Source of the DNA: Lachnospiraceae bacterium
Lineage (GTDB): Bacteria; Bacillota; Clostridia; Lachnospirales; Lachnospiraceae
Length of the DNA stretch: 64,000 bases
Reading direction: 5' to 3'
Assembly (NCBI GenBank): GCA_022799355.1
Contig: JAAWOG010000010.1
Span: 5,766-69,765, forward strand
Positions 1-64,000 of this stretch are shown in pieces; position 1 is the stretch's first letter; each line of letters opens with the position of its first letter. The notes beneath the pieces were generated by a model. The model had not been told where the DNA came from, did not search any database, and was given only the letters and a program-made list of their open reading frames with translations. A program made the position numbers and the translations under genes.

Positions 1-156
1 CGGGGAGTTCCTGTTTTAAAATATGAAGACTTAGAGTCAGGGAGTTATGAGGATTTATTACAAACGGTAGATATGATTCCGGCAAAGAAGCTGATTGAAG
101 AAGAGTATTTTAATAAAGAGTTTCTAGGAAAGTGTTGGGGGATAATTTTCGACTGA
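1..156 (+). CDS. 3' end of an upstream CDS (51 codons plus TGA); function unassigned
   Basis: Frame 1 is open from base 1 to TGA at 154-156 (..GVPVLKYEDLESGSYEDLLQTVDMIPAKKLIEEEYFNKEFLGKCWGIIFD*). It is missing from the ORF track only because its start lies outside the window. 51 residues are too few for a family call. Confidence 0.3.
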   Translation, partial: RGVPVLKYEDLESGSYEDLLQTVDMIPAKKLIEEEYFNKEFLGKCWGIIFD

Positions 157-185
157 CTATAGAAATATTAGGATAAAGGACAGAT

Positions 186-1301
186 GTGGAAATGAGTGAT
201 AAAATATTAGTTACACGTGCCGTGTTACCTGATATCAATGAGTATATGCAAGAACTTCGGGAAGTATGGGATTCTCATTGGTTAACCAATATGGGACCTA
301 AACATGAAATGTTTAGGTCCCATTTAAAAAGCTATTTAAATGTTGAAGATATAGAACTTTTTACTAATGGCCACATGGCGCTTGAATTAACATTACAGGC
401 TTTTAATCTACAGGGAGAAGTTATTACTACTCCCTTTACTTTTGCATCTACAACACATGCAATAGTAAGAAATGGGCTTGAACCAGTATTTTGTGATATT
501 GAGCCTGATAACTATACTATTGATACAAGCAAAATAGAAGAACTGATAACTGATAGAACATGTGCAATTTTACCAGTACATGTATATGGGAATATTTGTA
601 AAATAGAAGAAATAGAAAGAATTGCATGTAAGTATGGGCTTAAGGTTATTTATGATGCTGCTCATGCATTTGGAGAGTATTACAATGGAAAAAGTATTGG
701 ATCATATGGTGATGCTTCCTGCTTCAGCTTTCATGCAACGAAGGTATTTAATACAATAGAAGGCGGGGCGACATGTTATAAAGGCAAGGAGTTAGGAAGC
801 TGCTTATATGAATTAAAAAATTTTGGGATACATGATGCCGAGTGCGTAACGGCAGTAGGGGCGAATGCAAAGATGAATGAGTTTTGTGCGGCTATGGGAA
901 TATGTAATTTGCGGCACATTGAAGATAATATTGAAAAAAGAAAAAAAGTAGTGAACAGATATTATGAAAATTTAAAGGATATTGCAGGCATTTATCTTAA
1001 TGATTTTAGCAAAATTGAAAGACCAAATTATGCATATTTTCCTATTGTCATTGATGAAAAGATTTTTGGAGCAAGTAGAAATGAAGTGTGTGATAAGTTA
1101 TTGAGTAAAGGCATAGAACCAAGAAAATATTTTTATCCATTGACTAACAGTTTTTCTGCGTTTCATAAAAAATATGATATTCAAAAAACGCCTAATGCTC
1201 TGAGAGTGAGTAAACGTGTTTTGACGTTGCCATTATATCCGGACATACAGTTAGATATAGTGGATAGAATATGTGAATTAATAACAAAAAGTGTGGGATG
1301 A
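186..1301 (+). CDS. DegT/DnrJ/EryC1/StrS-family PLP-dependent nucleotide-sugar aminotransferase
   Basis: 371-aa ORF. It shows the typical fold-I sugar aminotransferase pattern (DAAHAFG; PLP-lysine context SFHATKVFNTIEGGA). Start is GTG 186 or ATG 192. Confidence 0.85.
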   Translation: MEMSDKILVTRAVLPDINEYMQELREVWDSHWLTNMGPKHEMFRSHLKSYLNVEDIELFTNGHMALELTLQAFNLQGEVITTPFTFASTTHAIVRNGLEPVFCDIEPDNYTIDTSKIEELITDRTCAILPVHVYGNICKIEEIERIACKYGLKVIYDAAHAFGEYYNGKSIGSYGDASCFSFHATKVFNTIEGGATCYKGKELGSCLYELKNFGIHDAECVTAVGANAKMNEFCAAMGICNLRHIEDNIEKRKKVVNRYYENLKDIAGIYLNDFSKIERPNYAYFPIVIDEKIFGASRNEVCDKLLSKGIEPRKYFYPLTNSFSAFHKKYDIQKTPNALRVSKRVLTLPLYPDIQLDIVDRICELITKSVG

Positions 1302-1309
1302 ATTAGTGT

Positions 1310-2047
1310 ATGAGCATATTTATGATTGTTGATAATCAATATATATATGAAGGCATTAGAAATCTGGTGGAGGAGATTAATCTGAATGAAAAAATAGATT
1401 TTTTTTATTCTTATCATAATGTAGCCTTTAGAAAACGATATTGTAATGATGACATATTTTGTCCGGTTTCCTTAAAAAAATGTACAGAAGACTTTTGGAA
1501 GCAATATGATGTCTTTTTTTCGTTTCATTGTAAGCAATTATTTCCAGATGCACTTGTCAAAAATCATAGATGTATTAATATACATCCGGGATTTAACCCC
1601 TATAATCGTGGGTGGTTTCCTCAGGTTTTTAGTATTCTTAATCAACAACCGATTGGTGTAACAATACATGAAATGGATTCAGAGATTGACCACGGACCTA
1701 TTATATATCAGGAAGAGGTGTTGATAGAGTCTTATGATACTTCATATGATGTATATCAAAAGATTTTACAGAAAGAAATGGAGATGTTGAGGAGAAATTT
1801 ATATAGTTTAGTTAAAGGGGAATATAATGCTGTCTCAGTGAAAGCAATTGGAAATATTAATTATAAAGAGGATTTTAACAGACTATGTAAATTAAAATTG
1901 GACCAGGTGGGGACTTTAGGAGAACATATAAACCTTCTCAGGGCATTGACTTTTGAGGGGTATAAAAATGCTTATTTTGAAGAGGGCAGTAAAAAAATAT
2001 ATACATCTATAAAATTTGAAATAGAGGAAAATCAAATGAGAAATTAA
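1310..2047 (+). CDS. Sugar N-formyltransferase (VioF/WbtJ-like, N10-formyl-THF dependent)
   Basis: 245-aa ORF starting 8 nt after the aminotransferase. It has the formyltransferase core motif CINIHPGFNPYNRGWFPQVFSI followed by HEMDSEIDHGPII (His...Asp catalytic pattern). The pairing with a DegT aminotransferase is typical of formamido-sugar pathways. Confidence 0.7.
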   Translation: MSIFMIVDNQYIYEGIRNLVEEINLNEKIDFFYSYHNVAFRKRYCNDDIFCPVSLKKCTEDFWKQYDVFFSFHCKQLFPDALVKNHRCINIHPGFNPYNRGWFPQVFSILNQQPIGVTIHEMDSEIDHGPIIYQEEVLIESYDTSYDVYQKILQKEMEMLRRNLYSLVKGEYNAVSVKAIGNINYKEDFNRLCKLKLDQVGTLGEHINLLRALTFEGYKNAYFEEGSKKIYTSIKFEIEENQMRN

Positions 2048-2092
2048 TAATTGATTTATAGAGATACCTAAAACAATAGGAAGGAAATTATT

Positions 2093-3280
2093 ATGATTAG
2101 AATTACAGCAGTTTTCAATTTTCCATCGCCGACAACAGTCAGATTATTCCAATTAATTGCTAGACAGGAAGACATAGATTTACAAGTATTATTTTGTAAG
2201 AAACCTTTAAATGAAACAAGTGATGGATACTTTTATTCACGAAAAAATATAAGAAGTGAATGGAATGTTCCTCTTCTTACAGGATATAAATATCATTTTT
2301 TGGAAGATCCATTTGATTTTAACCCGTCTAATGTACTGGGAATTATAAATCCTGAAATTAAGAAATATATCTTTTCTAATGAAATGGATATATTGCTGAT
2401 AGGGACAAGTTTTTGGTCCTGGACTACTTGGGCCGCAATTAATGTAGCTAAAAAGAAAGGCATTGCTTTAATTACTAAATGCACTATAGAAACAGAAAAA
2501 AAAAGAAATCTTATTTTAGATATTATCAGAAGGAATGTTGTAAAAAAGTATTTTAAAAATATGACAGCCGGTATATTTGAAACAGAAGGACAAAAGAAAT
2601 TTATGATTTCTCACGGGTTGAAAGAAAAATCTGTGTTTTGGGCACCAAGTGCAGTGAGTAATGAATTTTTTGATGATAGAATAAAGGAACTTAACAGAGA
2701 TGAGATAAGGTCCGAGTTAGGATTGAAAAAAGAAGATACGGTTTTTGTGTTTCTAGCCAATATTATAGAACGAAAAAGACCAAAAGATCTTTTATTGGCA
2801 TATGAGAGATTGAGAAAAGAAAGAAAGAATATATGCCTATTCTATATTGGTGATGGTGATTTAAGAAATAGATTAGAAGAATATGTTGCGAAAATGGCGA
2901 TAGAGAGAGTTTGCTTTTTAGGATTTTTAAATCATCATGAGATGTGTAAATACTTAATGGCAAGTGACGTATTTGTCCTTCCATCGGAAAATGATGCATC
3001 TCCAAAATCATTAAATGAGGCAATGAATTTTTCATTGCCAATAGTTATTACAGATGGAGTAGGCAGTGCATCAGAATTATTAGAGGAAGGAGTTAATGGG
3101 TTTATTTACCATAGAGGGGACATTGATGAATTGGTTAATATTTTGTCTAAAATGGTAGATAATTCTGACATGAGGAGGGAAATGGGTATCGAGAGTAAGA
3201 GACTGGTTGAGAAAAACGGTATAGATAAAGCGATAGATGGATGGAGGGAGGCTGCTAAGTATTGTTTAGATTTGAGGTAA
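2093..3280 (+). CDS. GT-B glycosyltransferase, family 4-like
   Basis: 395 aa, preceded by AGGAAGGA SD. The C-terminal domain carries the GT4 signature region VLPSENDASPKSLNEAMNFSLPIVITDGVGSASELLEEGVNGFIY. Confidence 0.8.
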   Translation: MIRITAVFNFPSPTTVRLFQLIARQEDIDLQVLFCKKPLNETSDGYFYSRKNIRSEWNVPLLTGYKYHFLEDPFDFNPSNVLGIINPEIKKYIFSNEMDILLIGTSFWSWTTWAAINVAKKKGIALITKCTIETEKKRNLILDIIRRNVVKKYFKNMTAGIFETEGQKKFMISHGLKEKSVFWAPSAVSNEFFDDRIKELNRDEIRSELGLKKEDTVFVFLANIIERKRPKDLLLAYERLRKERKNICLFYIGDGDLRNRLEEYVAKMAIERVCFLGFLNHHEMCKYLMASDVFVLPSENDASPKSLNEAMNFSLPIVITDGVGSASELLEEGVNGFIYHRGDIDELVNILSKMVDNSDMRREMGIESKRLVEKNGIDKAIDGWREAAKYCLDLR

Positions 3281-3295
3281 AGGAAATATAAAACA

Positions 3296-3970
3296 ATGCA
3301 ATATAATTTATGGAGAAAAGAAATTAAACATATATATATAAAAGAAAATAAGCTGTTCACAATAGTTTTGTTATGCATCTATATAGGTTTGTGCATTCAA
3401 GTTTCTGGCATTATTGCGAAAATTGTTTGTGGATCATTACTTTTGTTAACTCTTTTCATAAATAAAAAGCGGGAATATATCATTACATTTTATATGTTAC
3501 TTTTTTCAATGATTATGATATTTTGTTCTATTAAATATATACCAGGTTGGGTGGCACGGACACATAATATTTCTACTGACAGTATTTGGGGACGAAGCAG
3601 TGGATTTGGGGATACTTTGATATTTACGTTGATTAAGGATAAGAAATGTATTTTAAAAAAAGACTGTTGGTATTATGAATATATCGATATATTCGCTGAA
3701 GAAGTTACTACAGATGAGGAATATGAAATTATTATAAATCAGGATACTTATTCTGAATTGCAAGAAAGATGCCGCCGGGTGGGATGGATGCATATAGATG
3801 CGGATTTTCTTTTAATAGAAGAAAAGGCACTTCAACGCTTCCGTAATGGAGACGAGGTTTACTTATATGTTGATCCGGAGGGGCTGGCAGAAGCAGATAC
3901 GGTTATTGTTTTAAATGATGAGGAAGGGAATATCTATATTGAGTCAAAATATGAATGGGAGAAGAAATAG
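3296..3970 (+). CDS. Hypothetical membrane-anchored protein (about 3 N-terminal TM segments plus an acidic soluble C-terminal domain)
   Basis: 224-aa ORF in operon context. The N-terminus is hydrophobic (LFTIVLLCIYIGLCIQVSGIIAKIVCGSLLLLTLFI..). I recognise no family. Confidence 0.45.
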   Translation: MQYNLWRKEIKHIYIKENKLFTIVLLCIYIGLCIQVSGIIAKIVCGSLLLLTLFINKKREYIITFYMLLFSMIMIFCSIKYIPGWVARTHNISTDSIWGRSSGFGDTLIFTLIKDKKCILKKDCWYYEYIDIFAEEVTTDEEYEIIINQDTYSELQERCRRVGWMHIDADFLLIEEKALQRFRNGDEVYLYVDPEGLAEADTVIVLNDEEGNIYIESKYEWEKK

Positions 3971-5585
3971 AATTAAATTAAAGAGTGTCTTGTCTATTAT
4001 ATTGTTCATTTTTTCAATAGTTTTTACTATTATTATGAGACAGAGAGATTACGTAGTCGCATTGTCTGAACCATTATATACGGAAGTTTATAAGATCACG
4101 GAACTATTTCAGGTACGGCAGATTATAGCAAGCCTATTTTTTTTCTTTGTGGGATATCTGATTATAACAGTAATTATACCTGAATTGCCAGATATATTTA
4201 GAATGATTTTAGCAATACCAACGTCAATTGTAGTTTGGGGAACGATTTCAATCATTGTACTTTTACTACGGCTTCCTTATACAAAGCAGTTGATGTTTTT
4301 AATACAGGGTATATTAGCAATTGTTTTCATTTATATTCTTGCACGCAGAAAGACTTTGGCATTGAGGCACTTTCTGCAATTTATAATAAGGCTGGCAGTA
4401 GTTTCATCATTTGTAAATATTATTTCAACAGGAATTATCAGATATACAGTAGCATCAGATACGTATTATTATATATATACTTATGGAAGATTGATTGCAA
4501 AAGCGGGAAAATTATCGGCTGAGAGTATGGGGAATCTTCTTGAGACAACAGGACTGATGATGGCAGTAATGGCGAGTTTTGCAGTATTCTGTGGATTTGA
4601 GACAATTCAGATTATCCATTTTATGTTGATATTTTCTTTTTTAGGACTGTTAGTTTATTATTTGTATCATATAATATGTACATATGGAGCGGATAAGAAA
4701 AAGGCGGGAGTAATTGTGGCATTTATTTTAGGATGCGCAATATCACCTCTTTTTTTAATAAGTAATTTGATTATATCACATTCATGGATGATGGTGTTTT
4801 TATTTATATGTTCCTTTTATATGAAAGAATATATAAATACAATAAATTATAATATAAGACAGAAGATTATAGGGATAATGTCTCTGTATTTATTGTGGAT
4901 GTCTTTTTTACGTATAGAGGCAATTATTACAATTCTATTTTTAATTGTTTGTTTTACATATCTGGGTATTTCACGGAGGGAACTATTGATATTAAGTTTT
5001 CCAACATTAGTTATGAATGCTGTTTTTCATATTGAGATGCAATTTTTAATAAGAAGAGCCAATGATCATTTATCATATGGGACTGTGTTTGTTACCCCTA
5101 AGGCGCTCATAATTATTTTTCTGGCTATTATTCTTATGGGAGGCTATATCGTATTTTATAATATAAAGTTATTAAAAATTATGAGAGGACATCTTCCAGT
5201 TATAATAATAGTATCATTGTTAGCAGCAAGTGTTATAATTTGCCTTCCGGATAAGGAACGGACTATCAATAATTTTCATTCCATTTTTTATAATTTGGCG
5301 AATGAAAGGTGGTATTATTTTCCACATTTAGTCGCACTGCTTACTTTAATCATTTTGAAAGGTAAAAAGAATTATGGGTTCTGGGATATGATAACATTCG
5401 GAATGATTTTACTGAATTTTGCGATGTGTATGGGGAGAGTTCAATATCTTCGAGACGGCTGGGGTGACTCTTTCAACAGATATTTGTTGCAGGCGGTTCC
5501 ATTTATGCTTGTTTTTCTGACAGATAATATTGGGGAAATAGTTTATGGATTAGAGAAGGCGGAGCGTGCTAAAACAAGTATTTAG
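3951..5585 (+). CDS. Large polytopic membrane protein (at least 12 hydrophobic segments); candidate polymerase or GT-C-type enzyme, family unknown
   Basis: The ORF track gives 3915..5585. ATG 3951 (MNGRRNRIKLKSVLSIILFIF..) is the more plausible start. The sequence is almost entirely hydrophobic helices and lies in operon context between a GT4 and a GtrA/GT2 module. Confidence 0.55.
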   Translation: MNGRRNRIKLKSVLSIILFIFSIVFTIIMRQRDYVVALSEPLYTEVYKITELFQVRQIIASLFFFFVGYLIITVIIPELPDIFRMILAIPTSIVVWGTISIIVLLLRLPYTKQLMFLIQGILAIVFIYILARRKTLALRHFLQFIIRLAVVSSFVNIISTGIIRYTVASDTYYYIYTYGRLIAKAGKLSAESMGNLLETTGLMMAVMASFAVFCGFETIQIIHFMLIFSFLGLLVYYLYHIICTYGADKKKAGVIVAFILGCAISPLFLISNLIISHSWMMVFLFICSFYMKEYINTINYNIRQKIIGIMSLYLLWMSFLRIEAIITILFLIVCFTYLGISRRELLILSFPTLVMNAVFHIEMQFLIRRANDHLSYGTVFVTPKALIIIFLAIILMGGYIVFYNIKLLKIMRGHLPVIIIVSLLAASVIICLPDKERTINNFHSIFYNLANERWYYFPHLVALLTLIILKGKKNYGFWDMITFGMILLNFAMCMGRVQYLRDGWGDSFNRYLLQAVPFMLVFLTDNIGEIVYGLEKAERAKTSI

Positions 5586-5587
5586 AG

Positions 5588-6331
5588 GTGAATGAAATGA
5601 GTCAAAATCTGTTGGCTGAAAATTTAACCCATTGGGATTATATAGACCGCTATTCTAAGTGGATGTACGATGTTTATTCGGATTACATCGGAAAAAGTGT
5701 GTTTGATGTTGGAGCAGGCATGGGGCGAATGGTTGACTTTTATATCAGAGAAGTGGAAAAAGTGACTGCAACAGATATTTTTCAGGAACAGGTTGACTTT
5801 ATGAATAAGCGTTTTGAGCAATATCCATATTTTCATGCTGAACTTGTAGATATTTTGAAGGATGCCCTGGAAGAATACGAAGGAAAGTTTGACACGGTCC
5901 TCTGCATTAATGTTTTGGAACATCTTTCGGATGACTATAAAGCGGTAGGAAATATGAAGTATATTCTGCGGGACGGGGGGGTATTGATCCTTATGGTTCC
6001 TGCATTTCAAAAGCTGTATTGCCGGCTCGACAGCGCTGTTAACCACTATAGAAGATATGATCCGGGGCGCCTTGTGGATATTGCTGAAAAAAACAGGATG
6101 GAGATAATAAGGCATCACTATTTTAATATATTGGGGATTATTCCATACTGGCTAAAAGGAAAAAGCAGGAAGGGACAGGCAGGGAGTTTCAGTTTATCGT
6201 TGAATGAGTCCAATTCGAGGATATATAATTTTGCCGCAGGCATTATGGAACCAATAGAAAAGCGCTTTCCGCCCGGGATCGGCTTGACGGAGGTTATCAT
6301 TTTGAGAAAGCAGTATGAAAATCACAATTAG
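5588..6331 (+). CDS. Class I SAM-dependent methyltransferase
   Basis: SAM-binding motif I VFDVGAGMGR, then acidic TD and the post-I/II pattern VLCINVLEHL..GGVLILMVP. Probable start is ATG 5597 after an AGAGG SD. The gene contains a G7 tract at 5975-5981. Confidence 0.8.
   Translation: MNEMSQNLLAENLTHWDYIDRYSKWMYDVYSDYIGKSVFDVGAGMGRMVDFYIREVEKVTATDIFQEQVDFMNKRFEQYPYFHAELVDILKDALEEYEGKFDTVLCINVLEHLSDDYKAVGNMKYILRDGGVLILMVPAFQKLYCRLDSAVNHYRRYDPGRLVDIAEKNRMEIIRHHYFNILGIIPYWLKGKSRKGQAGSFSLSLNESNSRIYNFAAGIMEPIEKRFPPGIGLTEVIILRKQYENHN
5975..5981 (+). repeat. G7 homopolymer inside methyltransferase 5588..6331 (context GAC-GGGGGGG-TA)
   Basis: Codons 130-132 read GGG GGG GTA (Gly-Gly-Val). The tract is in frame. 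Confidence 0.9.
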
Positions 6332-6719
6332 CAGAGAACAAAGGGATTACATAATATGGGGAGCGGCATCTGCCGTATTAAACATAGGGGGTTTTCAACT
6401 CCTTATTTTTATGGGGGCAGATTATAAAACGGCAAATATCATAACCCTGATTGCCAACAGGTTTTTTTGTTATATAACAAATAAAATATTTGTGTTTCGG
6501 ACAAAGTGTGATGGCTGGCAGCAGCTTATAAAAGAAATAGTGCTGTTTATTCTTGCAAGATCCGTGACGCTTCTGATGGATTATTTTGGTGTAGTATTGC
6601 TGGTTGAAGTAATAGGAATAAAGTCTTTTATAAGCAAAGCGGTTCTGATGGTTTTGGTGGTGCTGACAAATTATCTGTCAGGCAAATGGTTCGTATTTAA
6701 AAAAGACAGAGCAAAATAG
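6315..6719 (+). CDS. GtrA-family small membrane protein (putative polyprenol-P-sugar flippase component)
   Basis: 134 aa with 4 hydrophobic helices. It has a GtrA-like N-terminus (YIIWGAASAVLNIGGFQLLIF) and C-terminus (VLTNYLSGKWFVFKK). It lies directly upstream of a polyprenol-phosphate-type GT2. Confidence 0.75.
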   Translation: MKITISREQRDYIIWGAASAVLNIGGFQLLIFMGADYKTANIITLIANRFFCYITNKIFVFRTKCDGWQQLIKEIVLFILARSVTLLMDYFGVVLLVEVIGIKSFISKAVLMVLVVLTNYLSGKWFVFKKDRAK

Positions 6720-6735
6720 GAAAGAAGGTATTGGA

Positions 6736-7701
6736 GTGAAACTGATTATTCAGATTCCATGTTATAACGAAGCGGAAACATTAAAGATTGCCCTGGATGC
6801 TTTGCCAAGGCATATAGAGGGAATAGATAGTATCGAGTACCTTATCATCAATGACGGGAGTAAGGACGGGACCGTAGAGATAGCACGGGAGTGGGGAGTC
6901 CATTATGTGGTGAATTTCAAACAAAATAAGGGGTTGGCAAGGGGATTTATGGCAGGTCTGGATGCCTGCTGCAGGAATGGAGCGGATATCATTGTAAATA
7001 CGGATGCTGATAACCAGTATTGTGCTGATGATATAGAAAAATTAGTGAAGCCGATATTGGATGGGGAGTATGATATTGTGATTGGTGAAAGGCCCATAGA
7101 TGATACGGTACATTTTTCTTTGGTGAAAAAGAAACTGCAGCATTTAGGGAGCTGGGCGGTACGGAAAGCGTCGGCAACGGACATACCGGATGCACCAAGT
7201 GGTTTCAGGGCGTACAGCAGGGAGGCGGCACTGAAGATTAATGTGATAAATGAGTATACATATACGCTTGAGACGATTATCCAGGCGGGGAGGGATAAAA
7301 TAGCAATGACATCCGTTCCGGTCAGGACAAATGAAGAATTGAGAAAATCCCGCCTTTTCCGCAGCATGGGAAGCTATGTGAGAAGGAGCGGGGGGGTAAT
7401 TGTGCGTTCCTTTGTTATGTATAAACCCTTAAAGTTTTTTATCATTTCCGGTCTGATACCATTTACCATGGGAGCCCTGATCAGTATGAGGTTCCTTTTT
7501 TATTATGTAAAAGGATTGGGGGGAGGGCACATACAGTCACTGATCCTTGCGGCGGTATTGATGATGCTGGGGTGGCAGACCATTGTAGCAGGTTTCCAGG
7601 CGGACATCATTGCCGCGAACAGAAAACTTTTACAGGATGTACAATACAGGATAAAAAAACTGGAGATAGGAAATGGGGATAATGGGAAAGAAGGAATATA
7701 A
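6736..7701 (+). CDS. GT2 polyprenol-phosphate glycosyltransferase (DPM1/GtrB/CsbB-like) with C-terminal TM helices
   Basis: IQIPCYNEAETL near the N-terminus, INDGSKDGT, the NTDADNQY acidic motif, and two C-terminal TM helices (FFIISGLIPFTMGALI.., LILAAVLMMLGWQTIVAGF). GTG start after GAAAGAAGG. The gene contains a G7 tract at 7390-7396. Confidence 0.85.
   Translation: MKLIIQIPCYNEAETLKIALDALPRHIEGIDSIEYLIINDGSKDGTVEIAREWGVHYVVNFKQNKGLARGFMAGLDACCRNGADIIVNTDADNQYCADDIEKLVKPILDGEYDIVIGERPIDDTVHFSLVKKKLQHLGSWAVRKASATDIPDAPSGFRAYSREAALKINVINEYTYTLETIIQAGRDKIAMTSVPVRTNEELRKSRLFRSMGSYVRRSGGVIVRSFVMYKPLKFFIISGLIPFTMGALISMRFLFYYVKGLGGGHIQSLILAAVLMMLGWQTIVAGFQADIIAANRKLLQDVQYRIKKLEIGNGDNGKEGI
7390..7396 (+). 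repeat. G7 homopolymer inside GT2 6736..7701 (context AGC-GGGGGGG-TA)
   Basis: Codons 219-221 read GGG GGG GTA (Gly-Gly-Val). The tract is in frame, just before the C-terminal TM helices. Confidence 0.9.
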
Positions 7702-8317
7702 GGAGGCCTGCCAGCCGGAAGGAAATTATTTTGATAAATACGGTTCTAATAATCCTATTGTAAAAAGACTGATGAAAGGGTATTTTGACTCATTCGGGAA
7801 ACTGCTGAGTGAATCCGGAATTTCCCGGGGGGGGTATATCCTGGAAGCCGGATGCGGGGAAGGGCATGTGGCAGCGTTTATGCAGAAGAAGGTAGAGGGT
7901 GTTTTGATAGATGCTTTTGATATTTCTGAAAAGGTTATCAGGGAAGCGGAGGAGGAATATTCAGGGATACATTTTTTTGTGCATAATATATATGACGCAC
8001 AGGAGGGGAAGAAGTATGGCCTTATAGTGTGCAGTGAAGTCTTAGAGCATATGGAACGGCCGCAGGATGCGGTCAGAAGTCTTATGAAAAGCGGAGAGAA
8101 GTTTATTTTCAGTGTACCCCATGAACCGGTCTGGAGGATCATGAATATGGCAAGGGGGAAATATATCAGGAATTTCGGGAATACACCGGGGCATATACAG
8201 CATTTCACTAAGAAAAGCTTTTACAGGATGTTGATGGAATGCGAACTTGAGGTGATCCGATATGAGGAGCCGTTGCCATGGCTTATGGTGTATTGCCGGA
8301 AAATCAATGAAAGTTAG
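7673..8317 (+). CDS. Class I SAM-dependent methyltransferase (second copy, unrelated in sequence to 5588..6331)
   Basis: Motif I ILEAGCGEGH, then DAFD and LIVCSEVLEHM. It overlaps the end of the GT2 gene by 29 nt. The gene contains a G8 tract at 7827-7834, immediately before motif I. Confidence 0.8.
   Translation: MGIMGKKEYKEACQPEGNYFDKYGSNNPIVKRLMKGYFDSFGKLLSESGISRGGYILEAGCGEGHVAAFMQKKVEGVLIDAFDISEKVIREAEEEYSGIHFFVHNIYDAQEGKKYGLIVCSEVLEHMERPQDAVRSLMKSGEKFIFSVPHEPVWRIMNMARGKYIRNFGNTPGHIQHFTKKSFYRMLMECELEVIRYEEPLPWLMVYCRKINES
7827..7834 (+). repeat. G8 homopolymer inside methyltransferase 7673..8317 (context CCC-GGGGGGGG-TA)
   Basis: Codons 52-55 read CGG GGG GGG TAT (Arg-Gly-Gly-Tyr). The tract is in frame, upstream of SAM motif I. 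Confidence 0.9.
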
Positions 8318-8346
8318 TATTTGAAGATGTTTGCCAGAAATGATTA

Positions 8347-8958
8347 TTGGGAGGTAAGGTGAAGGTGAATAATAGTTTTCTTTCGTATGAAGAGTTAGAA
8401 AATATTGGTTTTAAGCGGCTCGGGGGGGTAAAAGACAGAAAGGATATGGATATTTTGATCAGCCGCAAAGCAAGCATTTATAGCCCGGAAAAGATATCGA
8501 TAGGAAATCATGTAAGAATTGATGATTTTTGTATTTTAAGCGGTTGTGTAGATATTGGCAGTTATGTTCACATTGCCGCGTATAGTGCGTTATATGGTGG
8601 GGAGGATGGGATTTATATTAGTGACTTTGCAAATCTTTCATCTCGTGTAACGATATATAGCGTAAATGATGATTACTCAGGTGAGACATTAACAAATCCG
8701 ATGATTTGTGATGAGTATAAAAATGTACATAGTGAAGCGGTAAAGATTGAGAAACATGTTATTATTGGTTCAACAAGTGTAATTCTTCCGGGAGTAAACT
8801 TGGCAGAGGGAAGTGCGTTTGGGAGTTTTTCATTTATAAATCATGATTCGGAAGCCTGGAGTATTAATGCAGGTATACCATTTCAAAAAATATCAGATAG
8901 AAAACGGGAGGTTCTGGTGTGGGAAAGAAAATTTGTAAACAGAAATCAGGAAAGGTGA
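8347..8958 (+). CDS. Left-handed beta-helix (hexapeptide-repeat) O-acetyltransferase
   Basis: Repeated [LIV]-G-x4 hexapeptide pattern (ISIGNHVRIDDFCILSGCVDIGSYVHIAAYSALYGG...KIEKHVIIGSTSVILPGVNLAEGSAFGSFS). The true start is probably GTG 8359 or 8365 after a GGGAGG SD. The gene contains a G7 tract at 8422-8428. Confidence 0.75.
   Translation: MGGKVKVNNSFLSYEELENIGFKRLGGVKDRKDMDILISRKASIYSPEKISIGNHVRIDDFCILSGCVDIGSYVHIAAYSALYGGEDGIYISDFANLSSRVTIYSVNDDYSGETLTNPMICDEYKNVHSEAVKIEKHVIIGSTSVILPGVNLAEGSAFGSFSFINHDSEAWSINAGIPFQKISDRKREVLVWERKFVNRNQER
8422..8428 (+). repeat. G7 homopolymer inside acetyltransferase 8347..8958 (context CTC-GGGGGGG-TA)
   Basis: Codons 26-28 read GGG GGG GTA (Gly-Gly-Val). 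The tract is in frame, near the 5' end of the gene. Confidence 0.9.
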
Positions 8959-8970
8959 AAATATAATATC

Positions 8971-10311
8971 ATGGAAGAAAACAAATTTACTGATTTGTAT
9001 GACAAACTGGTTCATAGAAAGGGAAGCCTGGCTATAGTGGGGTTGGGATATGTCGGAATGCCTTTAGCTGTTGCTTTTGCAGAGAAAAGAATAAATATCA
9101 TCGGATTTGATAACAATAGGACAAAGATTGATTTATATCGTTCCGGCATAGATCCGACAAATGAGGTGGGCGATGAAACAATCAGAAAAACATCAGTGCA
9201 TTTTACATCAAATGAGGACGAGCTGAAAAAAGCTCGTTTTATTATTGTAGCGGTCCCCACACCGGTAAATACAGATCATACGCCGAATCTTGCACCGGTT
9301 GAGGGCGCAAGCGTAGTTGTGGGGCGCAACCTTCGGTGCGGAACGATTGTTGTTTATGAATCAACAGTTTATCCCGGGGTAACAGAAGATGTATGTATTC
9401 CAATTCTGGAAAAAGAATCAGGGCTTAAATGTGGTATTGATTTTAAAGTCGGCTATAGCCCGGAACGTATAAATCCGGGTGATAAAATACATACACTTCC
9501 CAATATTCGGAAAATTGTTTCCGGAATGGATGAGGAGAGCCTGGAGATTATTGGAAAAATCTATGATCTCGTAATAGAAGTTGGGACATTCCCGGTATCA
9601 TCCATTAAAACTGCGGAGGCTGTAAAGGTTGTGGAAAACAGTCAAAGAGACATAAATATTGCCTTTATGAATGAATTGGCAATGGTGTTTGACAGAATGG
9701 GAATAGATACAAATGAAGTCGTTGACGGAATGAATACCAAGTGGAATGCGCTTGGGTTCAGGCCCGGTCTGGTTGGTGGCCATTGTATTGGCGTTGATCC
9801 ATATTATTTTACTTATGAAGCCGAGAAATTAGGATATCACAGTCAGATTATTCTAAACGGGCGTATCGTAAATGATTCTATGGGGACATATGTAGCTGAT
9901 GCGGCAATACGGAAAATGATTGAGGCGGGGCAGGCACCCAAAAAGAGCAAGGTTGCAATTTTGGGATTGACATTTAAAGAGAATTGTCCGGATACGAGAA
10001 ACAGTAAGGTAGATGATATCGTTAAACGTCTTAATACATATGGTATAGTTCCATTAATTGTAGATCCCTGGGCATCGAAAAGGGAGGCAGAGGCGGAATA
10101 TGGTGTTAAACTTACGAATTTTGAGCAGGTAAAAGATGTTGACTGTGTAATTATCGCAGTGGCTCACAATGAGTTTAAGGAAATGAGCCTGGAGGATTTG
10201 AAAGGGCTATACCGAAAGTCAAATGATTGTGAAAAAGTACTGATTGACGTAAAGGGAATATATGATGTTGGAGAATTAGAAGCGAGTGGTATCGGATATT
10301 GGCGGTTGTAG
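8971..10311 (+). CDS. Nucleotide-sugar 6-dehydrogenase (UDP-N-acetylhexosamine dehydrogenase, TviB/WbpO/CapL-like)
   Basis: 446 aa. N-terminal Rossmann motif LAIVGLGYVGMPLAVAFA, catalytic-Cys region GLVGGHCIGVDPYY, and a C-terminal UDP-binding domain (VAILGLTFKENCPDTRNSK). Confidence 0.85.
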   Translation: MEENKFTDLYDKLVHRKGSLAIVGLGYVGMPLAVAFAEKRINIIGFDNNRTKIDLYRSGIDPTNEVGDETIRKTSVHFTSNEDELKKARFIIVAVPTPVNTDHTPNLAPVEGASVVVGRNLRCGTIVVYESTVYPGVTEDVCIPILEKESGLKCGIDFKVGYSPERINPGDKIHTLPNIRKIVSGMDEESLEIIGKIYDLVIEVGTFPVSSIKTAEAVKVVENSQRDINIAFMNELAMVFDRMGIDTNEVVDGMNTKWNALGFRPGLVGGHCIGVDPYYFTYEAEKLGYHSQIILNGRIVNDSMGTYVADAAIRKMIEAGQAPKKSKVAILGLTFKENCPDTRNSKVDDIVKRLNTYGIVPLIVDPWASKREAEAEYGVKLTNFEQVKDVDCVIIAVAHNEFKEMSLEDLKGLYRKSNDCEKVLIDVKGIYDVGELEASGIGYWRL

Positions 10312-10344
10312 GTTGAAAGTTTATCAGTTTAGAGGAGAATAAAC

Positions 10345-11391
10345 ATGGATACACCATTTAAAAACAAAACACTTTTAATTACTGGTGGTACAGGTTCTTT
10401 TGGGCATACTGTTTTGAAACATTTTTTAAATACGGATATAGGAGAAATTCGTATTTTTTCCCGGGATGAAAAAAAACAGGACGATATGCGCCATGAACTG
10501 CAGGCTAATTATCCCAAAGAGGCAACCAAGGTCAAATTTTATATCGGCAATGTCAGGAATCAGCAATCGGTTCATGATGCAATGGTAGGAGTAGATTATA
10601 TTTTTCATGCAGCAGCATTAAAGCAGGTGCCTTCATGTGAATTCTTCCCTATGGAGGCTGTAGAAACAAATGTAATTGGTACAAATAATGTATTGCACGC
10701 GGCTATAGAAGAAAAGGTAAAGAGAGTGGTATGCTTGTCGACTGATAAAGCGGCGTATCCAATCAATGCAATGGGGACATCAAAAGCTATGATGGAGCAT
10801 GTGGCAAGGGCAAACGCAAGAGTGGCGGCGGAGAGGGGGGATACGGTGATCTGCTGTACAAGATACGGGAATGTGATGTGCTCAAGGGGCTCAGTAATCC
10901 CTCTTTTTATTGAGCAGATTAAAGCAGGTAACGCAATTACGATTACAAATCCTGATATGACAAGATTTTTGATGAATCTGGACGAAGCCGTTGATCTTGT
11001 TAAATTTGCTTTTGAACATGCGGAATCAGGAGATATTTTTATCCAGAAATCAGATGCCTGTACTATTGGAATATTAGCGGAAGCTGTCAAAAGGCTTTTT
11101 GGTGATACCGGTATTAATATTATAGGGACCAGACATGGAGAAAAGTTATATGAAACATTGATGACAAAAGAAGAACGGCTTCGTTCCGAAGATATGGGGG
11201 ATTATTATCGAGTTTTTGCGGATAATCGAACACTGAACTATGATAAGTATTTTGTGAAAGGAGAAGTTACAACAGAGGCAGAGGAGGCATATACTTCTCA
11301 TAATACGAATCAACTTGATGTGGAAGAAACCATTGCAAAAATTATGACGACTGATTATGTAAAAGAAGCGTTTAAGGTGGTGAAGCAATGA
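10345..11391 (+). CDS. fnlA: UDP-GlcNAc 4,6-dehydratase/5-epimerase (FnlA/CapE type), first step of UDP-L-FucNAc synthesis
   Basis: 348 aa, AGAGGAG SD. KTLLITGGTGSFGHTVLKHFL, FHAAALKQVPSCEF, CLSTDKAAYPINAMGTSKAMME, TRYGNVMCSRGSVIPLF. A CapF-type gene follows with an ATGA overlap. Confidence 0.85.
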   Translation: MDTPFKNKTLLITGGTGSFGHTVLKHFLNTDIGEIRIFSRDEKKQDDMRHELQANYPKEATKVKFYIGNVRNQQSVHDAMVGVDYIFHAAALKQVPSCEFFPMEAVETNVIGTNNVLHAAIEEKVKRVVCLSTDKAAYPINAMGTSKAMMEHVARANARVAAERGDTVICCTRYGNVMCSRGSVIPLFIEQIKAGNAITITNPDMTRFLMNLDEAVDLVKFAFEHAESGDIFIQKSDACTIGILAEAVKRLFGDTGINIIGTRHGEKLYETLMTKEERLRSEDMGDYYRVFADNRTLNYDKYFVKGEVTTEAEEAYTSHNTNQLDVEETIAKIMTTDYVKEAFKVVKQ

Positions 11392-12668
11392 AAGTATTGG
11401 TAACAGGAAGTAATGGCTTTGTGGGGCGGAATCTTGTATGGAATCTGAAGGAAATACGAGATGGGAAGAACCGAACCAGACCTAATTTGACAATTACTGA
11501 GATATATGGTTTTGATATTGACAGTGATCAGACAGCATTGGATGAGGCGTGCAAACGGGTAGATTTTGTATTTAATCTTGCCGGAGTTAACCGACCAAAA
11601 GAAATATCTGAGTTTATAGAGGGAAATTATGGATTTGCGGACAGGCTCCTGGAGACATTAAAAAAACATCATAATAACTGTCCGGTAATGCTGGCCAGTT
11701 CAGCGCAGGCATCTCTGGCCGGAAGGTTTGCTGATTCTGAATATGGAAAAAGCAAGCTGGCAGGAGAGGAATTGTTTTTTAAATATGCGGAAGAAACGGG
11801 TTCTAAAGTTTTGATATATCGTTTCCCAAATTTGTTTGGAAAGTGGTGCAAGCCAAATTATAATTCGGCGGTGGCAACTTTTTGTCATGCAGTGGCAAAT
11901 GATATGGAATATACAGTGAACGATCCGAGGACGGAGTTGGAACTCCTTTATATTGATGATGTAATAAATGAGATGCTTGATGCGTTAGAGGGGAAAGAGC
12001 ATCGCTGTGACTATACAAAAGATGAACTTCATAATGGACTGGAGGCACAGCCATCATCAACTGGTCGTTATTGCTATGTGCCGATTACGCATAACGCAAC
12101 ATTGGGAGAAATAGTTAATTTATTAAATATATTTAAATCCATGCCGGAAAATCTTGTCATGCCGGAAATACCAGAGGAATCGTTTGCTAAAAAGCTTTAT
12201 TCTACATATCTTTCTTATTTGCCGGTATCTAAAATATCTTATCATTTTAAGTCAAATGTGGATAGCCGCGGGAATTTTACGGAACTTATAAGGACATTGA
12301 ATTGTGGACAGGTGAGTATTAATGTGGCAAAACCAGGGGTGACAAGAGGGCAGCACTGGCATAACAGCAAGTGGGAAATTTTTATAGTAGTCTCCGGCCA
12401 TGGACTGATTCAGCAACGTCGTATCGGGATTGATCCTGAAACAAAAGAAGGATATCCTATGATTGAATTTGAGGTTACAGGAGAGCAAATGAAAGCGGTA
12501 CAGATGCTTCCGGGATATACCCATAATATTATTAATCTGTCAAAAACAGAGAATCTTGTAACAGTTATGTGGGCAAATGAAATGTTTGATGAAAATAATC
12601 CGGATACATTTTATGAACCAGTGATTCCGGGAGAGGACAGATTATCGGCGGAAAAGGGGAATGTATGA
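11388..12668 (+). CDS. fnlB: FnlB/CapF-type bifunctional reductase/epimerase (N-terminal SDR plus C-terminal cupin)
   Basis: 426 aa. MKVLVTGSNGFVGRNL Rossmann motif, YGKSK catalytic pair, and a C-terminal cupin block (DSRGNFTELIR...GVTRGQHWHNSKWEIFIVVSGHG). ATGA coupling occurs at both ends. Confidence 0.8.
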   Translation: MKVLVTGSNGFVGRNLVWNLKEIRDGKNRTRPNLTITEIYGFDIDSDQTALDEACKRVDFVFNLAGVNRPKEISEFIEGNYGFADRLLETLKKHHNNCPVMLASSAQASLAGRFADSEYGKSKLAGEELFFKYAEETGSKVLIYRFPNLFGKWCKPNYNSAVATFCHAVANDMEYTVNDPRTELELLYIDDVINEMLDALEGKEHRCDYTKDELHNGLEAQPSSTGRYCYVPITHNATLGEIVNLLNIFKSMPENLVMPEIPEESFAKKLYSTYLSYLPVSKISYHFKSNVDSRGNFTELIRTLNCGQVSINVAKPGVTRGQHWHNSKWEIFIVVSGHGLIQQRRIGIDPETKEGYPMIEFEVTGEQMKAVQMLPGYTHNIINLSKTENLVTVMWANEMFDENNPDTFYEPVIPGEDRLSAEKGNV

Positions 12669-14652
12669 CATTGTGTAAACCGCTTGCGGATATGAAAAAG
12701 AAAGCAGCTAGTAAAAAAACGATAGTTATTATATGCGTAGTATGGTTAGTTTTGCAGTATATTTTGGTTTTTTATAAAAGTCCACTGGTTTTTATATCGG
12801 ATGAAGTGACATACAAAAGGATTGCATATAATTTATTCCGATCCGAACCAATTGAGTCATTGCATTATCCTTTCCTTTATCCGGCAATAATATCAATGGG
12901 ATTTTTTGGGAAAGAGCATTTTTATGAGGCAATGTTGGGTATAAATATATTGTTTAAAGGAATGTGCCTCATTATCATATGGAGATTGTTGCAAAAAGAG
13001 ACAGATAGAAGAAAAGCAACGTATATATTGGTTCTCATAGCTTTTTCGCCAATATATTTTTTGTATTCCAGATTACTGATGGCAGAGAATCTGGCATGTC
13101 CGCTATTAATTATAAATGTATTGTATCACGAGCACTACAGAAAAGTATTGCTTAGTGGGCACGGGGGGGTAAAACATCCTGCACTGTTTGTGCAGCACTG
13201 TTGTCATTAGGCTTGTTTTGGACAAAGTATTTGATGTTAGTAACACTGCCGGTATTCTGTTTGTTTTGGAGTGTGGAATGTTTTAAAGGGACATCAGGAC
13301 TGAGAAGCAGGATGATGAAGTTTTTTAAGGTTGCAATTTTTTATACCTTTATTGTCATATTTTGTATTGTTATATATGCGTATATCTATGCGGTGAAAAT
13401 AAATCAACCTGTTTCTTTAGGGCTTATTATCGATACAATGGGATTTGGAATTGGATCGGGACCATCTAATAATGGATATGCGATATTGGTGGAGTGGAAA
13501 TGGATAATAAGTTATGTGCTATATGCATTGCTTGGGGCGGCGCCTATAATTGCAGGTATGATTTCAAATGTAAAGTATAATTTACTTAAAGAGAATAAAG
13601 ATATTTTTTGGTTAAGTATTCTGCTTATCATAGTATTAATTTATATTTCGGCCAGACATTCTACTTATATATATTATAATGCAGGTGGGAAAATGATGAA
13701 TTTATGTGGCAGATATGTGGCATATACTACACCACTTTTGGCGATATGCTGGTTCCGGACATGTGATTTGTCAGAAAGGTATATTTTAAAGGTTGCAAGA
13801 AAAATATATGCAGGCATTACAGGTATCGTTATTGTGTGGGGGGCCTATGAATTATTATATGTATTCTCACCAGGAGTAGAACAATCTTCGGGATGGCTGA
13901 CGGGAATCAGAGCGGCAGATAATGCAGGCTTTACGAATCTGGGAATAGTTTTTTGCTGGATGTATTGCGTGGGAATTTGGGTTTTAATTTGTACTGAGCG
14001 AATAATAGGAATATTAATTATTTGTATATTGTTGTCTATTAATAGTTTTTCAGCAGTGCTGACCTGTGAAAAATATCATAGTGCTGCTTTTGTATATTCT
14101 GAATTAATGAAGGAACTTTGTGATAGGGAGGGCAATGGAACGATATCCGTATTATGTACTGAGTTTGCAGATTATGACCGTATGTATCAATTTAAGTGGT
14201 TTTACAATATTGATGGTAAAACGGAGAGGATACGGATAGTCCGTGCTCCAATAGAATTAATTGATCCATGTCGGTTGGAACAGAAGTGTGATGAATATTT
14301 ATTTCTGATTAAGACAGAATTGGTAGATTCGGAAATATATCAGAAGAATATTGATTTAATTACAGGTGATTTAAATAAAGAGTATGTTCTGTTGGAATGG
14401 GACAAGAATAGATTCTATAGAGATGAAAGCAAGTTGGATGTATTGTTTACAGAAGAAAATCAGGTTAGATTGTCGTGTGAAGGTAATAACCAGTTAATGT
14501 TCATTTGTGGCAGGTATTTGCTTCCAGTAGAATATGAGGCAGAAGGAAATCAGGTTTTTGTAGCAGTAGATAAAAAATATTTTGAGGATGATATAGTATG
14601 TGCTTATGATTTAAGTGAATTGAGTTTGAGGGAAGTCGTTTTGGAAAGATAA
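12665..14652 (+). pseudogene. Frameshifted GT-C (PMT_2/ArnT-like) polytopic glycosyltransferase, split into 12665..13210 and 13201..14652 just after a G7 tract
   Basis: The N-terminal fragment has the GT-C first-loop acidic motif (FISDEVTYKRIAYNLF ... HYPFLYP). The downstream frame is open back through the G7 tract at 13163-13169. One extra G would read ..HGGGKTSCTVCAALLSLGLFWTKYLMLV.. and give one ORF of about 663 aa. Confidence 0.7.
13163..13169 (+). repeat. G7 homopolymer at the frameshift point of the split GT-C gene (context CAC-GGGGGGG-TA)
   Basis: The upstream frame reads CAC GGG GGG GTA and reaches a stop at 13208-13210. The downstream ORF frame is open through the tract, so G8 would restore one ORF. 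Confidence 0.9.
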
Positions 14653-14668
14653 ATAGGGAAAGGGAGGT

Positions 14669-15883
14669 GTGGAGGATTTTATGAAAGATATGAAATATCC
14701 GTTGTGGAAAGACAATGGAAGATTGAAATTGCTTATTATTGTTGGTACGAGACCGGAGATCATACGCCTTGCACCAACAATTGCAAAGGCCAGGGAGTAT
14801 TTTGATTGTTTACTGGTACATACAGGCCAGAATTATGATTATAACCTTAATGGAGTATTTTTTAAGAATCTGGGATTATCTGATCCGGATATTTTGCTTA
14901 ATGTAGTTGGAGATGACTTGGGTGAAACGATAGGGAATATTTTAAGTGAATCTTATAAACTTATGTCAGAGCTGAAACCGGAGGCACTACTGATTCTTGG
15001 AGATACTAATTCCTGTTTATCTGCGATAGCGGCAAAACGCCTTCATATACCTATTTTTCATATGGAGGCAGGAAATCGTTGTAAGGATGAGTGTCTGCCG
15101 GAGGAGACGAACAGGAGGATTGTGGATATCATTTCAGATGTGAATCTTGCTTATTCTGAACATGCACGGCGCTATCTCATGGAATGCGGACTGCCAAAGG
15201 AGAGGACTTACGTTACAGGTTCCCCAATGGCAGAGGTATTAAGCAATAATCTGAAGGCGATTATGAATTCTGATGTACATAACAGAATTTCGGAAGAAAT
15301 AGACAAAGAGATTAAAACAGGCAAATACATTCTTTTATCGGCGCATCGAGAGGAAAATATTGATACGGAGGAAAATTTTTTATCTCTTTTTCAGGGAATT
15401 AACGTTATGGCGGAAAAGTATAACATTCCGATTCTGTATTCCTGTCACCCGAGAAGTAGGAAAAGGCTTGTGCAGATGGAAGAAGCAGGAAAATTTAAGC
15501 TACATCCGGAAGTAATAGCTCATGAGCCGCTGGGATTCCATGACTATAATTATCTGCAGATGAATGCTTTTTGTGTGGTTTCGGACAGCGGAACGCTGCC
15601 GGAGGAAAGCAGCTTTTTTACATCAATTGGCAAACCATTCCCGGCCGTATGTATCAGGACGAGTACCGAGAGACCGGAGGCGTTGGATAAAGGATGTTTT
15701 ATTCTATCCGGAATTGATACGGAAGGACTGCTGCAGTCAGTAGAAATGGCGGTAGAGATGAATAGGGACGGGGATTACGGAATACCTGTACCGGATTATA
15801 TGGATGTTAATGTCAGTATGAAGGTTATAAGGATTATCCAGTCCTATACCAGGGTGGTTAATAAAGTGGTGTGGAGGAAATAA
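14669..15883 (+). CDS. fnlC: Non-hydrolysing UDP-HexNAc 2-epimerase (FnlC/CapG type)
   Basis: 404 aa. LKLLIIVGTRPEIIRLAP, HTGQNYDYNL, LILGDTNS, FHMEAGNRC, and the SDSGTLPEES signature of WecB-family epimerases. The likely start is ATG 14681 after GGAGGTGTGGAGG. Confidence 0.85.
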   Translation: MEDFMKDMKYPLWKDNGRLKLLIIVGTRPEIIRLAPTIAKAREYFDCLLVHTGQNYDYNLNGVFFKNLGLSDPDILLNVVGDDLGETIGNILSESYKLMSELKPEALLILGDTNSCLSAIAAKRLHIPIFHMEAGNRCKDECLPEETNRRIVDIISDVNLAYSEHARRYLMECGLPKERTYVTGSPMAEVLSNNLKAIMNSDVHNRISEEIDKEIKTGKYILLSAHREENIDTEENFLSLFQGINVMAEKYNIPILYSCHPRSRKRLVQMEEAGKFKLHPEVIAHEPLGFHDYNYLQMNAFCVVSDSGTLPEESSFFTSIGKPFPAVCIRTSTERPEALDKGCFILSGIDTEGLLQSVEMAVEMNRDGDYGIPVPDYMDVNVSMKVIRIIQSYTRVVNKVVWRK

Positions 15884-15976
15884 AAATTCTCATTATTCTG
15901 TTGTTCAAATAAGAAAACCATGATAAACTAAGCTAGTAATTCTAATTTTTCATATAAGAATTGCAAATGAAAAAAG

Positions 15977-17407
15977 ATGGAGTATAAATATATGAAAGAG
16001 AGAGAAATTAGCATAATCGATTTATTAGTGGAAATTTTATTGCACTGGAGAATGTTTATTATTTGGATGCTGATTGGAGCAGTCCTATTAGGTGCATATA
16101 GTTTCAATCGTTCACGAAGCGCTATAAAAAGCCAGCAGGCACAGACGGTGGAAATGGAGCGGGAGCCGGAAGAATGGCTGTCCGAAGAGGAAATAGAAAA
16201 TGTAAATTATGTAATGGCTTATGAAAAAGCATATCAGGAAAAAAAGGCTTATCAGGAGGAATTGCTGCTGATGCAGGTGGATCATAACAACATCAGCAAG
16301 GCAGAAGCAACTATTGCTATCGATGCAGGAGAGCGGCAGAAAAGCTATGATATAGAAAAAGTCTATGAAGATATTATATTAAGTGGGGAACTCGTTGATA
16401 AAGTGGCGGAAAATACTGATATGAAAGCGGCGGATATTAGCGAGATGCTTTTTCTATGCAGGGAGGGAACCGTAAGCTACAGTTTAGAAGGGGCGGAAGG
16501 GATCAGTACGTTCAGGATTGCGGCGATGCATAGTGACGAGGCTCAAAGCAAAAATATGTTGGATGCGGTTATTGCATTTCTGAAAGAAAAGCAGCCAGAT
16601 TTGGAAAAGAGCCTTGGGGAGCATGAAATTACGATAGTAAATCAGTCTTTTGGCATAGCGCCTGATACATTGATTGCAGAGAAACAAAAAAAGTTATTGG
16701 ATGAAAGAGCCAGCATGAAAAGGATACTTTCTGATACGATAGAAAATTTGTCTGATGTGGAGAAACAATATTATAATCTCTTGTCAAATGACGAAGAATC
16801 TGAGGAAAATGCAGTGGTGGAGGTGGTGTCAGCACCAGGAGTGAGTGTGAAATATGTTCTTCTCGGAGCGGTTATGGCGGCATTCATTTATGCGTTTATT
16901 CTTTTCATGATTTATATTTTTAATACTAAAATACGTGCTACGGATAGTTTGCAGGAATTATATGACATTCCTCAATTGGGTATGGTTCCATCTGAAAAGA
17001 ATGATAAAAAGGTATTTGGGTTTATAGATAAATGGATTATATCTCTGAGAAATCATAATAAACGGCAGTTTACATCAGAGGAAGCATTGGAACTTGCCTC
17101 TGTTGCGGCTAAAATGGCTGCCGGAAAGGAAACGCTTCATGAGCTAAGCCTGATGGGCAGTGGATTAAAAGAGCACTCATTTGATATATGTGAAAAAATT
17201 AAAGAACGTTTGAAAAAAGATGGCATTCAAGTAAATATTTTGAACAATGTGCTATATGATGCTCAAATGATGGGAGAATTGGAGAAGGCGAAAGGCGTAA
17301 TTCTGGTAGAGAGTGCCAATATAACATTATATAACGAGATTTTTGAAGAATTGGAACTTCTGAAAAGACAAGGGATTAAAGTTTTGGGCGGAATTTTAGT
17401 GGGATAG
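15977..17407 (+). CDS. Wzz/CpsC-family chain-length regulator fused to a degenerate BY-kinase-like C-terminal domain
   Basis: The N-terminal Wzz pattern (EISIIDLLVEILLHWRMFIIWMLIGAVLLGAY) plus a second TM (VKYVLLGAVMAAFIYAFILFMIYIF) bracket a coiled periplasm-like domain. The C-terminal 150 aa follow the CpsD/CapB layout (..LSLMGSGLKEHSF...GVILVESANIT...GIKVLGGILVG), but the Walker A position reads GSGLKEHS instead of G-x-GKS/T. Confidence 0.7.
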   Translation: MEYKYMKEREISIIDLLVEILLHWRMFIIWMLIGAVLLGAYSFNRSRSAIKSQQAQTVEMEREPEEWLSEEEIENVNYVMAYEKAYQEKKAYQEELLLMQVDHNNISKAEATIAIDAGERQKSYDIEKVYEDIILSGELVDKVAENTDMKAADISEMLFLCREGTVSYSLEGAEGISTFRIAAMHSDEAQSKNMLDAVIAFLKEKQPDLEKSLGEHEITIVNQSFGIAPDTLIAEKQKKLLDERASMKRILSDTIENLSDVEKQYYNLLSNDEESEENAVVEVVSAPGVSVKYVLLGAVMAAFIYAFILFMIYIFNTKIRATDSLQELYDIPQLGMVPSEKNDKKVFGFIDKWIISLRNHNKRQFTSEEALELASVAAKMAAGKETLHELSLMGSGLKEHSFDICEKIKERLKKDGIQVNILNNVLYDAQMMGELEKAKGVILVESANITLYNEIFEELELLKRQGIKVLGGILVG

Positions 17408-17430
17408 AATAAATCTGTGATGAGGAAAAA

Positions 17431-17462
17431 CCTGCAGGGCTGGACGGCTTTGCAGGTTTTTT
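17431..17462 (+). terminator. Rho-independent terminator closing the AT-rich operon
   Basis: AAAAACCTGCAG-ggctggacggct-TTGCAGGTTTTTTG. The stem is CCTGCA (17431-17436) with TGCAGG (17451-17456), followed by a T6 run, 24 nt after the Wzz stop codon. The A-run upstream and T-run downstream suggest it could act in both directions. Confidence 0.8.
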
Positions 17463-17569
17463 GCTTTTATTATTGCCGCAGTGATTATCTGAAATTTGGA
17501 ATGAGATCGTGTGATACGGATAATTTTAAGAAACTATTGCTGTTTTTATGAGATATTGGCCCGTTTCCC

Positions 17570-17598
17570 TTGCACTGTTATCCTTTGCATGTTATGAT
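17570..17598 (+). promoter_or_regulatory. Sigma-A-like promoter candidate (TTGCAC-17 nt-TATGAT)
   Basis: -35 TTGCAC at 17570-17575, a 17-nt spacer, and -10 TATGAT at 17593-17598. It lies about 170 nt upstream of the degraded ATPase ORFs. Confidence 0.4.
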
Positions 17599-17768
17599 GA
17601 ATAACATGAATTTATATAAAAGAGACGAAAAGTGGCCGCCGCTGCCAGTTCGGAACAAGCAGGAAGAGCAGTAAAATGGTGTGTATTCTAGACAGGGAGG
17701 GGCAGGAGATGTTCCTTTCTACAAGTTGCTTTTATGTTGAGTAAGAGATTACTGTCCTTGTATGGGAT

Positions 17769-19243
17769 ATGGCATTAAAGATAAGGGGAAACTTCATGGG
17801 CAATACAACGGATAAACCTGTTGGTGTCAGTTTTCTGGTGGAAAAATATATTCAGGAATATATAGCACAGGGCGGAAGCAAGATAAAATTCATAACAGGA
17901 TGTGCAAGAAGCGGAAAAACATACCTGCTCCGTTTTATGTGCAGTAAAGTACAGGAGAGTAACTATTGTCCTGTGTTTTTTTCGCCCAAAAGATCTGACT
18001 GCATGATTTTAAGGAGATAGATCTGGAAATTCTTCGTCAGTGTAAATTGAAGGAATATTTAAAGGGCTGTGCTGGAAATCTGGTCAGAGGAATGGGGTAT
18101 GAACCTTCGGAAATTCCGGATGGCCGGACGTTTATCGACTATCTGGCGCAGGAAAATATGAGTGATGCACTGAACTGGCGTGAGATCCACACGCAGTTAA
18201 AGGAAATGTTTTTGGATAATCCGCTTCTGGACAATAATTTTGCACTCGCCTGCAGTATGTTGACAGGCAGCATTTTAGGGTATCCCGTGCTGGAAGATCA
18301 GAGCAGGGACATGCTTTTGGGGTGGCTCTATGGGGACAGGACAGTGAAACTGGCTCAGCTTTGCGCCCTCGGACTTTCAACAACAAGAATCACAAAGTAT
18401 AACGTAAGACACATGCTGCGCTCTTTTGCGAAGGTTATCCGCATGGGCGGATTTTTATGGAGTCGCGCCATATGACAGAGGCGCTTCTCTTTGGCATACC
18501 TTCAAGGATTTTGAGAAGGTGTTTTTCCGGTACGCGTCCAAAGGTACTCAGGGATCTTTCGGAGCATTTAAGCGATGTTTGTGAGAGCAGAAATCTTCAG
18601 GAATGATCATCTGCGGAAAATATGAGGGAGGAAAGACACATCTGCTCAACACGGTTTTTAATATGGCGAGTGAGAACAACATGGTGGTTTCCTACTTATC
18701 TTTGAACAAAGAGACGCCTATAGACAAACTCTATATGCTTTATCCGAAACTGATGGTGAATACTTATCTTCCAAGAAGGCTTCAGCCCGGGTTTATGCAG
18801 GTGTTTGATACCATGACCGCAGGGAGCAGGCTTGCCTCCGAGATGATGGCTTATGTTGCGGGGCATCTTGAGACGGATAAATTGTATTATCTTCTGAGGG
18901 CGTGCCTGAAAACGGAAGATGCGGAGGAGAAGTTTAAGCTGCTGGCTGATCTGGAAGGGGATTCTGTGGAGGAACTGCAATATCAGGTGTATGTGGTTAA
19001 TTCGGCAAGATATCAGCTGGCAAGGACAATTTTAGGCAAGCTAAGAGCCGGCATAATTATGAAATAGCATTGCAGGAAGGCGTTATTTCCGAGGTCAGAC
19101 TGATTCAGATTGCGTTACATTTTCGTGAAGATGAATATGAAGAATACCAGGAGTTGTCAGAACGAATGAAGGCGACTCGGCGGCAATTGTACCTGCGTTA
19201 TCCCCTTCTGAAAAAAGAGGGGGTTTGTATTATCTGTTTATAG
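17769..19243 (+). pseudogene. Decayed P-loop NTPase locus: at least four collinear fragments in alternating frames, carrying two separate Walker A motifs
   Basis: The fragments are 17769..18020 (FITGCARSGKTYLL), 18047..18475, 18603..19067 (IICGKYEGGKTHLL, preceded in another frame by ..RRCFSGTRPKVLRDLSEHL..) and 19067..19243 (..YQELSERMKATRRQLYLRYPLLKKEG..*). Frames run 0, 2, 0, 2 with in-frame stops at the joins. The layout recalls STAND/ORC-like or DUF2791 (BrxD-like) ATPases, but I cannot verify the family. Confidence 0.6.
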
Positions 19244-19315
19244 AGGAGAGCATGGAGGAAAAGAGTTATTTTCCGCTTCAGGGGGAATACTTTCAGGTGG
19301 AGGATTGGGAGTACG

Positions 19316-20881
19316 ATGCTTCAGGAGATTAAAAGAAGGGTGAGTTTAAAAGGATCAAAAGCTGCGGTATGGATCGTATCTGTCTTTTTGCTTTTTGCGT
19401 TGCTGCCGCTTTTTGTGATTGCACATTTTAATTATCCGTGCAGTGATGACTTCGCGTATGCGGGGGCGATTTATTCCGGGATAAAAAACGGATGCAGTTT
19501 TTGGCAGATTTTGAGGGGCTGTTGGGAGACGGCAATGAGTTACTATAGAAACTGGCAGGGGCGCTATTTTGATGATATTGTTTCGGCATTTGGCGTGGGA
19601 ACGGCTGTTCCTGAATTTTACTTTTTGGGAACGTATTTGACACTGGTTCTGTTTGTTATGGCATGTATTGGCTTTGTAAGGACGGTTGCATACAGGCTGT
19701 GCCGTTGGGACTCAGATATTTCCTGGATTGTTTCAATGTTGATAACGGCGATGCTGGTATTATATGTGCCATATCCGTCGGAGGCTTTTTATTGGTATGT
19801 AGGGGCAACAGGCTACACCATGGCATATGCGCTTTTGCTGTTTCTGGGACAGACATTGATTGCCTTTTATTCTGCGAAGAAGGGATGTTCTTTTAAAAGA
19901 TGTCCCCAATCTTTGGATGAACATAGCGGATCAGACAGAGAAACAGAGGTTTCTTATCAGGCAAAAAAAACAGAGAAACAGAAAGTGTTGTTTGGTATAC
20001 TGGCGGTTATTTTAACGGCCATGGTTGGGGGAAGCAATTATTCCACAGGGCTTCTTACTGCGGAAATACTGGTAGTGGTATGTGTCCTTATGTTGGTGCT
20101 GAAAAAAAAATGCGGTTTTCTACTGTTTATTCTGGCGGAATATTTGCTTTGCTTTGTGAAATTTAATGCGTTATCCTCCGGAAATAATGCAAGGATGGGG
20201 AATGTGGAGAGCCTGGGTGCTGTGGGAAGTATTTTGGCATCTCTTAGCCAGGGGGCAGTTTTTTTGAAAGAGTGGTTTCGTTTTCCGGTATTTCTTTTTC
20301 TTGTGGTGGTACTTTTGCTGGGGGCTTATCAGTTGGCAAAGATGGAATATTCTTTCCGGCTGCCGGTTTTGGTGACGGTAATTTCTTTTGGGCTGTATTC
20401 TTCCATGATGACACCGGCATTTTTTGCAGGAGCCACATGGGGGCCCGGACGGTTGATTAATCTGGTATATTTCAGTTATTATTTTCTTTTAGCGGGAAAT
20501 CTGTTATATTGGACAGGGTGGGCAGTTCATAAATATGAAAGACTGCGGCAGATAGCAGGAAGGCAAATAAAAATACTGCCTGTATTTTTCTACTTTTTTG
20601 TGTTACTTCTGGTCAGTCTGAAAATATATGGACTGCAATCTACAAATAGTAGCAGTGCATTGTTGTCTTTGGTAAAGGGAGAGGCAGCAGAATATTTGAG
20701 AGAAAATGAGATTCGCTGGGAGATTTTTATGGATGATTCTATAAGAGATGCGGTAGTAGAGGATTTTTCCGTAAAACCGTATGTGTTGTATCATGATGAT
20801 ATTGTAGAGGATGAGACTGATTGGAGAAATCATGCTGTGGCGAACTTTTTTGGAAAAGATTCAGTCAAGTTGAAAAAATAA
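19316..20881 (+). CDS. Polytopic membrane protein, family A (paralog of 29084..30637; resembles what I recall as DUF6056)
   Basis: 521 aa with at least 10 TM segments. Conserved blocks shared with the paralog are HFNYPCSDDFAY, YRNWQGRYF, SEAFYWY, GGSNYSTG, TWGPGRLIN and a C-terminal soluble tail (..NHAVANFFGKDSV). Confidence 0.6.
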   Translation: MLQEIKRRVSLKGSKAAVWIVSVFLLFALLPLFVIAHFNYPCSDDFAYAGAIYSGIKNGCSFWQILRGCWETAMSYYRNWQGRYFDDIVSAFGVGTAVPEFYFLGTYLTLVLFVMACIGFVRTVAYRLCRWDSDISWIVSMLITAMLVLYVPYPSEAFYWYVGATGYTMAYALLLFLGQTLIAFYSAKKGCSFKRCPQSLDEHSGSDRETEVSYQAKKTEKQKVLFGILAVILTAMVGGSNYSTGLLTAEILVVVCVLMLVLKKKCGFLLFILAEYLLCFVKFNALSSGNNARMGNVESLGAVGSILASLSQGAVFLKEWFRFPVFLFLVVVLLLGAYQLAKMEYSFRLPVLVTVISFGLYSSMMTPAFFAGATWGPGRLINLVYFSYYFLLAGNLLYWTGWAVHKYERLRQIAGRQIKILPVFFYFFVLLLVSLKIYGLQSTNSSSALLSLVKGEAAEYLRENEIRWEIFMDDSIRDAVVEDFSVKPYVLYHDDIVEDETDWRNHAVANFFGKDSVKLKK

Positions 20882-20890
20882 GGTGGGATA

Positions 20891-22723
20891 ATGTTCAAAG
20901 AATTGCTTCAGGATAAAAAGAAGAAATATATAGTGATAGTTTTGCTGCTGGGAAGTTTTTTTGTGGCGTTAAAGTGTATTTTTGTCAGTCTTCATATGGA
21001 TGAAGAATATGCTGTCAGCCTGTCTTATCGGCTCCTCAGAGGGGACAGGCTTTTTACACAAGTATGGGATCCGCATCAGACATCGGCGTTTTTGATGGAG
21101 TTTCTGATGTGGATCTATCTGAAACTTTTTGATACAACAACTTATATTGTGGTCTGGGTGAGAGCAATAGGAGTATTGATACAGTTTGGGATAGCTTATT
21201 ATCTGTATCGGATGCTCTGCTATCTGCTTGAGCCGGAGTATAGTTTTTATTTATCCATACTGTATTTTAATTTATTGCCCAAAACGTATGTGATGCCTGA
21301 ATTTTCCAATATGATGGCATGGGGGCTGACGATGCTTTTGCTGAGCTTTTTCAGGCTGTCGATGCTGGAGAAGAAGGAGGCGGAAGATAGAAAACGGAAT
21401 TTGAAAATAATATTGACAACAATAGAGGCAGGGATGTGGCTCTCTTTTGTGGTACTTTCTTATCCGTCCTGTGTGCTGCTGTTTCCCCTTTTGTTGTGGT
21501 ATCTTTGGAAGTATGATGCTTACCGGAAAAGAACAATAGCCGTATTTGCGGGAACCTGTCTTGCGGCAGGGGGAGCGTATATGGCATATTTATTCAGCTA
21601 TATGACGCTATCGGAGTTGCTTGTCAATATTCGGAGCCTGCTGGCGTCCAACGGTTCTCACAGTGACGGAATAATCGGTAAATGCCAGATTTATGGACTG
21701 AATCTGGTGCCGTTGTTGTTATTTGGGACAGGATATTTGGCGGCGGCTGTTATTGTATATCAATGTATAAAGAGAAAGAAATTACGTGTTCATGAGGCGG
21801 GTATCAGGAAAGCGGGAGCAACAGATAAAGGAGGTCTTGCGGCAGATAGTAAATGCGGTTTTGGCATGGGATTGAAACATATGCCGGAAGAAGAAAAGCT
21901 TACTTTTTATTATATCTTCCTGATTACCTCTTTTGTATTGATGTTTCTGCACTGGATATTTATGTTATGGAAGTATGAGCGTTCTTATCCGTATACCATA
22001 TACTTTTTTATCTTTGCGCTTGCATTTTATTATGTAAGAAAACTGCCGGAAGAAAAAAGAATAGTAGCGGATCTCTGGCTGTGGTCAAATGTAGTAATGT
22101 ATATTGCTATTTTGATGCTTACGAACCTGACATTGTTTACATCCGTAAAATATCTATTGACAGGAGTGATCATGGGGGCGGCGGTCCTTTTGATCTATAC
22201 GAAGGAGAGACAGCCGGAGATTTACCGGAAGTATGCGGGCTGTTTTTTGATCGTATGGTGTTTTGTGGCAGTTTTTATAAAAGGCTGGGCTTATACGGAC
22301 AATGACGGATTGATGAAGAATATTACCTGTGTGGGAAATATCATCTCAGTGGGACCGGGAAAGGGCATTGTCACGGAGTATATGCAGGGGTATATGGCGG
22401 AGTGCAGCCATGAGGAATTTGGGACATATATTGAACTGGGAGAGAGCCTGCTTGCGCTTGATACCAATACGATCTGTTATATGTATCAGGATGTCAATAT
22501 CGGTTCCTGTACCACGATCTGCACCCCATCCTTTGATGAGAATCTGCTGGATTATTGGGAAAGGAATCCTGACAAATATCCGGATGTGATAGCGGTGATG
22601 TGCTGGTATGGAGAACTGCAATGGGATCAGGAGAGCTGGATCATGCATTGGATCGAGAATGAATTTGGAGCAACGCAGGTGATCGACGGAAAGTACTTTA
22701 GATATTATATCAGGAGACCATAG
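20891..22723 (+). CDS. GT-C-like polytopic membrane glycosyltransferase (PMT_2/ArnT-like)
   Basis: 610 aa. The first loop carries the acidic motif SLHMDEEYAVSLSYRLLRGDRLF...WDPHQTS. Many TM helices follow, then a C-terminal soluble domain of about 130 aa. Confidence 0.55.
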   Translation: MFKELLQDKKKKYIVIVLLLGSFFVALKCIFVSLHMDEEYAVSLSYRLLRGDRLFTQVWDPHQTSAFLMEFLMWIYLKLFDTTTYIVVWVRAIGVLIQFGIAYYLYRMLCYLLEPEYSFYLSILYFNLLPKTYVMPEFSNMMAWGLTMLLLSFFRLSMLEKKEAEDRKRNLKIILTTIEAGMWLSFVVLSYPSCVLLFPLLLWYLWKYDAYRKRTIAVFAGTCLAAGGAYMAYLFSYMTLSELLVNIRSLLASNGSHSDGIIGKCQIYGLNLVPLLLFGTGYLAAAVIVYQCIKRKKLRVHEAGIRKAGATDKGGLAADSKCGFGMGLKHMPEEEKLTFYYIFLITSFVLMFLHWIFMLWKYERSYPYTIYFFIFALAFYYVRKLPEEKRIVADLWLWSNVVMYIAILMLTNLTLFTSVKYLLTGVIMGAAVLLIYTKERQPEIYRKYAGCFLIVWCFVAVFIKGWAYTDNDGLMKNITCVGNIISVGPGKGIVTEYMQGYMAECSHEEFGTYIELGESLLALDTNTICYMYQDVNIGSCTTICTPSFDENLLDYWERNPDKYPDVIAVMCWYGELQWDQESWIMHWIENEFGATQVIDGKYFRYYIRRP

Positions 22724-22725
22724 AA

Positions 22726-23784
22726 ATGGGAGAGAACAGAAATTCCGGATATCAGTTTTATATAGACATATTGCGGATTATAGCCTGTTTCAGCGTGATC
22801 ATGCTTCATGCATCGGCACAGGCGTGGTATAGCCTGCCGGTGGACAGCTTCGGATTTAAGGTTGCCAATTCCTATGATGCATTGTTTCGATTTGGTGTGC
22901 CGGTTTTTGTGATGATCAGCGGGGCGCTGTTTCTTGCACCTGAGAAGGAACCGGATGTGAAAAAGCTCTATCGCCATAATATCCTGCGGCTGGCCATTTT
23001 GTATATATTTTGGTCCTGCTTATACGGGCTGATGGACTGCAGGGGATTTGATCCTGCCGGGATCGGATGGAAGGATGTTTTGAGAGAGATGATTCTGGGG
23101 CGGTATCACTTGTGGTTTTTGCCGATGATTATTGGGATTTATGTGTTGCTGCCTGTTTTAAAGGTGTGGCTCCGAAATGCGTCTAAGAAGAATATAGAGT
23201 ATTTTTTGCTGTTGTTTTTTGTCTGTCAGATCTTATGTGAGACGATCAGAGCAATCTGTGCTTCCGGTATGGCGGACTATGTGCTGAATCTTTTTCAGCC
23301 GGAGATGGTGTGCAGTTATCTGGGGTATTTTGTGCTTGGATATTATCTGGTGCATATCGGCGTCGATAAGAGATGGCATAAATTTATATATGTGGGCGCA
23401 CTGGCAGGAGGAGTTTTAAATATTGTGCTGGGAAACTATCTGGCAGAACGTGCCGGAGAACCTACCGGAGCAATCTACGACAGCTTTGGACTGTTTACGG
23501 CATTGATTTCCGTGGCACTTGTAATATGGGCGAAGGAGACTTTTTCACGAAAGGCTTTCGGTGCAGGGATGGAGAAGGTTTTTCATGAAATTTCCGCGGC
23601 TACATTGGGAATTTATGTGATGCATGTAGGATTGATAGAGATTTTGGAAGTCCGGGGGATTCATAGCCAGATGGTATCGCTTGTTTTTGGGATACCGTTT
23701 CTTGCGGTGATATGTTTTATCTGCTGTTTTGCGGTCAGTGCAGTGCTTAGGCGCATTCCGATTGTCGGGAAATATATTTGTTAA
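22726..23784 (+). CDS. Acyltransferase family 3 membrane O-acyltransferase (OafA/WecH-like)
   Basis: 352 aa. YIDILRIIACFSVIMLHA, FRFGVPVFVMISGALFL, HLWFLPMIIGIYVLLP, about 10 TM segments. Confidence 0.85.
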   Translation: MGENRNSGYQFYIDILRIIACFSVIMLHASAQAWYSLPVDSFGFKVANSYDALFRFGVPVFVMISGALFLAPEKEPDVKKLYRHNILRLAILYIFWSCLYGLMDCRGFDPAGIGWKDVLREMILGRYHLWFLPMIIGIYVLLPVLKVWLRNASKKNIEYFLLLFFVCQILCETIRAICASGMADYVLNLFQPEMVCSYLGYFVLGYYLVHIGVDKRWHKFIYVGALAGGVLNIVLGNYLAERAGEPTGAIYDSFGLFTALISVALVIWAKETFSRKAFGAGMEKVFHEISAATLGIYVMHVGLIEILEVRGIHSQMVSLVFGIPFLAVICFICCFAVSAVLRRIPIVGKYIC

Positions 23785-25652
23785 TATACAATATAAACAT
23801 AAATATGATACCAGCTATCTTCCGTCTCAAAAGGGGCTTCCTGCAACAGAGAAAGCCCTTTTTCTTCCGCGTTCATCAGATAAGCGGCAGAAAAGATATA
23901 CTTACAGTTCAGTTCTTTCAGCTTATCGATATTCAGGTCAAGATCATAGACCACACTGTTCCATTTTTTCTCAAAGGTATAGTAATTTGCCTGTTCTGCT
24001 GTGGTGATATAACAACGGTTTCCCCAGTTGTCAAAAAAATCTCTGACATAGTCGTTTTTTTTCAGTTCACCCTCCATAATTTCACGGAAAGTGTGTTTAT
24101 ATTCCAACGGATAATTATTGGAATAGCCGTCCAGACAGTAAAAACCATTGTAAGCGGCAGCGGCAGGGTAGATACCGACACTGATAACACGATAGTTTTC
24201 CTGAGGTTCTCCGATAGCCATATTGATCTGGCTGAAAATATCTTCCGCGAAGAATTTATCCCAGTCAAGAGCGTAGTAATCACTGCCCTTCAGCAGTTTT
24301 GACAGGTTGGGGCGGAGCGGGGAATGAAGCAGTATGGTGATGCCCCAGATTCCTGATACGGCGAAAATAATAACATGTATCAGGAGGGCTTTTCGGTAAT
24401 TTACAGAAACGGAATGTTTAGCATAAGAGGCAGGCTCTGTTCCGGTTTTCCATATATCCGCCAAAAAGCTGAAAAGATATCCTGCCAGAATACACCAAGC
24501 TGTCGGCAGTAGCCAGCAGATGCGGTCCAGGTTAAATGTTTTCAGGATTCCGCCCGAGGTATTTCTGAGTTCTGTGATATAAGATCCATGATAAAAAGCG
24601 TAAAATAAGCAAACAATAAAAATAAAAAGCAATATCCGAAAAGCGTTTAACAAAGTTCGCCGGTTGCTTTGTAAATAAAGGGATTCTTTTTTGCCGGCAG
24701 AACAAAATACTATCAGGCAAAAAACGAAAAGGAAAAAGACAACGGTGTGGTAACTCTGTGCGTAGGAGATCCCCGTTGTAAATGCCTCTTTGAAATAGTC
24801 AGAAAAATTCTGAGGGGAGAGCAGCATTTCGGATTTGTGACTGATATAGGTGGTTTCAGGAAAAAGAACCTGCCTGATCAGTCCTAAATTTGTTATGATA
24901 TATGTTATCAACAGGACAGCAAAGGAGAGCCAGGGAGAGAGAGAAATCTGTCTTTTGGCATGAAGCGCCCTGTATGTTTCGGAAAGCGCAAATATTCCGA
25001 GTATGAACAGGCAGGCGAAGCCAACCAGTACCAGAGAGGAGGAGGCAGCGTAAAATACGATTATAAGGTAACAGGGAAAGCTGCTGCGGCAAAAAATCCT
25101 CGGAATATTTCCGAAAGAGGGGGAATGAGAGCTCTTATCGGTATCTTTCAAAGAAATTTCGCTGCTGAAAAGTGAATGCACAGCATAAATCAACAGAGGC
25201 TGTCCGGGAATGCAAAGCCCATATACCGGATAAAATGGCAGCAGCATAAAAACAACAGCAATCGAAAAAGAAATAAATTCTTTTTCTGTAAGCTTTATCA
25301 AAAGCATATACGTGCCGAGAAAGGCCGTCATGTATATGATCCATTGAGAGATCATAAAAGCGGTAAAAGGGCTGCATATCACATAAAGCAGTACAAACAG
25401 CGGCGCCGGAGGGACTGCTCCTGCGGCAGGAAGTCCGTTCATGATCTCAGGATAGATTCGGATATCAGTGAATAAATATCTGGCGGTCAGCAGGTAGCTG
25501 AAAAGCTCACCGTCTAACTGGTCATGGTAGGTAATGATGCTTCCTGTGCCCAACAGCAGAAAAGGAACCATAAAAAGGCAGGACAAAATAAGTCCCAGTC
25601 CAAGATAACAATTTTTCTTATGTGTATGATACAGAGATAACAATTTATTCAT
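23781..25652 (-). CDS. Large polytopic membrane protein with a C-terminal extracytoplasmic domain (possibly DUF6044-like)
   Basis: 623 aa on the minus strand. The N-terminus is ..GTGSIITYHDQLDGELFSYLLTARYLF, followed by at least 11 TM segments. The C-terminal soluble part is ..GIYPAAAAYNGFYCLDGYSNNYPLEYKHTFREIM... Its stop overlaps the stop of 22726..23784 (shared TTAA at 23781-23784). Confidence 0.6.
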   Translation of the reverse strand: MNKLLSLYHTHKKNCYLGLGLILSCLFMVPFLLLGTGSIITYHDQLDGELFSYLLTARYLFTDIRIYPEIMNGLPAAGAVPPAPLFVLLYVICSPFTAFMISQWIIYMTAFLGTYMLLIKLTEKEFISFSIAVVFMLLPFYPVYGLCIPGQPLLIYAVHSLFSSEISLKDTDKSSHSPSFGNIPRIFCRSSFPCYLIIVFYAASSSLVLVGFACLFILGIFALSETYRALHAKRQISLSPWLSFAVLLITYIITNLGLIRQVLFPETTYISHKSEMLLSPQNFSDYFKEAFTTGISYAQSYHTVVFFLFVFCLIVFCSAGKKESLYLQSNRRTLLNAFRILLFIFIVCLFYAFYHGSYITELRNTSGGILKTFNLDRICWLLPTAWCILAGYLFSFLADIWKTGTEPASYAKHSVSVNYRKALLIHVIIFAVSGIWGITILLHSPLRPNLSKLLKGSDYYALDWDKFFAEDIFSQINMAIGEPQENYRVISVGIYPAAAAYNGFYCLDGYSNNYPLEYKHTFREIMEGELKKNDYVRDFFDNWGNRCYITTAEQANYYTFEKKWNSVVYDLDLNIDKLKELNCKYIFSAAYLMNAEEKGLSLLQEAPFETEDSWYHIYVYIVY

Positions 25653-25788
25653 AGCATTATATTAATAAGGAAAGATTGGGATGTCAACTATAAATCAGCC
25701 TTTCCAGACCAGGCTGATGATTTAAGATGGAAAAACAACGGTACAGGCAGAGGGGGATAAACGATGGGCGTCCATTTATGAATTAACA

Positions 25789-25817
25789 TTGAAATAATAA
25801 ATGAGATAAGTTATAAT
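25789..25817 (+). promoter_or_regulatory. Near-consensus sigma-A promoter for the CotH-VTC-DUF4956 operon
   Basis: TTGAAA (25789-25794), a 17-nt spacer, and TATAAT (25812-25817), 94 nt upstream of ATG 25911. The leader contains the palindrome TTCCATAT-n8-ATATGGAA (25846-25869). Confidence 0.6.
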
Positions 25818-25910
25818 TCGTAACAGACAGAAAGATTATCATATTTTCCATATGTCTGGAAATATGGAATAAATAATAGAATTACGAAGACAATTAAAGA
25901 TGTACCAAAG

Positions 25911-27674
25911 ATGGAGGTGAGTTTCATCAGTCAGTCTAAAAAAATTACGGCAGGATTTATATTACTTTTAACAGTTATAATGGGGGCATTTTTGACTGGT
26001 GATTCTCAAAGAACTGTACATCTTGGCTTTTCTGAAAAGCCGGGATATTATGACGAGGTTATTGAACTGAAAATTTTGGGAAGCGATGGAAACAGGGTAT
26101 ATTATACTCTGGATGGGAGCGATCCCGGAACGGACGGAATATTATATGAACCGGATAAGCCGATTATACTTACGGATGCCAGTGCCAATCCGAATGTTTA
26201 TTCGGCGAGAACGGATACTTCTACCGCGTTTCTTAGTGATCTGGTAGAGACATATTCATCGGGAGCGGAGGAACCCGGATACACGGTTCCCGATTATCCT
26301 GTTGACAAATGCAATGTGGTTCGTGCCGCTGCTTTTGATAAAAAGGGAAATTGCCTTGATACGATAACAGGTGTATATTTTGTGGGATTTCAGGATAAGA
26401 TCGGTTATGATAAAATATATACCGCCTCGATTGTAACAGATCCGGATAATCTGTTTGATTATGACAGGGGGATTTATGTTACGGGAAGTACGTTTGAGGA
26501 AGCAAAAGATACCATTTTTGGTTCCGACGGCGAGGGGAATGATTCGGTTTTGGAACATCGTTCCTGGTACTGGTGGACGTCAAACTACAGTAACAGAGGA
26601 ATCGAGTGGGAAAGGGAAGCGGTAGTAACCATTTTTGATGAGGGAAAAGAGCAGGTTTTGTCAGAAAACTGTGGTATCAGAATACAAGGCGGGGGCAGTA
26701 GGGGAATGCTGCCGAAAAGCATTGGCTGCTATGCGAGAAGAGATTACGGAGGAAGCTATAATTTTCAGACGCCATTGTTTCAGGAAGAGATATATCCTCA
26801 TAAGTTTGTCTTTTTTTCCGGTGGTGATGATAATGTTTTTAAATTAATGGATTATCTGGCGAATACAATGGAAAAGGATCTTGCTTTTTCCACGATGGAT
26901 TTTATTCCCTGCGCGGTTTTTCTGAACGGGGAATACTGGGGAGTTTATTATATGACGGAAAATTACAACCGTGATTTTATCAGCAGCCACTATAATGTGG
27001 AAGAGGATAATGTGATCATGGTAAAGAATGGTGAACTGGCAGAAGGAAAGGGACAGGAGGTAAGGCTTTTTGAGGAAATGGTGTCATTTATTGCCGGTAA
27101 TGACATGACACTGGAGGAAAATTATGAGCGGGCGTGCCGTCTGATCGATGTAGACAGTTACATAGATTACTATGCGGCACAGACATATATTGCGAGATAT
27201 GGTGACTGGCCCGGGGGAAACTATGCGGCGTGGAGGACAAGAAAGAGCGAAGGTTCTGCCTATGGAGACTGCAGGTGGAGATGGATGCTTTTTGATGTGA
27301 ATTCCGGAGCATTGGCTGTTGATATGGTGGAGGCGGATATATTTGTGAGTATTCCGCAGAGTGATGTGGTGTTTCAGTCATTGTATCAAAATGAAGCGTT
27401 TCGGGCAAAATTTGCCGAAAGGTTATTATATATAGGCAGAGAGATATATTCAGAGGAAAACTGTCAGGCTTTTCTGGAGGATTATGTGCAGAGGATGAGG
27501 GAGCCGGTTGCCGCAGGCAGCCTTCGGTTTTATAATGATGCGCGAAGAGAGGAATTTGACAGGAATGTTGAAAATATCAGTTTGTTCTTTGAGGGAAGAT
27601 ATGATGCCATATGGAGTTCGCTGACAGAGAACATGGGAGAAGAATGGCTTAGAAAAAATGGAATACAGAAATGA
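25911..27674 (+). CDS. CotH kinase-family protein with an N-terminal signal anchor (exported)
   Basis: 587 aa. TM anchor ITAGFILLLTVIMGAFLTG. CotH-type blocks are CGIRIQGGGSRGMLPKSIGCYARRDYG, CAVFLNGEYWGVYYMTENYNRDFI and VDSYIDYYAAQTYIARYGDWPGGNYAAWR. Confidence 0.8.
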   Translation: MEVSFISQSKKITAGFILLLTVIMGAFLTGDSQRTVHLGFSEKPGYYDEVIELKILGSDGNRVYYTLDGSDPGTDGILYEPDKPIILTDASANPNVYSARTDTSTAFLSDLVETYSSGAEEPGYTVPDYPVDKCNVVRAAAFDKKGNCLDTITGVYFVGFQDKIGYDKIYTASIVTDPDNLFDYDRGIYVTGSTFEEAKDTIFGSDGEGNDSVLEHRSWYWWTSNYSNRGIEWEREAVVTIFDEGKEQVLSENCGIRIQGGGSRGMLPKSIGCYARRDYGGSYNFQTPLFQEEIYPHKFVFFSGGDDNVFKLMDYLANTMEKDLAFSTMDFIPCAVFLNGEYWGVYYMTENYNRDFISSHYNVEEDNVIMVKNGELAEGKGQEVRLFEEMVSFIAGNDMTLEENYERACRLIDVDSYIDYYAAQTYIARYGDWPGGNYAAWRTRKSEGSAYGDCRWRWMLFDVNSGALAVDMVEADIFVSIPQSDVVFQSLYQNEAFRAKFAERLLYIGREIYSEENCQAFLEDYVQRMREPVAAGSLRFYNDARREEFDRNVENISLFFEGRYDAIWSSLTENMGEEWLRKNGIQK

Positions 27675-28347
27675 ACTGAAATTTATGGTATCTGATTCGG
27701 ATCTGGAAAGGATCAGGTATAGGCTTTTACCGCTGATGAAGCAGGATGAGCATCAGGGAATACGTGGATACCGGGTGAGCAGCGTTTATTTTGATGATAT
27801 TTACGATTCTTATTTATCTGAGAATGAAGCGGGGACAGATAACAGGAAAAAGTACAGAATCAGGTTGTATAACGGAGATTCGGAACTTATTCATCTGGAA
27901 AGGAAGTCTAAATATCGTGGAATGACCGGAAAAATGAAGCAGAAACTGACAAGGGAAGAGGGCGAATTTCTGATAGCCGGAAATTTGGAAGGGCTGCATG
28001 ATAAAATGGCATCTGAAGATGATTTTCTGCTCAGAGAAGTTTGCATGGAAATTTTGAGGAAAAAACTGAGAGCAAAATGCATTGTGGAATATGAGCGGTT
28101 TGCTTTTGTGGAGAGTACGGGTAATGTCAGGATAACATTTGACAGGAATGTATCCGGCAGCAGGCAGGTGGAGAGTTTCTTTGAAGAGGATATTGTCCAT
28201 ATGCCGGTTATGCCCAGAGGCTGGCATATACTGGAGATAAAATACGATGAACTTTTGCCGCACTATATTTTGCAGGCGGTCGACACAGGAACCCTGCGCA
28301 GACAGTCCTTTTCAAAATATTGTGCGGTGAGGCGGATTGTCGGGTAG
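27658..28347 (+). CDS. VTC-domain (CYTH/triphosphate-tunnel, polyphosphate-polymerase-like) protein, soluble
   Basis: 229 aa starting MEYRNELKFMV. Alternating basic/acidic beta-strand motifs are typical of tunnel metalloenzymes (YRVSSVYFDD, KYRIRLY, HLERKSKYRGMTGK, ILEIKYDE). The ATG overlaps the end of the CotH gene by 17 nt. Confidence 0.75.
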   Translation: MEYRNELKFMVSDSDLERIRYRLLPLMKQDEHQGIRGYRVSSVYFDDIYDSYLSENEAGTDNRKKYRIRLYNGDSELIHLERKSKYRGMTGKMKQKLTREEGEFLIAGNLEGLHDKMASEDDFLLREVCMEILRKKLRAKCIVEYERFAFVESTGNVRITFDRNVSGSRQVESFFEEDIVHMPVMPRGWHILEIKYDELLPHYILQAVDTGTLRRQSFSKYCAVRRIVG

Positions 28348-28363
28348 AGGGAGTGAGGATATC

Positions 28364-29038
28364 ATGGGCGTTAAGGATGTGATAAAGAAATCGGTGCTGG
28401 AAGGCTTTGCGGCTAACGATATTTCCAATGTGAAAATTATTGTGACGCTGGGAATTTGTTTTCTGATTGCGGCATATATCTATTTTATATACAGATATAT
28501 AACAAAAGCCACGTTTTATGACAGGAATTTTAACGTTGCGATGGCAATGGTTTCAGTTGTTGTTGCGGGGATTATACTTGCGATGCAATCCAATCTGGTT
28601 ATTTCACTGGGAATGGTAGGAGCCCTATCGATTGTGCGCTTCAGGACGGCAATAAAAGAGCCCATGGATCTGTTGTTTTTGTTCTGGTCGATCGGAACCG
28701 GTATTATCTGCGGCGCCGGTTTATACGAACTGGCAATTATCATAGCGCTTGTGGTGACAATTGGAATCCTGCTTTTGCAGATTATACCGATCAATGCAAG
28801 CCCTTATCTGGTAGTTATCAACGCGAAGGATAAAGGGATGGAAGCTGATATTCTGACAATCGTAAAAAAATATTCTCCGCGTTATCGGATTGACTCAAAA
28901 AATATCCGGGCGTCGGGGATGGATCTGATCATAGAGATACGAAGCAAAAGCGGCAGTACGCTTGTAGATGAGTTGTCCGCGATAGAGGGTGTTGCGTCGG
29001 TTTCTTTATTATATCATGATGCACCGGTAAAAAATTAG
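28364..29038 (+). CDS. DUF4956-family membrane protein (4-5 TM plus a small C-terminal soluble domain)
   Basis: The ORF track starts at TTG 28337. ATG 28364 follows an AGGGAGTGAGGA SD. It carries the characteristic block LGMVGALSIVRFRTAIKEPMDLLFLFWSIGTGIICGAG. It lies 17 nt after the VTC stop codon. Confidence 0.75.
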   Translation: MGVKDVIKKSVLEGFAANDISNVKIIVTLGICFLIAAYIYFIYRYITKATFYDRNFNVAMAMVSVVVAGIILAMQSNLVISLGMVGALSIVRFRTAIKEPMDLLFLFWSIGTGIICGAGLYELAIIIALVVTIGILLLQIIPINASPYLVVINAKDKGMEADILTIVKKYSPRYRIDSKNIRASGMDLIIEIRSKSGSTLVDELSAIEGVASVSLLYHDAPVKN

Positions 29039-29083
29039 AGGAGCGGTTTAACGGAATGACGTTGTGAGTAAACACAACGCGCG

Positions 29084-30637
29084 TTGGGATGCCGGAAGCA
29101 TAACTGCCCCTTGCCCATCCTCCACCCCTATGCTAAAATAGAAAACATGAAAATAATGGATATCGGCAAAATAATCAGGGAAAAGGACAAACTGGCGGCG
29201 GTATTGCTGACGGTGTTTTTTGCGTTGCAGATCATCCCGCTTTTATATCTGGGAAGATTCAACCACCCTACTTCCGATGATTTTAAATATGGTACATATT
29301 CTCATACGGCATGGCAGGAGACAGGCTCTCTGGCAGCGGTACTGGAAGCGGCGGCAAAGGGTGTTGCGGAGGATTATCAGACATGGCAGGGAAGTTATTC
29401 GGCACTTTTTCTGATGAGGCTTGAGCCATCCGTGTTCGGAGAGAAGTATTACGGCCTGGTGCCCTTTATTATGCTGGGGCTTTTGAGCATCGGGACATTG
29501 TATTTTCTGAGGACGATGTTTAAGGTCGTGCTGAAATCGGATTCCCTTCATTATATCAGTATATCGATGCTGATCCTGTCTTTCTGCGTGCAGTTTTCAC
29601 CGGTGGCTTCGGAACAGTTTTTCTGGTACAACAGTTCGGTTTACTATAATGCTTTTCATGCGCTGCTTTTATGCTATCTGGGGTGGCTTGTGCGGTTTGG
29701 CTATGGGGGAGGAAAACGGTATATTGTTTATATGGCGTTCGGCGGATTTTGTCTGGGAGGAGGCAACTATGTGACGGCGCTGCTCCTTGTTATGATTCAT
29801 GCTGCGGCGCTGGCTCTTTTGTGGTATTTGAAGAGAAGAAAAGAGTTTTGGGCGATTCTTTTTTTGTGGCTGGAATTTCTGGCATGTTTTGCAGTGAGTG
29901 CGGCCGCGCCGGGAAATGCGATAAGAGGGGCGGAGATAGCCGGGTACGGCGCGGTTTCTTCCATTGTCAGATCTTTGGTGCAGGGAGTGCGGTACTATAT
30001 GGCATGGCTGGACAAGTGGTGGCTGATAGCGGCTTTGATTATGCTGCCGGTGATGCTGGGACTGATCAGGGAGACGTCTTTTCAGTTTCCCCTGCCGGGC
30101 TTTGTGCTGCTGTATCTCTACGGCGCATTCAGCGCCATGTCCTGTCCGACTTTTTATGCCCTTGGAAGCACGGGGCCGGGGCGGATCATCAATATTATCT
30201 ATGACAGTTTTCTGCTGATAAGTTTTGCTCAGTTGTTTTATCTGCTGGGGTATATCTGCCGCAGATGGGAAGAGGCCGTAGCGGACGGGAGAAGGCAGAA
30301 GGAGCGCCTTGGCATTCTTTTTGCCGGATTGTATAACGGAGCCGTTATCATCCTTGCCAGCATGTTGTTATTGTCGGGAGCGATCCTGGATATGACAACG
30401 GTGACGGCGTGCAAGGTCTGGATAAAAGGTGAAGGAAAGCAGTATCATAAGGAGTATATGGAGCGGCTTGCCGTACTGGAGGATGAGAGTGTTGCGGATG
30501 TGGTGTTTGCGCCCTATACGGTGGAACCCGACCTGGTTTTTATTGCGGATGGAACGGAAGATCCGGAGTTTGTCAATAACAGGGAGTGGGCGGATTTTTA
30601 TGGAAAGAATTCGCTGGTGATCCGGGCGGAAGAATAA
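29084..30637 (+). CDS. Polytopic membrane protein, family A (paralog of 19316..20881)
   Basis: 517 aa, collinear with 19316..20881 (RFNHPTSDDFKYG, YQTWQGSYSALF, SEQFFWY, GGGNYVTA, STGPGRIIN, ..NREWADFYGKNSL). The start is uncertain: TTG 29084, or ATG 29147/29156 (MKIMDIGKII..). A TTGCCC-17-TAAAAT promoter-like element lies at 29111-29139. Confidence 0.6.
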   Translation: MGCRKHNCPLPILHPYAKIENMKIMDIGKIIREKDKLAAVLLTVFFALQIIPLLYLGRFNHPTSDDFKYGTYSHTAWQETGSLAAVLEAAAKGVAEDYQTWQGSYSALFLMRLEPSVFGEKYYGLVPFIMLGLLSIGTLYFLRTMFKVVLKSDSLHYISISMLILSFCVQFSPVASEQFFWYNSSVYYNAFHALLLCYLGWLVRFGYGGGKRYIVYMAFGGFCLGGGNYVTALLLVMIHAAALALLWYLKRRKEFWAILFLWLEFLACFAVSAAAPGNAIRGAEIAGYGAVSSIVRSLVQGVRYYMAWLDKWWLIAALIMLPVMLGLIRETSFQFPLPGFVLLYLYGAFSAMSCPTFYALGSTGPGRIINIIYDSFLLISFAQLFYLLGYICRRWEEAVADGRRQKERLGILFAGLYNGAVIILASMLLLSGAILDMTTVTACKVWIKGEGKQYHKEYMERLAVLEDESVADVVFAPYTVEPDLVFIADGTEDPEFVNNREWADFYGKNSLVIRAEE

Positions 30638-30674
30638 CTATGTTGTTTGGGGATTTTGAGAGGATTGAACTTTT

Positions 30675-32990
30675 TTGACAGGAAATAAACAGAGAAGCAA
30701 ACATAATAAAATAACAGTGATTCTGGCAGTTCAGTTTGTTGTATTATTTATTTTGGGATGGCAGCTTGCAAACAAAGGCCAGGAATACGCGCTGGAGATG
30801 ACGCCGGTATCACGGATGGAGGAAACAGGAGAAAGGATTGACTATATAAGTCAAAATATATCTCTCGAAACCGGCTCTTACCGGGTGCTTGTGGATTATG
30901 CGGCATCTTCGGATATGACGAATGCGGTCGATATACTTTCTGCAGACGCCGGATATGGAGGGTTAAAGACAAATACAACGCCTCTGTATGCGGGGGAGAG
31001 GCAGACTTCTTATCTGTTCTGGCTGAAGGGCTCGGTTTCTGATCTCCAGGTGAAAGTAACGGCAGGGGAAGAGGGAAGTCTTGATGTTTCCGGCGGAAGG
31101 CTGGTGCGGACAAACCATTTGGAACGCCAAAGGCTATTGTGTGTATTATTGTTTTTCCTGATTTTGGATGTGCTGCTTTACCTGCTTTCCGAATGGAACC
31201 GGGCGGAAATAAAGAAAAAGCGAGATGCAGGGATGACGGCGGTTTTATTGGCCGGTATTATCCTTGGGGTTTCCCTACCGCTTTTTACGGACTATCTGCT
31301 GACGGGAGCGGATATGACATTCCATTTGCTCCGCATAGAGGGAGTGAAGGATGCTCTGGCATCAGGGCAGTTTCCGGTACGTATTCAGCCGAACTGGCTG
31401 CAGGGACACGGTTATGCGGTGGGCATATTTTACTGTGATCTGTTTTTGTATCTGCCCGCATTTTTGCGTATCATGGGTTTTACCGTGCAGACGGCATACC
31501 AATGTTACAAATTGTCCGTGAATATTGCGACCTGCCTGATCTCCTGGTACAGTTTTCGGAAAATGTTCCGAAGCAATAAAATAGGAGTATTTGGGAGCTT
31601 TCTATATACTTTTTATATTACGAGGCTGGTATTCCTGTATGCAGTAGACGGTGTGGGGCAGTATACGGCAATGACGTTTTTACCTCTTGTGGTTTATGGC
31701 TTTTACCGGATACTGACGGAGGATCAGAACAAACCGGAGGAAAAGTACGGCTATATACCGCTTGCGCTTGGGATTTCAGGCGTTTTGTGCAGCCATGTGC
31801 TGAGCTGTGAGCTTCTGTTGTTTTTTATATTGCTTCTCTGTGTAGTCTGCATCAAAAGAATATGCAGGAGGGAGGTATTCCTGCAGCTTTGCAGGGCGGC
31901 GGCAGTGACGATACTGCTGAATCTGTGGTATCTGGTTCCTTTTCTGGAATATATGCTTGGCACGGACCTTGCGGTGACAAAGGGCGGCGCAGCGTATAAA
32001 CAGATTCAAACCTGGGGAATGTATATACCACAGTTGTTTGAGCCCTTCCCTTCGGGCGGACTGGACGGAGCAAGGCAGGCGCAGAGCGGCATGATAGGTG
32101 AGACCGGGTACGGGATCGGACTTGGACTTGGACTGGGGCTTCTGCTGATTGCTTTTCTGTTGACGGTGGTCAAAAGTGTTCCTGAGAAGATGCCGGGAGG
32201 AGAAAACCGGCAGGGGATTTTTTGGAAAGCTGGAAAAACGGTTCTCGGTTTCGGGCTGTTGTCCATGTGGATGGGGACCATCTATTTTCCCTGGGACAGG
32301 CTGGCGAAGTGGGGCGGTGTTTTGCGGCAGCTTATTGCAACCCTGCAGTTTCCCTATCGTATGCTGACTTTCAGCGGCGTCTTTCTTGTGGCGGCATGCT
32401 GCTTTGCAGTATGTGACCTGAACGGTATGAAGGCGGCAGGAAGGCTGAGGCCCGTACTGTTTTATGGGATAGTGTTTACGATCGGCATAGGGCACCTGCT
32501 GACAGCCGCATATTTTAACAATACCGCATTTGCCAAAAGCGGCGGGTTTTTCCGTCTGTACGACGAGACGGCAATGGGAAACAGTTATATTTCCGGCGGA
32601 GAATATATACTGCTTGGCACGGACACCGGGAAGCTGACTTATAAAGGGCCTGTCTGCAGTGAGAAAATCGCGCTGAACAGTTATGAGAAAGAGGGCTGTT
32701 ATGTAAGGATCGATTGTGACTGCGGTGCCGATGGGCAATATATTGAACTGCCGCTGTTATATTATAAAGGGTATAGGGCAAAAGAGAGCGGCGGTGAGAC
32801 ATTGCAGGTGGTTTGCGGTGAAAACAATGTGGTGAGGGTGCTGGTTCCTTCGGGCTTTCAGGGGATCATTGAGGTAGATTTTGCCGGTTTCTGGTATTGG
32901 AGAGCGGCGGAACTGATCTCTTTTGGAACGTTGTGCCTGATCGTGTTACCGACCATCCGAAAGCATTTTCGGAGAGGCAGAATAAGTTAG
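30675..32990 (+). CDS. YfhO-like GT-C membrane glycosyltransferase (family B; paralog of 61777..>64000)
   Basis: 771 aa. An N-terminal anchor is followed by an extracytoplasmic domain of about 120 aa. The core starts GADMTFHLLRIEGVKDALASGQFPVRIQPNWLQGHGYAVGIFYCDLFLYLPAFLRIMGF and has at least 12 TM segments. The C-terminal domain has the YfhO-like ELPLLYYKGYRA block. Confidence 0.65.
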   Translation: MTGNKQRSKHNKITVILAVQFVVLFILGWQLANKGQEYALEMTPVSRMEETGERIDYISQNISLETGSYRVLVDYAASSDMTNAVDILSADAGYGGLKTNTTPLYAGERQTSYLFWLKGSVSDLQVKVTAGEEGSLDVSGGRLVRTNHLERQRLLCVLLFFLILDVLLYLLSEWNRAEIKKKRDAGMTAVLLAGIILGVSLPLFTDYLLTGADMTFHLLRIEGVKDALASGQFPVRIQPNWLQGHGYAVGIFYCDLFLYLPAFLRIMGFTVQTAYQCYKLSVNIATCLISWYSFRKMFRSNKIGVFGSFLYTFYITRLVFLYAVDGVGQYTAMTFLPLVVYGFYRILTEDQNKPEEKYGYIPLALGISGVLCSHVLSCELLLFFILLLCVVCIKRICRREVFLQLCRAAAVTILLNLWYLVPFLEYMLGTDLAVTKGGAAYKQIQTWGMYIPQLFEPFPSGGLDGARQAQSGMIGETGYGIGLGLGLGLLLIAFLLTVVKSVPEKMPGGENRQGIFWKAGKTVLGFGLLSMWMGTIYFPWDRLAKWGGVLRQLIATLQFPYRMLTFSGVFLVAACCFAVCDLNGMKAAGRLRPVLFYGIVFTIGIGHLLTAAYFNNTAFAKSGGFFRLYDETAMGNSYISGGEYILLGTDTGKLTYKGPVCSEKIALNSYEKEGCYVRIDCDCGADGQYIELPLLYYKGYRAKESGGETLQVVCGENNVVRVLVPSGFQGIIEVDFAGFWYWRAAELISFGTLCLIVLPTIRKHFRRGRIS

Positions 32991-33133
32991 CATATAAACT
33001 TTTTGTAAAATTTCCGCATCCCAAATAAGAGAAACAGATTTCCGGAAAATTTGTTTGGAGAAAAAGCGATAACAAAGCGATCCCGCAGCAGCCTGGCAGG
33101 GGTTGAATGGATATAAAAGAAACGGAGGCAGAC

Positions 33134-34135
33134 ATGTTAAACAATAAAACAATTTTGATCACCGGAGGAACCGGGACTTTTGGAAAAGCTTTTGTAAGTT
33201 ATGTGTTAGAGCATTATGAGTCGAAAAAGCTGATCATCTATTCCAGGGATGAGTTCAAACAGTTTCTGATGAAGAATGAATTTCAGAAATATGCGGACAA
33301 ACTGCGCTTTTTTATCGGCGATGTGCGGGATAAAGAGCGGCTTGAGAGGGCGTTTGAGGATGTGGACTATGTGATTCATGCGGCGGCGATGAAGCAGGTG
33401 CCCGCCTGTGAGTATAACCCTGATGAGGCTATCAAGACCAATATCCACGGCGCCCAGAATGTGACGGCGGCGGCGTTGGATGCAGGCGTGAAAAAGGTGG
33501 TGGCGTTATCTACGGATAAGGCGGTGAATCCTGTGAATCTGTACGGTGGGACAAAGTTGGTATCGGACAAGCTGTTTATTGCGGCGAACGCCTATGCGGG
33601 GAAAAAGGAAACCTGCTTTTCCATAGTCCGTTACGGCAACGTGGCGGGCAGCAGGGGTTCCGTGATCCCGTTTTTTAAGAATATTCTGGACAATGGGGGA
33701 ACGGAACTGCCGATCACGGATTACCGCATGACTCGTTTCTGGATCAGTATCACACAGGGCGTGGAACTGGTGATCAAGGCGCTGGAAGAGGCAAACGGCG
33801 GCGAGACCTTTATTTCAAAAATTCCTTCCTTTAAGATTACGGATCTGGCGGAGGCGATGCTGCCGGGATGTAAGATGCCTGAGGTGGGGATCAGGGAAGG
33901 CGAAAAGCTGCATGAGATCATGGTGACGGAGGAGGATGCGCCCAACACCTATGAGTATGATAAACATTTTATTATTTTCCCGCAGATGGTCTGGAATAAC
34001 CGGCAGATGCCCAATCCGAACGGACTCGGGAAGAAAGTGCCGGAGAGATTTTCTTACAGTTCGGGCAACAATGAGCAGTGGCTGTCGGTGGAGGAGATTC
34101 GTGAACTTCTGCAGCATCTGGAGCTGGAACACTGA
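33134..34135 (+). CDS. pseB: UDP-GlcNAc 4,6-dehydratase (inverting), PseB/FlaA1 type
   Basis: The ORF track starts at 33107. ATG 33134 follows a GGAGG SD. MLNNKTILITGGTGTFGKAFV, IIYSRDEFKQ, FFIGDVRD, HAAAMKQVPACEYNPDEAIKTNIHGAQNV, ALSTDKAVNPVNLYGGTKLVSDKLF, VRYGNVAGSRGSVIPFF, MTRFWI, GEKLHEIM. Confidence 0.8.
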   Translation: MLNNKTILITGGTGTFGKAFVSYVLEHYESKKLIIYSRDEFKQFLMKNEFQKYADKLRFFIGDVRDKERLERAFEDVDYVIHAAAMKQVPACEYNPDEAIKTNIHGAQNVTAAALDAGVKKVVALSTDKAVNPVNLYGGTKLVSDKLFIAANAYAGKKETCFSIVRYGNVAGSRGSVIPFFKNILDNGGTELPITDYRMTRFWISITQGVELVIKALEEANGGETFISKIPSFKITDLAEAMLPGCKMPEVGIREGEKLHEIMVTEEDAPNTYEYDKHFIIFPQMVWNNRQMPNPNGLGKKVPERFSYSSGNNEQWLSVEEIRELLQHLELEH

Positions 34136-34137
34136 GT

Positions 34138-35379
34138 ATGCCTAAGATGGATCAAAACAGGAGAGCAAACTATATAACGTGCCTTGTTTTTGCGGCATGC
34201 CTGATCGGGTATTCTGTGCTGATGTACCGGCTGTTTTACCTGCAGGCTGTCCACTGCGGAACGAGAGAGCTGTATTTTTCCGATATCAAAGCTTATCTGG
34301 AGACGATTCTGGGTGTGGAGTGTGATTATGATTTTCCTTATCCGGTCTTTTTCTGGCTGGGGAGGTTTTTTCTGCGTTTTGTGAATGTGGCGGTGGCGGC
34401 TTCTCTGGCAGCTTCTTTGCTTAACTCATTGGGGATTGCCGTACTGTTTTACTATATGAACCGATCCATGGGGATATATGACAGGGAGAAGGGATTTTGC
34501 GGATATCGGGGACTTTTTTCAACGTTTTTGACATTCGGCATGTTTTTTGTTTCCATGCTGTACCTGCCGGGGCGAATACATCTGCCGGGTATCACAAACA
34601 GCTATCTTGGCGTCTTTACACCGAATCCGTATCACAATATCACTTATATGGCAACCAGGCCCTTTGCGATTCTGGCGTTTTTCCTCTATGTCAGGATTCT
34701 GGACTATTATGAGGAGAGAACGGATGCCGTGGAGTTTATCTGGTTTGGTCTTAGTCTTTTGCTGACGACTATGACAAAGCCCAGCTATACGCTGATACTG
34801 GTGTCTACGGCGGGGCTTGTTATGCTGTATCGGTTGTTCCGGCAAAAATGGAAGAATTTTAAACGTTCCTTTTATCTGGGACTTGCGTTTGTTCCCACAT
34901 TTATCGATCTGCTTTATCAGTTTGGCGGCGTGTTCGGGGAACATTCTCAGGCGGGTGAAATGGGCGGGATCGGATTCGGGATCGGCTCGGTGTGGAAGCT
35001 TTACACGAATAATATTCCGCTGGCGGTGCTGCTGGCGTTGGGGTTTCCTCTTTTGGTCCTTGCGTTTCATTTGAAGGAGATAAAGGCAAATACATTGTAC
35101 CGTTTTTCCTGGGCACAATTGGTTGTCAGCGCGCTGGAGTTGTTTTTGCTCTATGAGAACGGGCGGCGGTTTTCGGATGCGAACTTTTCCTGGGGATATA
35201 TGCACGGGCTCTTTTTTGTTTTTGTGACAAGCCTGATATTGCTGGCGGAAGATACGATGGAAAAGCGCGGAAAGAAATGGGCTTTGTGTATACAATGGGC
35301 TTTATACGGGATGCATCTGGCTTGCGGGATAGGGTATTTTCTGTATATCTGGGGCGGAAACGGTTTTCATGAGTTTTAA
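34138..35379 (+). CDS. Polytopic membrane protein, family C (tandem paralog of 35414..36676); function unknown
   Basis: 413 aa with at least 10 TM segments. Blocks shared with the neighbour are PNPYHNITYMATRPF / IWHNSTYIAMKMM, TMTKPSYTLILV / TAIKPSFLLVFA, and GRRFSDANFSWGYMHGLFFVF / GSRAGDGNFMWGYSFAILMIF. Confidence 0.55.
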   Translation: MPKMDQNRRANYITCLVFAACLIGYSVLMYRLFYLQAVHCGTRELYFSDIKAYLETILGVECDYDFPYPVFFWLGRFFLRFVNVAVAASLAASLLNSLGIAVLFYYMNRSMGIYDREKGFCGYRGLFSTFLTFGMFFVSMLYLPGRIHLPGITNSYLGVFTPNPYHNITYMATRPFAILAFFLYVRILDYYEERTDAVEFIWFGLSLLLTTMTKPSYTLILVSTAGLVMLYRLFRQKWKNFKRSFYLGLAFVPTFIDLLYQFGGVFGEHSQAGEMGGIGFGIGSVWKLYTNNIPLAVLLALGFPLLVLAFHLKEIKANTLYRFSWAQLVVSALELFLLYENGRRFSDANFSWGYMHGLFFVFVTSLILLAEDTMEKRGKKWALCIQWALYGMHLACGIGYFLYIWGGNGFHEF

Positions 35380-35413
35380 GGGCGAAAGCGGGAAAACAAA
35401 TATTTGAGGGAAT

Positions 35414-36676
35414 ATGGATCGATATAAAAAGTATTGTAATGCGAAGGGAATACTGCACATCCTTATTTTTGCTTACGGTCTCAGTATGGTGTTTTTATTT
35501 TATAAACAGACCGGATGGAGCGGCGGTGCCGTGTATGAATCGGATCTGCCGGTGCACATCAGGATGATCGTGGAGGACGGGTGGTATTACAGCCTGACGG
35601 CGTTTGTCTATAAAGCGTTTTATTCGGTGCCGGTCACGCTGCCCGGGGGAGCGGTTTTCGGGGACGCTGCGGTGGCGGTTTTCCTTGCACTCTGCGGTGT
35701 GGCATCGGTGTATCTGACGGCGGTGCTGCTGCGGGATATGGAGAAGGCGCCTGCAGCCGGAGAAAAGGGTGTGCCGTTGGAGCTTACCGCATGGCATTTG
35801 CTGGGCGGGCTGATCCTGAATCTGGTGATGCCCTGTTATGTGAGGGGGATTGCGGATGGCAGATATATCGGTATGGAATCAGCGTCTATCTGGCATAATT
35901 CAACTTATATTGCGATGAAAATGATGGGGCTGCTCTGCGTAATTTATTGCGGGCGACTCGCGAAAAAATACAGGGATGGGATAACAGGGAGAGAATGGCT
36001 GCTGTTTACGGGATATCTTTCCATCTGCACGGCGATAAAACCCAGTTTTTTGCTGGTGTTTGCCCCTGCGATGGCAGTATTTTTGCTGATCGATTTTTTG
36101 GATGGCCTGGGGCGGAAGTTATCCTTTAAAGCGGTATTTGGGAGAGCGTTTGTGTTCGGTTCCGTAGTATTTTTACCGCTGTTTGTGGTACTGTTTCAGA
36201 ATATGGTCTTATTTGGCTCGGATACCGGAAACGGATGGGAGGTACGTCCGGGATACGCGCTGTCCCTGCACAGCGGTTATCCGCATCTTTCAGCGATATT
36301 TTCGATTCTTTTTCCTCTTGCCATACTCGCGGCTTTTCTGAGAGAACTTTGGGATGACAGATGGTTTTCGGGAGCGTGGCTGATGGCGCTTATCGGCTTT
36401 CTGGAAGTATTCCTGTTCACGGAGACGGGCAGCAGGGCAGGGGACGGAAATTTTATGTGGGGTTACAGCTTCGCGATACTGATGATTTTTGCGGCAGCCC
36501 TGGTAAAATGGGCGCAGTTCGGAAAGAAGGTATTAAAAAAAGAATATCGCGCGGGGCATTTTTTCAGGACAGGATTTTTCGTCGGTTCAGGTTTGATACT
36601 TGGATGGCACCTGTACTGTGGGGTATATTTTTATATGAATTTACTTAGAGGCGTTTCCTATTACATGTGGGATTAA
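35414..36676 (+). CDS. Polytopic membrane protein, family C (tandem paralog of 34138..35379); function unknown
   Basis: 420 aa, collinear with the upstream gene (see the shared blocks there). Confidence 0.55.
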   Translation: MDRYKKYCNAKGILHILIFAYGLSMVFLFYKQTGWSGGAVYESDLPVHIRMIVEDGWYYSLTAFVYKAFYSVPVTLPGGAVFGDAAVAVFLALCGVASVYLTAVLLRDMEKAPAAGEKGVPLELTAWHLLGGLILNLVMPCYVRGIADGRYIGMESASIWHNSTYIAMKMMGLLCVIYCGRLAKKYRDGITGREWLLFTGYLSICTAIKPSFLLVFAPAMAVFLLIDFLDGLGRKLSFKAVFGRAFVFGSVVFLPLFVVLFQNMVLFGSDTGNGWEVRPGYALSLHSGYPHLSAIFSILFPLAILAAFLRELWDDRWFSGAWLMALIGFLEVFLFTETGSRAGDGNFMWGYSFAILMIFAAALVKWAQFGKKVLKKEYRAGHFFRTGFFVGSGLILGWHLYCGVYFYMNLLRGVSYYMWD

Positions 36677-36727
36677 GGACAGGAAGGCATCGAACGAAAC
36701 AAAATAAATACGGTAAAAGGAACAAAT

Positions 36728-38410
36728 ATGCTTTATATTTTATTAAACTGGCTGTACATTTTCATAACAACCCTGATCACCGGCTTTGGAATCCTGTTTC
36801 TTTTGCGGAAAGCCTTCGGCTATTCTCCCCGCAATATTCATACCTGTGTGATGACAGGGCTTGTGGCGCTTACTGCCTATGCGCAGTGGTTTTCTCTGTT
36901 CTACAGGGTAAATATTGAGGCAAATCTGATCCTGATCCTGGTTGATATCGTGATTTTTATTTTGCTGAGAAAGCCGCTTTGGCAGTTTTTGATCAGTTCG
37001 CTGAGAGAGGTAAGCAGAGGAAAAAAAATTGCTGTCTTTTTGCTGATCTTAGTCTGTGCCTATTTTACATCCAGAGGAAGTTATATATCCGATACCGGTC
37101 TGTATCATGCACAGTGTATCCGCTGGCTGGAGGAATATGGTATTTTGAAGGGGCTTGCCAATATTCAGTCCAGAGCGGCTTATAACAGTTCGGCGTTCTG
37201 CCTGTCGGCGCTTTACAGCATGAAATACATATTCGGGCAGTCCATGCATGCGGTGCAGGGATTTATGGCGCTTCTGCTTTGCGGCGTCTGTCTGGATATC
37301 GGGGCGGTTTTTAAACGGAGAACGCTGCTTCTTTCGGATTTTCTGCGGCTGGGGGCAATTTATTATCTGACGCTTCTGCACCGGGAAATCCTGTCTCCTT
37401 CTTCTGATTTTGCCGTTATGATCACGCTGTTTTATATTCTGATTAACTGGCTGGACCTTCTGGAGAGAAAGGAAGCGTCGACTGTGCCTTATGCGCTATT
37501 GTGTGTGGCGGGAGTTTACACGGTGACTTTGAAGCTGACCGCAGGACTGATACTGGTTCTGCTGGTAAAACCTGTGGTAATGCTGGTGCGGGAGAAGAAG
37601 TGGAAGGAAATAATAACATATGTTATGCTAGGAAGCATTGTGATAGCGCCTTTTTTGATACGGAATGTGATCATTTCCGGGTGGCTGATTTATCCGCTGA
37701 CGGCGCTGGACCTTTTTGATGTGGACTGGAAGGTGCCGGCAGAACTGGTAGATGCGGACTCTTACCAGATCAGGACCTGGGGGAAGGGGATTCATGAATA
37801 TGAATTGTACGGCGGTCCAACGAAGTGGTGGCCAAACTGGTTTAAGACCACGCTCTCCACTACGGAAAAAGGGCTGATCCTGGCGGACGGAGCGGCGCTT
37901 TTGCTGCTGATCGGGATGATTGTAAAGCAGGGGAAGGAAAAAAGAGCAAATGAGTGGGACAAGCTGCTTGTTATGATAACGGCGGCGGTTTCATTTTTGT
38001 TCTGGCAGTTCAGCGCGCCTCTTGTGAGATATGGGTATGCCTATGTATTATCGCTGGCGCTTTTGGTATTTGGAGAAATATATATTAGGTTGTCTGAGAG
38101 CAGAAGGCAGAGAATAATACTTATATTGATCAGTATGTTTTTCATATGGAAGGGAGCGACTCTGACACAGGGTATATGGTCCCAGCGGCTTTTGCCGTAT
38201 TATATTGCGCAGGCGGACTATGACCATAATGAGGGCGGCGAGGATGTCCGGGAGCATCAGGTAAACGGAATCACCTTCTATTATAATGTTATGGGGTATC
38301 ATAAACTGCCCGGCGGGGGCTCCATGTTTACGTTGCGGAGCGACAGGCTCGAGGATGGATTTCGTTATGAATATCATGACTGGAAAGAAATATTCGGAGT
38401 GGCTGAGTGA
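36728..38410 (+). CDS. Polytopic membrane protein (candidate polymerase/ligase-like); family uncertain
   Basis: 560 aa with at least 11 TM segments. A conserved-looking loop reads DTGLYHAQCIRWLEEYGILKGLANIQSRAAYNSSAF. A C-terminal soluble segment of about 80 aa follows. Confidence 0.5.
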   Translation: MLYILLNWLYIFITTLITGFGILFLLRKAFGYSPRNIHTCVMTGLVALTAYAQWFSLFYRVNIEANLILILVDIVIFILLRKPLWQFLISSLREVSRGKKIAVFLLILVCAYFTSRGSYISDTGLYHAQCIRWLEEYGILKGLANIQSRAAYNSSAFCLSALYSMKYIFGQSMHAVQGFMALLLCGVCLDIGAVFKRRTLLLSDFLRLGAIYYLTLLHREILSPSSDFAVMITLFYILINWLDLLERKEASTVPYALLCVAGVYTVTLKLTAGLILVLLVKPVVMLVREKKWKEIITYVMLGSIVIAPFLIRNVIISGWLIYPLTALDLFDVDWKVPAELVDADSYQIRTWGKGIHEYELYGGPTKWWPNWFKTTLSTTEKGLILADGAALLLLIGMIVKQGKEKRANEWDKLLVMITAAVSFLFWQFSAPLVRYGYAYVLSLALLVFGEIYIRLSESRRQRIILILISMFFIWKGATLTQGIWSQRLLPYYIAQADYDHNEGGEDVREHQVNGITFYYNVMGYHKLPGGGSMFTLRSDRLEDGFRYEYHDWKEIFGVAE

Positions 38411-40032
38411 GGATGAGGGGAGAGAAGAGAACAAGGATCATTGTACTCGTGCTTGCGGTTCTTTTTACGTTTATGCAGCTTGCGGGCTGGCAGATCAGTA
38501 TGCGTTACGGAACAAGCGTGCACAGAAATGGTATTTTTCAGAGCATCGGGATGCTGAACGGGTATCAGCTTGTTTTTGCGGCGGTTTTTGAGACGGCGTT
38601 CTGGTATGCCGTTATTGATTTTGCTTTTTATTTTCTTGGGAAGCGGAAGAGAAGGCGTGCATCGAAAGCGGAAATGCCGGGAAGGCGGATGTGGCTGACG
38701 GTTGGCGTGCTGCTGTTTTTTGGTCTGTTTATCGGACTGCTGGCATGCTGGCCGGGGATTTATTCCTATGACGCGCAGGGGCAGCTCGGGCAGGCAATGT
38801 ACCCGGAGACGGTATATACGATGCATCATCCGCTCCTGCACACACTGTTTATGGGAAAGATCATCACTTTCGGTTATCGGGTATCCGGGGAGAACCTCGG
38901 GGTGGGTATTTTGCTGCACAGTATTGTGCAGATGCTGATCTGTACGATGATTTTTACATATGCCGTTTATTTTATCAGAAAAGTGACAGGGAAGAACGGG
39001 CTGGCAGCGGCGGCTTTTTTGTATTACGCATTTTTCCCCGTAGTAGTCTTATTTTCTTTCTGTACCACAAAAGATGTGCTTTGCGGCGCATTTTTACATC
39101 TTATGGTGATCCTGACATATGAGCTGTATCAGGATGGGGAGGAGTTCTTTGCACGGAAAGGGAAAGTTTTTTTACTGATTCTTTCAGGTGTTCTGATGTG
39201 CCTGTTCAGAAATAACGGCGTTTATGCGGTGGCGTTGATGGCGCTTTTTGCCGTTATATTTTTCCGGCAGAATCTGAGAGCGGTATGTTTTATTTTGCTT
39301 CCGGTTATTGTATTATCCGTGTTTTCCAACAAAGGACTGCAGATAGTGCTGCAGGCAAGAGGCGCCAGCATGGTGGAAGCATCTTCCGTGCCGATCCAGC
39401 AGATCGCACGAGTGTATTATGAGGAGGGGGAGGCGGGCTTTACCGAGGAGGAGTTGGAACTGTTGTATCAGGCGGTTTCGGCGGAAACGTTGCTTGGATA
39501 TGATCCGACTACTTCTGATAGTGTTAAGAATTTCACAAATTTTGACGATGTTGTCATGGAACAAAAAGGTGCTTATCTGAAATTGTGGCTTGGGGTTGGA
39601 ATCAGGCATCCCGGGAAATATATTGCCGCTTTTCTGGATAACACTTATCAGGCGTGGTATCCCGGCACATCCATTATGAGATACCCGGAAAGCGGGGACT
39701 ATGATTATCTTGAGATAGAGGGGTTTGACACAGTAATTAAGGAACCGAAGATCCCGGGACTGTATGAGTTCTATGATAAGATTGCCGCGGATTATTTTTA
39801 TCAGAAGATTCCCGGATTACGTCTTCTGTTCTCCATTGGTGCAATGTTCTGGATCATGCTTTTTACATTTTTTTACGGAATCCGTAAAAAGGATGAGGGC
39901 GTTACCGCCGCTCTTTTGCTCACTTTGTGTTTTTGTGCCACCTGCTTTTTGGGACCGGTGGTTCTGGTGAGGTATTATCTGAATTTATTTTATTTGTTTC
40001 CGGTCTGCATCGCGTTTATATCCGGGAGATAA
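38407..40032 (+). CDS. Polytopic membrane protein (possibly DUF6020-like); function unknown
   Basis: 541 aa. The start overlaps the previous stop. The first external loop reads GIYSYDAQGQLGQAMYPETVYTMHHPLLHTLFMG. A central soluble insert (..VPIQQIARVYYEEGEAGFTEEELELLYQ..) sits between TM bundles. Confidence 0.5.
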   Translation: MRMRGEKRTRIIVLVLAVLFTFMQLAGWQISMRYGTSVHRNGIFQSIGMLNGYQLVFAAVFETAFWYAVIDFAFYFLGKRKRRRASKAEMPGRRMWLTVGVLLFFGLFIGLLACWPGIYSYDAQGQLGQAMYPETVYTMHHPLLHTLFMGKIITFGYRVSGENLGVGILLHSIVQMLICTMIFTYAVYFIRKVTGKNGLAAAAFLYYAFFPVVVLFSFCTTKDVLCGAFLHLMVILTYELYQDGEEFFARKGKVFLLILSGVLMCLFRNNGVYAVALMALFAVIFFRQNLRAVCFILLPVIVLSVFSNKGLQIVLQARGASMVEASSVPIQQIARVYYEEGEAGFTEEELELLYQAVSAETLLGYDPTTSDSVKNFTNFDDVVMEQKGAYLKLWLGVGIRHPGKYIAAFLDNTYQAWYPGTSIMRYPESGDYDYLEIEGFDTVIKEPKIPGLYEFYDKIAADYFYQKIPGLRLLFSIGAMFWIMLFTFFYGIRKKDEGVTAALLLTLCFCATCFLGPVVLVRYYLNLFYLFPVCIAFISGR

Positions 40033-40171
40033 TAATATTTATTATTAATTACAGCGCAGAGGGAGTGCGATACCTCCGTCTGCGCTGTTGTATCATCCGG
40101 CTAAAATGGATAACCGGCAGTGATGGCGTCAGGAACTTTTTCCTAAATACTGTGAGGGGCAAGCCGCCGCA

Positions 40172-41365
40172 TTATTTGTGATAATATGCACATATTTTCC
40201 GAACGGCCAGGATTACATCCTCCACCTGCCGGTCCGTCAGGGAATAGTACAGGGGAATGCTGAGAATCCGTTCATAAAGCCTTTCCGCTTTTGGGCAAAG
40301 CCCTTTCGGATAACCAAGCCTCTGGTAATAGGGCAGGCGGTAGACAGGAATATAGTGTACCTGACAGTGGATATTCTCAGCCGTCATAGCGTCAAAAAAC
40401 TGGCGTCTGCTGCAGGTGAGGATATCCGGATCAAGCTGTATCATGTATAAATGTCTTGTGGTATCTGATGAGGGAATCTCTTTTTGGACAATAATGCCCT
40501 CCACATCCCGGAATGCTTCATTATAACGTTTTACAATCTCCTTCCGGCGCTTCGAGAAAACGGGAAGCTTGTCAAGCTGGCTGGAGAACAGAGCTGCCTG
40601 TATTTCGGTGAGCCGGTAGTTATATCCCAGAGAAATCATCTCATAGTACCAGGGATCATCACAGGGCTCGCTCATCTGGGAGTGGTCTCTGGTGATGCCG
40701 TGGCTTCTTGCCAGAAGGAGTTTTTGGTAGAGAACTTCATCGTTGGTCGTGACAACGCCGCCCTCGCCTGAGGTGACCGTTTTTACCGGGTGGGAAGAAA
40801 AACAGGTCATGTCGGCAAGAGAGCCGATTGGCTGTCCCTTATAAAGAGTACCGATAGCATGGGCGGCGTCCTGAATCAGCAGCAGCCCGTGCTTTTGGCA
40901 GATGGCTGCGATCTCATCGTATGCCACAGCCTGTCCTGTGTAATGGACGGGGATAACGGCCTTTGTTTTCGGGGTAATACAGGCTTCCATGGCAGCCGGG
41001 TCCATATTGTAAGTCTCAGGATCAATATCGGCAAAGACAGGCGTGCCGCCGCAGTAGGATACGCAGTTGGCAGAGGCGGCAAAGGTGATGGGCGTGGTGA
41101 TCACTTCATCCCCCGGTCCGATGCCTGCCGCAATGCAGGCAATGTGCAGGGCGGCGGTACCGTTGCTCACCGCTACGGCGTACTTTGCGCCGGTCACTTT
41201 GCAGAATTTCTCCTCCAGGGCCGGGATCTGGGGACCACATGTTAAAAAATCACTTCGTAAAACATCCGAGACGGCACGGATATCGGCATCATCGATGTAT
41301 TGTCTTCCATATTGAATGGGGGTATCGCAGGCGGGACTGCCGCCGCAGATTGCAGGTTTTTCCAT
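40172..41365 (-). CDS. pseC: UDP-4-amino-4,6-dideoxy-N-acetyl-beta-L-altrosamine transaminase-type DegT aminotransferase (PseC-like)
   Basis: The ORF track extends to 41452. ATG at 41365 (MEKPAICGG..) follows an AGGAG SD. IQYGRQYIDDADIRAV, LTCGPQIPALEEKF, AVAVSNGTAALHIA, VITTPITFAASAN, DAAHAIG, PLP-lysine context FSSHPVKTVTSGEGG, GYNYRLTEIQAAL. Confidence 0.8.
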   Translation of the reverse strand: MEKPAICGGSPACDTPIQYGRQYIDDADIRAVSDVLRSDFLTCGPQIPALEEKFCKVTGAKYAVAVSNGTAALHIACIAAGIGPGDEVITTPITFAASANCVSYCGGTPVFADIDPETYNMDPAAMEACITPKTKAVIPVHYTGQAVAYDEIAAICQKHGLLLIQDAAHAIGTLYKGQPIGSLADMTCFSSHPVKTVTSGEGGVVTTNDEVLYQKLLLARSHGITRDHSQMSEPCDDPWYYEMISLGYNYRLTEIQAALFSSQLDKLPVFSKRRKEIVKRYNEAFRDVEGIIVQKEIPSSDTTRHLYMIQLDPDILTCSRRQFFDAMTAENIHCQVHYIPVYRLPYYQRLGYPKGLCPKAERLYERILSIPLYYSLTDRQVEDVILAVRKICAYYHK

Positions 41366-41673
41366 GATAGTTCTCCTGTTGTAAGCTGTTACTCTACAGC
41401 AATATATCGTATCATAACCTGAAAAAATTTGCAGGAAAGAATATAATATCATTTATTCTGCTATATCAGGTGTTAAATTTGCTCCATTTACGATAGCACA
41501 TAATCATGTGATTGGCAAGAAGCCGCCGTTCTTTATTTAAGAACCGGCTTCAGTTGAAGCAGTCATAAGGATTTGGCGGCAGGTGGGGAACTATGATGTG
41601 GAACAGATATGCCGGATTTTACGGAAAGAGCAGGATAATATTGGAGGCTAAGGGATTTATAACGGAGAGTATG

Positions 41674-41702
41674 TTGACAGAAACAGGCATAACGGTTATA
41701 TT
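41674..41702 (+). promoter_or_regulatory. Consensus-like sigma-A promoter for the GT2/heptose operon
   Basis: TTGACA (41674-41679), a 17-nt spacer, and TATATT (41697-41702), 60 nt upstream of ATG 41762. Confidence 0.6.
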
Positions 41703-41761
41703 TATTAAAGAGATTTTGGGGGATTCTGCCCTTGGGAAGAAAGGGGAGCTTGATATATAAT

Positions 41762-42751
41762 ATGAAAAGCGATTTTTTACTGTCTGTTGTTGTGCCTGTC
41801 TATAAAGAGGAAGATAATATTGTTCCTTTTCTGGAGAGATGCGTAAAGGTTATGGAAGAAAATGACTATCGATATGAGATTATTTTCTGCTTAGATCCAT
41901 CGCCTGACCGTTCTTATGAAGTAATCTGTGAGAGTATCCGGAAGAATAAACATATAAGGCTGATTCAGTTCAGCCGTAGGTTCGGTCAGCCCTCCGCTAC
42001 CTATGCGGGAATTTGTACCTGTCGGGGGGATGCCTGCATTATAACGGATGTGGACCTGCAGGATCCGCCGGAACTGATGAAGGAGATGGTGGACAGATGG
42101 CAGAAGAACGGCAGTGATGTGGTCTATGCCCAGAGAAAGACAAGGGCGGGGGAAACGCTGATCAAGAAGATCGTGGCGCGTTCCGGCTATGCGCTGATCA
42201 ACCGGATGGGCGATGTGGACATTCCGGTGAATACCGGGGATTTCAGGCTGATTGACAGGGTTATGATAGAGGAATTGAAAAAGTCAAAAGAGCACCATGG
42301 TTTTCTGAGGGGTATGGTGGCTTTTGTCGGTTTTAAGCAGGAAGCTATTTTATATGACAGAGATGCCAGGCATTCCGGGAAGGGCAATTATAACCGGTTT
42401 TTCGGTTCTCTGAGGATCGGATTAAACGGACTGATCTGCTATTCCACAAAACCGCTGGAGTTTGTGACGGTATTTGGCAGCATATGTTCGGGGATGGGCG
42501 GATTGTTTCTGGTGTATTATATTGTGCAAAGTATTTTACGGCTCTGCTCGGTTTCCATCCCGTATATACCCTTTACGGTGGTATTGATCCTGCTGCTGGG
42601 TGGGCTGAATTTTCTTTTTATCGGTCTGCTCGGGGAGTATATCGGGCGGATCTATGAGGAAGTTCGGGAGAGACCGAGATATATTGTGGACCGCATAATC
42701 GATGCGGACAATGTGGACGGAAGCGGTAAAGAGTGGAGAGGAGGAGAATAA
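41762..42751 (+). CDS. GT2 polyprenol-phosphate glycosyltransferase (ArnC/GtrB/CsbB-like) with two C-terminal TM helices
   Basis: The ORF track starts at TTG 41732; ATG 41762 gives MKSDFLLSVVVPVYKEEDNI. Motifs are FCLDPSPDRS, DVDLQDPPELM, GDFRLIDR and C-terminal helices (FVTVFGSICSGMGGLFLVYYIV, VVLILLLGGLNFLFIGLLGEYIGRIY). Confidence 0.85.
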   Translation: MKSDFLLSVVVPVYKEEDNIVPFLERCVKVMEENDYRYEIIFCLDPSPDRSYEVICESIRKNKHIRLIQFSRRFGQPSATYAGICTCRGDACIITDVDLQDPPELMKEMVDRWQKNGSDVVYAQRKTRAGETLIKKIVARSGYALINRMGDVDIPVNTGDFRLIDRVMIEELKKSKEHHGFLRGMVAFVGFKQEAILYDRDARHSGKGNYNRFFGSLRIGLNGLICYSTKPLEFVTVFGSICSGMGGLFLVYYIVQSILRLCSVSIPYIPFTVVLILLLGGLNFLFIGLLGEYIGRIYEEVRERPRYIVDRIIDADNVDGSGKEWRGGE

Positions 42752-42752
42752 C

Positions 42753-43712
42753 GTGCGTTATTTTGTTACGGGAGGAGCCGGATTTATCGGTTCCAATATG
42801 GTGGATCGGCTACTTGGCCTTGGGAATGAAGTGGTGGTTTATGATAATTTTTCCACAGGCAGGCGGGAATTTCTGGAAAATGCCATGAAGTATGACAGTT
42901 TTACTTTGATAGAAGGCGATACGCTGGATCAGGAGAGGCTTAAACAGTCCATGGCGGGTTGTGAGTTTGTATTTCATTTTGCGGCAAATGCGGATGTGCG
43001 GATGGGATGTGAGCACCCTGAAAAGGACCTTAAGCAGAATACGATTGCTACGTTCCATGTGCTGGAGGCGATGCGGGAAAACGGTATTAAAAGGATTGGC
43101 TTCTCATCCACAGGTTCCGTGTATGGGGAGGCGGAGGTGATTCCGACGCCGGAGGATGCGCCTTTTCCGGTGCAGACTTCGTTGTATGCGGCATCCAAAC
43201 TGGCAGGGGAGGGGATGATCGCTGCCTATTGCGAGGGTTTTGGCTTTACGGCTTATATCTTCCGGTTTGTATCCATCCTGGGAGAGCGTTATACCCATGG
43301 ACATGTCTTTGATTTTTACAAAAAGCTGCGGGAGGATTCCGGCAGGCTCTATATTCTCGGAAACGGAAAACAACGGAAATCCTATCTCTATGTGCAGGAC
43401 TGTCTGGATGCCATCCTGACTGTTGTTGAGAAGGCGCAGGAGAAAGTAAATATTTACAATCTGGGAACGGATGAATATTGTGAGGTAAATGATTCCGCCG
43501 GCTGGATTGCCGGAAAGATGGGAGTTTCCCCCGTATTTGAGTATGCGGGCGGAGAGCGCGGCTGGATCGGGGATAATCCGTTTATTTATCTGGATACGTC
43601 GAAGGTAAGAAGTCTTGGCTGGAAGCCGAAATACGATATTCGGGAAGGCGTGTTAAAGACGGTGGAGTTTCTGGAAAAAAATATCTGGGTTTTTGACGTG
43701 AGAGATTCATGA
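42753..43712 (+). CDS. NAD-dependent nucleotide-sugar epimerase/dehydratase (extended SDR)
   Basis: GTG 42753 after a GAGGAGGAG SD. YFVTGGAGFIGSNMVDRLL, FHFAANADV, the SSTGSVYG ... YAASKLAGE catalytic triad pattern, and RFVSILGER. Confidence 0.8.
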   Translation: MRYFVTGGAGFIGSNMVDRLLGLGNEVVVYDNFSTGRREFLENAMKYDSFTLIEGDTLDQERLKQSMAGCEFVFHFAANADVRMGCEHPEKDLKQNTIATFHVLEAMRENGIKRIGFSSTGSVYGEAEVIPTPEDAPFPVQTSLYAASKLAGEGMIAAYCEGFGFTAYIFRFVSILGERYTHGHVFDFYKKLREDSGRLYILGNGKQRKSYLYVQDCLDAILTVVEKAQEKVNIYNLGTDEYCEVNDSAGWIAGKMGVSPVFEYAGGERGWIGDNPFIYLDTSKVRSLGWKPKYDIREGVLKTVEFLEKNIWVFDVRDS

Positions 43713-43749
43713 GAGGACAGTATCGGAAGAACGGCAGGGGGAACGGAAA

Positions 43750-44721
43750 ATGAACATAGGAATCATAGGCTGCGGGCTGATCGGAAAAAAGAGGGCGAAG
43801 TCCATTCCGGCAGCGCATACCATAGCGGGAGTGTGTGATATTCGGATGGACCGTGCCAGTGAACTGGCAGAAATGACGGGTTGTCATTTTATGACGGATG
43901 ATTATAAAGAACTGATAGAACGGCCGGGGCTCGAACTGGTGATTGTTTCAACCCTGAACAACCAGCTTGCGCCGATTACCTTGTATGCCGTGGAACATGG
44001 TAAGCATGTTATCGTGGAAAAGCCCGGCGGGATCTGTTCCGCTGAGTTGCTGCCGATTATGGAAGCGGCGGAAAAAAATCATGTGCTGGTCAAGGTAGGC
44101 TTTAATCACAGATATCATCCGGCAATGCTGAAAGCGAAAGAGCTTATGGAAAAGGAAGAAGTCGGTGAAGTAATGTTTATACGGGGGCGTTACGGACACG
44201 GCGGCAGAGTGGGCTATGACAGGGAATGGAGGGCGGATGCCTCCCTTTCCGGCGGCGGCGAGACCATTGATCAGGGAGTGCATCTGATCGATCTGGCGCG
44301 TTGGTATATGGGAGAATTTGAGGAGGTGTCCGGGTTTGCGGCTACCTACTTCTGGGATATGCCGGTGGATGACAACGGTTTTATCAGCCTGCGGAAGAAG
44401 GACGGCCGGGCGGCCTGGCTGCAGGTGAGCTGTACCGAGTGGAAAAATATGTTTTCGCTGGAAATCTACTGTAAGAATGCGAAACTGGCGATTGAGGGGT
44501 TGGGGGGCAGTTACGGAGTAGAGAAATTATACTATTATCAGATGCTGCCAAAGATGGGACCGCCGGATACGGTTATTTATGAATATCCGAGAGGCGACAG
44601 ATCCTGGGAACTGGAATTCAGCGAAGTCGAGGAAGCAATCCGGACGGGAAAAGGATTGAACATGGGCGATATCAGGGATGCATACGAGGCGCTGAAGATC
44701 GTGGAGAAGATTTACCGGTGA
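43750..44721 (+). CDS. Gfo/Idh/MocA-family NAD(P)-dependent sugar oxidoreductase
   Basis: MNIGIIGCGLIGKKRA Rossmann start, the VIVEKPGG (EKP) motif, and GFNHRYHP. Confidence 0.8.
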   Translation: MNIGIIGCGLIGKKRAKSIPAAHTIAGVCDIRMDRASELAEMTGCHFMTDDYKELIERPGLELVIVSTLNNQLAPITLYAVEHGKHVIVEKPGGICSAELLPIMEAAEKNHVLVKVGFNHRYHPAMLKAKELMEKEEVGEVMFIRGRYGHGGRVGYDREWRADASLSGGGETIDQGVHLIDLARWYMGEFEEVSGFAATYFWDMPVDDNGFISLRKKDGRAAWLQVSCTEWKNMFSLEIYCKNAKLAIEGLGGSYGVEKLYYYQMLPKMGPPDTVIYEYPRGDRSWELEFSEVEEAIRTGKGLNMGDIRDAYEALKIVEKIYR

Positions 44722-44867
44722 TGGAGAAGGTCTGAGTCCTGACATCAGCGGGCGAAGGGCATGGCATGGAGAAGTGAAGCCGAAGGGCTGAACTATTGCG
44801 ATAAATATGCTTATGACAAAGGTGTCATAATACATATTACGCATATAAGAGAGGAGAAAAGCACAAA

Positions 44868-45845
44868 ATGATCATTGTGAGAAGTCCCTTAAGGATTTCC
44901 CTTGGCGGCGGCGGAACAGATCTGCCTTCCTATTATGAAGAAAACGAAGGGTTCCTGATCGCGGGAGCTATCAATAAATTTGTCTATATCACAATGCATG
45001 AGAATTTTCAGGATGAAATCTGGGTGAAATACTCGAGGACGGAGAAGGTGCGGGATATCCGAAAGCTGGAGCACCCGATTTTCAGGGAGAGTATCAGCAT
45101 GCTGGGGATGGAGAATGAGAGTTTTGAGATACAGTCCATGGCGGATATTCCGGCAGGGACGGGGCTTGGCTCCTCCAGCAGTTTTACAACGGCAGTGCTG
45201 AAATGTCTGCATGAATATAAGGGAGAACTGGTCGGAACGGAAACGCTGGCTGAGGAGGCCTGCGATATTGAGATGAACCGTCTTAACGAGCCGATTGGGA
45301 AACAGGATCAGTACATAGCGGCGTACGGCGGCATAAAGGCAATGTATTTCAGAAAAGACGGCCATGTGGATGTGGAGCCGCTGAATATGTCGAAGGAGAC
45401 CTGCTACAATCTGGAAGATAATCTGGTACTTTATTTTACGGGTTTTGAGCGGTCCGCCTCTCAGATATTGAAAGAGCAGGATGTCAAAACGAGAAGTTCC
45501 GATCAGGAAATGAAGCGGAATCTGGATATGGTAAAGCAGATGGGGCTGGACAGCAAGAGAGCTTTTGAGAGGGGAGATCTGCGGGAGTTTGCGGCGATCA
45601 TGAAGCATCACTGGGAGATCAAGAAAAAACGTTCCAGTCATATGTCCAATCCCAGGATCGATGAATGGTATGATCATGCGATGAAAAACGGGGCGCTGGG
45701 CGGAAAGCTGATCGGTGCCGGCGGCGGCGGTTTTCTGATGTTTTACGCGGAGGATAAGGTGAGCCTGCGCAGGGCAATGCAGAAGACAGGCCTGAGGGAA
45801 GTAAGGTTCCGGTTTGAGAACCAGGGGACAAGACTGGTATATTAA
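44868..45845 (+). CDS. hddA: GHMP kinase, D-glycero-alpha-D-manno-heptose-7-phosphate kinase type (HddA-like)
   Basis: MIIVRSPLRISLGGGGTDLPSYY start, GHMP motif II PAGTGLGSSSSFTTA, and C-terminal GGKLIGAGGGGFLMFY. Confidence 0.8.
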   Translation: MIIVRSPLRISLGGGGTDLPSYYEENEGFLIAGAINKFVYITMHENFQDEIWVKYSRTEKVRDIRKLEHPIFRESISMLGMENESFEIQSMADIPAGTGLGSSSSFTTAVLKCLHEYKGELVGTETLAEEACDIEMNRLNEPIGKQDQYIAAYGGIKAMYFRKDGHVDVEPLNMSKETCYNLEDNLVLYFTGFERSASQILKEQDVKTRSSDQEMKRNLDMVKQMGLDSKRAFERGDLREFAAIMKHHWEIKKKRSSHMSNPRIDEWYDHAMKNGALGGKLIGAGGGGFLMFYAEDKVSLRRAMQKTGLREVRFRFENQGTRLVY

Positions 45846-47254
45846 TGTATTATCGGTACGGAAAGCCGGAGGGAGGAATCGGTATCGACATGGGAAAAGC
45901 GGTGTATAAAATGGAGTGCCCTGCCTGTGAAGATATGCAGGTGGCAGTTTTGATGGGCGGTTTGGGGAGCAGGCTGAAAGAGCAGACGGCAGGCTGTCCG
46001 AAGCCCCTTATACCGATCCACGGGAAGCCGTTTTTTGAGTATGAATTTATGCTGCTTCTGCAGGCAGGATTCAAAAAATTTGTTTTTCTGGTGGGTTACC
46101 GGGCGAATATGATCGAGGAGTATTTCGGGGACGGGAGCCGTTATGGTGCGGACATATCCATACGGTACAGCTATGACGGAGAAAAGCTTCTGGGGACGGG
46201 CGGCGCCGTGATCAGGGCGCTTCCGATGCTGGAGGAAAACTTTATGCTGCTCTACGCGGACTCTTTTATGGATGTGGATTACTTTCAGATCGTATACCGT
46301 TATTTTGCGGGTAAAGCGGCAGGCCGCACTGCGCTGATGACCGTGATGGAGAACGGCAACCGGTTTGATAAAAGCAATGTGATCTATCAGGGCGGAGAGA
46401 TCAAGGTATATGACAAGAAAAACAGTACGCCTGATATGTCCTGTATTGATTATGGGATAGAGGTGTTTTCCAAAGAGATATTTTCTTCTCTGGCAGAATC
46501 GGCCGGGGAAGAAGCGGTGGATCTTGCGGATATCCAGAAAAAGCTGGTGGAAGAGGGAAAATGCACGGCATGTGAGGAAACCCGCAGATTTTATGAGATA
46601 GGGACGCCGTCTTCGCTGGCGGAATTTACGGAATATGCCGGGAGGCGGTTTATGGAGTCCGGGGGCGCCTGTTTTTTGGACAGGGACGGAGTGATCAATG
46701 AGATTGTCTATAATGAAGATACGGAGCAGCTTGATTCTCCGCTTGCGGTTTCTGAGTTTACGTTTTTGCCCGGAGCCGTGGAGGGGCTGAAAAAATTATA
46801 TGAGAGCGGCATGATGCTCTTTATTGTCTCAAACCAGCCGGCGGCAGCAAAGGGGAAGACAGCTCTCTCGGCGCTTTATGATATCAATGTCCATATGATA
46901 AAAGAACTGCAGAAGGAGGGGATTGAGGTTGCGGAGGCCGCAATCTGTCCTCATCATCCGGTTGGGAGCGGGAAAACAAAAGAAAGTTTCCTGATCCGGG
47001 AATGTGACTGCAGAAAGCCGAAGGCAGGACTGCTTTTGGGGATTATGAAAAAGTACAATATAGATCCGGGGCGTTCCTATATGATAGGGGACTCCTATAC
47101 GGATATGCTGGCAGGCAGGAAGGCAGGGGTAAAGACTGCCTTTGCAGGAGATTATAAATGCGATGTGTGCAGCCGGCTTGCATATATAAAACCGGATATC
47201 ACAGGGAGGAATCTGGCTGAGATTGCACAGATGATTGTGGAATCAAAAGGGTGA
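45845..47254 (+). CDS. Bifunctional fusion: sugar-1-phosphate nucleotidyltransferase (HddC-like) plus D,D-heptose-1,7-bisphosphate phosphatase (GmhB, HAD)
   Basis: The N-terminal half has VAVLMGGLGSRLKE..PKPLIPIHGKPF (G-G-x-G-x-R-L NTP-transferase loop). The C-terminal half has HAD motif I CFLDRDGVINE, motif II IVSNQPAAAKG, the Zn-finger insert CPHHP...CDCRKPKAG and motif III GDSYTDMLAGRKAG. The start is uncertain (45845, or ATG 45935 at MQVAVLMGG). Confidence 0.8.
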   Translation: MYYRYGKPEGGIGIDMGKAVYKMECPACEDMQVAVLMGGLGSRLKEQTAGCPKPLIPIHGKPFFEYEFMLLLQAGFKKFVFLVGYRANMIEEYFGDGSRYGADISIRYSYDGEKLLGTGGAVIRALPMLEENFMLLYADSFMDVDYFQIVYRYFAGKAAGRTALMTVMENGNRFDKSNVIYQGGEIKVYDKKNSTPDMSCIDYGIEVFSKEIFSSLAESAGEEAVDLADIQKKLVEEGKCTACEETRRFYEIGTPSSLAEFTEYAGRRFMESGGACFLDRDGVINEIVYNEDTEQLDSPLAVSEFTFLPGAVEGLKKLYESGMMLFIVSNQPAAAKGKTALSALYDINVHMIKELQKEGIEVAEAAICPHHPVGSGKTKESFLIRECDCRKPKAGLLLGIMKKYNIDPGRSYMIGDSYTDMLAGRKAGVKTAFAGDYKCDVCSRLAYIKPDITGRNLAEIAQMIVESKG

Positions 47255-47330
47255 CGGACGCCGGGATAAAAATATCCGCATGATAGGAACAGGTTAGAAA
47301 TACGCAATGGTGGAAAACAGGGAGAGGAAT

Positions 47331-48197
47331 ATGCTGAGTGGAAAAAAAGCGCTGATTACGGGGGCGGATCAGGGGCTTGGGAAGGAAATCGCGAAGGAAT
47401 TTCTTGAGCAGGGCGCATCAGTCTGCATTTGTTCCAGGGATGAAGGCAGACTCCGGGAGGCTGCGAAAGAGCTGGAATGCTGCAGGAAAGAAGAAAAGGG
47501 GAAGGTGATTTTCCGCCGTGCCGATGTGGGGATTACGGAAGATTTAGACGGGCTGTACGAATATATGCTGAGTGAGTTCGGAACGCTGGATTGTGTTGTA
47601 AATAACGCGGGAATCCAGGGACCGATCGGCGATTCGGCGGAGGTTTCCTGGGGGAAGATCGAAGAGGTGATCAGAATCAATCTGCTGGGGACTCTGTACG
47701 GTATGCGGAAAGCGGTATCTGTGTTCAGGGCACAGAAAAAGCAGGGCAGGATTGTCAATCTTTCCGGCGGCGGCGCAACGGGACCGAGAGAAAATTTTAT
47801 GGGATATGCCCTCTCAAAAACCGGTGTTGTGCGTGCCACGGAAATCATGGCGAAAGAGACGGAAAAAGACGGTATTTATATCAATGCTATTGCACCCGGC
47901 GCCATGAATACGAGAATGCTGGATGAAGTTTTAAAGGCGGGGGAAGAGGCGATGGGAGCAGGAGCCTATGCGCAGGCGCTGAAGCAGAAGGAAAGCGGCG
48001 GCGTATCTCCGAAGAAGGCGGCGCATCTGGCGGCATATCTTGCATCTGACAGAAGCGGGAAGATAAGCGGCAGGCTGATCAGTGCCCTGTGGGACGGCTG
48101 GGAGAGTTTCGGGACTCATGAGCAGGAAATTATGGGCAGTGATATTTACACACTGCGGCGCATCGTGCCGAAGGACAGAGGATTTGCGTGGGAGTGA
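47331..48197 (+). CDS. Classical short-chain dehydrogenase/reductase
   Basis: The ORF track starts at 47307. ATG 47331 follows a GGGAGAGGA SD. KKALITGADQGLGKEIA (TGxxxGxG), NNAG, and the YALSKTG catalytic Y-x3-K. Confidence 0.8.
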   Translation: MLSGKKALITGADQGLGKEIAKEFLEQGASVCICSRDEGRLREAAKELECCRKEEKGKVIFRRADVGITEDLDGLYEYMLSEFGTLDCVVNNAGIQGPIGDSAEVSWGKIEEVIRINLLGTLYGMRKAVSVFRAQKKQGRIVNLSGGGATGPRENFMGYALSKTGVVRATEIMAKETEKDGIYINAIAPGAMNTRMLDEVLKAGEEAMGAGAYAQALKQKESGGVSPKKAAHLAAYLASDRSGKISGRLISALWDGWESFGTHEQEIMGSDIYTLRRIVPKDRGFAWE

Positions 48198-48281
48198 TAC
48201 GGGATATGGCGGATACCCGGCGATAAGAGGAAAAGTAACGGCCTGGCAGGAATGCTTTGCAGTGGAAATAAAGGAGAAGAA

Positions 48282-48845
48282 ATGGAAAAAAGAGAGTATA
48301 TTGATCTGTATTTAAAGGAGACGGCGGAAATCATCGAAAAGCTGGACAGAGAGGCGATCGCGGACGCGGTTTCGGTTCTGGAGAAGATAAAGAAAGACGG
48401 CGGACGGCTGTTTGTTTTAGGCGTGGGGGGCAGTGCGGCAAATGCTTCCCATGCGGTAAATGATTTCAGGAAGATCGGCGGGATTGAAACCTATGCGCCT
48501 ACGGATAACGTGTCGGAACTGACGGCGAGGACCAACGATGAGGGGTGGGAGACGACTTTTTCGGAATGGCTGAAAACGTCCGGACTCTGTGAAAAGGATG
48601 TGCTTATGGTGTTTTCCGTGGGCGGCGGCAGTGAAACGACATCGCTGAATATCGTGAATGCTTTGAAACTGGGGCAGGAGCGGGGAACAAAGATCATCTC
48701 CATCGTTTCCAGAGACGGAGGATACGCAGGGCTGGTGTCGGATGCCTGTATTTTGGTACCGGTGGTATCGAAGGAGAGGATCACACCTCATGCGGAAGGC
48801 TGGCAGGGCGTGCTCTGGCATCTACTGGTCAATGCGTTACATTGA
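48282..48845 (+). CDS. gmhA: SIS-domain sedoheptulose-7-phosphate isomerase (GmhA)
   Basis: The ORF track starts at 48252. ATG 48282 follows an AAAGGAGAAG SD. GRLFVLGVGGSAANASHAVNDFRK, VLMVFSVGGGS, and ISIVSRDGG. Confidence 0.8.
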   Translation: MEKREYIDLYLKETAEIIEKLDREAIADAVSVLEKIKKDGGRLFVLGVGGSAANASHAVNDFRKIGGIETYAPTDNVSELTARTNDEGWETTFSEWLKTSGLCEKDVLMVFSVGGGSETTSLNIVNALKLGQERGTKIISIVSRDGGYAGLVSDACILVPVVSKERITPHAEGWQGVLWHLLVNALH

Positions 48846-48846
48846 T

Positions 48847-49587
48847 ATGGTTTATTCGGAGAACAATAGCGTGAAGATAGAAGATTTAAAGATTGCGATC
48901 TATGCGGACGGCGCCAATATTGAAAAGATGAAACAGATGAGCCGGCTGTCCTATATTAAGGGGTTTACCACGAATCCTACACTGATGAAAAAAGCCGGGG
49001 TGGCTGACTATGTGTCCTTTGCAAAGGAAGCTCTTGCCGAAATACCGGACCGTCCCGTCTCCATGGAAGTTTTTGCCGATGATTTTGACAAAATGGAGCG
49101 GGAAGCAAAAGAAATTGCCTCCTGGGGAGAAAACGTATTCGTAAAGATACCCGTTATGAATACAAAAGGAGACTCCGCCATACCACTGATCAAAAAACTT
49201 TCGGCAGAAGGATTGCACCTTAACGTTACGGCGGTTTTTACAATAGAACAGGTTCACAGCGTAGTGGAGGCATTCTCGGAAGGGACCGAAAACATTGTCT
49301 CGGTTTTTGCCGGCCGTATACTGGATGCGGGAGTAGACGCAGAAGAGATTATGAAACAAGCCCTGCCTATCTGCAGAGCCAAAAGAGGCACAAAACTCCT
49401 CTGGGCAAGCGTCAGGGAAGTGTTCAACATCGTTCAGGCTGACCGCTGCGGTGCAGATATTATCACAGTACCCGATGAAATCATCACAAAACTCCATAAC
49501 TTCGGGAAAGATCTGACAGAATTTTCGAGAGAGACCGTGGAAATGTTTGTGAGAGATGGGAAAAGCCTTGGTTTTTCCATTCTGTAA
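48847..49587 (+). CDS. Transaldolase-family protein (short TalC/FSA-like class)
   Basis: ATG 48847 lies 1 nt after the gmhA stop (the ORF track starts at 48742 inside gmhA). IAIYADGAN, the GFTTNPTLMKK signature, SMEVFADD, VFVKIPV (Schiff-base Lys context), LNVTAVFT, and SVFAGRI. Confidence 0.75.
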   Translation: MVYSENNSVKIEDLKIAIYADGANIEKMKQMSRLSYIKGFTTNPTLMKKAGVADYVSFAKEALAEIPDRPVSMEVFADDFDKMEREAKEIASWGENVFVKIPVMNTKGDSAIPLIKKLSAEGLHLNVTAVFTIEQVHSVVEAFSEGTENIVSVFAGRILDAGVDAEEIMKQALPICRAKRGTKLLWASVREVFNIVQADRCGADIITVPDEIITKLHNFGKDLTEFSRETVEMFVRDGKSLGFSIL

Positions 49588-49618
49588 AATACGAATAAAG
49601 CAATTATACATAAGAGAC

Positions 49619-49651
49619 GGTTATATGCTGCAGTTCTCACAGCATATAACC
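49619..49651. terminator. Perfect 12-bp hairpin between convergent genes (probable bidirectional terminator)
   Basis: GGTTATATGCTG (49619-49630), loop cagttctca, CAGCATATAACC (49640-49651). It lies 32 nt after the transaldolase stop and 40 nt after the stop of the minus-strand lipoprotein gene. There is no U-run on either side, so its efficiency is uncertain. Confidence 0.55.
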
Positions 49652-49690
49652 GCCTCTGACAGCGTATCATTTAAAATCTAAAAGTTAAGA

Positions 49691-50194
49691 TTATTCCCCT
49701 AAAGCCAGAAAAGCACTCCTGATCGCATTTGTCGTATTTGTATCCCCCATAACAAACAGGATAACTTCCCCTACATTTTCCACGACAACACTTTCTGCTT
49801 CCACACAGATCCATTTTCTCGGATCGGCATTGTCGGAGATAGTCTGTTTTGCCGCTTCCACATCAGCGCCTTCCGGCAGCCTTAACAGAATACACTGATA
49901 AGGAACGGCATTTATCATCGGCATGGAATAATAGCTTTCCGCATACTCCACATCCGCTGTTCCGATCATGTATTCGGCTGAATCTGCGGGAATCTCCCCG
50001 GAATCAAAACTGCCTTCCATGGAATCCCTGAAATCCTGCGAAAGATCTGCGTTTTCATAGACGGTGTCCATGATGTCAGAGAGAGGCCCGATCAAATTTA
50101 CATCAGCGGCATCACCGCTGCCGGATTTACCGCAGGATGTGAGCAAAAGAGCCGCCGTAAGCACAGACAATAATAATGTTCTTTTTTTTCTCAT
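49691..50194 (-). CDS. Small secreted lipoprotein (possibly DUF4358-like)
   Basis: 167 aa. Signal peptide plus lipobox MRKKRTLLLSVLTAALLLTSC|GKSGS. The mature part is acidic. Confidence 0.65.
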   Translation of the reverse strand: MRKKRTLLLSVLTAALLLTSCGKSGSGDAADVNLIGPLSDIMDTVYENADLSQDFRDSMEGSFDSGEIPADSAEYMIGTADVEYAESYYSMPMINAVPYQCILLRLPEGADVEAAKQTISDNADPRKWICVEAESVVVENVGEVILFVMGDTNTTNAIRSAFLALGE

Positions 50195-50302
50195 AATAAT
50201 TCTCCTCGTCTTTTATAATTTTTAGATATGCCGCACCCTGCAATCATCTTTTTCGCCAGGTGCTGATATGATATCTGTCAGCATTTTACCATATTCCGGA
50301 AA

Positions 50303-52651
50303 TTAAGATACCCCATTCACAGATATTTCATAAAATTCTCCCGAAAAAGGATCTCTTACATAATCACTGTCCTCCCGTCCCATGCCGGGTATCAGGATTT
50401 CTTCCAGAACCGCACCGGTTTCATCGGAAAAGTATATCGTCTCCCCTTTTCGGAGATTAAAGTCCAGCGGGAGAGCGCTGTTATTTGGCGCCTGCCTGTT
50501 TTTCTTCCCGTAGAGAACAAGAGATTCACCGGGAGCAAGGACTTTGCCGGGAAGTCCGGTTTTTTTCAGCGCCGCGGGATCATCGCTGAGATACAGCCCG
50601 CTAAGGGAGATGTCATGGCCTGAGGGATTGGTGATCTCTATCAGATCATTTGTCCCCTGAACATGGATGCGGGAGATAATGGGAAGGGCATCGGGCTTAT
50701 CTTCCAGAACAAGGGAAATCTTCAGCCGGGGATTATTTTCCGACTCCGCGTAGCCCTGGGTTCCAAAATTTTCCGGTGGAGTAAAATCCTGCATATTCTG
50801 TATCGGAATTTCCAGCAATTGTTTTAGGTCTTCGGATGAAAAAGTAAGTTCTTTTTCTCTATATTGTACACCGTTTACGAGCCAGTATGCAAAGTTGTGT
50901 CCCTCATTTGCGGAAGCCTTCAGTGTGAGGGCATTGTCCGCATAGTAGATACCCGAAAAACTGCTGCCCGTGTCCGCAATGGAATTTACCGAAATCCTGG
51001 CGTTTTCCGGACAATCTACCTGCAGATGGTAAGGATAAAATAAAGCAAAATCCCGCTGCAGGAAAGTGTGCATGTAGCCCGGGCGGTTTGCGGCGAAGGT
51101 TAAGATGGAGGCGGTTTCGGCATGCACCATTTCCATGGTGGTAATATCCGGCAGCATATTTTCCACATAATAACCGAGTTCCCGATCCCTCAAAAGAGAG
51201 AGTTCCTGCACCGTTTCGGAGACGGATTCATAGGAAAAGGTTTTGTTCATCAGATCGCACACATAAGTAGAAAACATTTCCCGGCAGTCCGCCCTTGCCA
51301 TCAGGTTGCAGAAAAGAGGGGACTGATAGTTATTTAACAGCACGGCAATATTGTCCTCTTCGCAGGCATACCCCGGCACATCGTCGGTTAACCCAAAACC
51401 ATAATCGGTATCGTAAAACAGATATCGATATCTTCCGTCAAAAACAGTCCCTTTCGTGTAATGCCCGTCATCGGCAATATACCGATAAGCGCGGACATTG
51501 TTGTAGGGCCAGTCTTTATTGGCAATATAGATTTCCATCGCGTAATAGGAGAGATAGTTTTCCACATCAATTTTTTCACGGAGCGCCTGATAGAGGGTAT
51601 CATCCGTCAGGTCGGCTTCCGCGTAAGTATCATAGATGTCCTGATACTCTTCAATGATCGGACTCATTTCCTCCCCTTCTTCTCCCGCCGTCTTATAGAA
51701 TTCCCACAGCGTAACCCGATCAAAATGTCCGTTTGCGCTGCCGTAGAGTTCCTCCATCTGTCCGGCGGAAAAAGGCTCTTTGATCCAGTAAAAGCCGGCG
51801 TACTCACCATTGATATAGACCGCGGCGGGAACATAAGGCGTTGTGAGCAAAAAGCCGTAGTCTGTGGCTAACTGCTGGAACAGGGTATCCCGAAGAAATG
51901 CCTTGCCGAAATCATTGCCGCTGTTGCGAAAGACAAGGCGGTTACTGCGGTCCGAAATGGTATTGTCCGTCTCCCGGCGGACGGAGGGAAACAGGGAGAG
52001 ATGGAATTTCCCGTATTCATCATAGTCCTTTCGGGCAAAAAGCTGGAAAGATTTCTGAGCCTTACCCCTGGAAAAATTGCCGAAAATCCGCAGGCCGCAG
52101 TTCTGGGAGGCAAGGAGCTTTCCGTCCCTGTCAAAAATCTGGAAATGGACAGGGCGTTCCGAAACTTCTCCGGATAGTGTATAATTCGTAAAAACCCCCT
52201 CTTCTTCACCGTAGAGATCCGAAGGATTTCCCAGAATATTGACCACATATGTATCATATCTGGAACGGACAAAGAAACCCAAAATATAGTTGTAACTGTA
52301 AACCTTTGAACTTGTTCCGTCATCAAAATAAAGACGGAAACGCAGAGGGTAGGATTTCTCTTTTAATGCCGCTTTTAAGGCAATGGGACGCTCGTACAGG
52401 ACGGAAGCGGAAGAAGTACTGGAGGGTTCGGAACCGTCTGTGGTATAATATATATCGGCATTTTTGACAGGCGTAATGCGGATTCGCAGGGAATGACGGT
52501 AAAAACCGCTTTCATGGCTGATCATAAAAGCGGAATCGGTAAGGGAGCCGCCTTTTTTAACATCATCCTGCATGAAGAGGGCAAAAGGAAGTACAAAGGC
52601 GGCGGAAAGCAGAAATATAACAATCATAATAAAGGAATGTAACTTTTTCAT
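50303..52651 (-). CDS. CotH kinase-family protein with an N-terminal signal anchor and a C-terminal lamin-tail-like (LTD) domain
   Basis: The ORF track extends to 52780. ATG at 52651 gives MKKLHSFIMIVIFLLSAAFVLPF. CotH blocks are CGLRIFGNFSRGKAQKSFQLFARKDYD, VPAAVYINGEYAGFYWIKEPFS and VENYLSYYAMEIYIANKDWPYNNVRAYR. The C-terminus reads IHVQGTNDLIEITNPSGHDISLSGLYLSDD...LAPGESLVLYG. Confidence 0.75.
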   Translation of the reverse strand: MKKLHSFIMIVIFLLSAAFVLPFALFMQDDVKKGGSLTDSAFMISHESGFYRHSLRIRITPVKNADIYYTTDGSEPSSTSSASVLYERPIALKAALKEKSYPLRFRLYFDDGTSSKVYSYNYILGFFVRSRYDTYVVNILGNPSDLYGEEEGVFTNYTLSGEVSERPVHFQIFDRDGKLLASQNCGLRIFGNFSRGKAQKSFQLFARKDYDEYGKFHLSLFPSVRRETDNTISDRSNRLVFRNSGNDFGKAFLRDTLFQQLATDYGFLLTTPYVPAAVYINGEYAGFYWIKEPFSAGQMEELYGSANGHFDRVTLWEFYKTAGEEGEEMSPIIEEYQDIYDTYAEADLTDDTLYQALREKIDVENYLSYYAMEIYIANKDWPYNNVRAYRYIADDGHYTKGTVFDGRYRYLFYDTDYGFGLTDDVPGYACEEDNIAVLLNNYQSPLFCNLMARADCREMFSTYVCDLMNKTFSYESVSETVQELSLLRDRELGYYVENMLPDITTMEMVHAETASILTFAANRPGYMHTFLQRDFALFYPYHLQVDCPENARISVNSIADTGSSFSGIYYADNALTLKASANEGHNFAYWLVNGVQYREKELTFSSEDLKQLLEIPIQNMQDFTPPENFGTQGYAESENNPRLKISLVLEDKPDALPIISRIHVQGTNDLIEITNPSGHDISLSGLYLSDDPAALKKTGLPGKVLAPGESLVLYGKKNRQAPNNSALPLDFNLRKGETIYFSDETGAVLEEILIPGMGREDSDYVRDPFSGEFYEISVNGVS

Positions 52652-52739
52652 ACTGCTATCATAATATAAAATCTTAAAAAAATACAGAGCGAAAGGCTGA
52701 AAATTAAAAATTTTAAACAGCGCAGAAACAGGAGAAACT

Positions 52740-54437
52740 ATGAAAAAGCAGATGTGGCATAAAAAACTGGGGAGGATCATTTACAGCAGTCGGTTTTATA
52801 CGGGAGTGTTGCTGTTGCTCATGATGATTCCGGGCATTTTGTTCACAAAACGGGTAGTGCGGGCGGATGAGATCGATATGGTTTCGGATAAGGAATTTCA
52901 GGAAATACTGAATAACTACAGAGAGAATCAGGAACTTTTATCGGAGGGGGAAGTCCTGCTGACACTCAATGACTGTCCATTGCCCTATGACAGAGGGGAA
53001 AATATCTGGTATGTGGCACAGAACCCGGAGAACAGAGCGTGGGAGGGTGTGCTGGGGCTCAGTGAAAGAGATGCCGTGCTCTACCTGTTAGATGACGGTT
53101 ATCTGAGAAAAAAGGAAGAAGTGATCCGGGAGGGACATCTGTTTCAGGCGGTAATCGTAAAAGGGGAGGAATATGCGCAGGCTTCCATTGCGGTATCGGG
53201 TATGCCTGTTGTTTCTATTGAAACAAAAGATACCTGGCAGCCAGTGTATCCGATCGAGGATATTGATAACTATGTATTTAATTCGGAACTCCGTTGCCTC
53301 GGGGATATCACGATATTCCATGCAAACGGAAATTCGGGCACATATAAAGCGCTGAAGGACCATGCAGGTTCTGATTACCGCATCGTGAAGGCAAAGGTCA
53401 GTTATCATACAAGAGGTAATACATCGGACAACTTTGAGAAGAAGAGTTATGCCCTGAAACTGACGGATGAGGAGGGGGAAGGAAAAAAAGTAAATCTGTT
53501 CGGGCTGGGGGAGAGTGCGGACTGGAAACTTCTTGCCGGGGCAGGGGATGTAACGAAGGTGCGGGAAAAGACCGCCTGGCAGCTCTGGCAGGAGATAGCG
53601 GACAGGCAGAGCCTGACCTCGGAAGGGGCTTCAGCCATGGAATACTGCGAGGTTGTCCTGGACGGCAGTTATATCGGGATGTATCAGGTACTGAAAAGCC
53701 CGGATAAGAATACGCTGAATCTGGAGACAACGGACGTGCTGTACAAATTTTTACAGGCGGAGATGCCTCTTGAGGCGGATATTCAGAGCAGTATCGATGC
53801 TGCCTATCCGGTTTGTTATCCGATCAGGATACGCTATCCGGGGCAGGATACGGTAAGCTTAGATCCTGCGGGGTACTGGGAGCCGCTGCGGCAGTATCTG
53901 GGGGCGGCGTATTGGCATATTGACTTTGAAAGGCTGTATTTACTGATCGATTTGGAAAACACAATGGACTACTACCTGTTTCTGGAGGCGACATCGGCGT
54001 GGGACAATGCCTGCAAAAATACCTATCATATAGCCAGAAGGACGAAAGAAGGGGAAGTAAGGATGCTGACGATCCCATGGGATTTAAACTATACTTTCGG
54101 GGATGAGTATACCACGGAGATAGAACTGGGAAAGACGAGGTTCAATCCGGATACGACGCAGCTTTACACGGAACCCGTGATCAGACAGCTTTTTATGAAT
54201 AATACACACGGAGAAGAAGACATATTGAAAAGCAGATGGGCGGCGTACAGGCAGGATATTTTCAGCGATGAGCATGTTTTGGGGCTGATGCGGGAAAATA
54301 TGGAATATATGCAAAAGACCGGCGCGTTTGAGAGAGATTCCGCAAGGTGGCCCATGCAGAACAATGACAGCGATCTGACAAAGATTATGGAGTATGAAAG
54401 AGAAAGGCTGAGGTTTTTGGATGAATATTTCGGGTAA
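52740..54437 (+). CDS. CotH kinase-family protein, exported (tandem paralog 1)
   Basis: 565 aa, TM anchor FYTGVLLLLMMIPGILF. VSYHTRGNTSDNFEKKSYALKL, ADWKLLAGAGDVTKVREKTAWQLW, YCEVVLDGSYIGMYQVLKSPDKNTL, and LTIPWDLNYTFG. Confidence 0.7.
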   Translation: MKKQMWHKKLGRIIYSSRFYTGVLLLLMMIPGILFTKRVVRADEIDMVSDKEFQEILNNYRENQELLSEGEVLLTLNDCPLPYDRGENIWYVAQNPENRAWEGVLGLSERDAVLYLLDDGYLRKKEEVIREGHLFQAVIVKGEEYAQASIAVSGMPVVSIETKDTWQPVYPIEDIDNYVFNSELRCLGDITIFHANGNSGTYKALKDHAGSDYRIVKAKVSYHTRGNTSDNFEKKSYALKLTDEEGEGKKVNLFGLGESADWKLLAGAGDVTKVREKTAWQLWQEIADRQSLTSEGASAMEYCEVVLDGSYIGMYQVLKSPDKNTLNLETTDVLYKFLQAEMPLEADIQSSIDAAYPVCYPIRIRYPGQDTVSLDPAGYWEPLRQYLGAAYWHIDFERLYLLIDLENTMDYYLFLEATSAWDNACKNTYHIARRTKEGEVRMLTIPWDLNYTFGDEYTTEIELGKTRFNPDTTQLYTEPVIRQLFMNNTHGEEDILKSRWAAYRQDIFSDEHVLGLMRENMEYMQKTGAFERDSARWPMQNNDSDLTKIMEYERERLRFLDEYFG

Positions 54438-56106
54438 GAGAGGACTGTCAGTGCGTTTTTATCAATATGGCGGTCTGCTGCTTTTTAGCATCTGGCTGCT
54501 GCTTGGCTCTTTGTGGGCACAGGGGAAGAAGGAGGAAGTCTGTCCCATTACGGATTATGTGGTCAGTTCGGAGGTTTTAGGAGAGCTGGCGGCGGGGAGA
54601 GAAGAGGGCGACCTTTTGGAGCAAAAAGAAGCGGGACTTTATCTGAACGGATATCATGTGCCTTTGGAGAAAGAAAAAAAGCTCTTTTATATTTCCCAGC
54701 CGGCGGAGGCCGGGGAATGGAGAGGGGATCTGAAACCCTATGGCGCGGAACTGTATGTTTCGGAGGATGAGTATCTGGCAAAACTCCCTCAGGCGATCGG
54801 AGAGGGACATATTTTTAAAGCGCTGCTTTGTACGAAAGACAGGTATCAGGAGATCGGTATCGTGCTTACGGGGATGCCGGTAGTCGATATAGAGACGGAA
54901 AGGGAGGAGACCCAGGAGTATCCGATTGAGGACATTGATAATTATGTGTTCAATTCGGAGACTCGCTATTATGGCGATATCACTGTTTTTCAGTCAGGAA
55001 ATTCGGCGCTGCCGGGGAAAGAGGGAGAGGTAAAGGGAGAATATCAGATTTTGCGGCGGAAGGTCTGCTATCATGAGAGAGGACAAAATTCCGCGCTGTT
55101 CGGGAAAAAGAGTTATGCGGTAAAACTTCTGGATCAAAAAGAGAAGGGTATTTCGGAGCCGTTATTTGGTATGCAGCGCAGTGCGGACTGGAAGCTGCTT
55201 GCCATGTATTCCGATCCCAATAAACTCAGAGATAAGGTCTCCATGGATCTATGGGAGGAGATAGCAAAAGGGGAGGAACGGTTTAACGAGAGGGGCCCGG
55301 AGATGGAATACTGTGAAGTGATTTTGGACGGACAGTATATGGGACTCTACGGTATGATGCTTCCTGTGGATGAGAATACGCTGGAACTCGGGGAGCAGGA
55401 TGTGCTGTACAAGGTGCTGGACTGGTATATGCCGGAGGAGGCGGATATTCAGGCTTCCGTGGATCAGAACTATGAGGTATGCTATCCTGTGCGCGTCAGA
55501 TACCCGAAGAAGGAAGATGTACCGGTCGGAAAGCTGTGGGAGCCTGTCAGGGAGTATTTTACCTGTAAATACTGGAGGATGGATTTTAACGCTTATTCGG
55601 AGATTACCTGCACGGAAAATCTGGCGGATTATTATATTTTTATTCAGGCGGTTTCGGGATTTGACAATTATCTGAAAAATACGTATATTTTAGCTAAAAA
55701 GGTGGATGGGACGCCGGAATGGAAAATGCTCACGATTCCCTGGGATCTGAATTATACTTTTGGGAACTGCTATGATTATGACGCCGATAAAAACTATACG
55801 GCATTCAATTCTGACACAAGTGTCAACTATGTGGAGCCTGTGCTGGAACAGCTCTTCCGCTCGAGTTTTAACGGGGAAGCGGAGATTTTGAAAGCAAGAT
55901 GGGAAAAATATCGCGCCGGCACGCTCAGTACGGAGCATATTATCGATCTTTTGCAGGAGAATATGGACTATCTGTGTAACACAGGGGCTTTTCGGAGGGA
56001 TACCGAAAAGTGGGAGGACGCAGGAAACAGCGCGGATCTGACGGAAGTGAAGGCGTATGTGGAAGGGCGGATGGAGTATCTGGACGGATATTTCGGAAAT
56101 TTTTGA
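54421..56106 (+). CDS. CotH kinase-family protein, exported (tandem paralog 2)
   Basis: 561 aa, collinear with 52740..54437 (YPIEDIDNYVFNSETRYYGDITVF, VCYHERGQNSALFGKKSYAVKL, ADWKLLAMYSDPNKLRDK, YCEVILDGQYMGLYGMMLPVDENTL, LTIPWDLNYTFG). The start overlaps the upstream stop by 17 nt. Confidence 0.7.
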   Translation: MNISGKRGLSVRFYQYGGLLLFSIWLLLGSLWAQGKKEEVCPITDYVVSSEVLGELAAGREEGDLLEQKEAGLYLNGYHVPLEKEKKLFYISQPAEAGEWRGDLKPYGAELYVSEDEYLAKLPQAIGEGHIFKALLCTKDRYQEIGIVLTGMPVVDIETEREETQEYPIEDIDNYVFNSETRYYGDITVFQSGNSALPGKEGEVKGEYQILRRKVCYHERGQNSALFGKKSYAVKLLDQKEKGISEPLFGMQRSADWKLLAMYSDPNKLRDKVSMDLWEEIAKGEERFNERGPEMEYCEVILDGQYMGLYGMMLPVDENTLELGEQDVLYKVLDWYMPEEADIQASVDQNYEVCYPVRVRYPKKEDVPVGKLWEPVREYFTCKYWRMDFNAYSEITCTENLADYYIFIQAVSGFDNYLKNTYILAKKVDGTPEWKMLTIPWDLNYTFGNCYDYDADKNYTAFNSDTSVNYVEPVLEQLFRSSFNGEAEILKARWEKYRAGTLSTEHIIDLLQENMDYLCNTGAFRRDTEKWEDAGNSADLTEVKAYVEGRMEYLDGYFGNF

Positions 56107-56174
56107 CGAAATGACAGGATAATTTGTGTTATTCGGGAAATTATGGTAAACTGTTATTTCATAGGGAAACGGTG

Positions 56175-57341
56175 ATGAACGACAGAATTTATGTATGCCA
56201 TACATACTATCATGCGTATGTGGCATTTTTGAAAGAACTAAAACTGCGCCGGGAGAAGGCGGACAGCGGAGAGGCTGCACTGGTACTGAGCAGCATGTCC
56301 AATGATTTTGAACAGTTCGGGGAGCGGGTAAGGGGCACCGGACTGTTTGCTGATGTTATTTCCTTCGATGAGAAGCGTGAGGACTATTTTCCGGAACTTG
56401 CGTCCTTTCGGCAGGATAAGGGAAATATTGTTTTGAATATGTGGCAGCGCATTCGCTTTACAAAGCGCTATGCGGAGCTGGAAGCGCCCTTTGTCCCGGT
56501 AGATTTCAGAAAATACCGGGAAATTTTTGTGTTCTGCGATTCCGATCCCATAGGTTATTATCTGAATCAGAATAAGATTTATTATCATGCGCTGGAGGAC
56601 GGGCTGAACTGCCTTGTCCATTTTGATGCGGCGAGATATGATAACAGGGGGCATTTCGGGCTGAAAGCCTTTTTATCCAAAAAGCTGAACCTGATCTTTG
56701 TGCAGAACGGTTATGGAAAATACTGTCTGGATATGGAAGTCAACAGTATTTCCGCAATTACCATGCCCTGTCCTTACTATAAAGAACTGCCCAGGCAGAT
56801 GCTGGTGGATGCGCTGACGGGAGAGGATAAGAATATTATATTGCGGGCTTTTGTCAGGGATATGGATGGACTAGTGAGAAAGATCAGGGAGTGCGGCGCA
56901 GGTTCCTCCGAAATGGAAGAGGCGCCGGATAAACGGAAAGAAGAGACAAAGAAAACAGGGACAGGCGGTAAAAAGCGGGATAAAATACTGCTTCTGACCG
57001 ATCCGCTCTGTACACTCGATGTCAGGGAACGGATTTTCCGGGATATCGTTGCGGAGTATGAAAAACAGGGACAGATTTTCATAAAGCCCCATCCGCGGGA
57101 CGAGCTGGATTATCGAAAGGTATTTCCCGGTTATCCCATGTTTGATGCGACGGTCCCGATGGAAATGCTGAACTTTTTCCCCGACCTGCATTTTGAACAG
57201 GTAGTCACGGTCTTTACGGATTTAAAGGGAATCCGTTTTGCGGATAAGCTGGTCCGCCTTGGAGATGAATTTATGGACAAGTATGAAGATCCGGAGATCC
57301 ATAACCAGAATAAGCGGATCGGTATTATCGAGAAGGATTGA
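56175..57341 (+). CDS. GT-B glycosyltransferase with bacterial sialyltransferase-type motifs (GT52-like; candidate nonulosonic-acid or other keto-sugar transferase)
   Basis: The ORF track starts at 56124; ATG 56175 gives MNDRIYVCHTYYHAYVAF. It carries a D/E-D/E-G motif (YYHALEDGLN) and an HP motif (IFIKPHPRDE) in the order and spacing typical of GT52/GT38/GT80 sialyltransferases. A Lys/Glu-rich low-complexity linker (..EEAPDKRKEETKKTGTGGKKRDK..) lies between the two halves. Confidence 0.5.
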   Translation: MNDRIYVCHTYYHAYVAFLKELKLRREKADSGEAALVLSSMSNDFEQFGERVRGTGLFADVISFDEKREDYFPELASFRQDKGNIVLNMWQRIRFTKRYAELEAPFVPVDFRKYREIFVFCDSDPIGYYLNQNKIYYHALEDGLNCLVHFDAARYDNRGHFGLKAFLSKKLNLIFVQNGYGKYCLDMEVNSISAITMPCPYYKELPRQMLVDALTGEDKNIILRAFVRDMDGLVRKIRECGAGSSEMEEAPDKRKEETKKTGTGGKKRDKILLLTDPLCTLDVRERIFRDIVAEYEKQGQIFIKPHPRDELDYRKVFPGYPMFDATVPMEMLNFFPDLHFEQVVTVFTDLKGIRFADKLVRLGDEFMDKYEDPEIHNQNKRIGIIEKD

Positions 57342-57362
57342 AAACCAGGGAGTTGATATACT

Positions 57363-59111
57363 ATGCAAGAAATCTTAAAAAAACTGAATGTCCTGCTGGA
57401 TAAAAAACAGAAGCAGACCATGTTGTTTATGGTTCTGATGATGATATTCGGCGCTGTTTTGGAGGCGTGCAGCGTGTCTATGGTCATTCCGGTGGTGGGA
57501 GTGGTCATTGATGAAAATTCCATTCAGAAATACGATATTGTGGGGAGAGTATACAATGCACTCCATATGCAGAGTGTGATGCAGTTTGCCCTTTTGATGA
57601 TGGCTGCGCTTATTTTGATCTTTATCGTGAAAAATATTTATCTTTACTGGCAAATGAAGTTTATGTATCGGTTTGTTTATACGAACCAGTTCCGGACTTC
57701 TGAGCGGATGATGAAAAACTATCTGCGGAAGGGGTATGAGTTTTACTTAAATGCGGATACTGCGGTCATTCAGAGAAATATCACCTCCGATGTCAATAAT
57801 ATGTATGCGCTGATTCTGTCCCTGCTGCAGCTTATCTCGGAGATTATTGTGTTTGTGGTACTGCTCGGCGTGATGGTGGCTTCGGACTGGAAGATGACGA
57901 TAGTGATCGCCCTTCCTCTGCTTCTGACGCTCTTTATCATCAAAAAAGTGGTAAAGCCTATTATGAACAGGGCGGGGAAGGAAAATCAGGATTTTTACAG
58001 TGGTTTATTTAAGTGGATATCCCAGACCGTGCAGGGGATTAAAGAGGTGAAGATCGCCGGAAAAGAGCAGTATTTTACGGAAGAATATATCAAGTGCGGT
58101 AGGGGCTATGTGAATGCGGTCCAGAAATACACGCTCTATAACAGCATCCCCCGGCTTTTGATCGAGACAGTCTGTATTGCCAGCCTTGTGGGCTATATGA
58201 TGATCCTTGTGAGCCAGGGAGAGAGCGTGAAGGAAGTGACGGCAGTGCTCTCCGCCTTTGTGGTGGCGGCGGTGCGGATGATGCCCTGCGCAAACAGGAT
58301 CAACAACCAGCTCACGTCCATGGCCTTTTACCAGCCCTTCTTTATGGGCGTCAGCGATAATCTGCAGGATGAGATCTCAGGGGAAAATACAGATATGAGC
58401 TTTGCGGTGGTGGCAAAGGAAAAACTGCCCGTGAAAAAGAGCATTGAGCTGCGGGATATCACTTACCATTATCCGGGAGCGGAGCCGCTTATTTTCGACC
58501 ATGCGAATATGGAAATTCCGGTGGGCGCGGCGGTAGGCATAGTGGGAACATCCGGCGCCGGAAAGACTACGATAGTGGATATTCTGTTGGGGCTTTTGGA
58601 GATCAGGACCGGCGGGGTTTACGCTGACGGTGTCAGCATCAAAGAAAACTACAGAAGCTGGCTGAAGAATGTGGGCTATATTCCCCAGATGATCTTTATG
58701 CTGGATGATACGATCCGCAAGAATGTGGCGTTTGGCATCGCGGAAGAGGAGATTGATGAGAAGAGACTCTGGGAGGTACTGAAGGAAGCACAGCTCGATG
58801 AGTTTGTGAGGAGCCTGCCGGATGGCGTAAACACGAGTATCGGAGAGCGGGGCATCCGCATTTCCGGCGGACAGAGGCAGCGTATCGGCATTGCGAGAGC
58901 GCTCTACTATGATCCGGAGGTGCTGATCCTGGATGAGGCGACGTCTGCGCTGGATAATGACACGGAGGCGGCGATCATGGATTCCATCAACAGCCTGCAC
59001 GGCAGAAAGACGCTGATTATCATTGCCCACAGGCTGCAGACGATAGAGAAGTGCGATATGATCTATCGTGTGGAAGGCGGGAAGGCGGTTTTGGAGAGAG
59101 GCAGGAATTAA
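57363..59111 (+). CDS. ABC exporter, fused permease-ATPase half-transporter (MsbA/PglK-like)
   Basis: 582 aa. Six N-terminal TM helices, Walker A GTSGAGKTT, signature ISGGQRQR, Walker B LILDEATSALD, and H-loop IIIAHRL. Confidence 0.85.
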   Translation: MQEILKKLNVLLDKKQKQTMLFMVLMMIFGAVLEACSVSMVIPVVGVVIDENSIQKYDIVGRVYNALHMQSVMQFALLMMAALILIFIVKNIYLYWQMKFMYRFVYTNQFRTSERMMKNYLRKGYEFYLNADTAVIQRNITSDVNNMYALILSLLQLISEIIVFVVLLGVMVASDWKMTIVIALPLLLTLFIIKKVVKPIMNRAGKENQDFYSGLFKWISQTVQGIKEVKIAGKEQYFTEEYIKCGRGYVNAVQKYTLYNSIPRLLIETVCIASLVGYMMILVSQGESVKEVTAVLSAFVVAAVRMMPCANRINNQLTSMAFYQPFFMGVSDNLQDEISGENTDMSFAVVAKEKLPVKKSIELRDITYHYPGAEPLIFDHANMEIPVGAAVGIVGTSGAGKTTIVDILLGLLEIRTGGVYADGVSIKENYRSWLKNVGYIPQMIFMLDDTIRKNVAFGIAEEEIDEKRLWEVLKEAQLDEFVRSLPDGVNTSIGERGIRISGGQRQRIGIARALYYDPEVLILDEATSALDNDTEAAIMDSINSLHGRKTLIIIAHRLQTIEKCDMIYRVEGGKAVLERGRN

Positions 59112-59126
59112 AAAGGTGTCAGAAAA

Positions 59127-60716
59127 ATGAATCGAAAATTTGCTGCGAATATAAAAAGAATAGTTGTAGGAATAGTGACGGTAATTGGGCTTACAATTTT
59201 TGGATATTTGACATGGTACAGCTTTAGATTTACTTATAATTTTATTCCTGAATATAGTGAATTATTTGATATAGAAAAGGATAATCTGTTTTTGCATTGT
59301 ATTACACTTGTGATCTGTATTTTATCACTAAGCTTTTTCGGTAATATTGGAAAAGATGTATCAGAAAATACAAAGTTAAAAGCAGAAAAATTTGTGTTAA
59401 TTTTTGCTATGTTGTCTATGACAATTGCCGGAATCTTGTGGGTTTCCGTTGTTCACGCTCAGCCCTGTACCGATCAGAGGTGGGTGGTGGAAGGCGCATG
59501 TTCACTTATGGATGGAGATTATAGAATATTGGAGCCGGATCAGTATTTTGGAACATATACTTATCAGCTTTGTCTTGCGGTGATATTTCGTTTTTTATTT
59601 ACGATAAGCGGAGTACGGGACTATCATATAATACAATACTGTAATGTGCTCTGCATTCCTGTTATTGTTTTGGCTGGATATAAGATTGTAAAGAATTTGG
59701 GTGGCAGAAGTAAATCAGGTATTTTTTATTGCCTGCTCATTATGACATGTTTCCCTTTGCTATTGTATACACCATTTGTTTATGGAGAAATTTTCTCAGT
59801 AATGGCAGGTATGGTTTTTGTATGGGGGCTGATGGCATTTGTACGAGGAAGGCAGAAAAAGTGGATGCCACTGGTTGTTGTGAGTGCGGTTTTCGGGGTG
59901 CTTACAAGAGGAAATTTTTGGATAGTAATTATAGCTGCCTGCATTATTTTAATGTTATGTGGACTGTGGAGGAAGAATGGGGCGATGTTATTGCTTATGC
60001 TGCTTATTGTAGTAATGCCCATCTGTATGAAAAACGGAATTGAACTGATTTACGAGCAGCGATCTGGTTTGAGACTGGATCAGGGAACGCCATTTATCAG
60101 TACGATTGCAATGGGAGTGCATGATGAAGGAAATCAGCCGGCGGGCTGGAGTAATCTTCATGACTATTATGCGTATGCATTGAACGATTGTGACAGAGAA
60201 AAAGCTGCAGAATTTTCTAAAGAATACCTGCGGATCCGCATGGCGGCGTTTCGTGAGGGAAGTGCTGATTGGAAAGCTTTTTATAAAGAGAAACTTTTAA
60301 CCCAATGGGAGGAACCTACCTGGCAGAGCCTTTTGGCAAATCATGACTTTGCAGAAGAACCGGGAGAGGTTGTCAACAGTATTTATTATGGAAATCTGAA
60401 AAATATTCTTTTGGGATTTTTAAATGAGTACCAGTGGTTGCTGTATGTGGGAGTGTGTTTATTTTTCTGGTATTGTTTTATAAAAAAAGTACCGTTTTAT
60501 ATGTTGCTTCCAGAAATAATTTTGATTGGGGGAGTACTGTTTAGTCTATTGTGGGAAGCTAAAACAAGGTATAGTTTTCCGTATATGATATATATGTTGC
60601 CCTGCATGTCAATAGGGTTAGTGGAAGTCTCAGAAATGATTTTTGACAAAATCCAAAAAAACAGAAAATGGAAAATAAAAAAGAAAGATGAGATATTGGG
60701 AGAAAAGATGGCATGA
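59127..60716 (+). CDS. GT-C-like polytopic membrane protein encoded by a sharply AT-rich gene
   Basis: 529 aa with at least 11 TM segments. An external loop reads ..HAQPCTDQRWVVEGACSLMDGDYRILEPDQYFGTYTYQL... My hand count gives 28% GC at 59281-59340, against 52% at 58981-59040 and 50% at 60901-60960. It shares an ATGA overlap with the next gene. Confidence 0.55.
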   Translation: MNRKFAANIKRIVVGIVTVIGLTIFGYLTWYSFRFTYNFIPEYSELFDIEKDNLFLHCITLVICILSLSFFGNIGKDVSENTKLKAEKFVLIFAMLSMTIAGILWVSVVHAQPCTDQRWVVEGACSLMDGDYRILEPDQYFGTYTYQLCLAVIFRFLFTISGVRDYHIIQYCNVLCIPVIVLAGYKIVKNLGGRSKSGIFYCLLIMTCFPLLLYTPFVYGEIFSVMAGMVFVWGLMAFVRGRQKKWMPLVVVSAVFGVLTRGNFWIVIIAACIILMLCGLWRKNGAMLLLMLLIVVMPICMKNGIELIYEQRSGLRLDQGTPFISTIAMGVHDEGNQPAGWSNLHDYYAYALNDCDREKAAEFSKEYLRIRMAAFREGSADWKAFYKEKLLTQWEEPTWQSLLANHDFAEEPGEVVNSIYYGNLKNILLGFLNEYQWLLYVGVCLFFWYCFIKKVPFYMLLPEIILIGGVLFSLLWEAKTRYSFPYMIYMLPCMSIGLVEVSEMIFDKIQKNRKWKIKKKDEILGEKMA

Positions 60717-61729
60717 AATGCAGCGTGATCGTACCGGTCTTTAATATGGCGGCGGACGGAAAACTGGAATATTGTTTAAATTCTCTGATGCACCAGACGT
60801 TGCGGGATCTGGAGATCATTGCGGTGGATGATGCTTCAACGGATGGTTCTCTGGAGATATTAAGGCGCTATGAGGCGGATTATCCGGAAAGATGCAAGGT
60901 GATTCATTATGAAAAGAACAAGCGGCAGGGCGGCGCCAAGAATGAAGGGCTGAAGATTGCTTCCGGTGAGTGGATCGGTTTTTTGGACAGCGATGACTGG
61001 GTATCACCTGATTTTTATGAGAGGCTGATTAAAAAGGCGGAGGAAACAAAAGCCGATGTGGTCGGATGTGATTATTCACTTGTGTCGGAACATACGATGG
61101 AAGTCGGGAGAATTGTGAAAAACAACACCGATGATCAGACCGGCATCTGTGATGAGGCGCAGCACAGAAAGCTTGTGATGCGGCCGGGCAGTATGGTTAT
61201 TAAGGTATACCGGGGCAGTATGATCCGTGAGAACGGACTGGATTTTCCGGAGGGGATCTTTTATGAAGATAACTGCGCGGGAACGGTCTGGATGTTGTAC
61301 TGCGGGCGTTTTGAAAAGATAAATGAGCCGCTTTACTATTATTATCAGCATGATGTGTCCACGGTACATTATATTTCGGAGGAAAAGTGCAGAGACCGGA
61401 TGAAAGCCGGGGAGCTGATGGTGATGGAGTGCAGCAGCCGGGGATTTATAACAAAATACCGCCCGGAGATCGAGTTTCGCTTTGCGGAGACTTATTATAT
61501 CACGACATTGTTCTCCTACATGTCCGGTGTCAGGCACAGAAAACTTTCCTTCCTTGCGGAGCTGCGGGACGGGATGAAGAAATACTTCCCGGATTTTCAG
61601 GACAATCCGTATTATTTAAGAGAGATCGGGGCGGAGGAGAGAAAACTAGCAAAGCTTCATCAAAGGAGTAATCTCGGATTTTATTGTTACTATATTGCAT
61701 TAAATACATGGAGAAAACTGAGAAAGTAA
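60713..61729 (+). CDS. GT2 glycosyltransferase (soluble, GT-A fold)
   Basis: CSVIVPVFNMA, EIIAVDDASTDGS, the FLDSDDW DxD motif, and 338 aa with no TM segment. Confidence 0.85.
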   Translation: MKCSVIVPVFNMAADGKLEYCLNSLMHQTLRDLEIIAVDDASTDGSLEILRRYEADYPERCKVIHYEKNKRQGGAKNEGLKIASGEWIGFLDSDDWVSPDFYERLIKKAEETKADVVGCDYSLVSEHTMEVGRIVKNNTDDQTGICDEAQHRKLVMRPGSMVIKVYRGSMIRENGLDFPEGIFYEDNCAGTVWMLYCGRFEKINEPLYYYYQHDVSTVHYISEEKCRDRMKAGELMVMECSSRGFITKYRPEIEFRFAETYYITTLFSYMSGVRHRKLSFLAELRDGMKKYFPDFQDNPYYLREIGAEERKLAKLHQRSNLGFYCYYIALNTWRKLRK

Positions 61730-61776
61730 TGGTAATAGCGATGCCGTGAGAGCAGTTACGGAACTGGAACTAAAAT

Positions 61777-64000
61777 ATGAAAAAATGGATCTTATTCCTG
61801 CAGGCGTTGGTGGTGATCATCTGCATTGCGGGGCTGTTTGGGAAAAACAGAATATGGACTGTGGAGAGCGATGGTTTTTTGGCTGTGCAGCAGGATAACG
61901 GGCGGCTTTATTTGGAAAGTGAAGCCTTTTCTCTGCGTCCCGGAGTTTATAAGGCGCTTCTTTCTTATGAGACGCAGGAAGATATGATAAATGCCTGGGA
62001 GGTGGGGGCGGACGGGCTCTCTTTTGACGGGCTCCTTGCAAATGCCTGTATGCTGTACAGTGGGCTGACGGAGACGGATATGTATTTCTGGCTGCTGGAG
62101 GAAACGGATACTCTGCGTGTAAGGATTATGTGTGATGCTTCCGGTGCGGTGACAGTACGTAATGTCCAGGTATCGGAGACAAATCTTGGCGCACGGGCAT
62201 TTCTGGTGACATGTATCACGTTGTTTATATGTTGGGATATCGTATGGTATCGGAGAGAAAAGGCGAAGTCCGGGATGGTGCCGGGGATACTTTCTGCGGA
62301 GAAAGAGATGGAGCGCCGCAGTATACTCTTTGGGATGATAGTGCTTATTGTGGTATCTTCCGTGCCTCTTCTGACAGGATATGAGATTGCGACAGCAGAT
62401 CTGAACGGTCATCTGCAGCGCCTGGAGGGAACGAAGGATGCGCTGCTTGCAGGGCAGTTTCCGGTGCGTATCCATCCGAACTGGCTGCAGGGCTATGGGT
62501 ATGCTACGGGGGTATTTTACTGTGATACCTTTCTCTATATTCCGGCATTTCTGCGCATGATGGGCTTTCCGCTGGGGGCGGCTTATCTGATTTATAAGTT
62601 TCTGGTGAACGTGGGGACAGTGGTGATCGCCTGTGAGAGTTTTGGCAGGATATTTAAAAACAGGCTCATCGGATTGTTTGCGGCCGCACTTTATACGCTG
62701 AACATTTATCGGCTGGCGGTCATGTATTTGAAAGACCATCTGGGACAGTACACCGCGGCAATGTTTCTGCCGATGTTTGCCTACGGGGTATGGAGGCTGC
62801 TGGCGGAAGAGGCGGAGGGGAAGGAATACAAAAGAATATGGATCATACTGGTACTGAGTGTGACGGGGATTATTCAGAGCCATATCCTGACATGTGAGAT
62901 GACAGCGGTTTTCAGTGTGGCCGTGGGCATTGTTTTTATCAGGAGAGTGTTCAGGAGAGGGACGCTTTTGGAAGTCGGCAAGGCGTTTCTTGGCATACTG
63001 TTATTAAATTTCTGGTTTATTGTACCTTTTCTGGATTTTATGACAACACAGAAGCTGATTATCACAGGAGAGCAGGTCTATACCAGAGAGATACAGGGGT
63101 ATGGAAGCCTTTTGCCCCAGATGTTCGGGATATTTGCCCTGTCCGGTTCGGGGGATCATGATATGGCGTCGGGGATGCAGGGGGAGATTCCGTTTACACT
63201 GGGTGCAGGGCTGATGATAGGGCTGTTTTACTATGGTTATCTTTGCCTGATCGGGCGTATCAGACAGCAGGAGAAGGGGGCGGTAAAAACCCTGGGGATT
63301 TTTTCCGCAGTGCTTTCGGTGGTCTCTTTGTTTATGGCAAGTGTGTACTTTCCGTGGAATAAATTGCAGGGGCTGGGCGGTTTTGTGGCAAAGGGTGTTT
63401 CCGCGATACAGTATCCGACCAGGATCTTTGTTATTGCGGCACTGTTTCTTGCTCTGGTGGGAGGCTGTATTTTACTGCTGGAATATAAAAGCGGAAGGAA
63501 AAAGAGCCTGTGGCTTTATGCCGCAGGGACGCTGATTACGCTTTTTCTTGTGGCAGGAATGTTTTTCAGCGGGCTTCTTTCGGAGTCGCCGTTTTATAAA
63601 ATTTATGAGGAGGAGTCTTTCGGAAATTCGTACCTTTCGGGGAGGGAATATCTGCCTCTTGGGACGGATGAGAGTCTCTTAAAAGCGGGGCGGGTGGTTT
63701 TCCCGGAGGGAATTTCAGTCGGCGGATTGAAAAAGGACCATGCGGGGGCGGAACTTTATTGTGAAAACAGGAAAGACATCGACGGGTATGTGGAACTGCC
63801 GCTTTTATATTACCGGGGATATCAGGCGCGGGATATGGAGACGGGAGAGAATCTGCCGGTTGTGGATGGAGAAAACCATGTGGTAAGGGTGGAGCTTCCG
63901 GCGGGCTATAGTGGAACGACTTACACTTCTTTTGTCAGTCCGTGGTACTGGAGAGTGTCGGAAGTGGTGACATTGCTTTCGTGGTGTGCGGGGTTCGTAT
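61777..64000 (+). CDS. YfhO-like GT-C membrane glycosyltransferase (family B paralog of 30675..32990), 3' end beyond the window
   Basis: It is missing from the ORF track because no stop falls inside the window. ATG 61777 (MKKWILFLQALVVIICIAGLFG..) opens a frame that stays open to base 64000. My own translation gives ..DLNGHLQRLEGTKDALLAGQFPVRIHPNWLQGYGYATGVFYCDTFLYIPAFLRMMGFPL.. and ..ELPLLYYRGYQARDMETGE.., collinear with 30675..32990. Confidence 0.7.
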   Translation, partial: MKKWILFLQALVVIICIAGLFGKNRIWTVESDGFLAVQQDNGRLYLESEAFSLRPGVYKALLSYETQEDMINAWEVGADGLSFDGLLANACMLYSGLTETDMYFWLLEETDTLRVRIMCDASGAVTVRNVQVSETNLGARAFLVTCITLFICWDIVWYRREKAKSGMVPGILSAEKEMERRSILFGMIVLIVVSSVPLLTGYEIATADLNGHLQRLEGTKDALLAGQFPVRIHPNWLQGYGYATGVFYCDTFLYIPAFLRMMGFPLGAAYLIYKFLVNVGTVVIACESFGRIFKNRLIGLFAAALYTLNIYRLAVMYLKDHLGQYTAAMFLPMFAYGVWRLLAEEAEGKEYKRIWIILVLSVTGIIQSHILTCEMTAVFSVAVGIVFIRRVFRRGTLLEVGKAFLGILLLNFWFIVPFLDFMTTQKLIITGEQVYTREIQGYGSLLPQMFGIFALSGSGDHDMASGMQGEIPFTLGAGLMIGLFYYGYLCLIGRIRQQEKGAVKTLGIFSAVLSVVSLFMASVYFPWNKLQGLGGFVAKGVSAIQYPTRIFVIAALFLALVGGCILLLEYKSGRKKSLWLYAAGTLITLFLVAGMFFSGLLSESPFYKIYEEESFGNSYLSGREYLPLGTDESLLKAGRVVFPEGISVGGLKKDHAGAELYCENRKDIDGYVELPLLYYRGYQARDMETGENLPVVDGENHVVRVELPAGYSGTTYTSFVSPWYWRVSEVVTLLSWCAGFV

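Follow-up and report, generated by a model that had tools for sequence, protein, structure and literature searches.

Two subfamilies of predicted exported CotH-family proteins in a conserved surface-glycan module of Lachnospiraceae

Three adjacent genes in the 64,000-nucleotide stretch of Lachnospiraceae DNA analysed here (the window) are predicted, from their sequences and structure models, to encode catalytically competent enzymes of the CotH (atypical kinase-like) fold, and a fourth CotH gene stands apart from them (Table 1). Together with their neighbours, the CotH genes appear to form a conserved Lachnospiraceae surface-glycan module, in which two CotH subfamilies travel with GT52, ABC exporter and GT2 genes. 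Exported CotH-family proteins are common, and secreted CotH beside exopolysaccharide loci, the CotH-VTC-DUF4956 triad and LTD-CotH fusions have already been published (PMC7112168, PMC12345266, PMC6083626). The present result is a confirmation at the level of annotation and no surprise, and the arrangement belongs to an already recognised kind.

Table 1. Features of the CotH locus and its surroundings (window coordinates).
Feature	Position	Strand	Description	Key residues
CotH587 (fourth CotH)	25911..27674	+	587 aa; signal anchor, Fn3_assoc/CHB_HEX_C_1, CotH	K269, D432, N437, D462
VTC-domain protein	27658..28347	+	229 aa, no TM segment; Pfam E 8e-39	
DUF4956 membrane protein	28337..29038	+	about 4 TM segments; Pfam, TM scan	
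Hairpin	49613..49657		two 18-nt arms (94% complementary) around a 9-nt loop; transaldolase and lipoprotein genes converge on it	
Acidic lipoprotein	49691..50194	-	167 aa with lipobox LLTSC; next gene after CotH-LTD on the same strand	
CotH-LTD	50303..52651	-	782 aa; ORF 50303-52780 read from MKKLHSF at 52651	K200, D380, N385, D414, D416
Spacer between divergent genes	52652..52739		88 nt; 71.6% A+T	
CotH565	52740..54437	+	565 aa; signal/anchor about 19-40, N-terminal beta-rich domain, CotH domain 224-560	K234, D422, N427, D448
CotH561	54421..56106	+	561 aa; signal/anchor helix 9-35, beta-rich domain about 60-215, CotH domain 220-554	K229, D415, N420, D442
GT52/polysialyltransferase-like glycosyltransferase	56124..57341	+	Pfam PF07922 E 4e-10, PF07388 E 2e-5	
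Fused TMD-NBD ABC exporter	57363..59111	+	ABC_membrane + ABC_tran; Pfam, synteny	
Membrane protein	59127..60716	+	about 9 TM segments; weak PMT_2 (GT-C-like), 22.4 bits, below cut-off	
GT2 glycosyltransferase	60713..61729	+	Pfam E 1e-35; last conserved gene of plus-strand block	

All four proteins are genuine CotH-fold proteins. An earlier note, made from the sequence alone, had placed three CotH genes at 50303-56106 and a fourth at 25.9 kb; each matches Pfam PF08757 with 86-105 bits against a cut-off of 23.8 (E 1e-24 to 1e-30; 3.5e-24 for CotH565 and 8.9e-30 for CotH561), over profile positions 1-322 or 3-322 in three proteins and 36-320 in CotH587. The protein lengths, the AT-rich spacer and the coding overlap given in that note are exact. 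AlphaFold (AF2) models of CotH561 (pLDDT 87.1) and CotH-LTD (pLDDT 88.8) matched B. cereus CotH in Foldseek searches of the PDB (5jd9, E 1.9e-15, TMt 0.69, and 5jda, E 6e-11, TMt 0.78, respectively), and hhalign to B. cereus CotH gave probabilities of 87% and 89%. The same atypical kinase-like fold is expected in CotH565 and CotH587 from their identities of 45% to CotH561 and 24% to the LTD protein (E 1e-28), respectively. CotH-LTD consists of an N-terminal TM helix or signal (2-32), an Fn3_assoc/CHB_HEX_C_1 beta domain (42-124; Pfam match 48-120), the CotH kinase-like domain (135-535), a second beta domain (540-604) and a lamin-tail domain (642-777; Pfam match 658-748). The lamin-tail-like C-terminus proposed earlier gave a marginal Pfam match (LTD, PF00932), its 35.0 bits lying just above the cut-off of 34.3. 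The assignment is supported by the structure model, whose C-terminus matched the lamin B1 tail (3jt0/3umn) in Foldseek with a probability of 1.0 and a TMt of 0.52-0.59 over 106-108 columns; LTD is also a precomputed annotation in most homologues.

The active sites of the CotH copies look intact. All four proteins carry the K(K)S[YF] lysine, the metal-binding Asp and the catalytic Asp-x4-Asn, in which the Asn stands at +5. Mutation of D228 or D251 in B. subtilis CotH abolishes kinase activity (PMC7821199). These two residues are D224/D247 in the B. cereus chain, and their equivalents are D380/D414 (CotH-LTD), D422/D448 (CotH565), D415/D442 (CotH561) and D432/D462 (CotH587). The key residues were conserved in 42 of 42 diverse homologues for the CotH561 subfamily and in 31-32 of 32 in the other set. 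The hhalign alignment of the catalytic loop of the tandem subfamily was two residues out of register, and D415 was assigned as catalytic because of an ungapped match to the FD-x4-N-x-Y motif and its invariance.

A hydropathy scan showed a single N-terminal hydrophobic segment after K/R residues in each of the four proteins and no second strongly hydrophobic segment in any of them, in agreement with the N-terminal helices of the CotH561 and CotH-LTD models. The segment was present in 56 of 56 and 83 of 91 full-length homologues, whereas B. cereus CotH starts with MLPSYDFFIHP and has no such segment. Because the hydrophobic N-terminus is a conserved family trait with no counterpart in B. cereus CotH, an extracytoplasmic location of the catalytic domains, unlike that of spore-coat CotH, is the best reading. 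The hydrophobic N-termini described in the earlier note are present, and export with an outward topology, by a cleaved signal or an anchor, is predicted on the positive-inside rule. Fn3_assoc/CHB_HEX_C_1 and LTD domains are typical of extracellular bacterial proteins.

The CotH genes fall in two anciently separated subfamilies, a long one of the Fn3_assoc-CotH-LTD type, to which CotH587 also belongs, and a short one with its own N-terminal beta domain, represented here by the tandem pair. BLASTP detected no similarity between the LTD/587 type and the tandem-pair type. Of clusters at 50% identity, 1,180 matched the short-subfamily profile with E <= 1e-30, and the number rose to 7,862 with E <= 1e-3. 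CotH565 and CotH561 fall in separate orthologous clades, with orthologues of both in six related genomes, which indicates that the tandem duplication is old and stable. The "expansion" seen in the earlier note was therefore overstated, for the subfamilies lack BLASTP similarity and each copy of the tandem pair has orthologues of its own. Alternative expression of near-identical copies is likewise unlikely, since the duplication is old and stable. Rough dN/dS values of 0.05-0.13 show that all three genes at 50303-56106 are under purifying selection, and non-synonymous evolution of the CotH genes was 3-5 times faster than that of the cytoplasmic enzymes of the locus.

The spacer between CotH-LTD and CotH565 is presumed to be a divergent promoter region. 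Promoter-like hexamers were found in it at the level of a consensus scan only, and a repeat search gave no sign of an invertible promoter, as the spacer is not flanked by inverted repeats. The CotH565 ATG has AGGAG 8 nt upstream. The coding regions of CotH565 and CotH561 overlap by 17 nt (ATGAATATTTCGGGTAA), and GAGG lies 9 nt upstream of the CotH561 ATG; translational coupling of the two genes is plausible from this layout. Public gene calls use other starts for the LTD protein (774 aa from M9), CotH565 (561 aa from M5) and the GT52 protein (388 aa from M18). No clear Shine-Dalgarno sequence precedes the MKK start of the LTD gene, yet its orthologues align from residue 1.

CotH-LTD and the lipoprotein gene probably form a two-gene operon, and the hairpin beyond them is likely a bidirectional terminator closing it. 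The lipoprotein gene adjoins CotH-LTD in the compared loci L001, L003-L005, L007 and L008, and in L002 it is present although CotH-LTD is not; overall, identity is 60-78%. The lipoprotein had no Pfam or NCBIfam match. On the plus strand, the GT52 gene always follows the short CotH gene or genes (L001-L008, L010 and L038). Identity of the ABC exporter is 93-95% in L001-L005 and L008, the closer relatives, and 76-80% in L006, L007 and L010, and the membrane protein after it was found in some relatives only. The whole block, CotH-LTD and lipoprotein on one side and one or two CotH genes, GT52, ABC and GT2 on the other, is conserved in Lachnospiraceae; it is kept in L001, L005, L006, L008 and L010, with variants in L002-L004, L007 and L038. 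This synteny bears out the embedding in a glycan locus described before. The polymer of the locus is built by a heptose/GT52/ABC-type pathway. Other polysaccharide loci, with Bac_transf, EpsG, GT2 or LicD genes, contain further CotH paralogues.

Bacillus CotH (5JD9, 5JDA) and the window proteins have in common the Pfam family, the atypical kinase fold, the KKSY lysine, both active-site Asp residues (catalytic and metal-binding) and the Asn at +5. On the other hand, identity to it is only 13-15%, and phmmer and a subfamily-profile search did not recover 5JD9. The window proteins differ in their predicted N-terminal export signal, their extra beta, Fn3_assoc and LTD domains and their glycan locus. 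No genes for CotB/CotG-like Ser/Lys/Arg-rich (SKR) repeat proteins were seen among the window ORFs read. Orthology to spore-coat CotH was rejected on the N-terminal segment of all four proteins, the missing 5JD9 sequence match and the lack of SKR-repeat genes. A Gram-positive Pel accessory cluster, which is contiguous with pelDEADAFG, was also rejected because the scanned window ORFs had no Pfam match to Pel-family domains. The pel locus of S. intermedius (SIR_1594/1593/1592) has an exported CotH beside exopolysaccharide genes, an arrangement predicted for the window as well, in a CotH-VTC-DUF4956 triad whose mutants show lower polysaccharide-dependent aggregation (PMC12345266). In contrast to the pel accessory clusters, three of the four window CotH genes are not adjacent to VTC, and the C-terminal domain is LTD rather than the FN3 of pel-type CotH. 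Secreted CotH is found in Clostridia too, in the C. thermocellum cellulosome (CseP/Cthe_0044 and Cthe_0239). Cthe_0239 (LTD-LTD-Fn3-CotH) has the same combination of LTD, Fn3-like and CotH domains (PMC6083626), unlike CotH-LTD in their order. The cellulosomal proteins are dockerin-borne cellulosome components, whereas the window proteins have a predicted membrane anchor or signal and a glycan-biosynthesis context.

We tentatively propose, as a reading that is possible but falls short of probable, that the exported CotH enzymes act in the surface-glycan module by phosphorylating the polymer outside the membrane. A single N-terminal Sec-type signal or anchor would place their catalytic domains beyond the cytoplasmic membrane; the glycan or a lipid-linked precursor would be exported first, and the CotH ectodomains would then transfer phosphate onto the cell-surface polymer, while the accessory beta and LTD domains would tether the enzyme to the wall or glycan. 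The VTC/DUF4956 pair at 27.7-29.0 kb may provide the phosphoryl donor. That the substrate is a glycan is speculative, as is the donor's identity. Some Fam20 relatives and eukaryotic secretory-pathway kinase-like enzymes phosphorylate sugars. Because such CotH-related enzymes include sugar kinases, sugar phosphorylation has a precedent, and glycan phosphorylation or phosphodiester formation by CotH is plausible. The eukaryotic enzymes are distantly related to CotH (PMC7821199), and Fam20-type kinases likewise work in an extracytoplasmic compartment. However, the Golgi lumen in which they act imports ATP, whereas no equivalent donor supply is known outside the bacterial cell. To our knowledge, ATP is not expected outside a Gram-positive cell, and a donor for exported CotH must therefore be postulated.

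That donor problem weighs equally on a somewhat unlikely alternative, in which the proteins act outside the cytoplasm as protein kinases akin to Bacillus CotH or Fam20C and affect the glycan indirectly through regulation or assembly. They would phosphorylate proteins that are secreted or associated with the wall, or components of the polysaccharide machinery that face the periplasm; the conserved lipoprotein, probably co-operonic with CotH-LTD, is a possible target. The retained active-site residues fit this explanation, and all characterised CotH activity is Ser/Thr protein phosphorylation, with the proteins CotB and CotG as the only proven substrates (PMC7821199). Moreover, deletion of the secreted CotH gene SIR_1594 lowered Pel-dependent aggregation, and the authors proposed regulation by protein phosphorylation (PMC7112168, PMC12345266). 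No CotB/CotG-like repeat protein was seen in the window, however, and the lipoprotein has no such repeats. It is quite improbable that the proteins are non-catalytic, with the CotH fold serving as a binding or scaffold module of an adhesin, a glycan-binding or a wall-organising protein. Such a function has been proposed for Mucorales CotH invasins and cellulosomal CotH modules, and the Ig-like, Fn3-like and LTD fusions and cellulosomal dockerins resemble adhesin or scaffold architectures (PMC6083626); the fast non-synonymous evolution of the CotH genes also agrees with it. The near invariance of the Lys, the Asp-x4-Asn and the metal-binding Asp over the 42 and 32 diverse homologues would nevertheless be unexpected in a structural module.

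Many Lachnospiraceae sporulate, and the locus might make a spore-envelope glycan, with CotH maturing the outer spore layers as in Bacillus. The family name and its characterised members, which are spore-coat kinases only (PMC7821199), point in this direction, and in L035 and L036 paralogous CotH genes are directly preceded by a small gene with a Spo0A_C domain. This role is nonetheless very improbable: Bacillus CotH lacks an export signal, which is predicted in all four proteins here, members of the family also occur in streptococci that do not sporulate (PMC12345266), and the window showed no sporulation genes.

Among the comparative links of the CotH genes, the one to VTC and DUF4956 recurs most consistently, and DUF4956 is the customary partner of VTC and CotH genes in bacteria. 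CotH587, VTC and DUF4956 form an adjacent, co-directional triad with overlapping gene ends, 22 kb from the three CotH genes of 50303-56106, and such triads were seen in L015, L017, L018, L020-L025, L032 and L033. Distant members of both CotH subfamilies adjoin VTC and DUF4956 genes, and the active sites are kept in all copies. The VTC protein matched the catalytic tunnel domain of the yeast polyphosphate polymerase Vtc4 (profile match to 3g3q, E 3e-7), and Vtc4 K200, R264, R266 and K281 align with its K8, R67, R69 and K83. CotH, VTC and DUF4956 might form a trans-membrane phosphorylation system, which we consider distinctly unlikely. In it, polyphosphate would be synthesised from ATP by the Vtc4-like tunnel enzyme in the cytoplasm and carried out of the cell by DUF4956, as the VTC complex of eukaryotes moves it into vacuoles. 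The four exported CotH proteins would take this polyphosphate as their donor, or would link it to glycans or proteins of the surface. If true, this would solve how a kinase works outside the bacterial cell, and the multiple CotH types would be substrate-specific outputs of one donor supply. Cultured Lachnospiraceae relatives are a good place to ask if surface-polymer phosphorylation occurs outside the cell, and from which donor. In L032, a distant CotH homologue with VTC and DUF4956 lies away from glycan genes, beside gap-pgk-tpi. Because of triads such as this one, a glycan context is not obligatory for the CotH family; a triad outside any polysaccharide locus was not found in the pel study (PMC12345266).

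Re-reading of the sequence placed the three CotH-family ORFs exactly where the earlier note had put them, and its observation of three CotH genes at 50303-56106 was confirmed by the ORFs, by Pfam and by fold. The public gene calls differ in their starts: CotH-LTD is called from 52627 (774 aa), CotH565 from 52752 (561 aa), and the downstream GT52 gene from 56175 (388 aa) versus 56124 here (405 aa). Orthologues align with the longer versions from residue 1. With the 774-aa call, the CotH-LTD signal loses its positively charged n-region. The 88-nt spacer between the divergent CotH-LTD and CotH565 genes has an A+T content of 71.6%, and a promoter scan of it yielded weak consensus matches only. An invertible or phase-variable promoter in this spacer was rejected, as flanking inverted repeats are absent.

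Positions of the CotH genes and other features in the window, with active-site motifs of the CotH proteins and of B. cereus CotH
Feature	Position	Strand	Description	Lysine motif	Catalytic loop	Metal-binding motif
CotH-LTD	ORF 50303-52780	minus	782 aa from the MKKLHSF start at 52651	KAQKSFQLFA	NKDWPYNNVRAY	LFYDTDYGFGL
CotH565	52740-54437	plus	565 aa	NFEKKSYALK	AWDNACKNTYHI	IPWDLNYTFGD
CotH561	54421-56106	plus	561 aa; 17-nt overlap with the preceding gene	LFGKKSYAVK	GFDNYLKNTYIL	IPWDLNYTFGN
CotH587	25911-27674	plus		MLPKSIGCYA	YGDWPGGNYAAW	MLFDVNSGALA
B. cereus CotH				EFEKKSYHVM	NFDGFVHNYALY	IPWDYDATWGR
VTC and DUF4956 gene pair	27658-29038	plus	VTC gene paired with a 4-TM DUF4956 gene
Heptose-type pathway	43750-49587		GFO/IDH/MocA oxidoreductase, GHMP kinase, nucleotidyltransferase-HAD phosphatase fusion, SDR, SIS isomerase, transaldolase
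Hairpin	49613-49657		probably closes the minus-strand lipoprotein and CotH-LTD pair
Lipoprotein	49691-50194	minus	167 aa, acidic
Shared 42-nt stretch	53246-53287 and 54918-54959		in CotH565 and CotH561
5-13-TM proteins	19316-25652, 29084-32990, 34138-40032, 59127-60716
Short consecutive ORFs	17769-19243

All four CotH proteins scored 86-105 bits with Pfam CotH (PF08757), for which the cut-off is 23.8. An NCBIfam search gave no name for any of ten proteins. PDB sequence searches with the CotH proteins returned nothing relevant even when the subfamily profile A2 was used, which places the window proteins at a considerable distance from Bacillus CotH. The link to the B. cereus CotH kinase structure 5JD9 required structure prediction followed by Foldseek, together with hhalign against the B. 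cereus CotH sequence, which was taken from an alignment containing it. AlphaFold2 models built from homologue alignments were confident for both CotH561 (pLDDT 87.1) and CotH-LTD (pLDDT 88.8). The sole strong matches of the CotH561 model were 5JD9/5JDA (E 1.9e-15, TM 0.69), and these were also the sole strong matches of the CotH-LTD model (E 6e-11, TM 0.78). CotH-LTD carries an N-terminal Fn3_assoc/CHB_HEX_C_1 domain in Pfam, and its lamin tail domain (LTD) match was marginal (35.0 bits versus a cut-off of 34.3). However, the C-terminal 130 residues of its model resembled the human lamin B1 tail (Foldseek probability 1.0, TM 0.52-0.59), a match at the level of predicted structure that confirms the LTD of the 782-aa protein. 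The short subfamily, to which the tandem pair belongs, is a large family (1,180 clusters at 50% identity in a profile search at E <= 1e-30).

In B. subtilis CotH, mutation of either D228 or D251 inactivates the kinase (PMC7821199); their counterparts in the B. cereus chain are D224 and D247. The active-site motifs were assigned by profile-sequence alignment (hhalign) and motif inspection, except that the hhalign register in the short-subfamily catalytic loop was off by two residues and an ungapped motif match was used instead. K229, D415, N420 and D442 (CotH561 numbering) were invariant in 42/42 short-subfamily members, and K200, D380, N385 and D414 (CotH-LTD numbering) were retained in 31-32 of 32 members of the long, Fn3_assoc-bearing subfamily of CotH-LTD and CotH587. 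Rough dN/dS values were 0.05-0.13 for CotH-LTD, CotH565 and CotH561, with dS saturated (>1), and on these estimates the three genes are judged to be under purifying selection. Their nonsynonymous change was 3-5 times faster than in the ABC and GHMP genes that share the locus.

A single N-terminal hydrophobic segment preceded by Lys/Arg, with no second one, was present in all four CotH proteins, and in the AlphaFold2 models of CotH561 and CotH-LTD it forms one long helix. Such a segment occurred in 56/56 full-length short-type and 83/91 long-type homologues; several of the long-type exceptions begin within the hydrophobic run, which suggests that they are miscalled starts. A lipobox was found in one homologue. 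B. cereus CotH starts MLPSYDFFIHP and has no comparable segment, and the contrast with spore-coat CotH drawn earlier thus stood at the sequence level. Because the segment is conserved here and missing there, the best reading is that the window CotH proteins are exported, with catalytic domains predicted to face outside.

CotH565 and CotH561 share 45% amino-acid identity. In a neighbour-joining tree they fell into two clades, a 565-type and a 561-type, each comprising the window copy and copies from six homologous loci of other genomes (L001, L002, L005, L006, L008 and L010); L003, L004 and L007 had the 561-type only. Because two orthologous clades span related genomes, the tandem duplication is, on this tree, judged to be old, with both copies retained. 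A recent duplication or gene conversion was rejected on the basis of the 45% identity and the two clades, the DNA matches between the genes being short and confined to conserved motifs. One of these spans 42 nt with 88% DNA identity and encodes YPIEDIDNYVFNSE, which is nearly invariant across the short subfamily and lies just before the CotH domain. CotH-LTD and CotH587 were related to each other (24% identity, E 1e-28), but BLASTP of either against the tandem pair detected no similarity. A single local expansion into four paralogues was therefore rejected. The copy number of both CotH types differs among lineages: the L021 locus has four short CotH genes, and L038 (102-4882), a relative at 54% identity in short CotH, has a single short CotH gene and two tandem LTD-CotH genes, the LTD type being the duplicated one.

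By its gene content the window is one long predicted surface-glycan region, with genes for aminotransferases, dehydratases, GT1, GT2, acyltransferases, methyltransferases and numerous multi-TM proteins. A compact nucleotide-heptose-type pathway, to which the transaldolase presumably supplies sedoheptulose-7-phosphate, lies upstream of the CotH block, as it also does in L001, L003-L005 and L008. Lachnospiraceae from mouse and human guts are the source of the related loci. The conserved block consists of the lipoprotein and CotH-LTD genes on the minus strand and one or two CotH genes, a GT52-like gene, an ABC exporter, a GT-C-like gene (in some genomes) and a GT2 gene on the plus strand. The glycan-locus setting proposed earlier was thus borne out. 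Other polysaccharide loci in the same genomes hold further short-type paralogues. In two other glycan loci, paralogous short CotH genes are immediately preceded by a gene for a 125-aa protein made up solely of a Spo0A_C DNA-binding domain (8523-8900 in L035, 8458-8838 in L036).

CotH587 is followed by the VTC and DUF4956 genes. Distant short-type CotH genes lie directly upstream of VTC and DUF4956 genes in Eisenbergiella, Allofournierella and others, and distant LTD-type CotH genes likewise stand immediately before them in Kineothrix (L032, 8001-11706) and in L033 (6265-10502). The window VTC protein gave an alignment to the yeast Vtc4 catalytic domain (E 3e-7), in which the Vtc4 residues K200, R264, R266 and K281 are kept as K8, R67, R69 and K83. 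A Vtc-like polyphosphate synthase/translocase of Firmicutes seems to have had no prior characterisation. It has been reported that cotH, a polyphosphate-polymerase gene and DUF4956 are accessory genes of Gram-positive pel loci (Whitfield et al., PMC7112168), and that deletion of the secreted CotH (SIR_1594) or of a DUF4956-type gene in S. intermedius reduces Pel-dependent aggregation, the mechanism being left open (2025, PMC12345266). The latter study stated that it had found the arrangement nowhere outside pel loci; in contrast, CotH-VTC-DUF4956 was found here outside polysaccharide loci, the Kineothrix triad adjoining the glycolysis genes gap-pgk-tpi rather than glycan genes. Cellulosomal components of C. 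thermocellum include LTD-LTD-Fn3-CotH and plain CotH proteins (PMC6083626). Literature searches on CotH as a glycan kinase, CotH with polyphosphate and bacterial VTC function returned Pel papers only, with nothing mechanistic, and no paper giving an exported bacterial CotH a substrate or donor.

The window CotH proteins proved to be CotH-fold proteins with conserved active-site residues, stably tied to a glycan-assembly module, and not orthologues of spore-coat CotH. Of the interpretation in the earlier note, predicted export and the glycan locus stood, and the four-copy expansion did not. The loss of catalytic residues by which the note could have been refuted was not observed. We tentatively favour a role in modifying the exported glycan, which is possible in view of the locus. 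Phosphorylation of proteins at the cell surface comes close behind, and we regard it as somewhat doubtful. A non-catalytic, binding role, which loss of the catalytic residues in all copies had been expected to indicate, is quite unlikely, these residues being kept in homologues of both types. Action at the spore surface would recall the Bacillus proteins whose fold is shared, but in the light of the differing N-termini it is highly improbable. The main mechanistic gap is the absence of ATP outside the cell. Because the VTC/DUF4956 partnership recurs, polyphosphate is suggested as a donor; that it substitutes for extracellular ATP is speculative and, in our estimate, unlikely.

The 5-13-TM proteins are unusually numerous in the window and match no family or give just DUF6020, DUF6044, DUF6056 or weak PMT_2 signals. 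GT-C-type extracytoplasmic glycosyltransferases or polymerases are a possible identity for them. The CotH587-VTC-DUF4956 genes are immediately followed by two of these. One of the short consecutive ORFs matches BrxC/BrxD (BREX ATPase, E 2e-6), and this stretch resembles a frameshifted ATPase pseudogene that separates two portions of the glycan region. Almost the entire window has positive GC skew, and the plus strand carries nearly every gene. G+C is 31-33% over the first 6 kb (1-6000) and climbs to 47-50% in mid-window (30000-50000), and the overall picture suggests a mosaic glycan region with parts of different origin.
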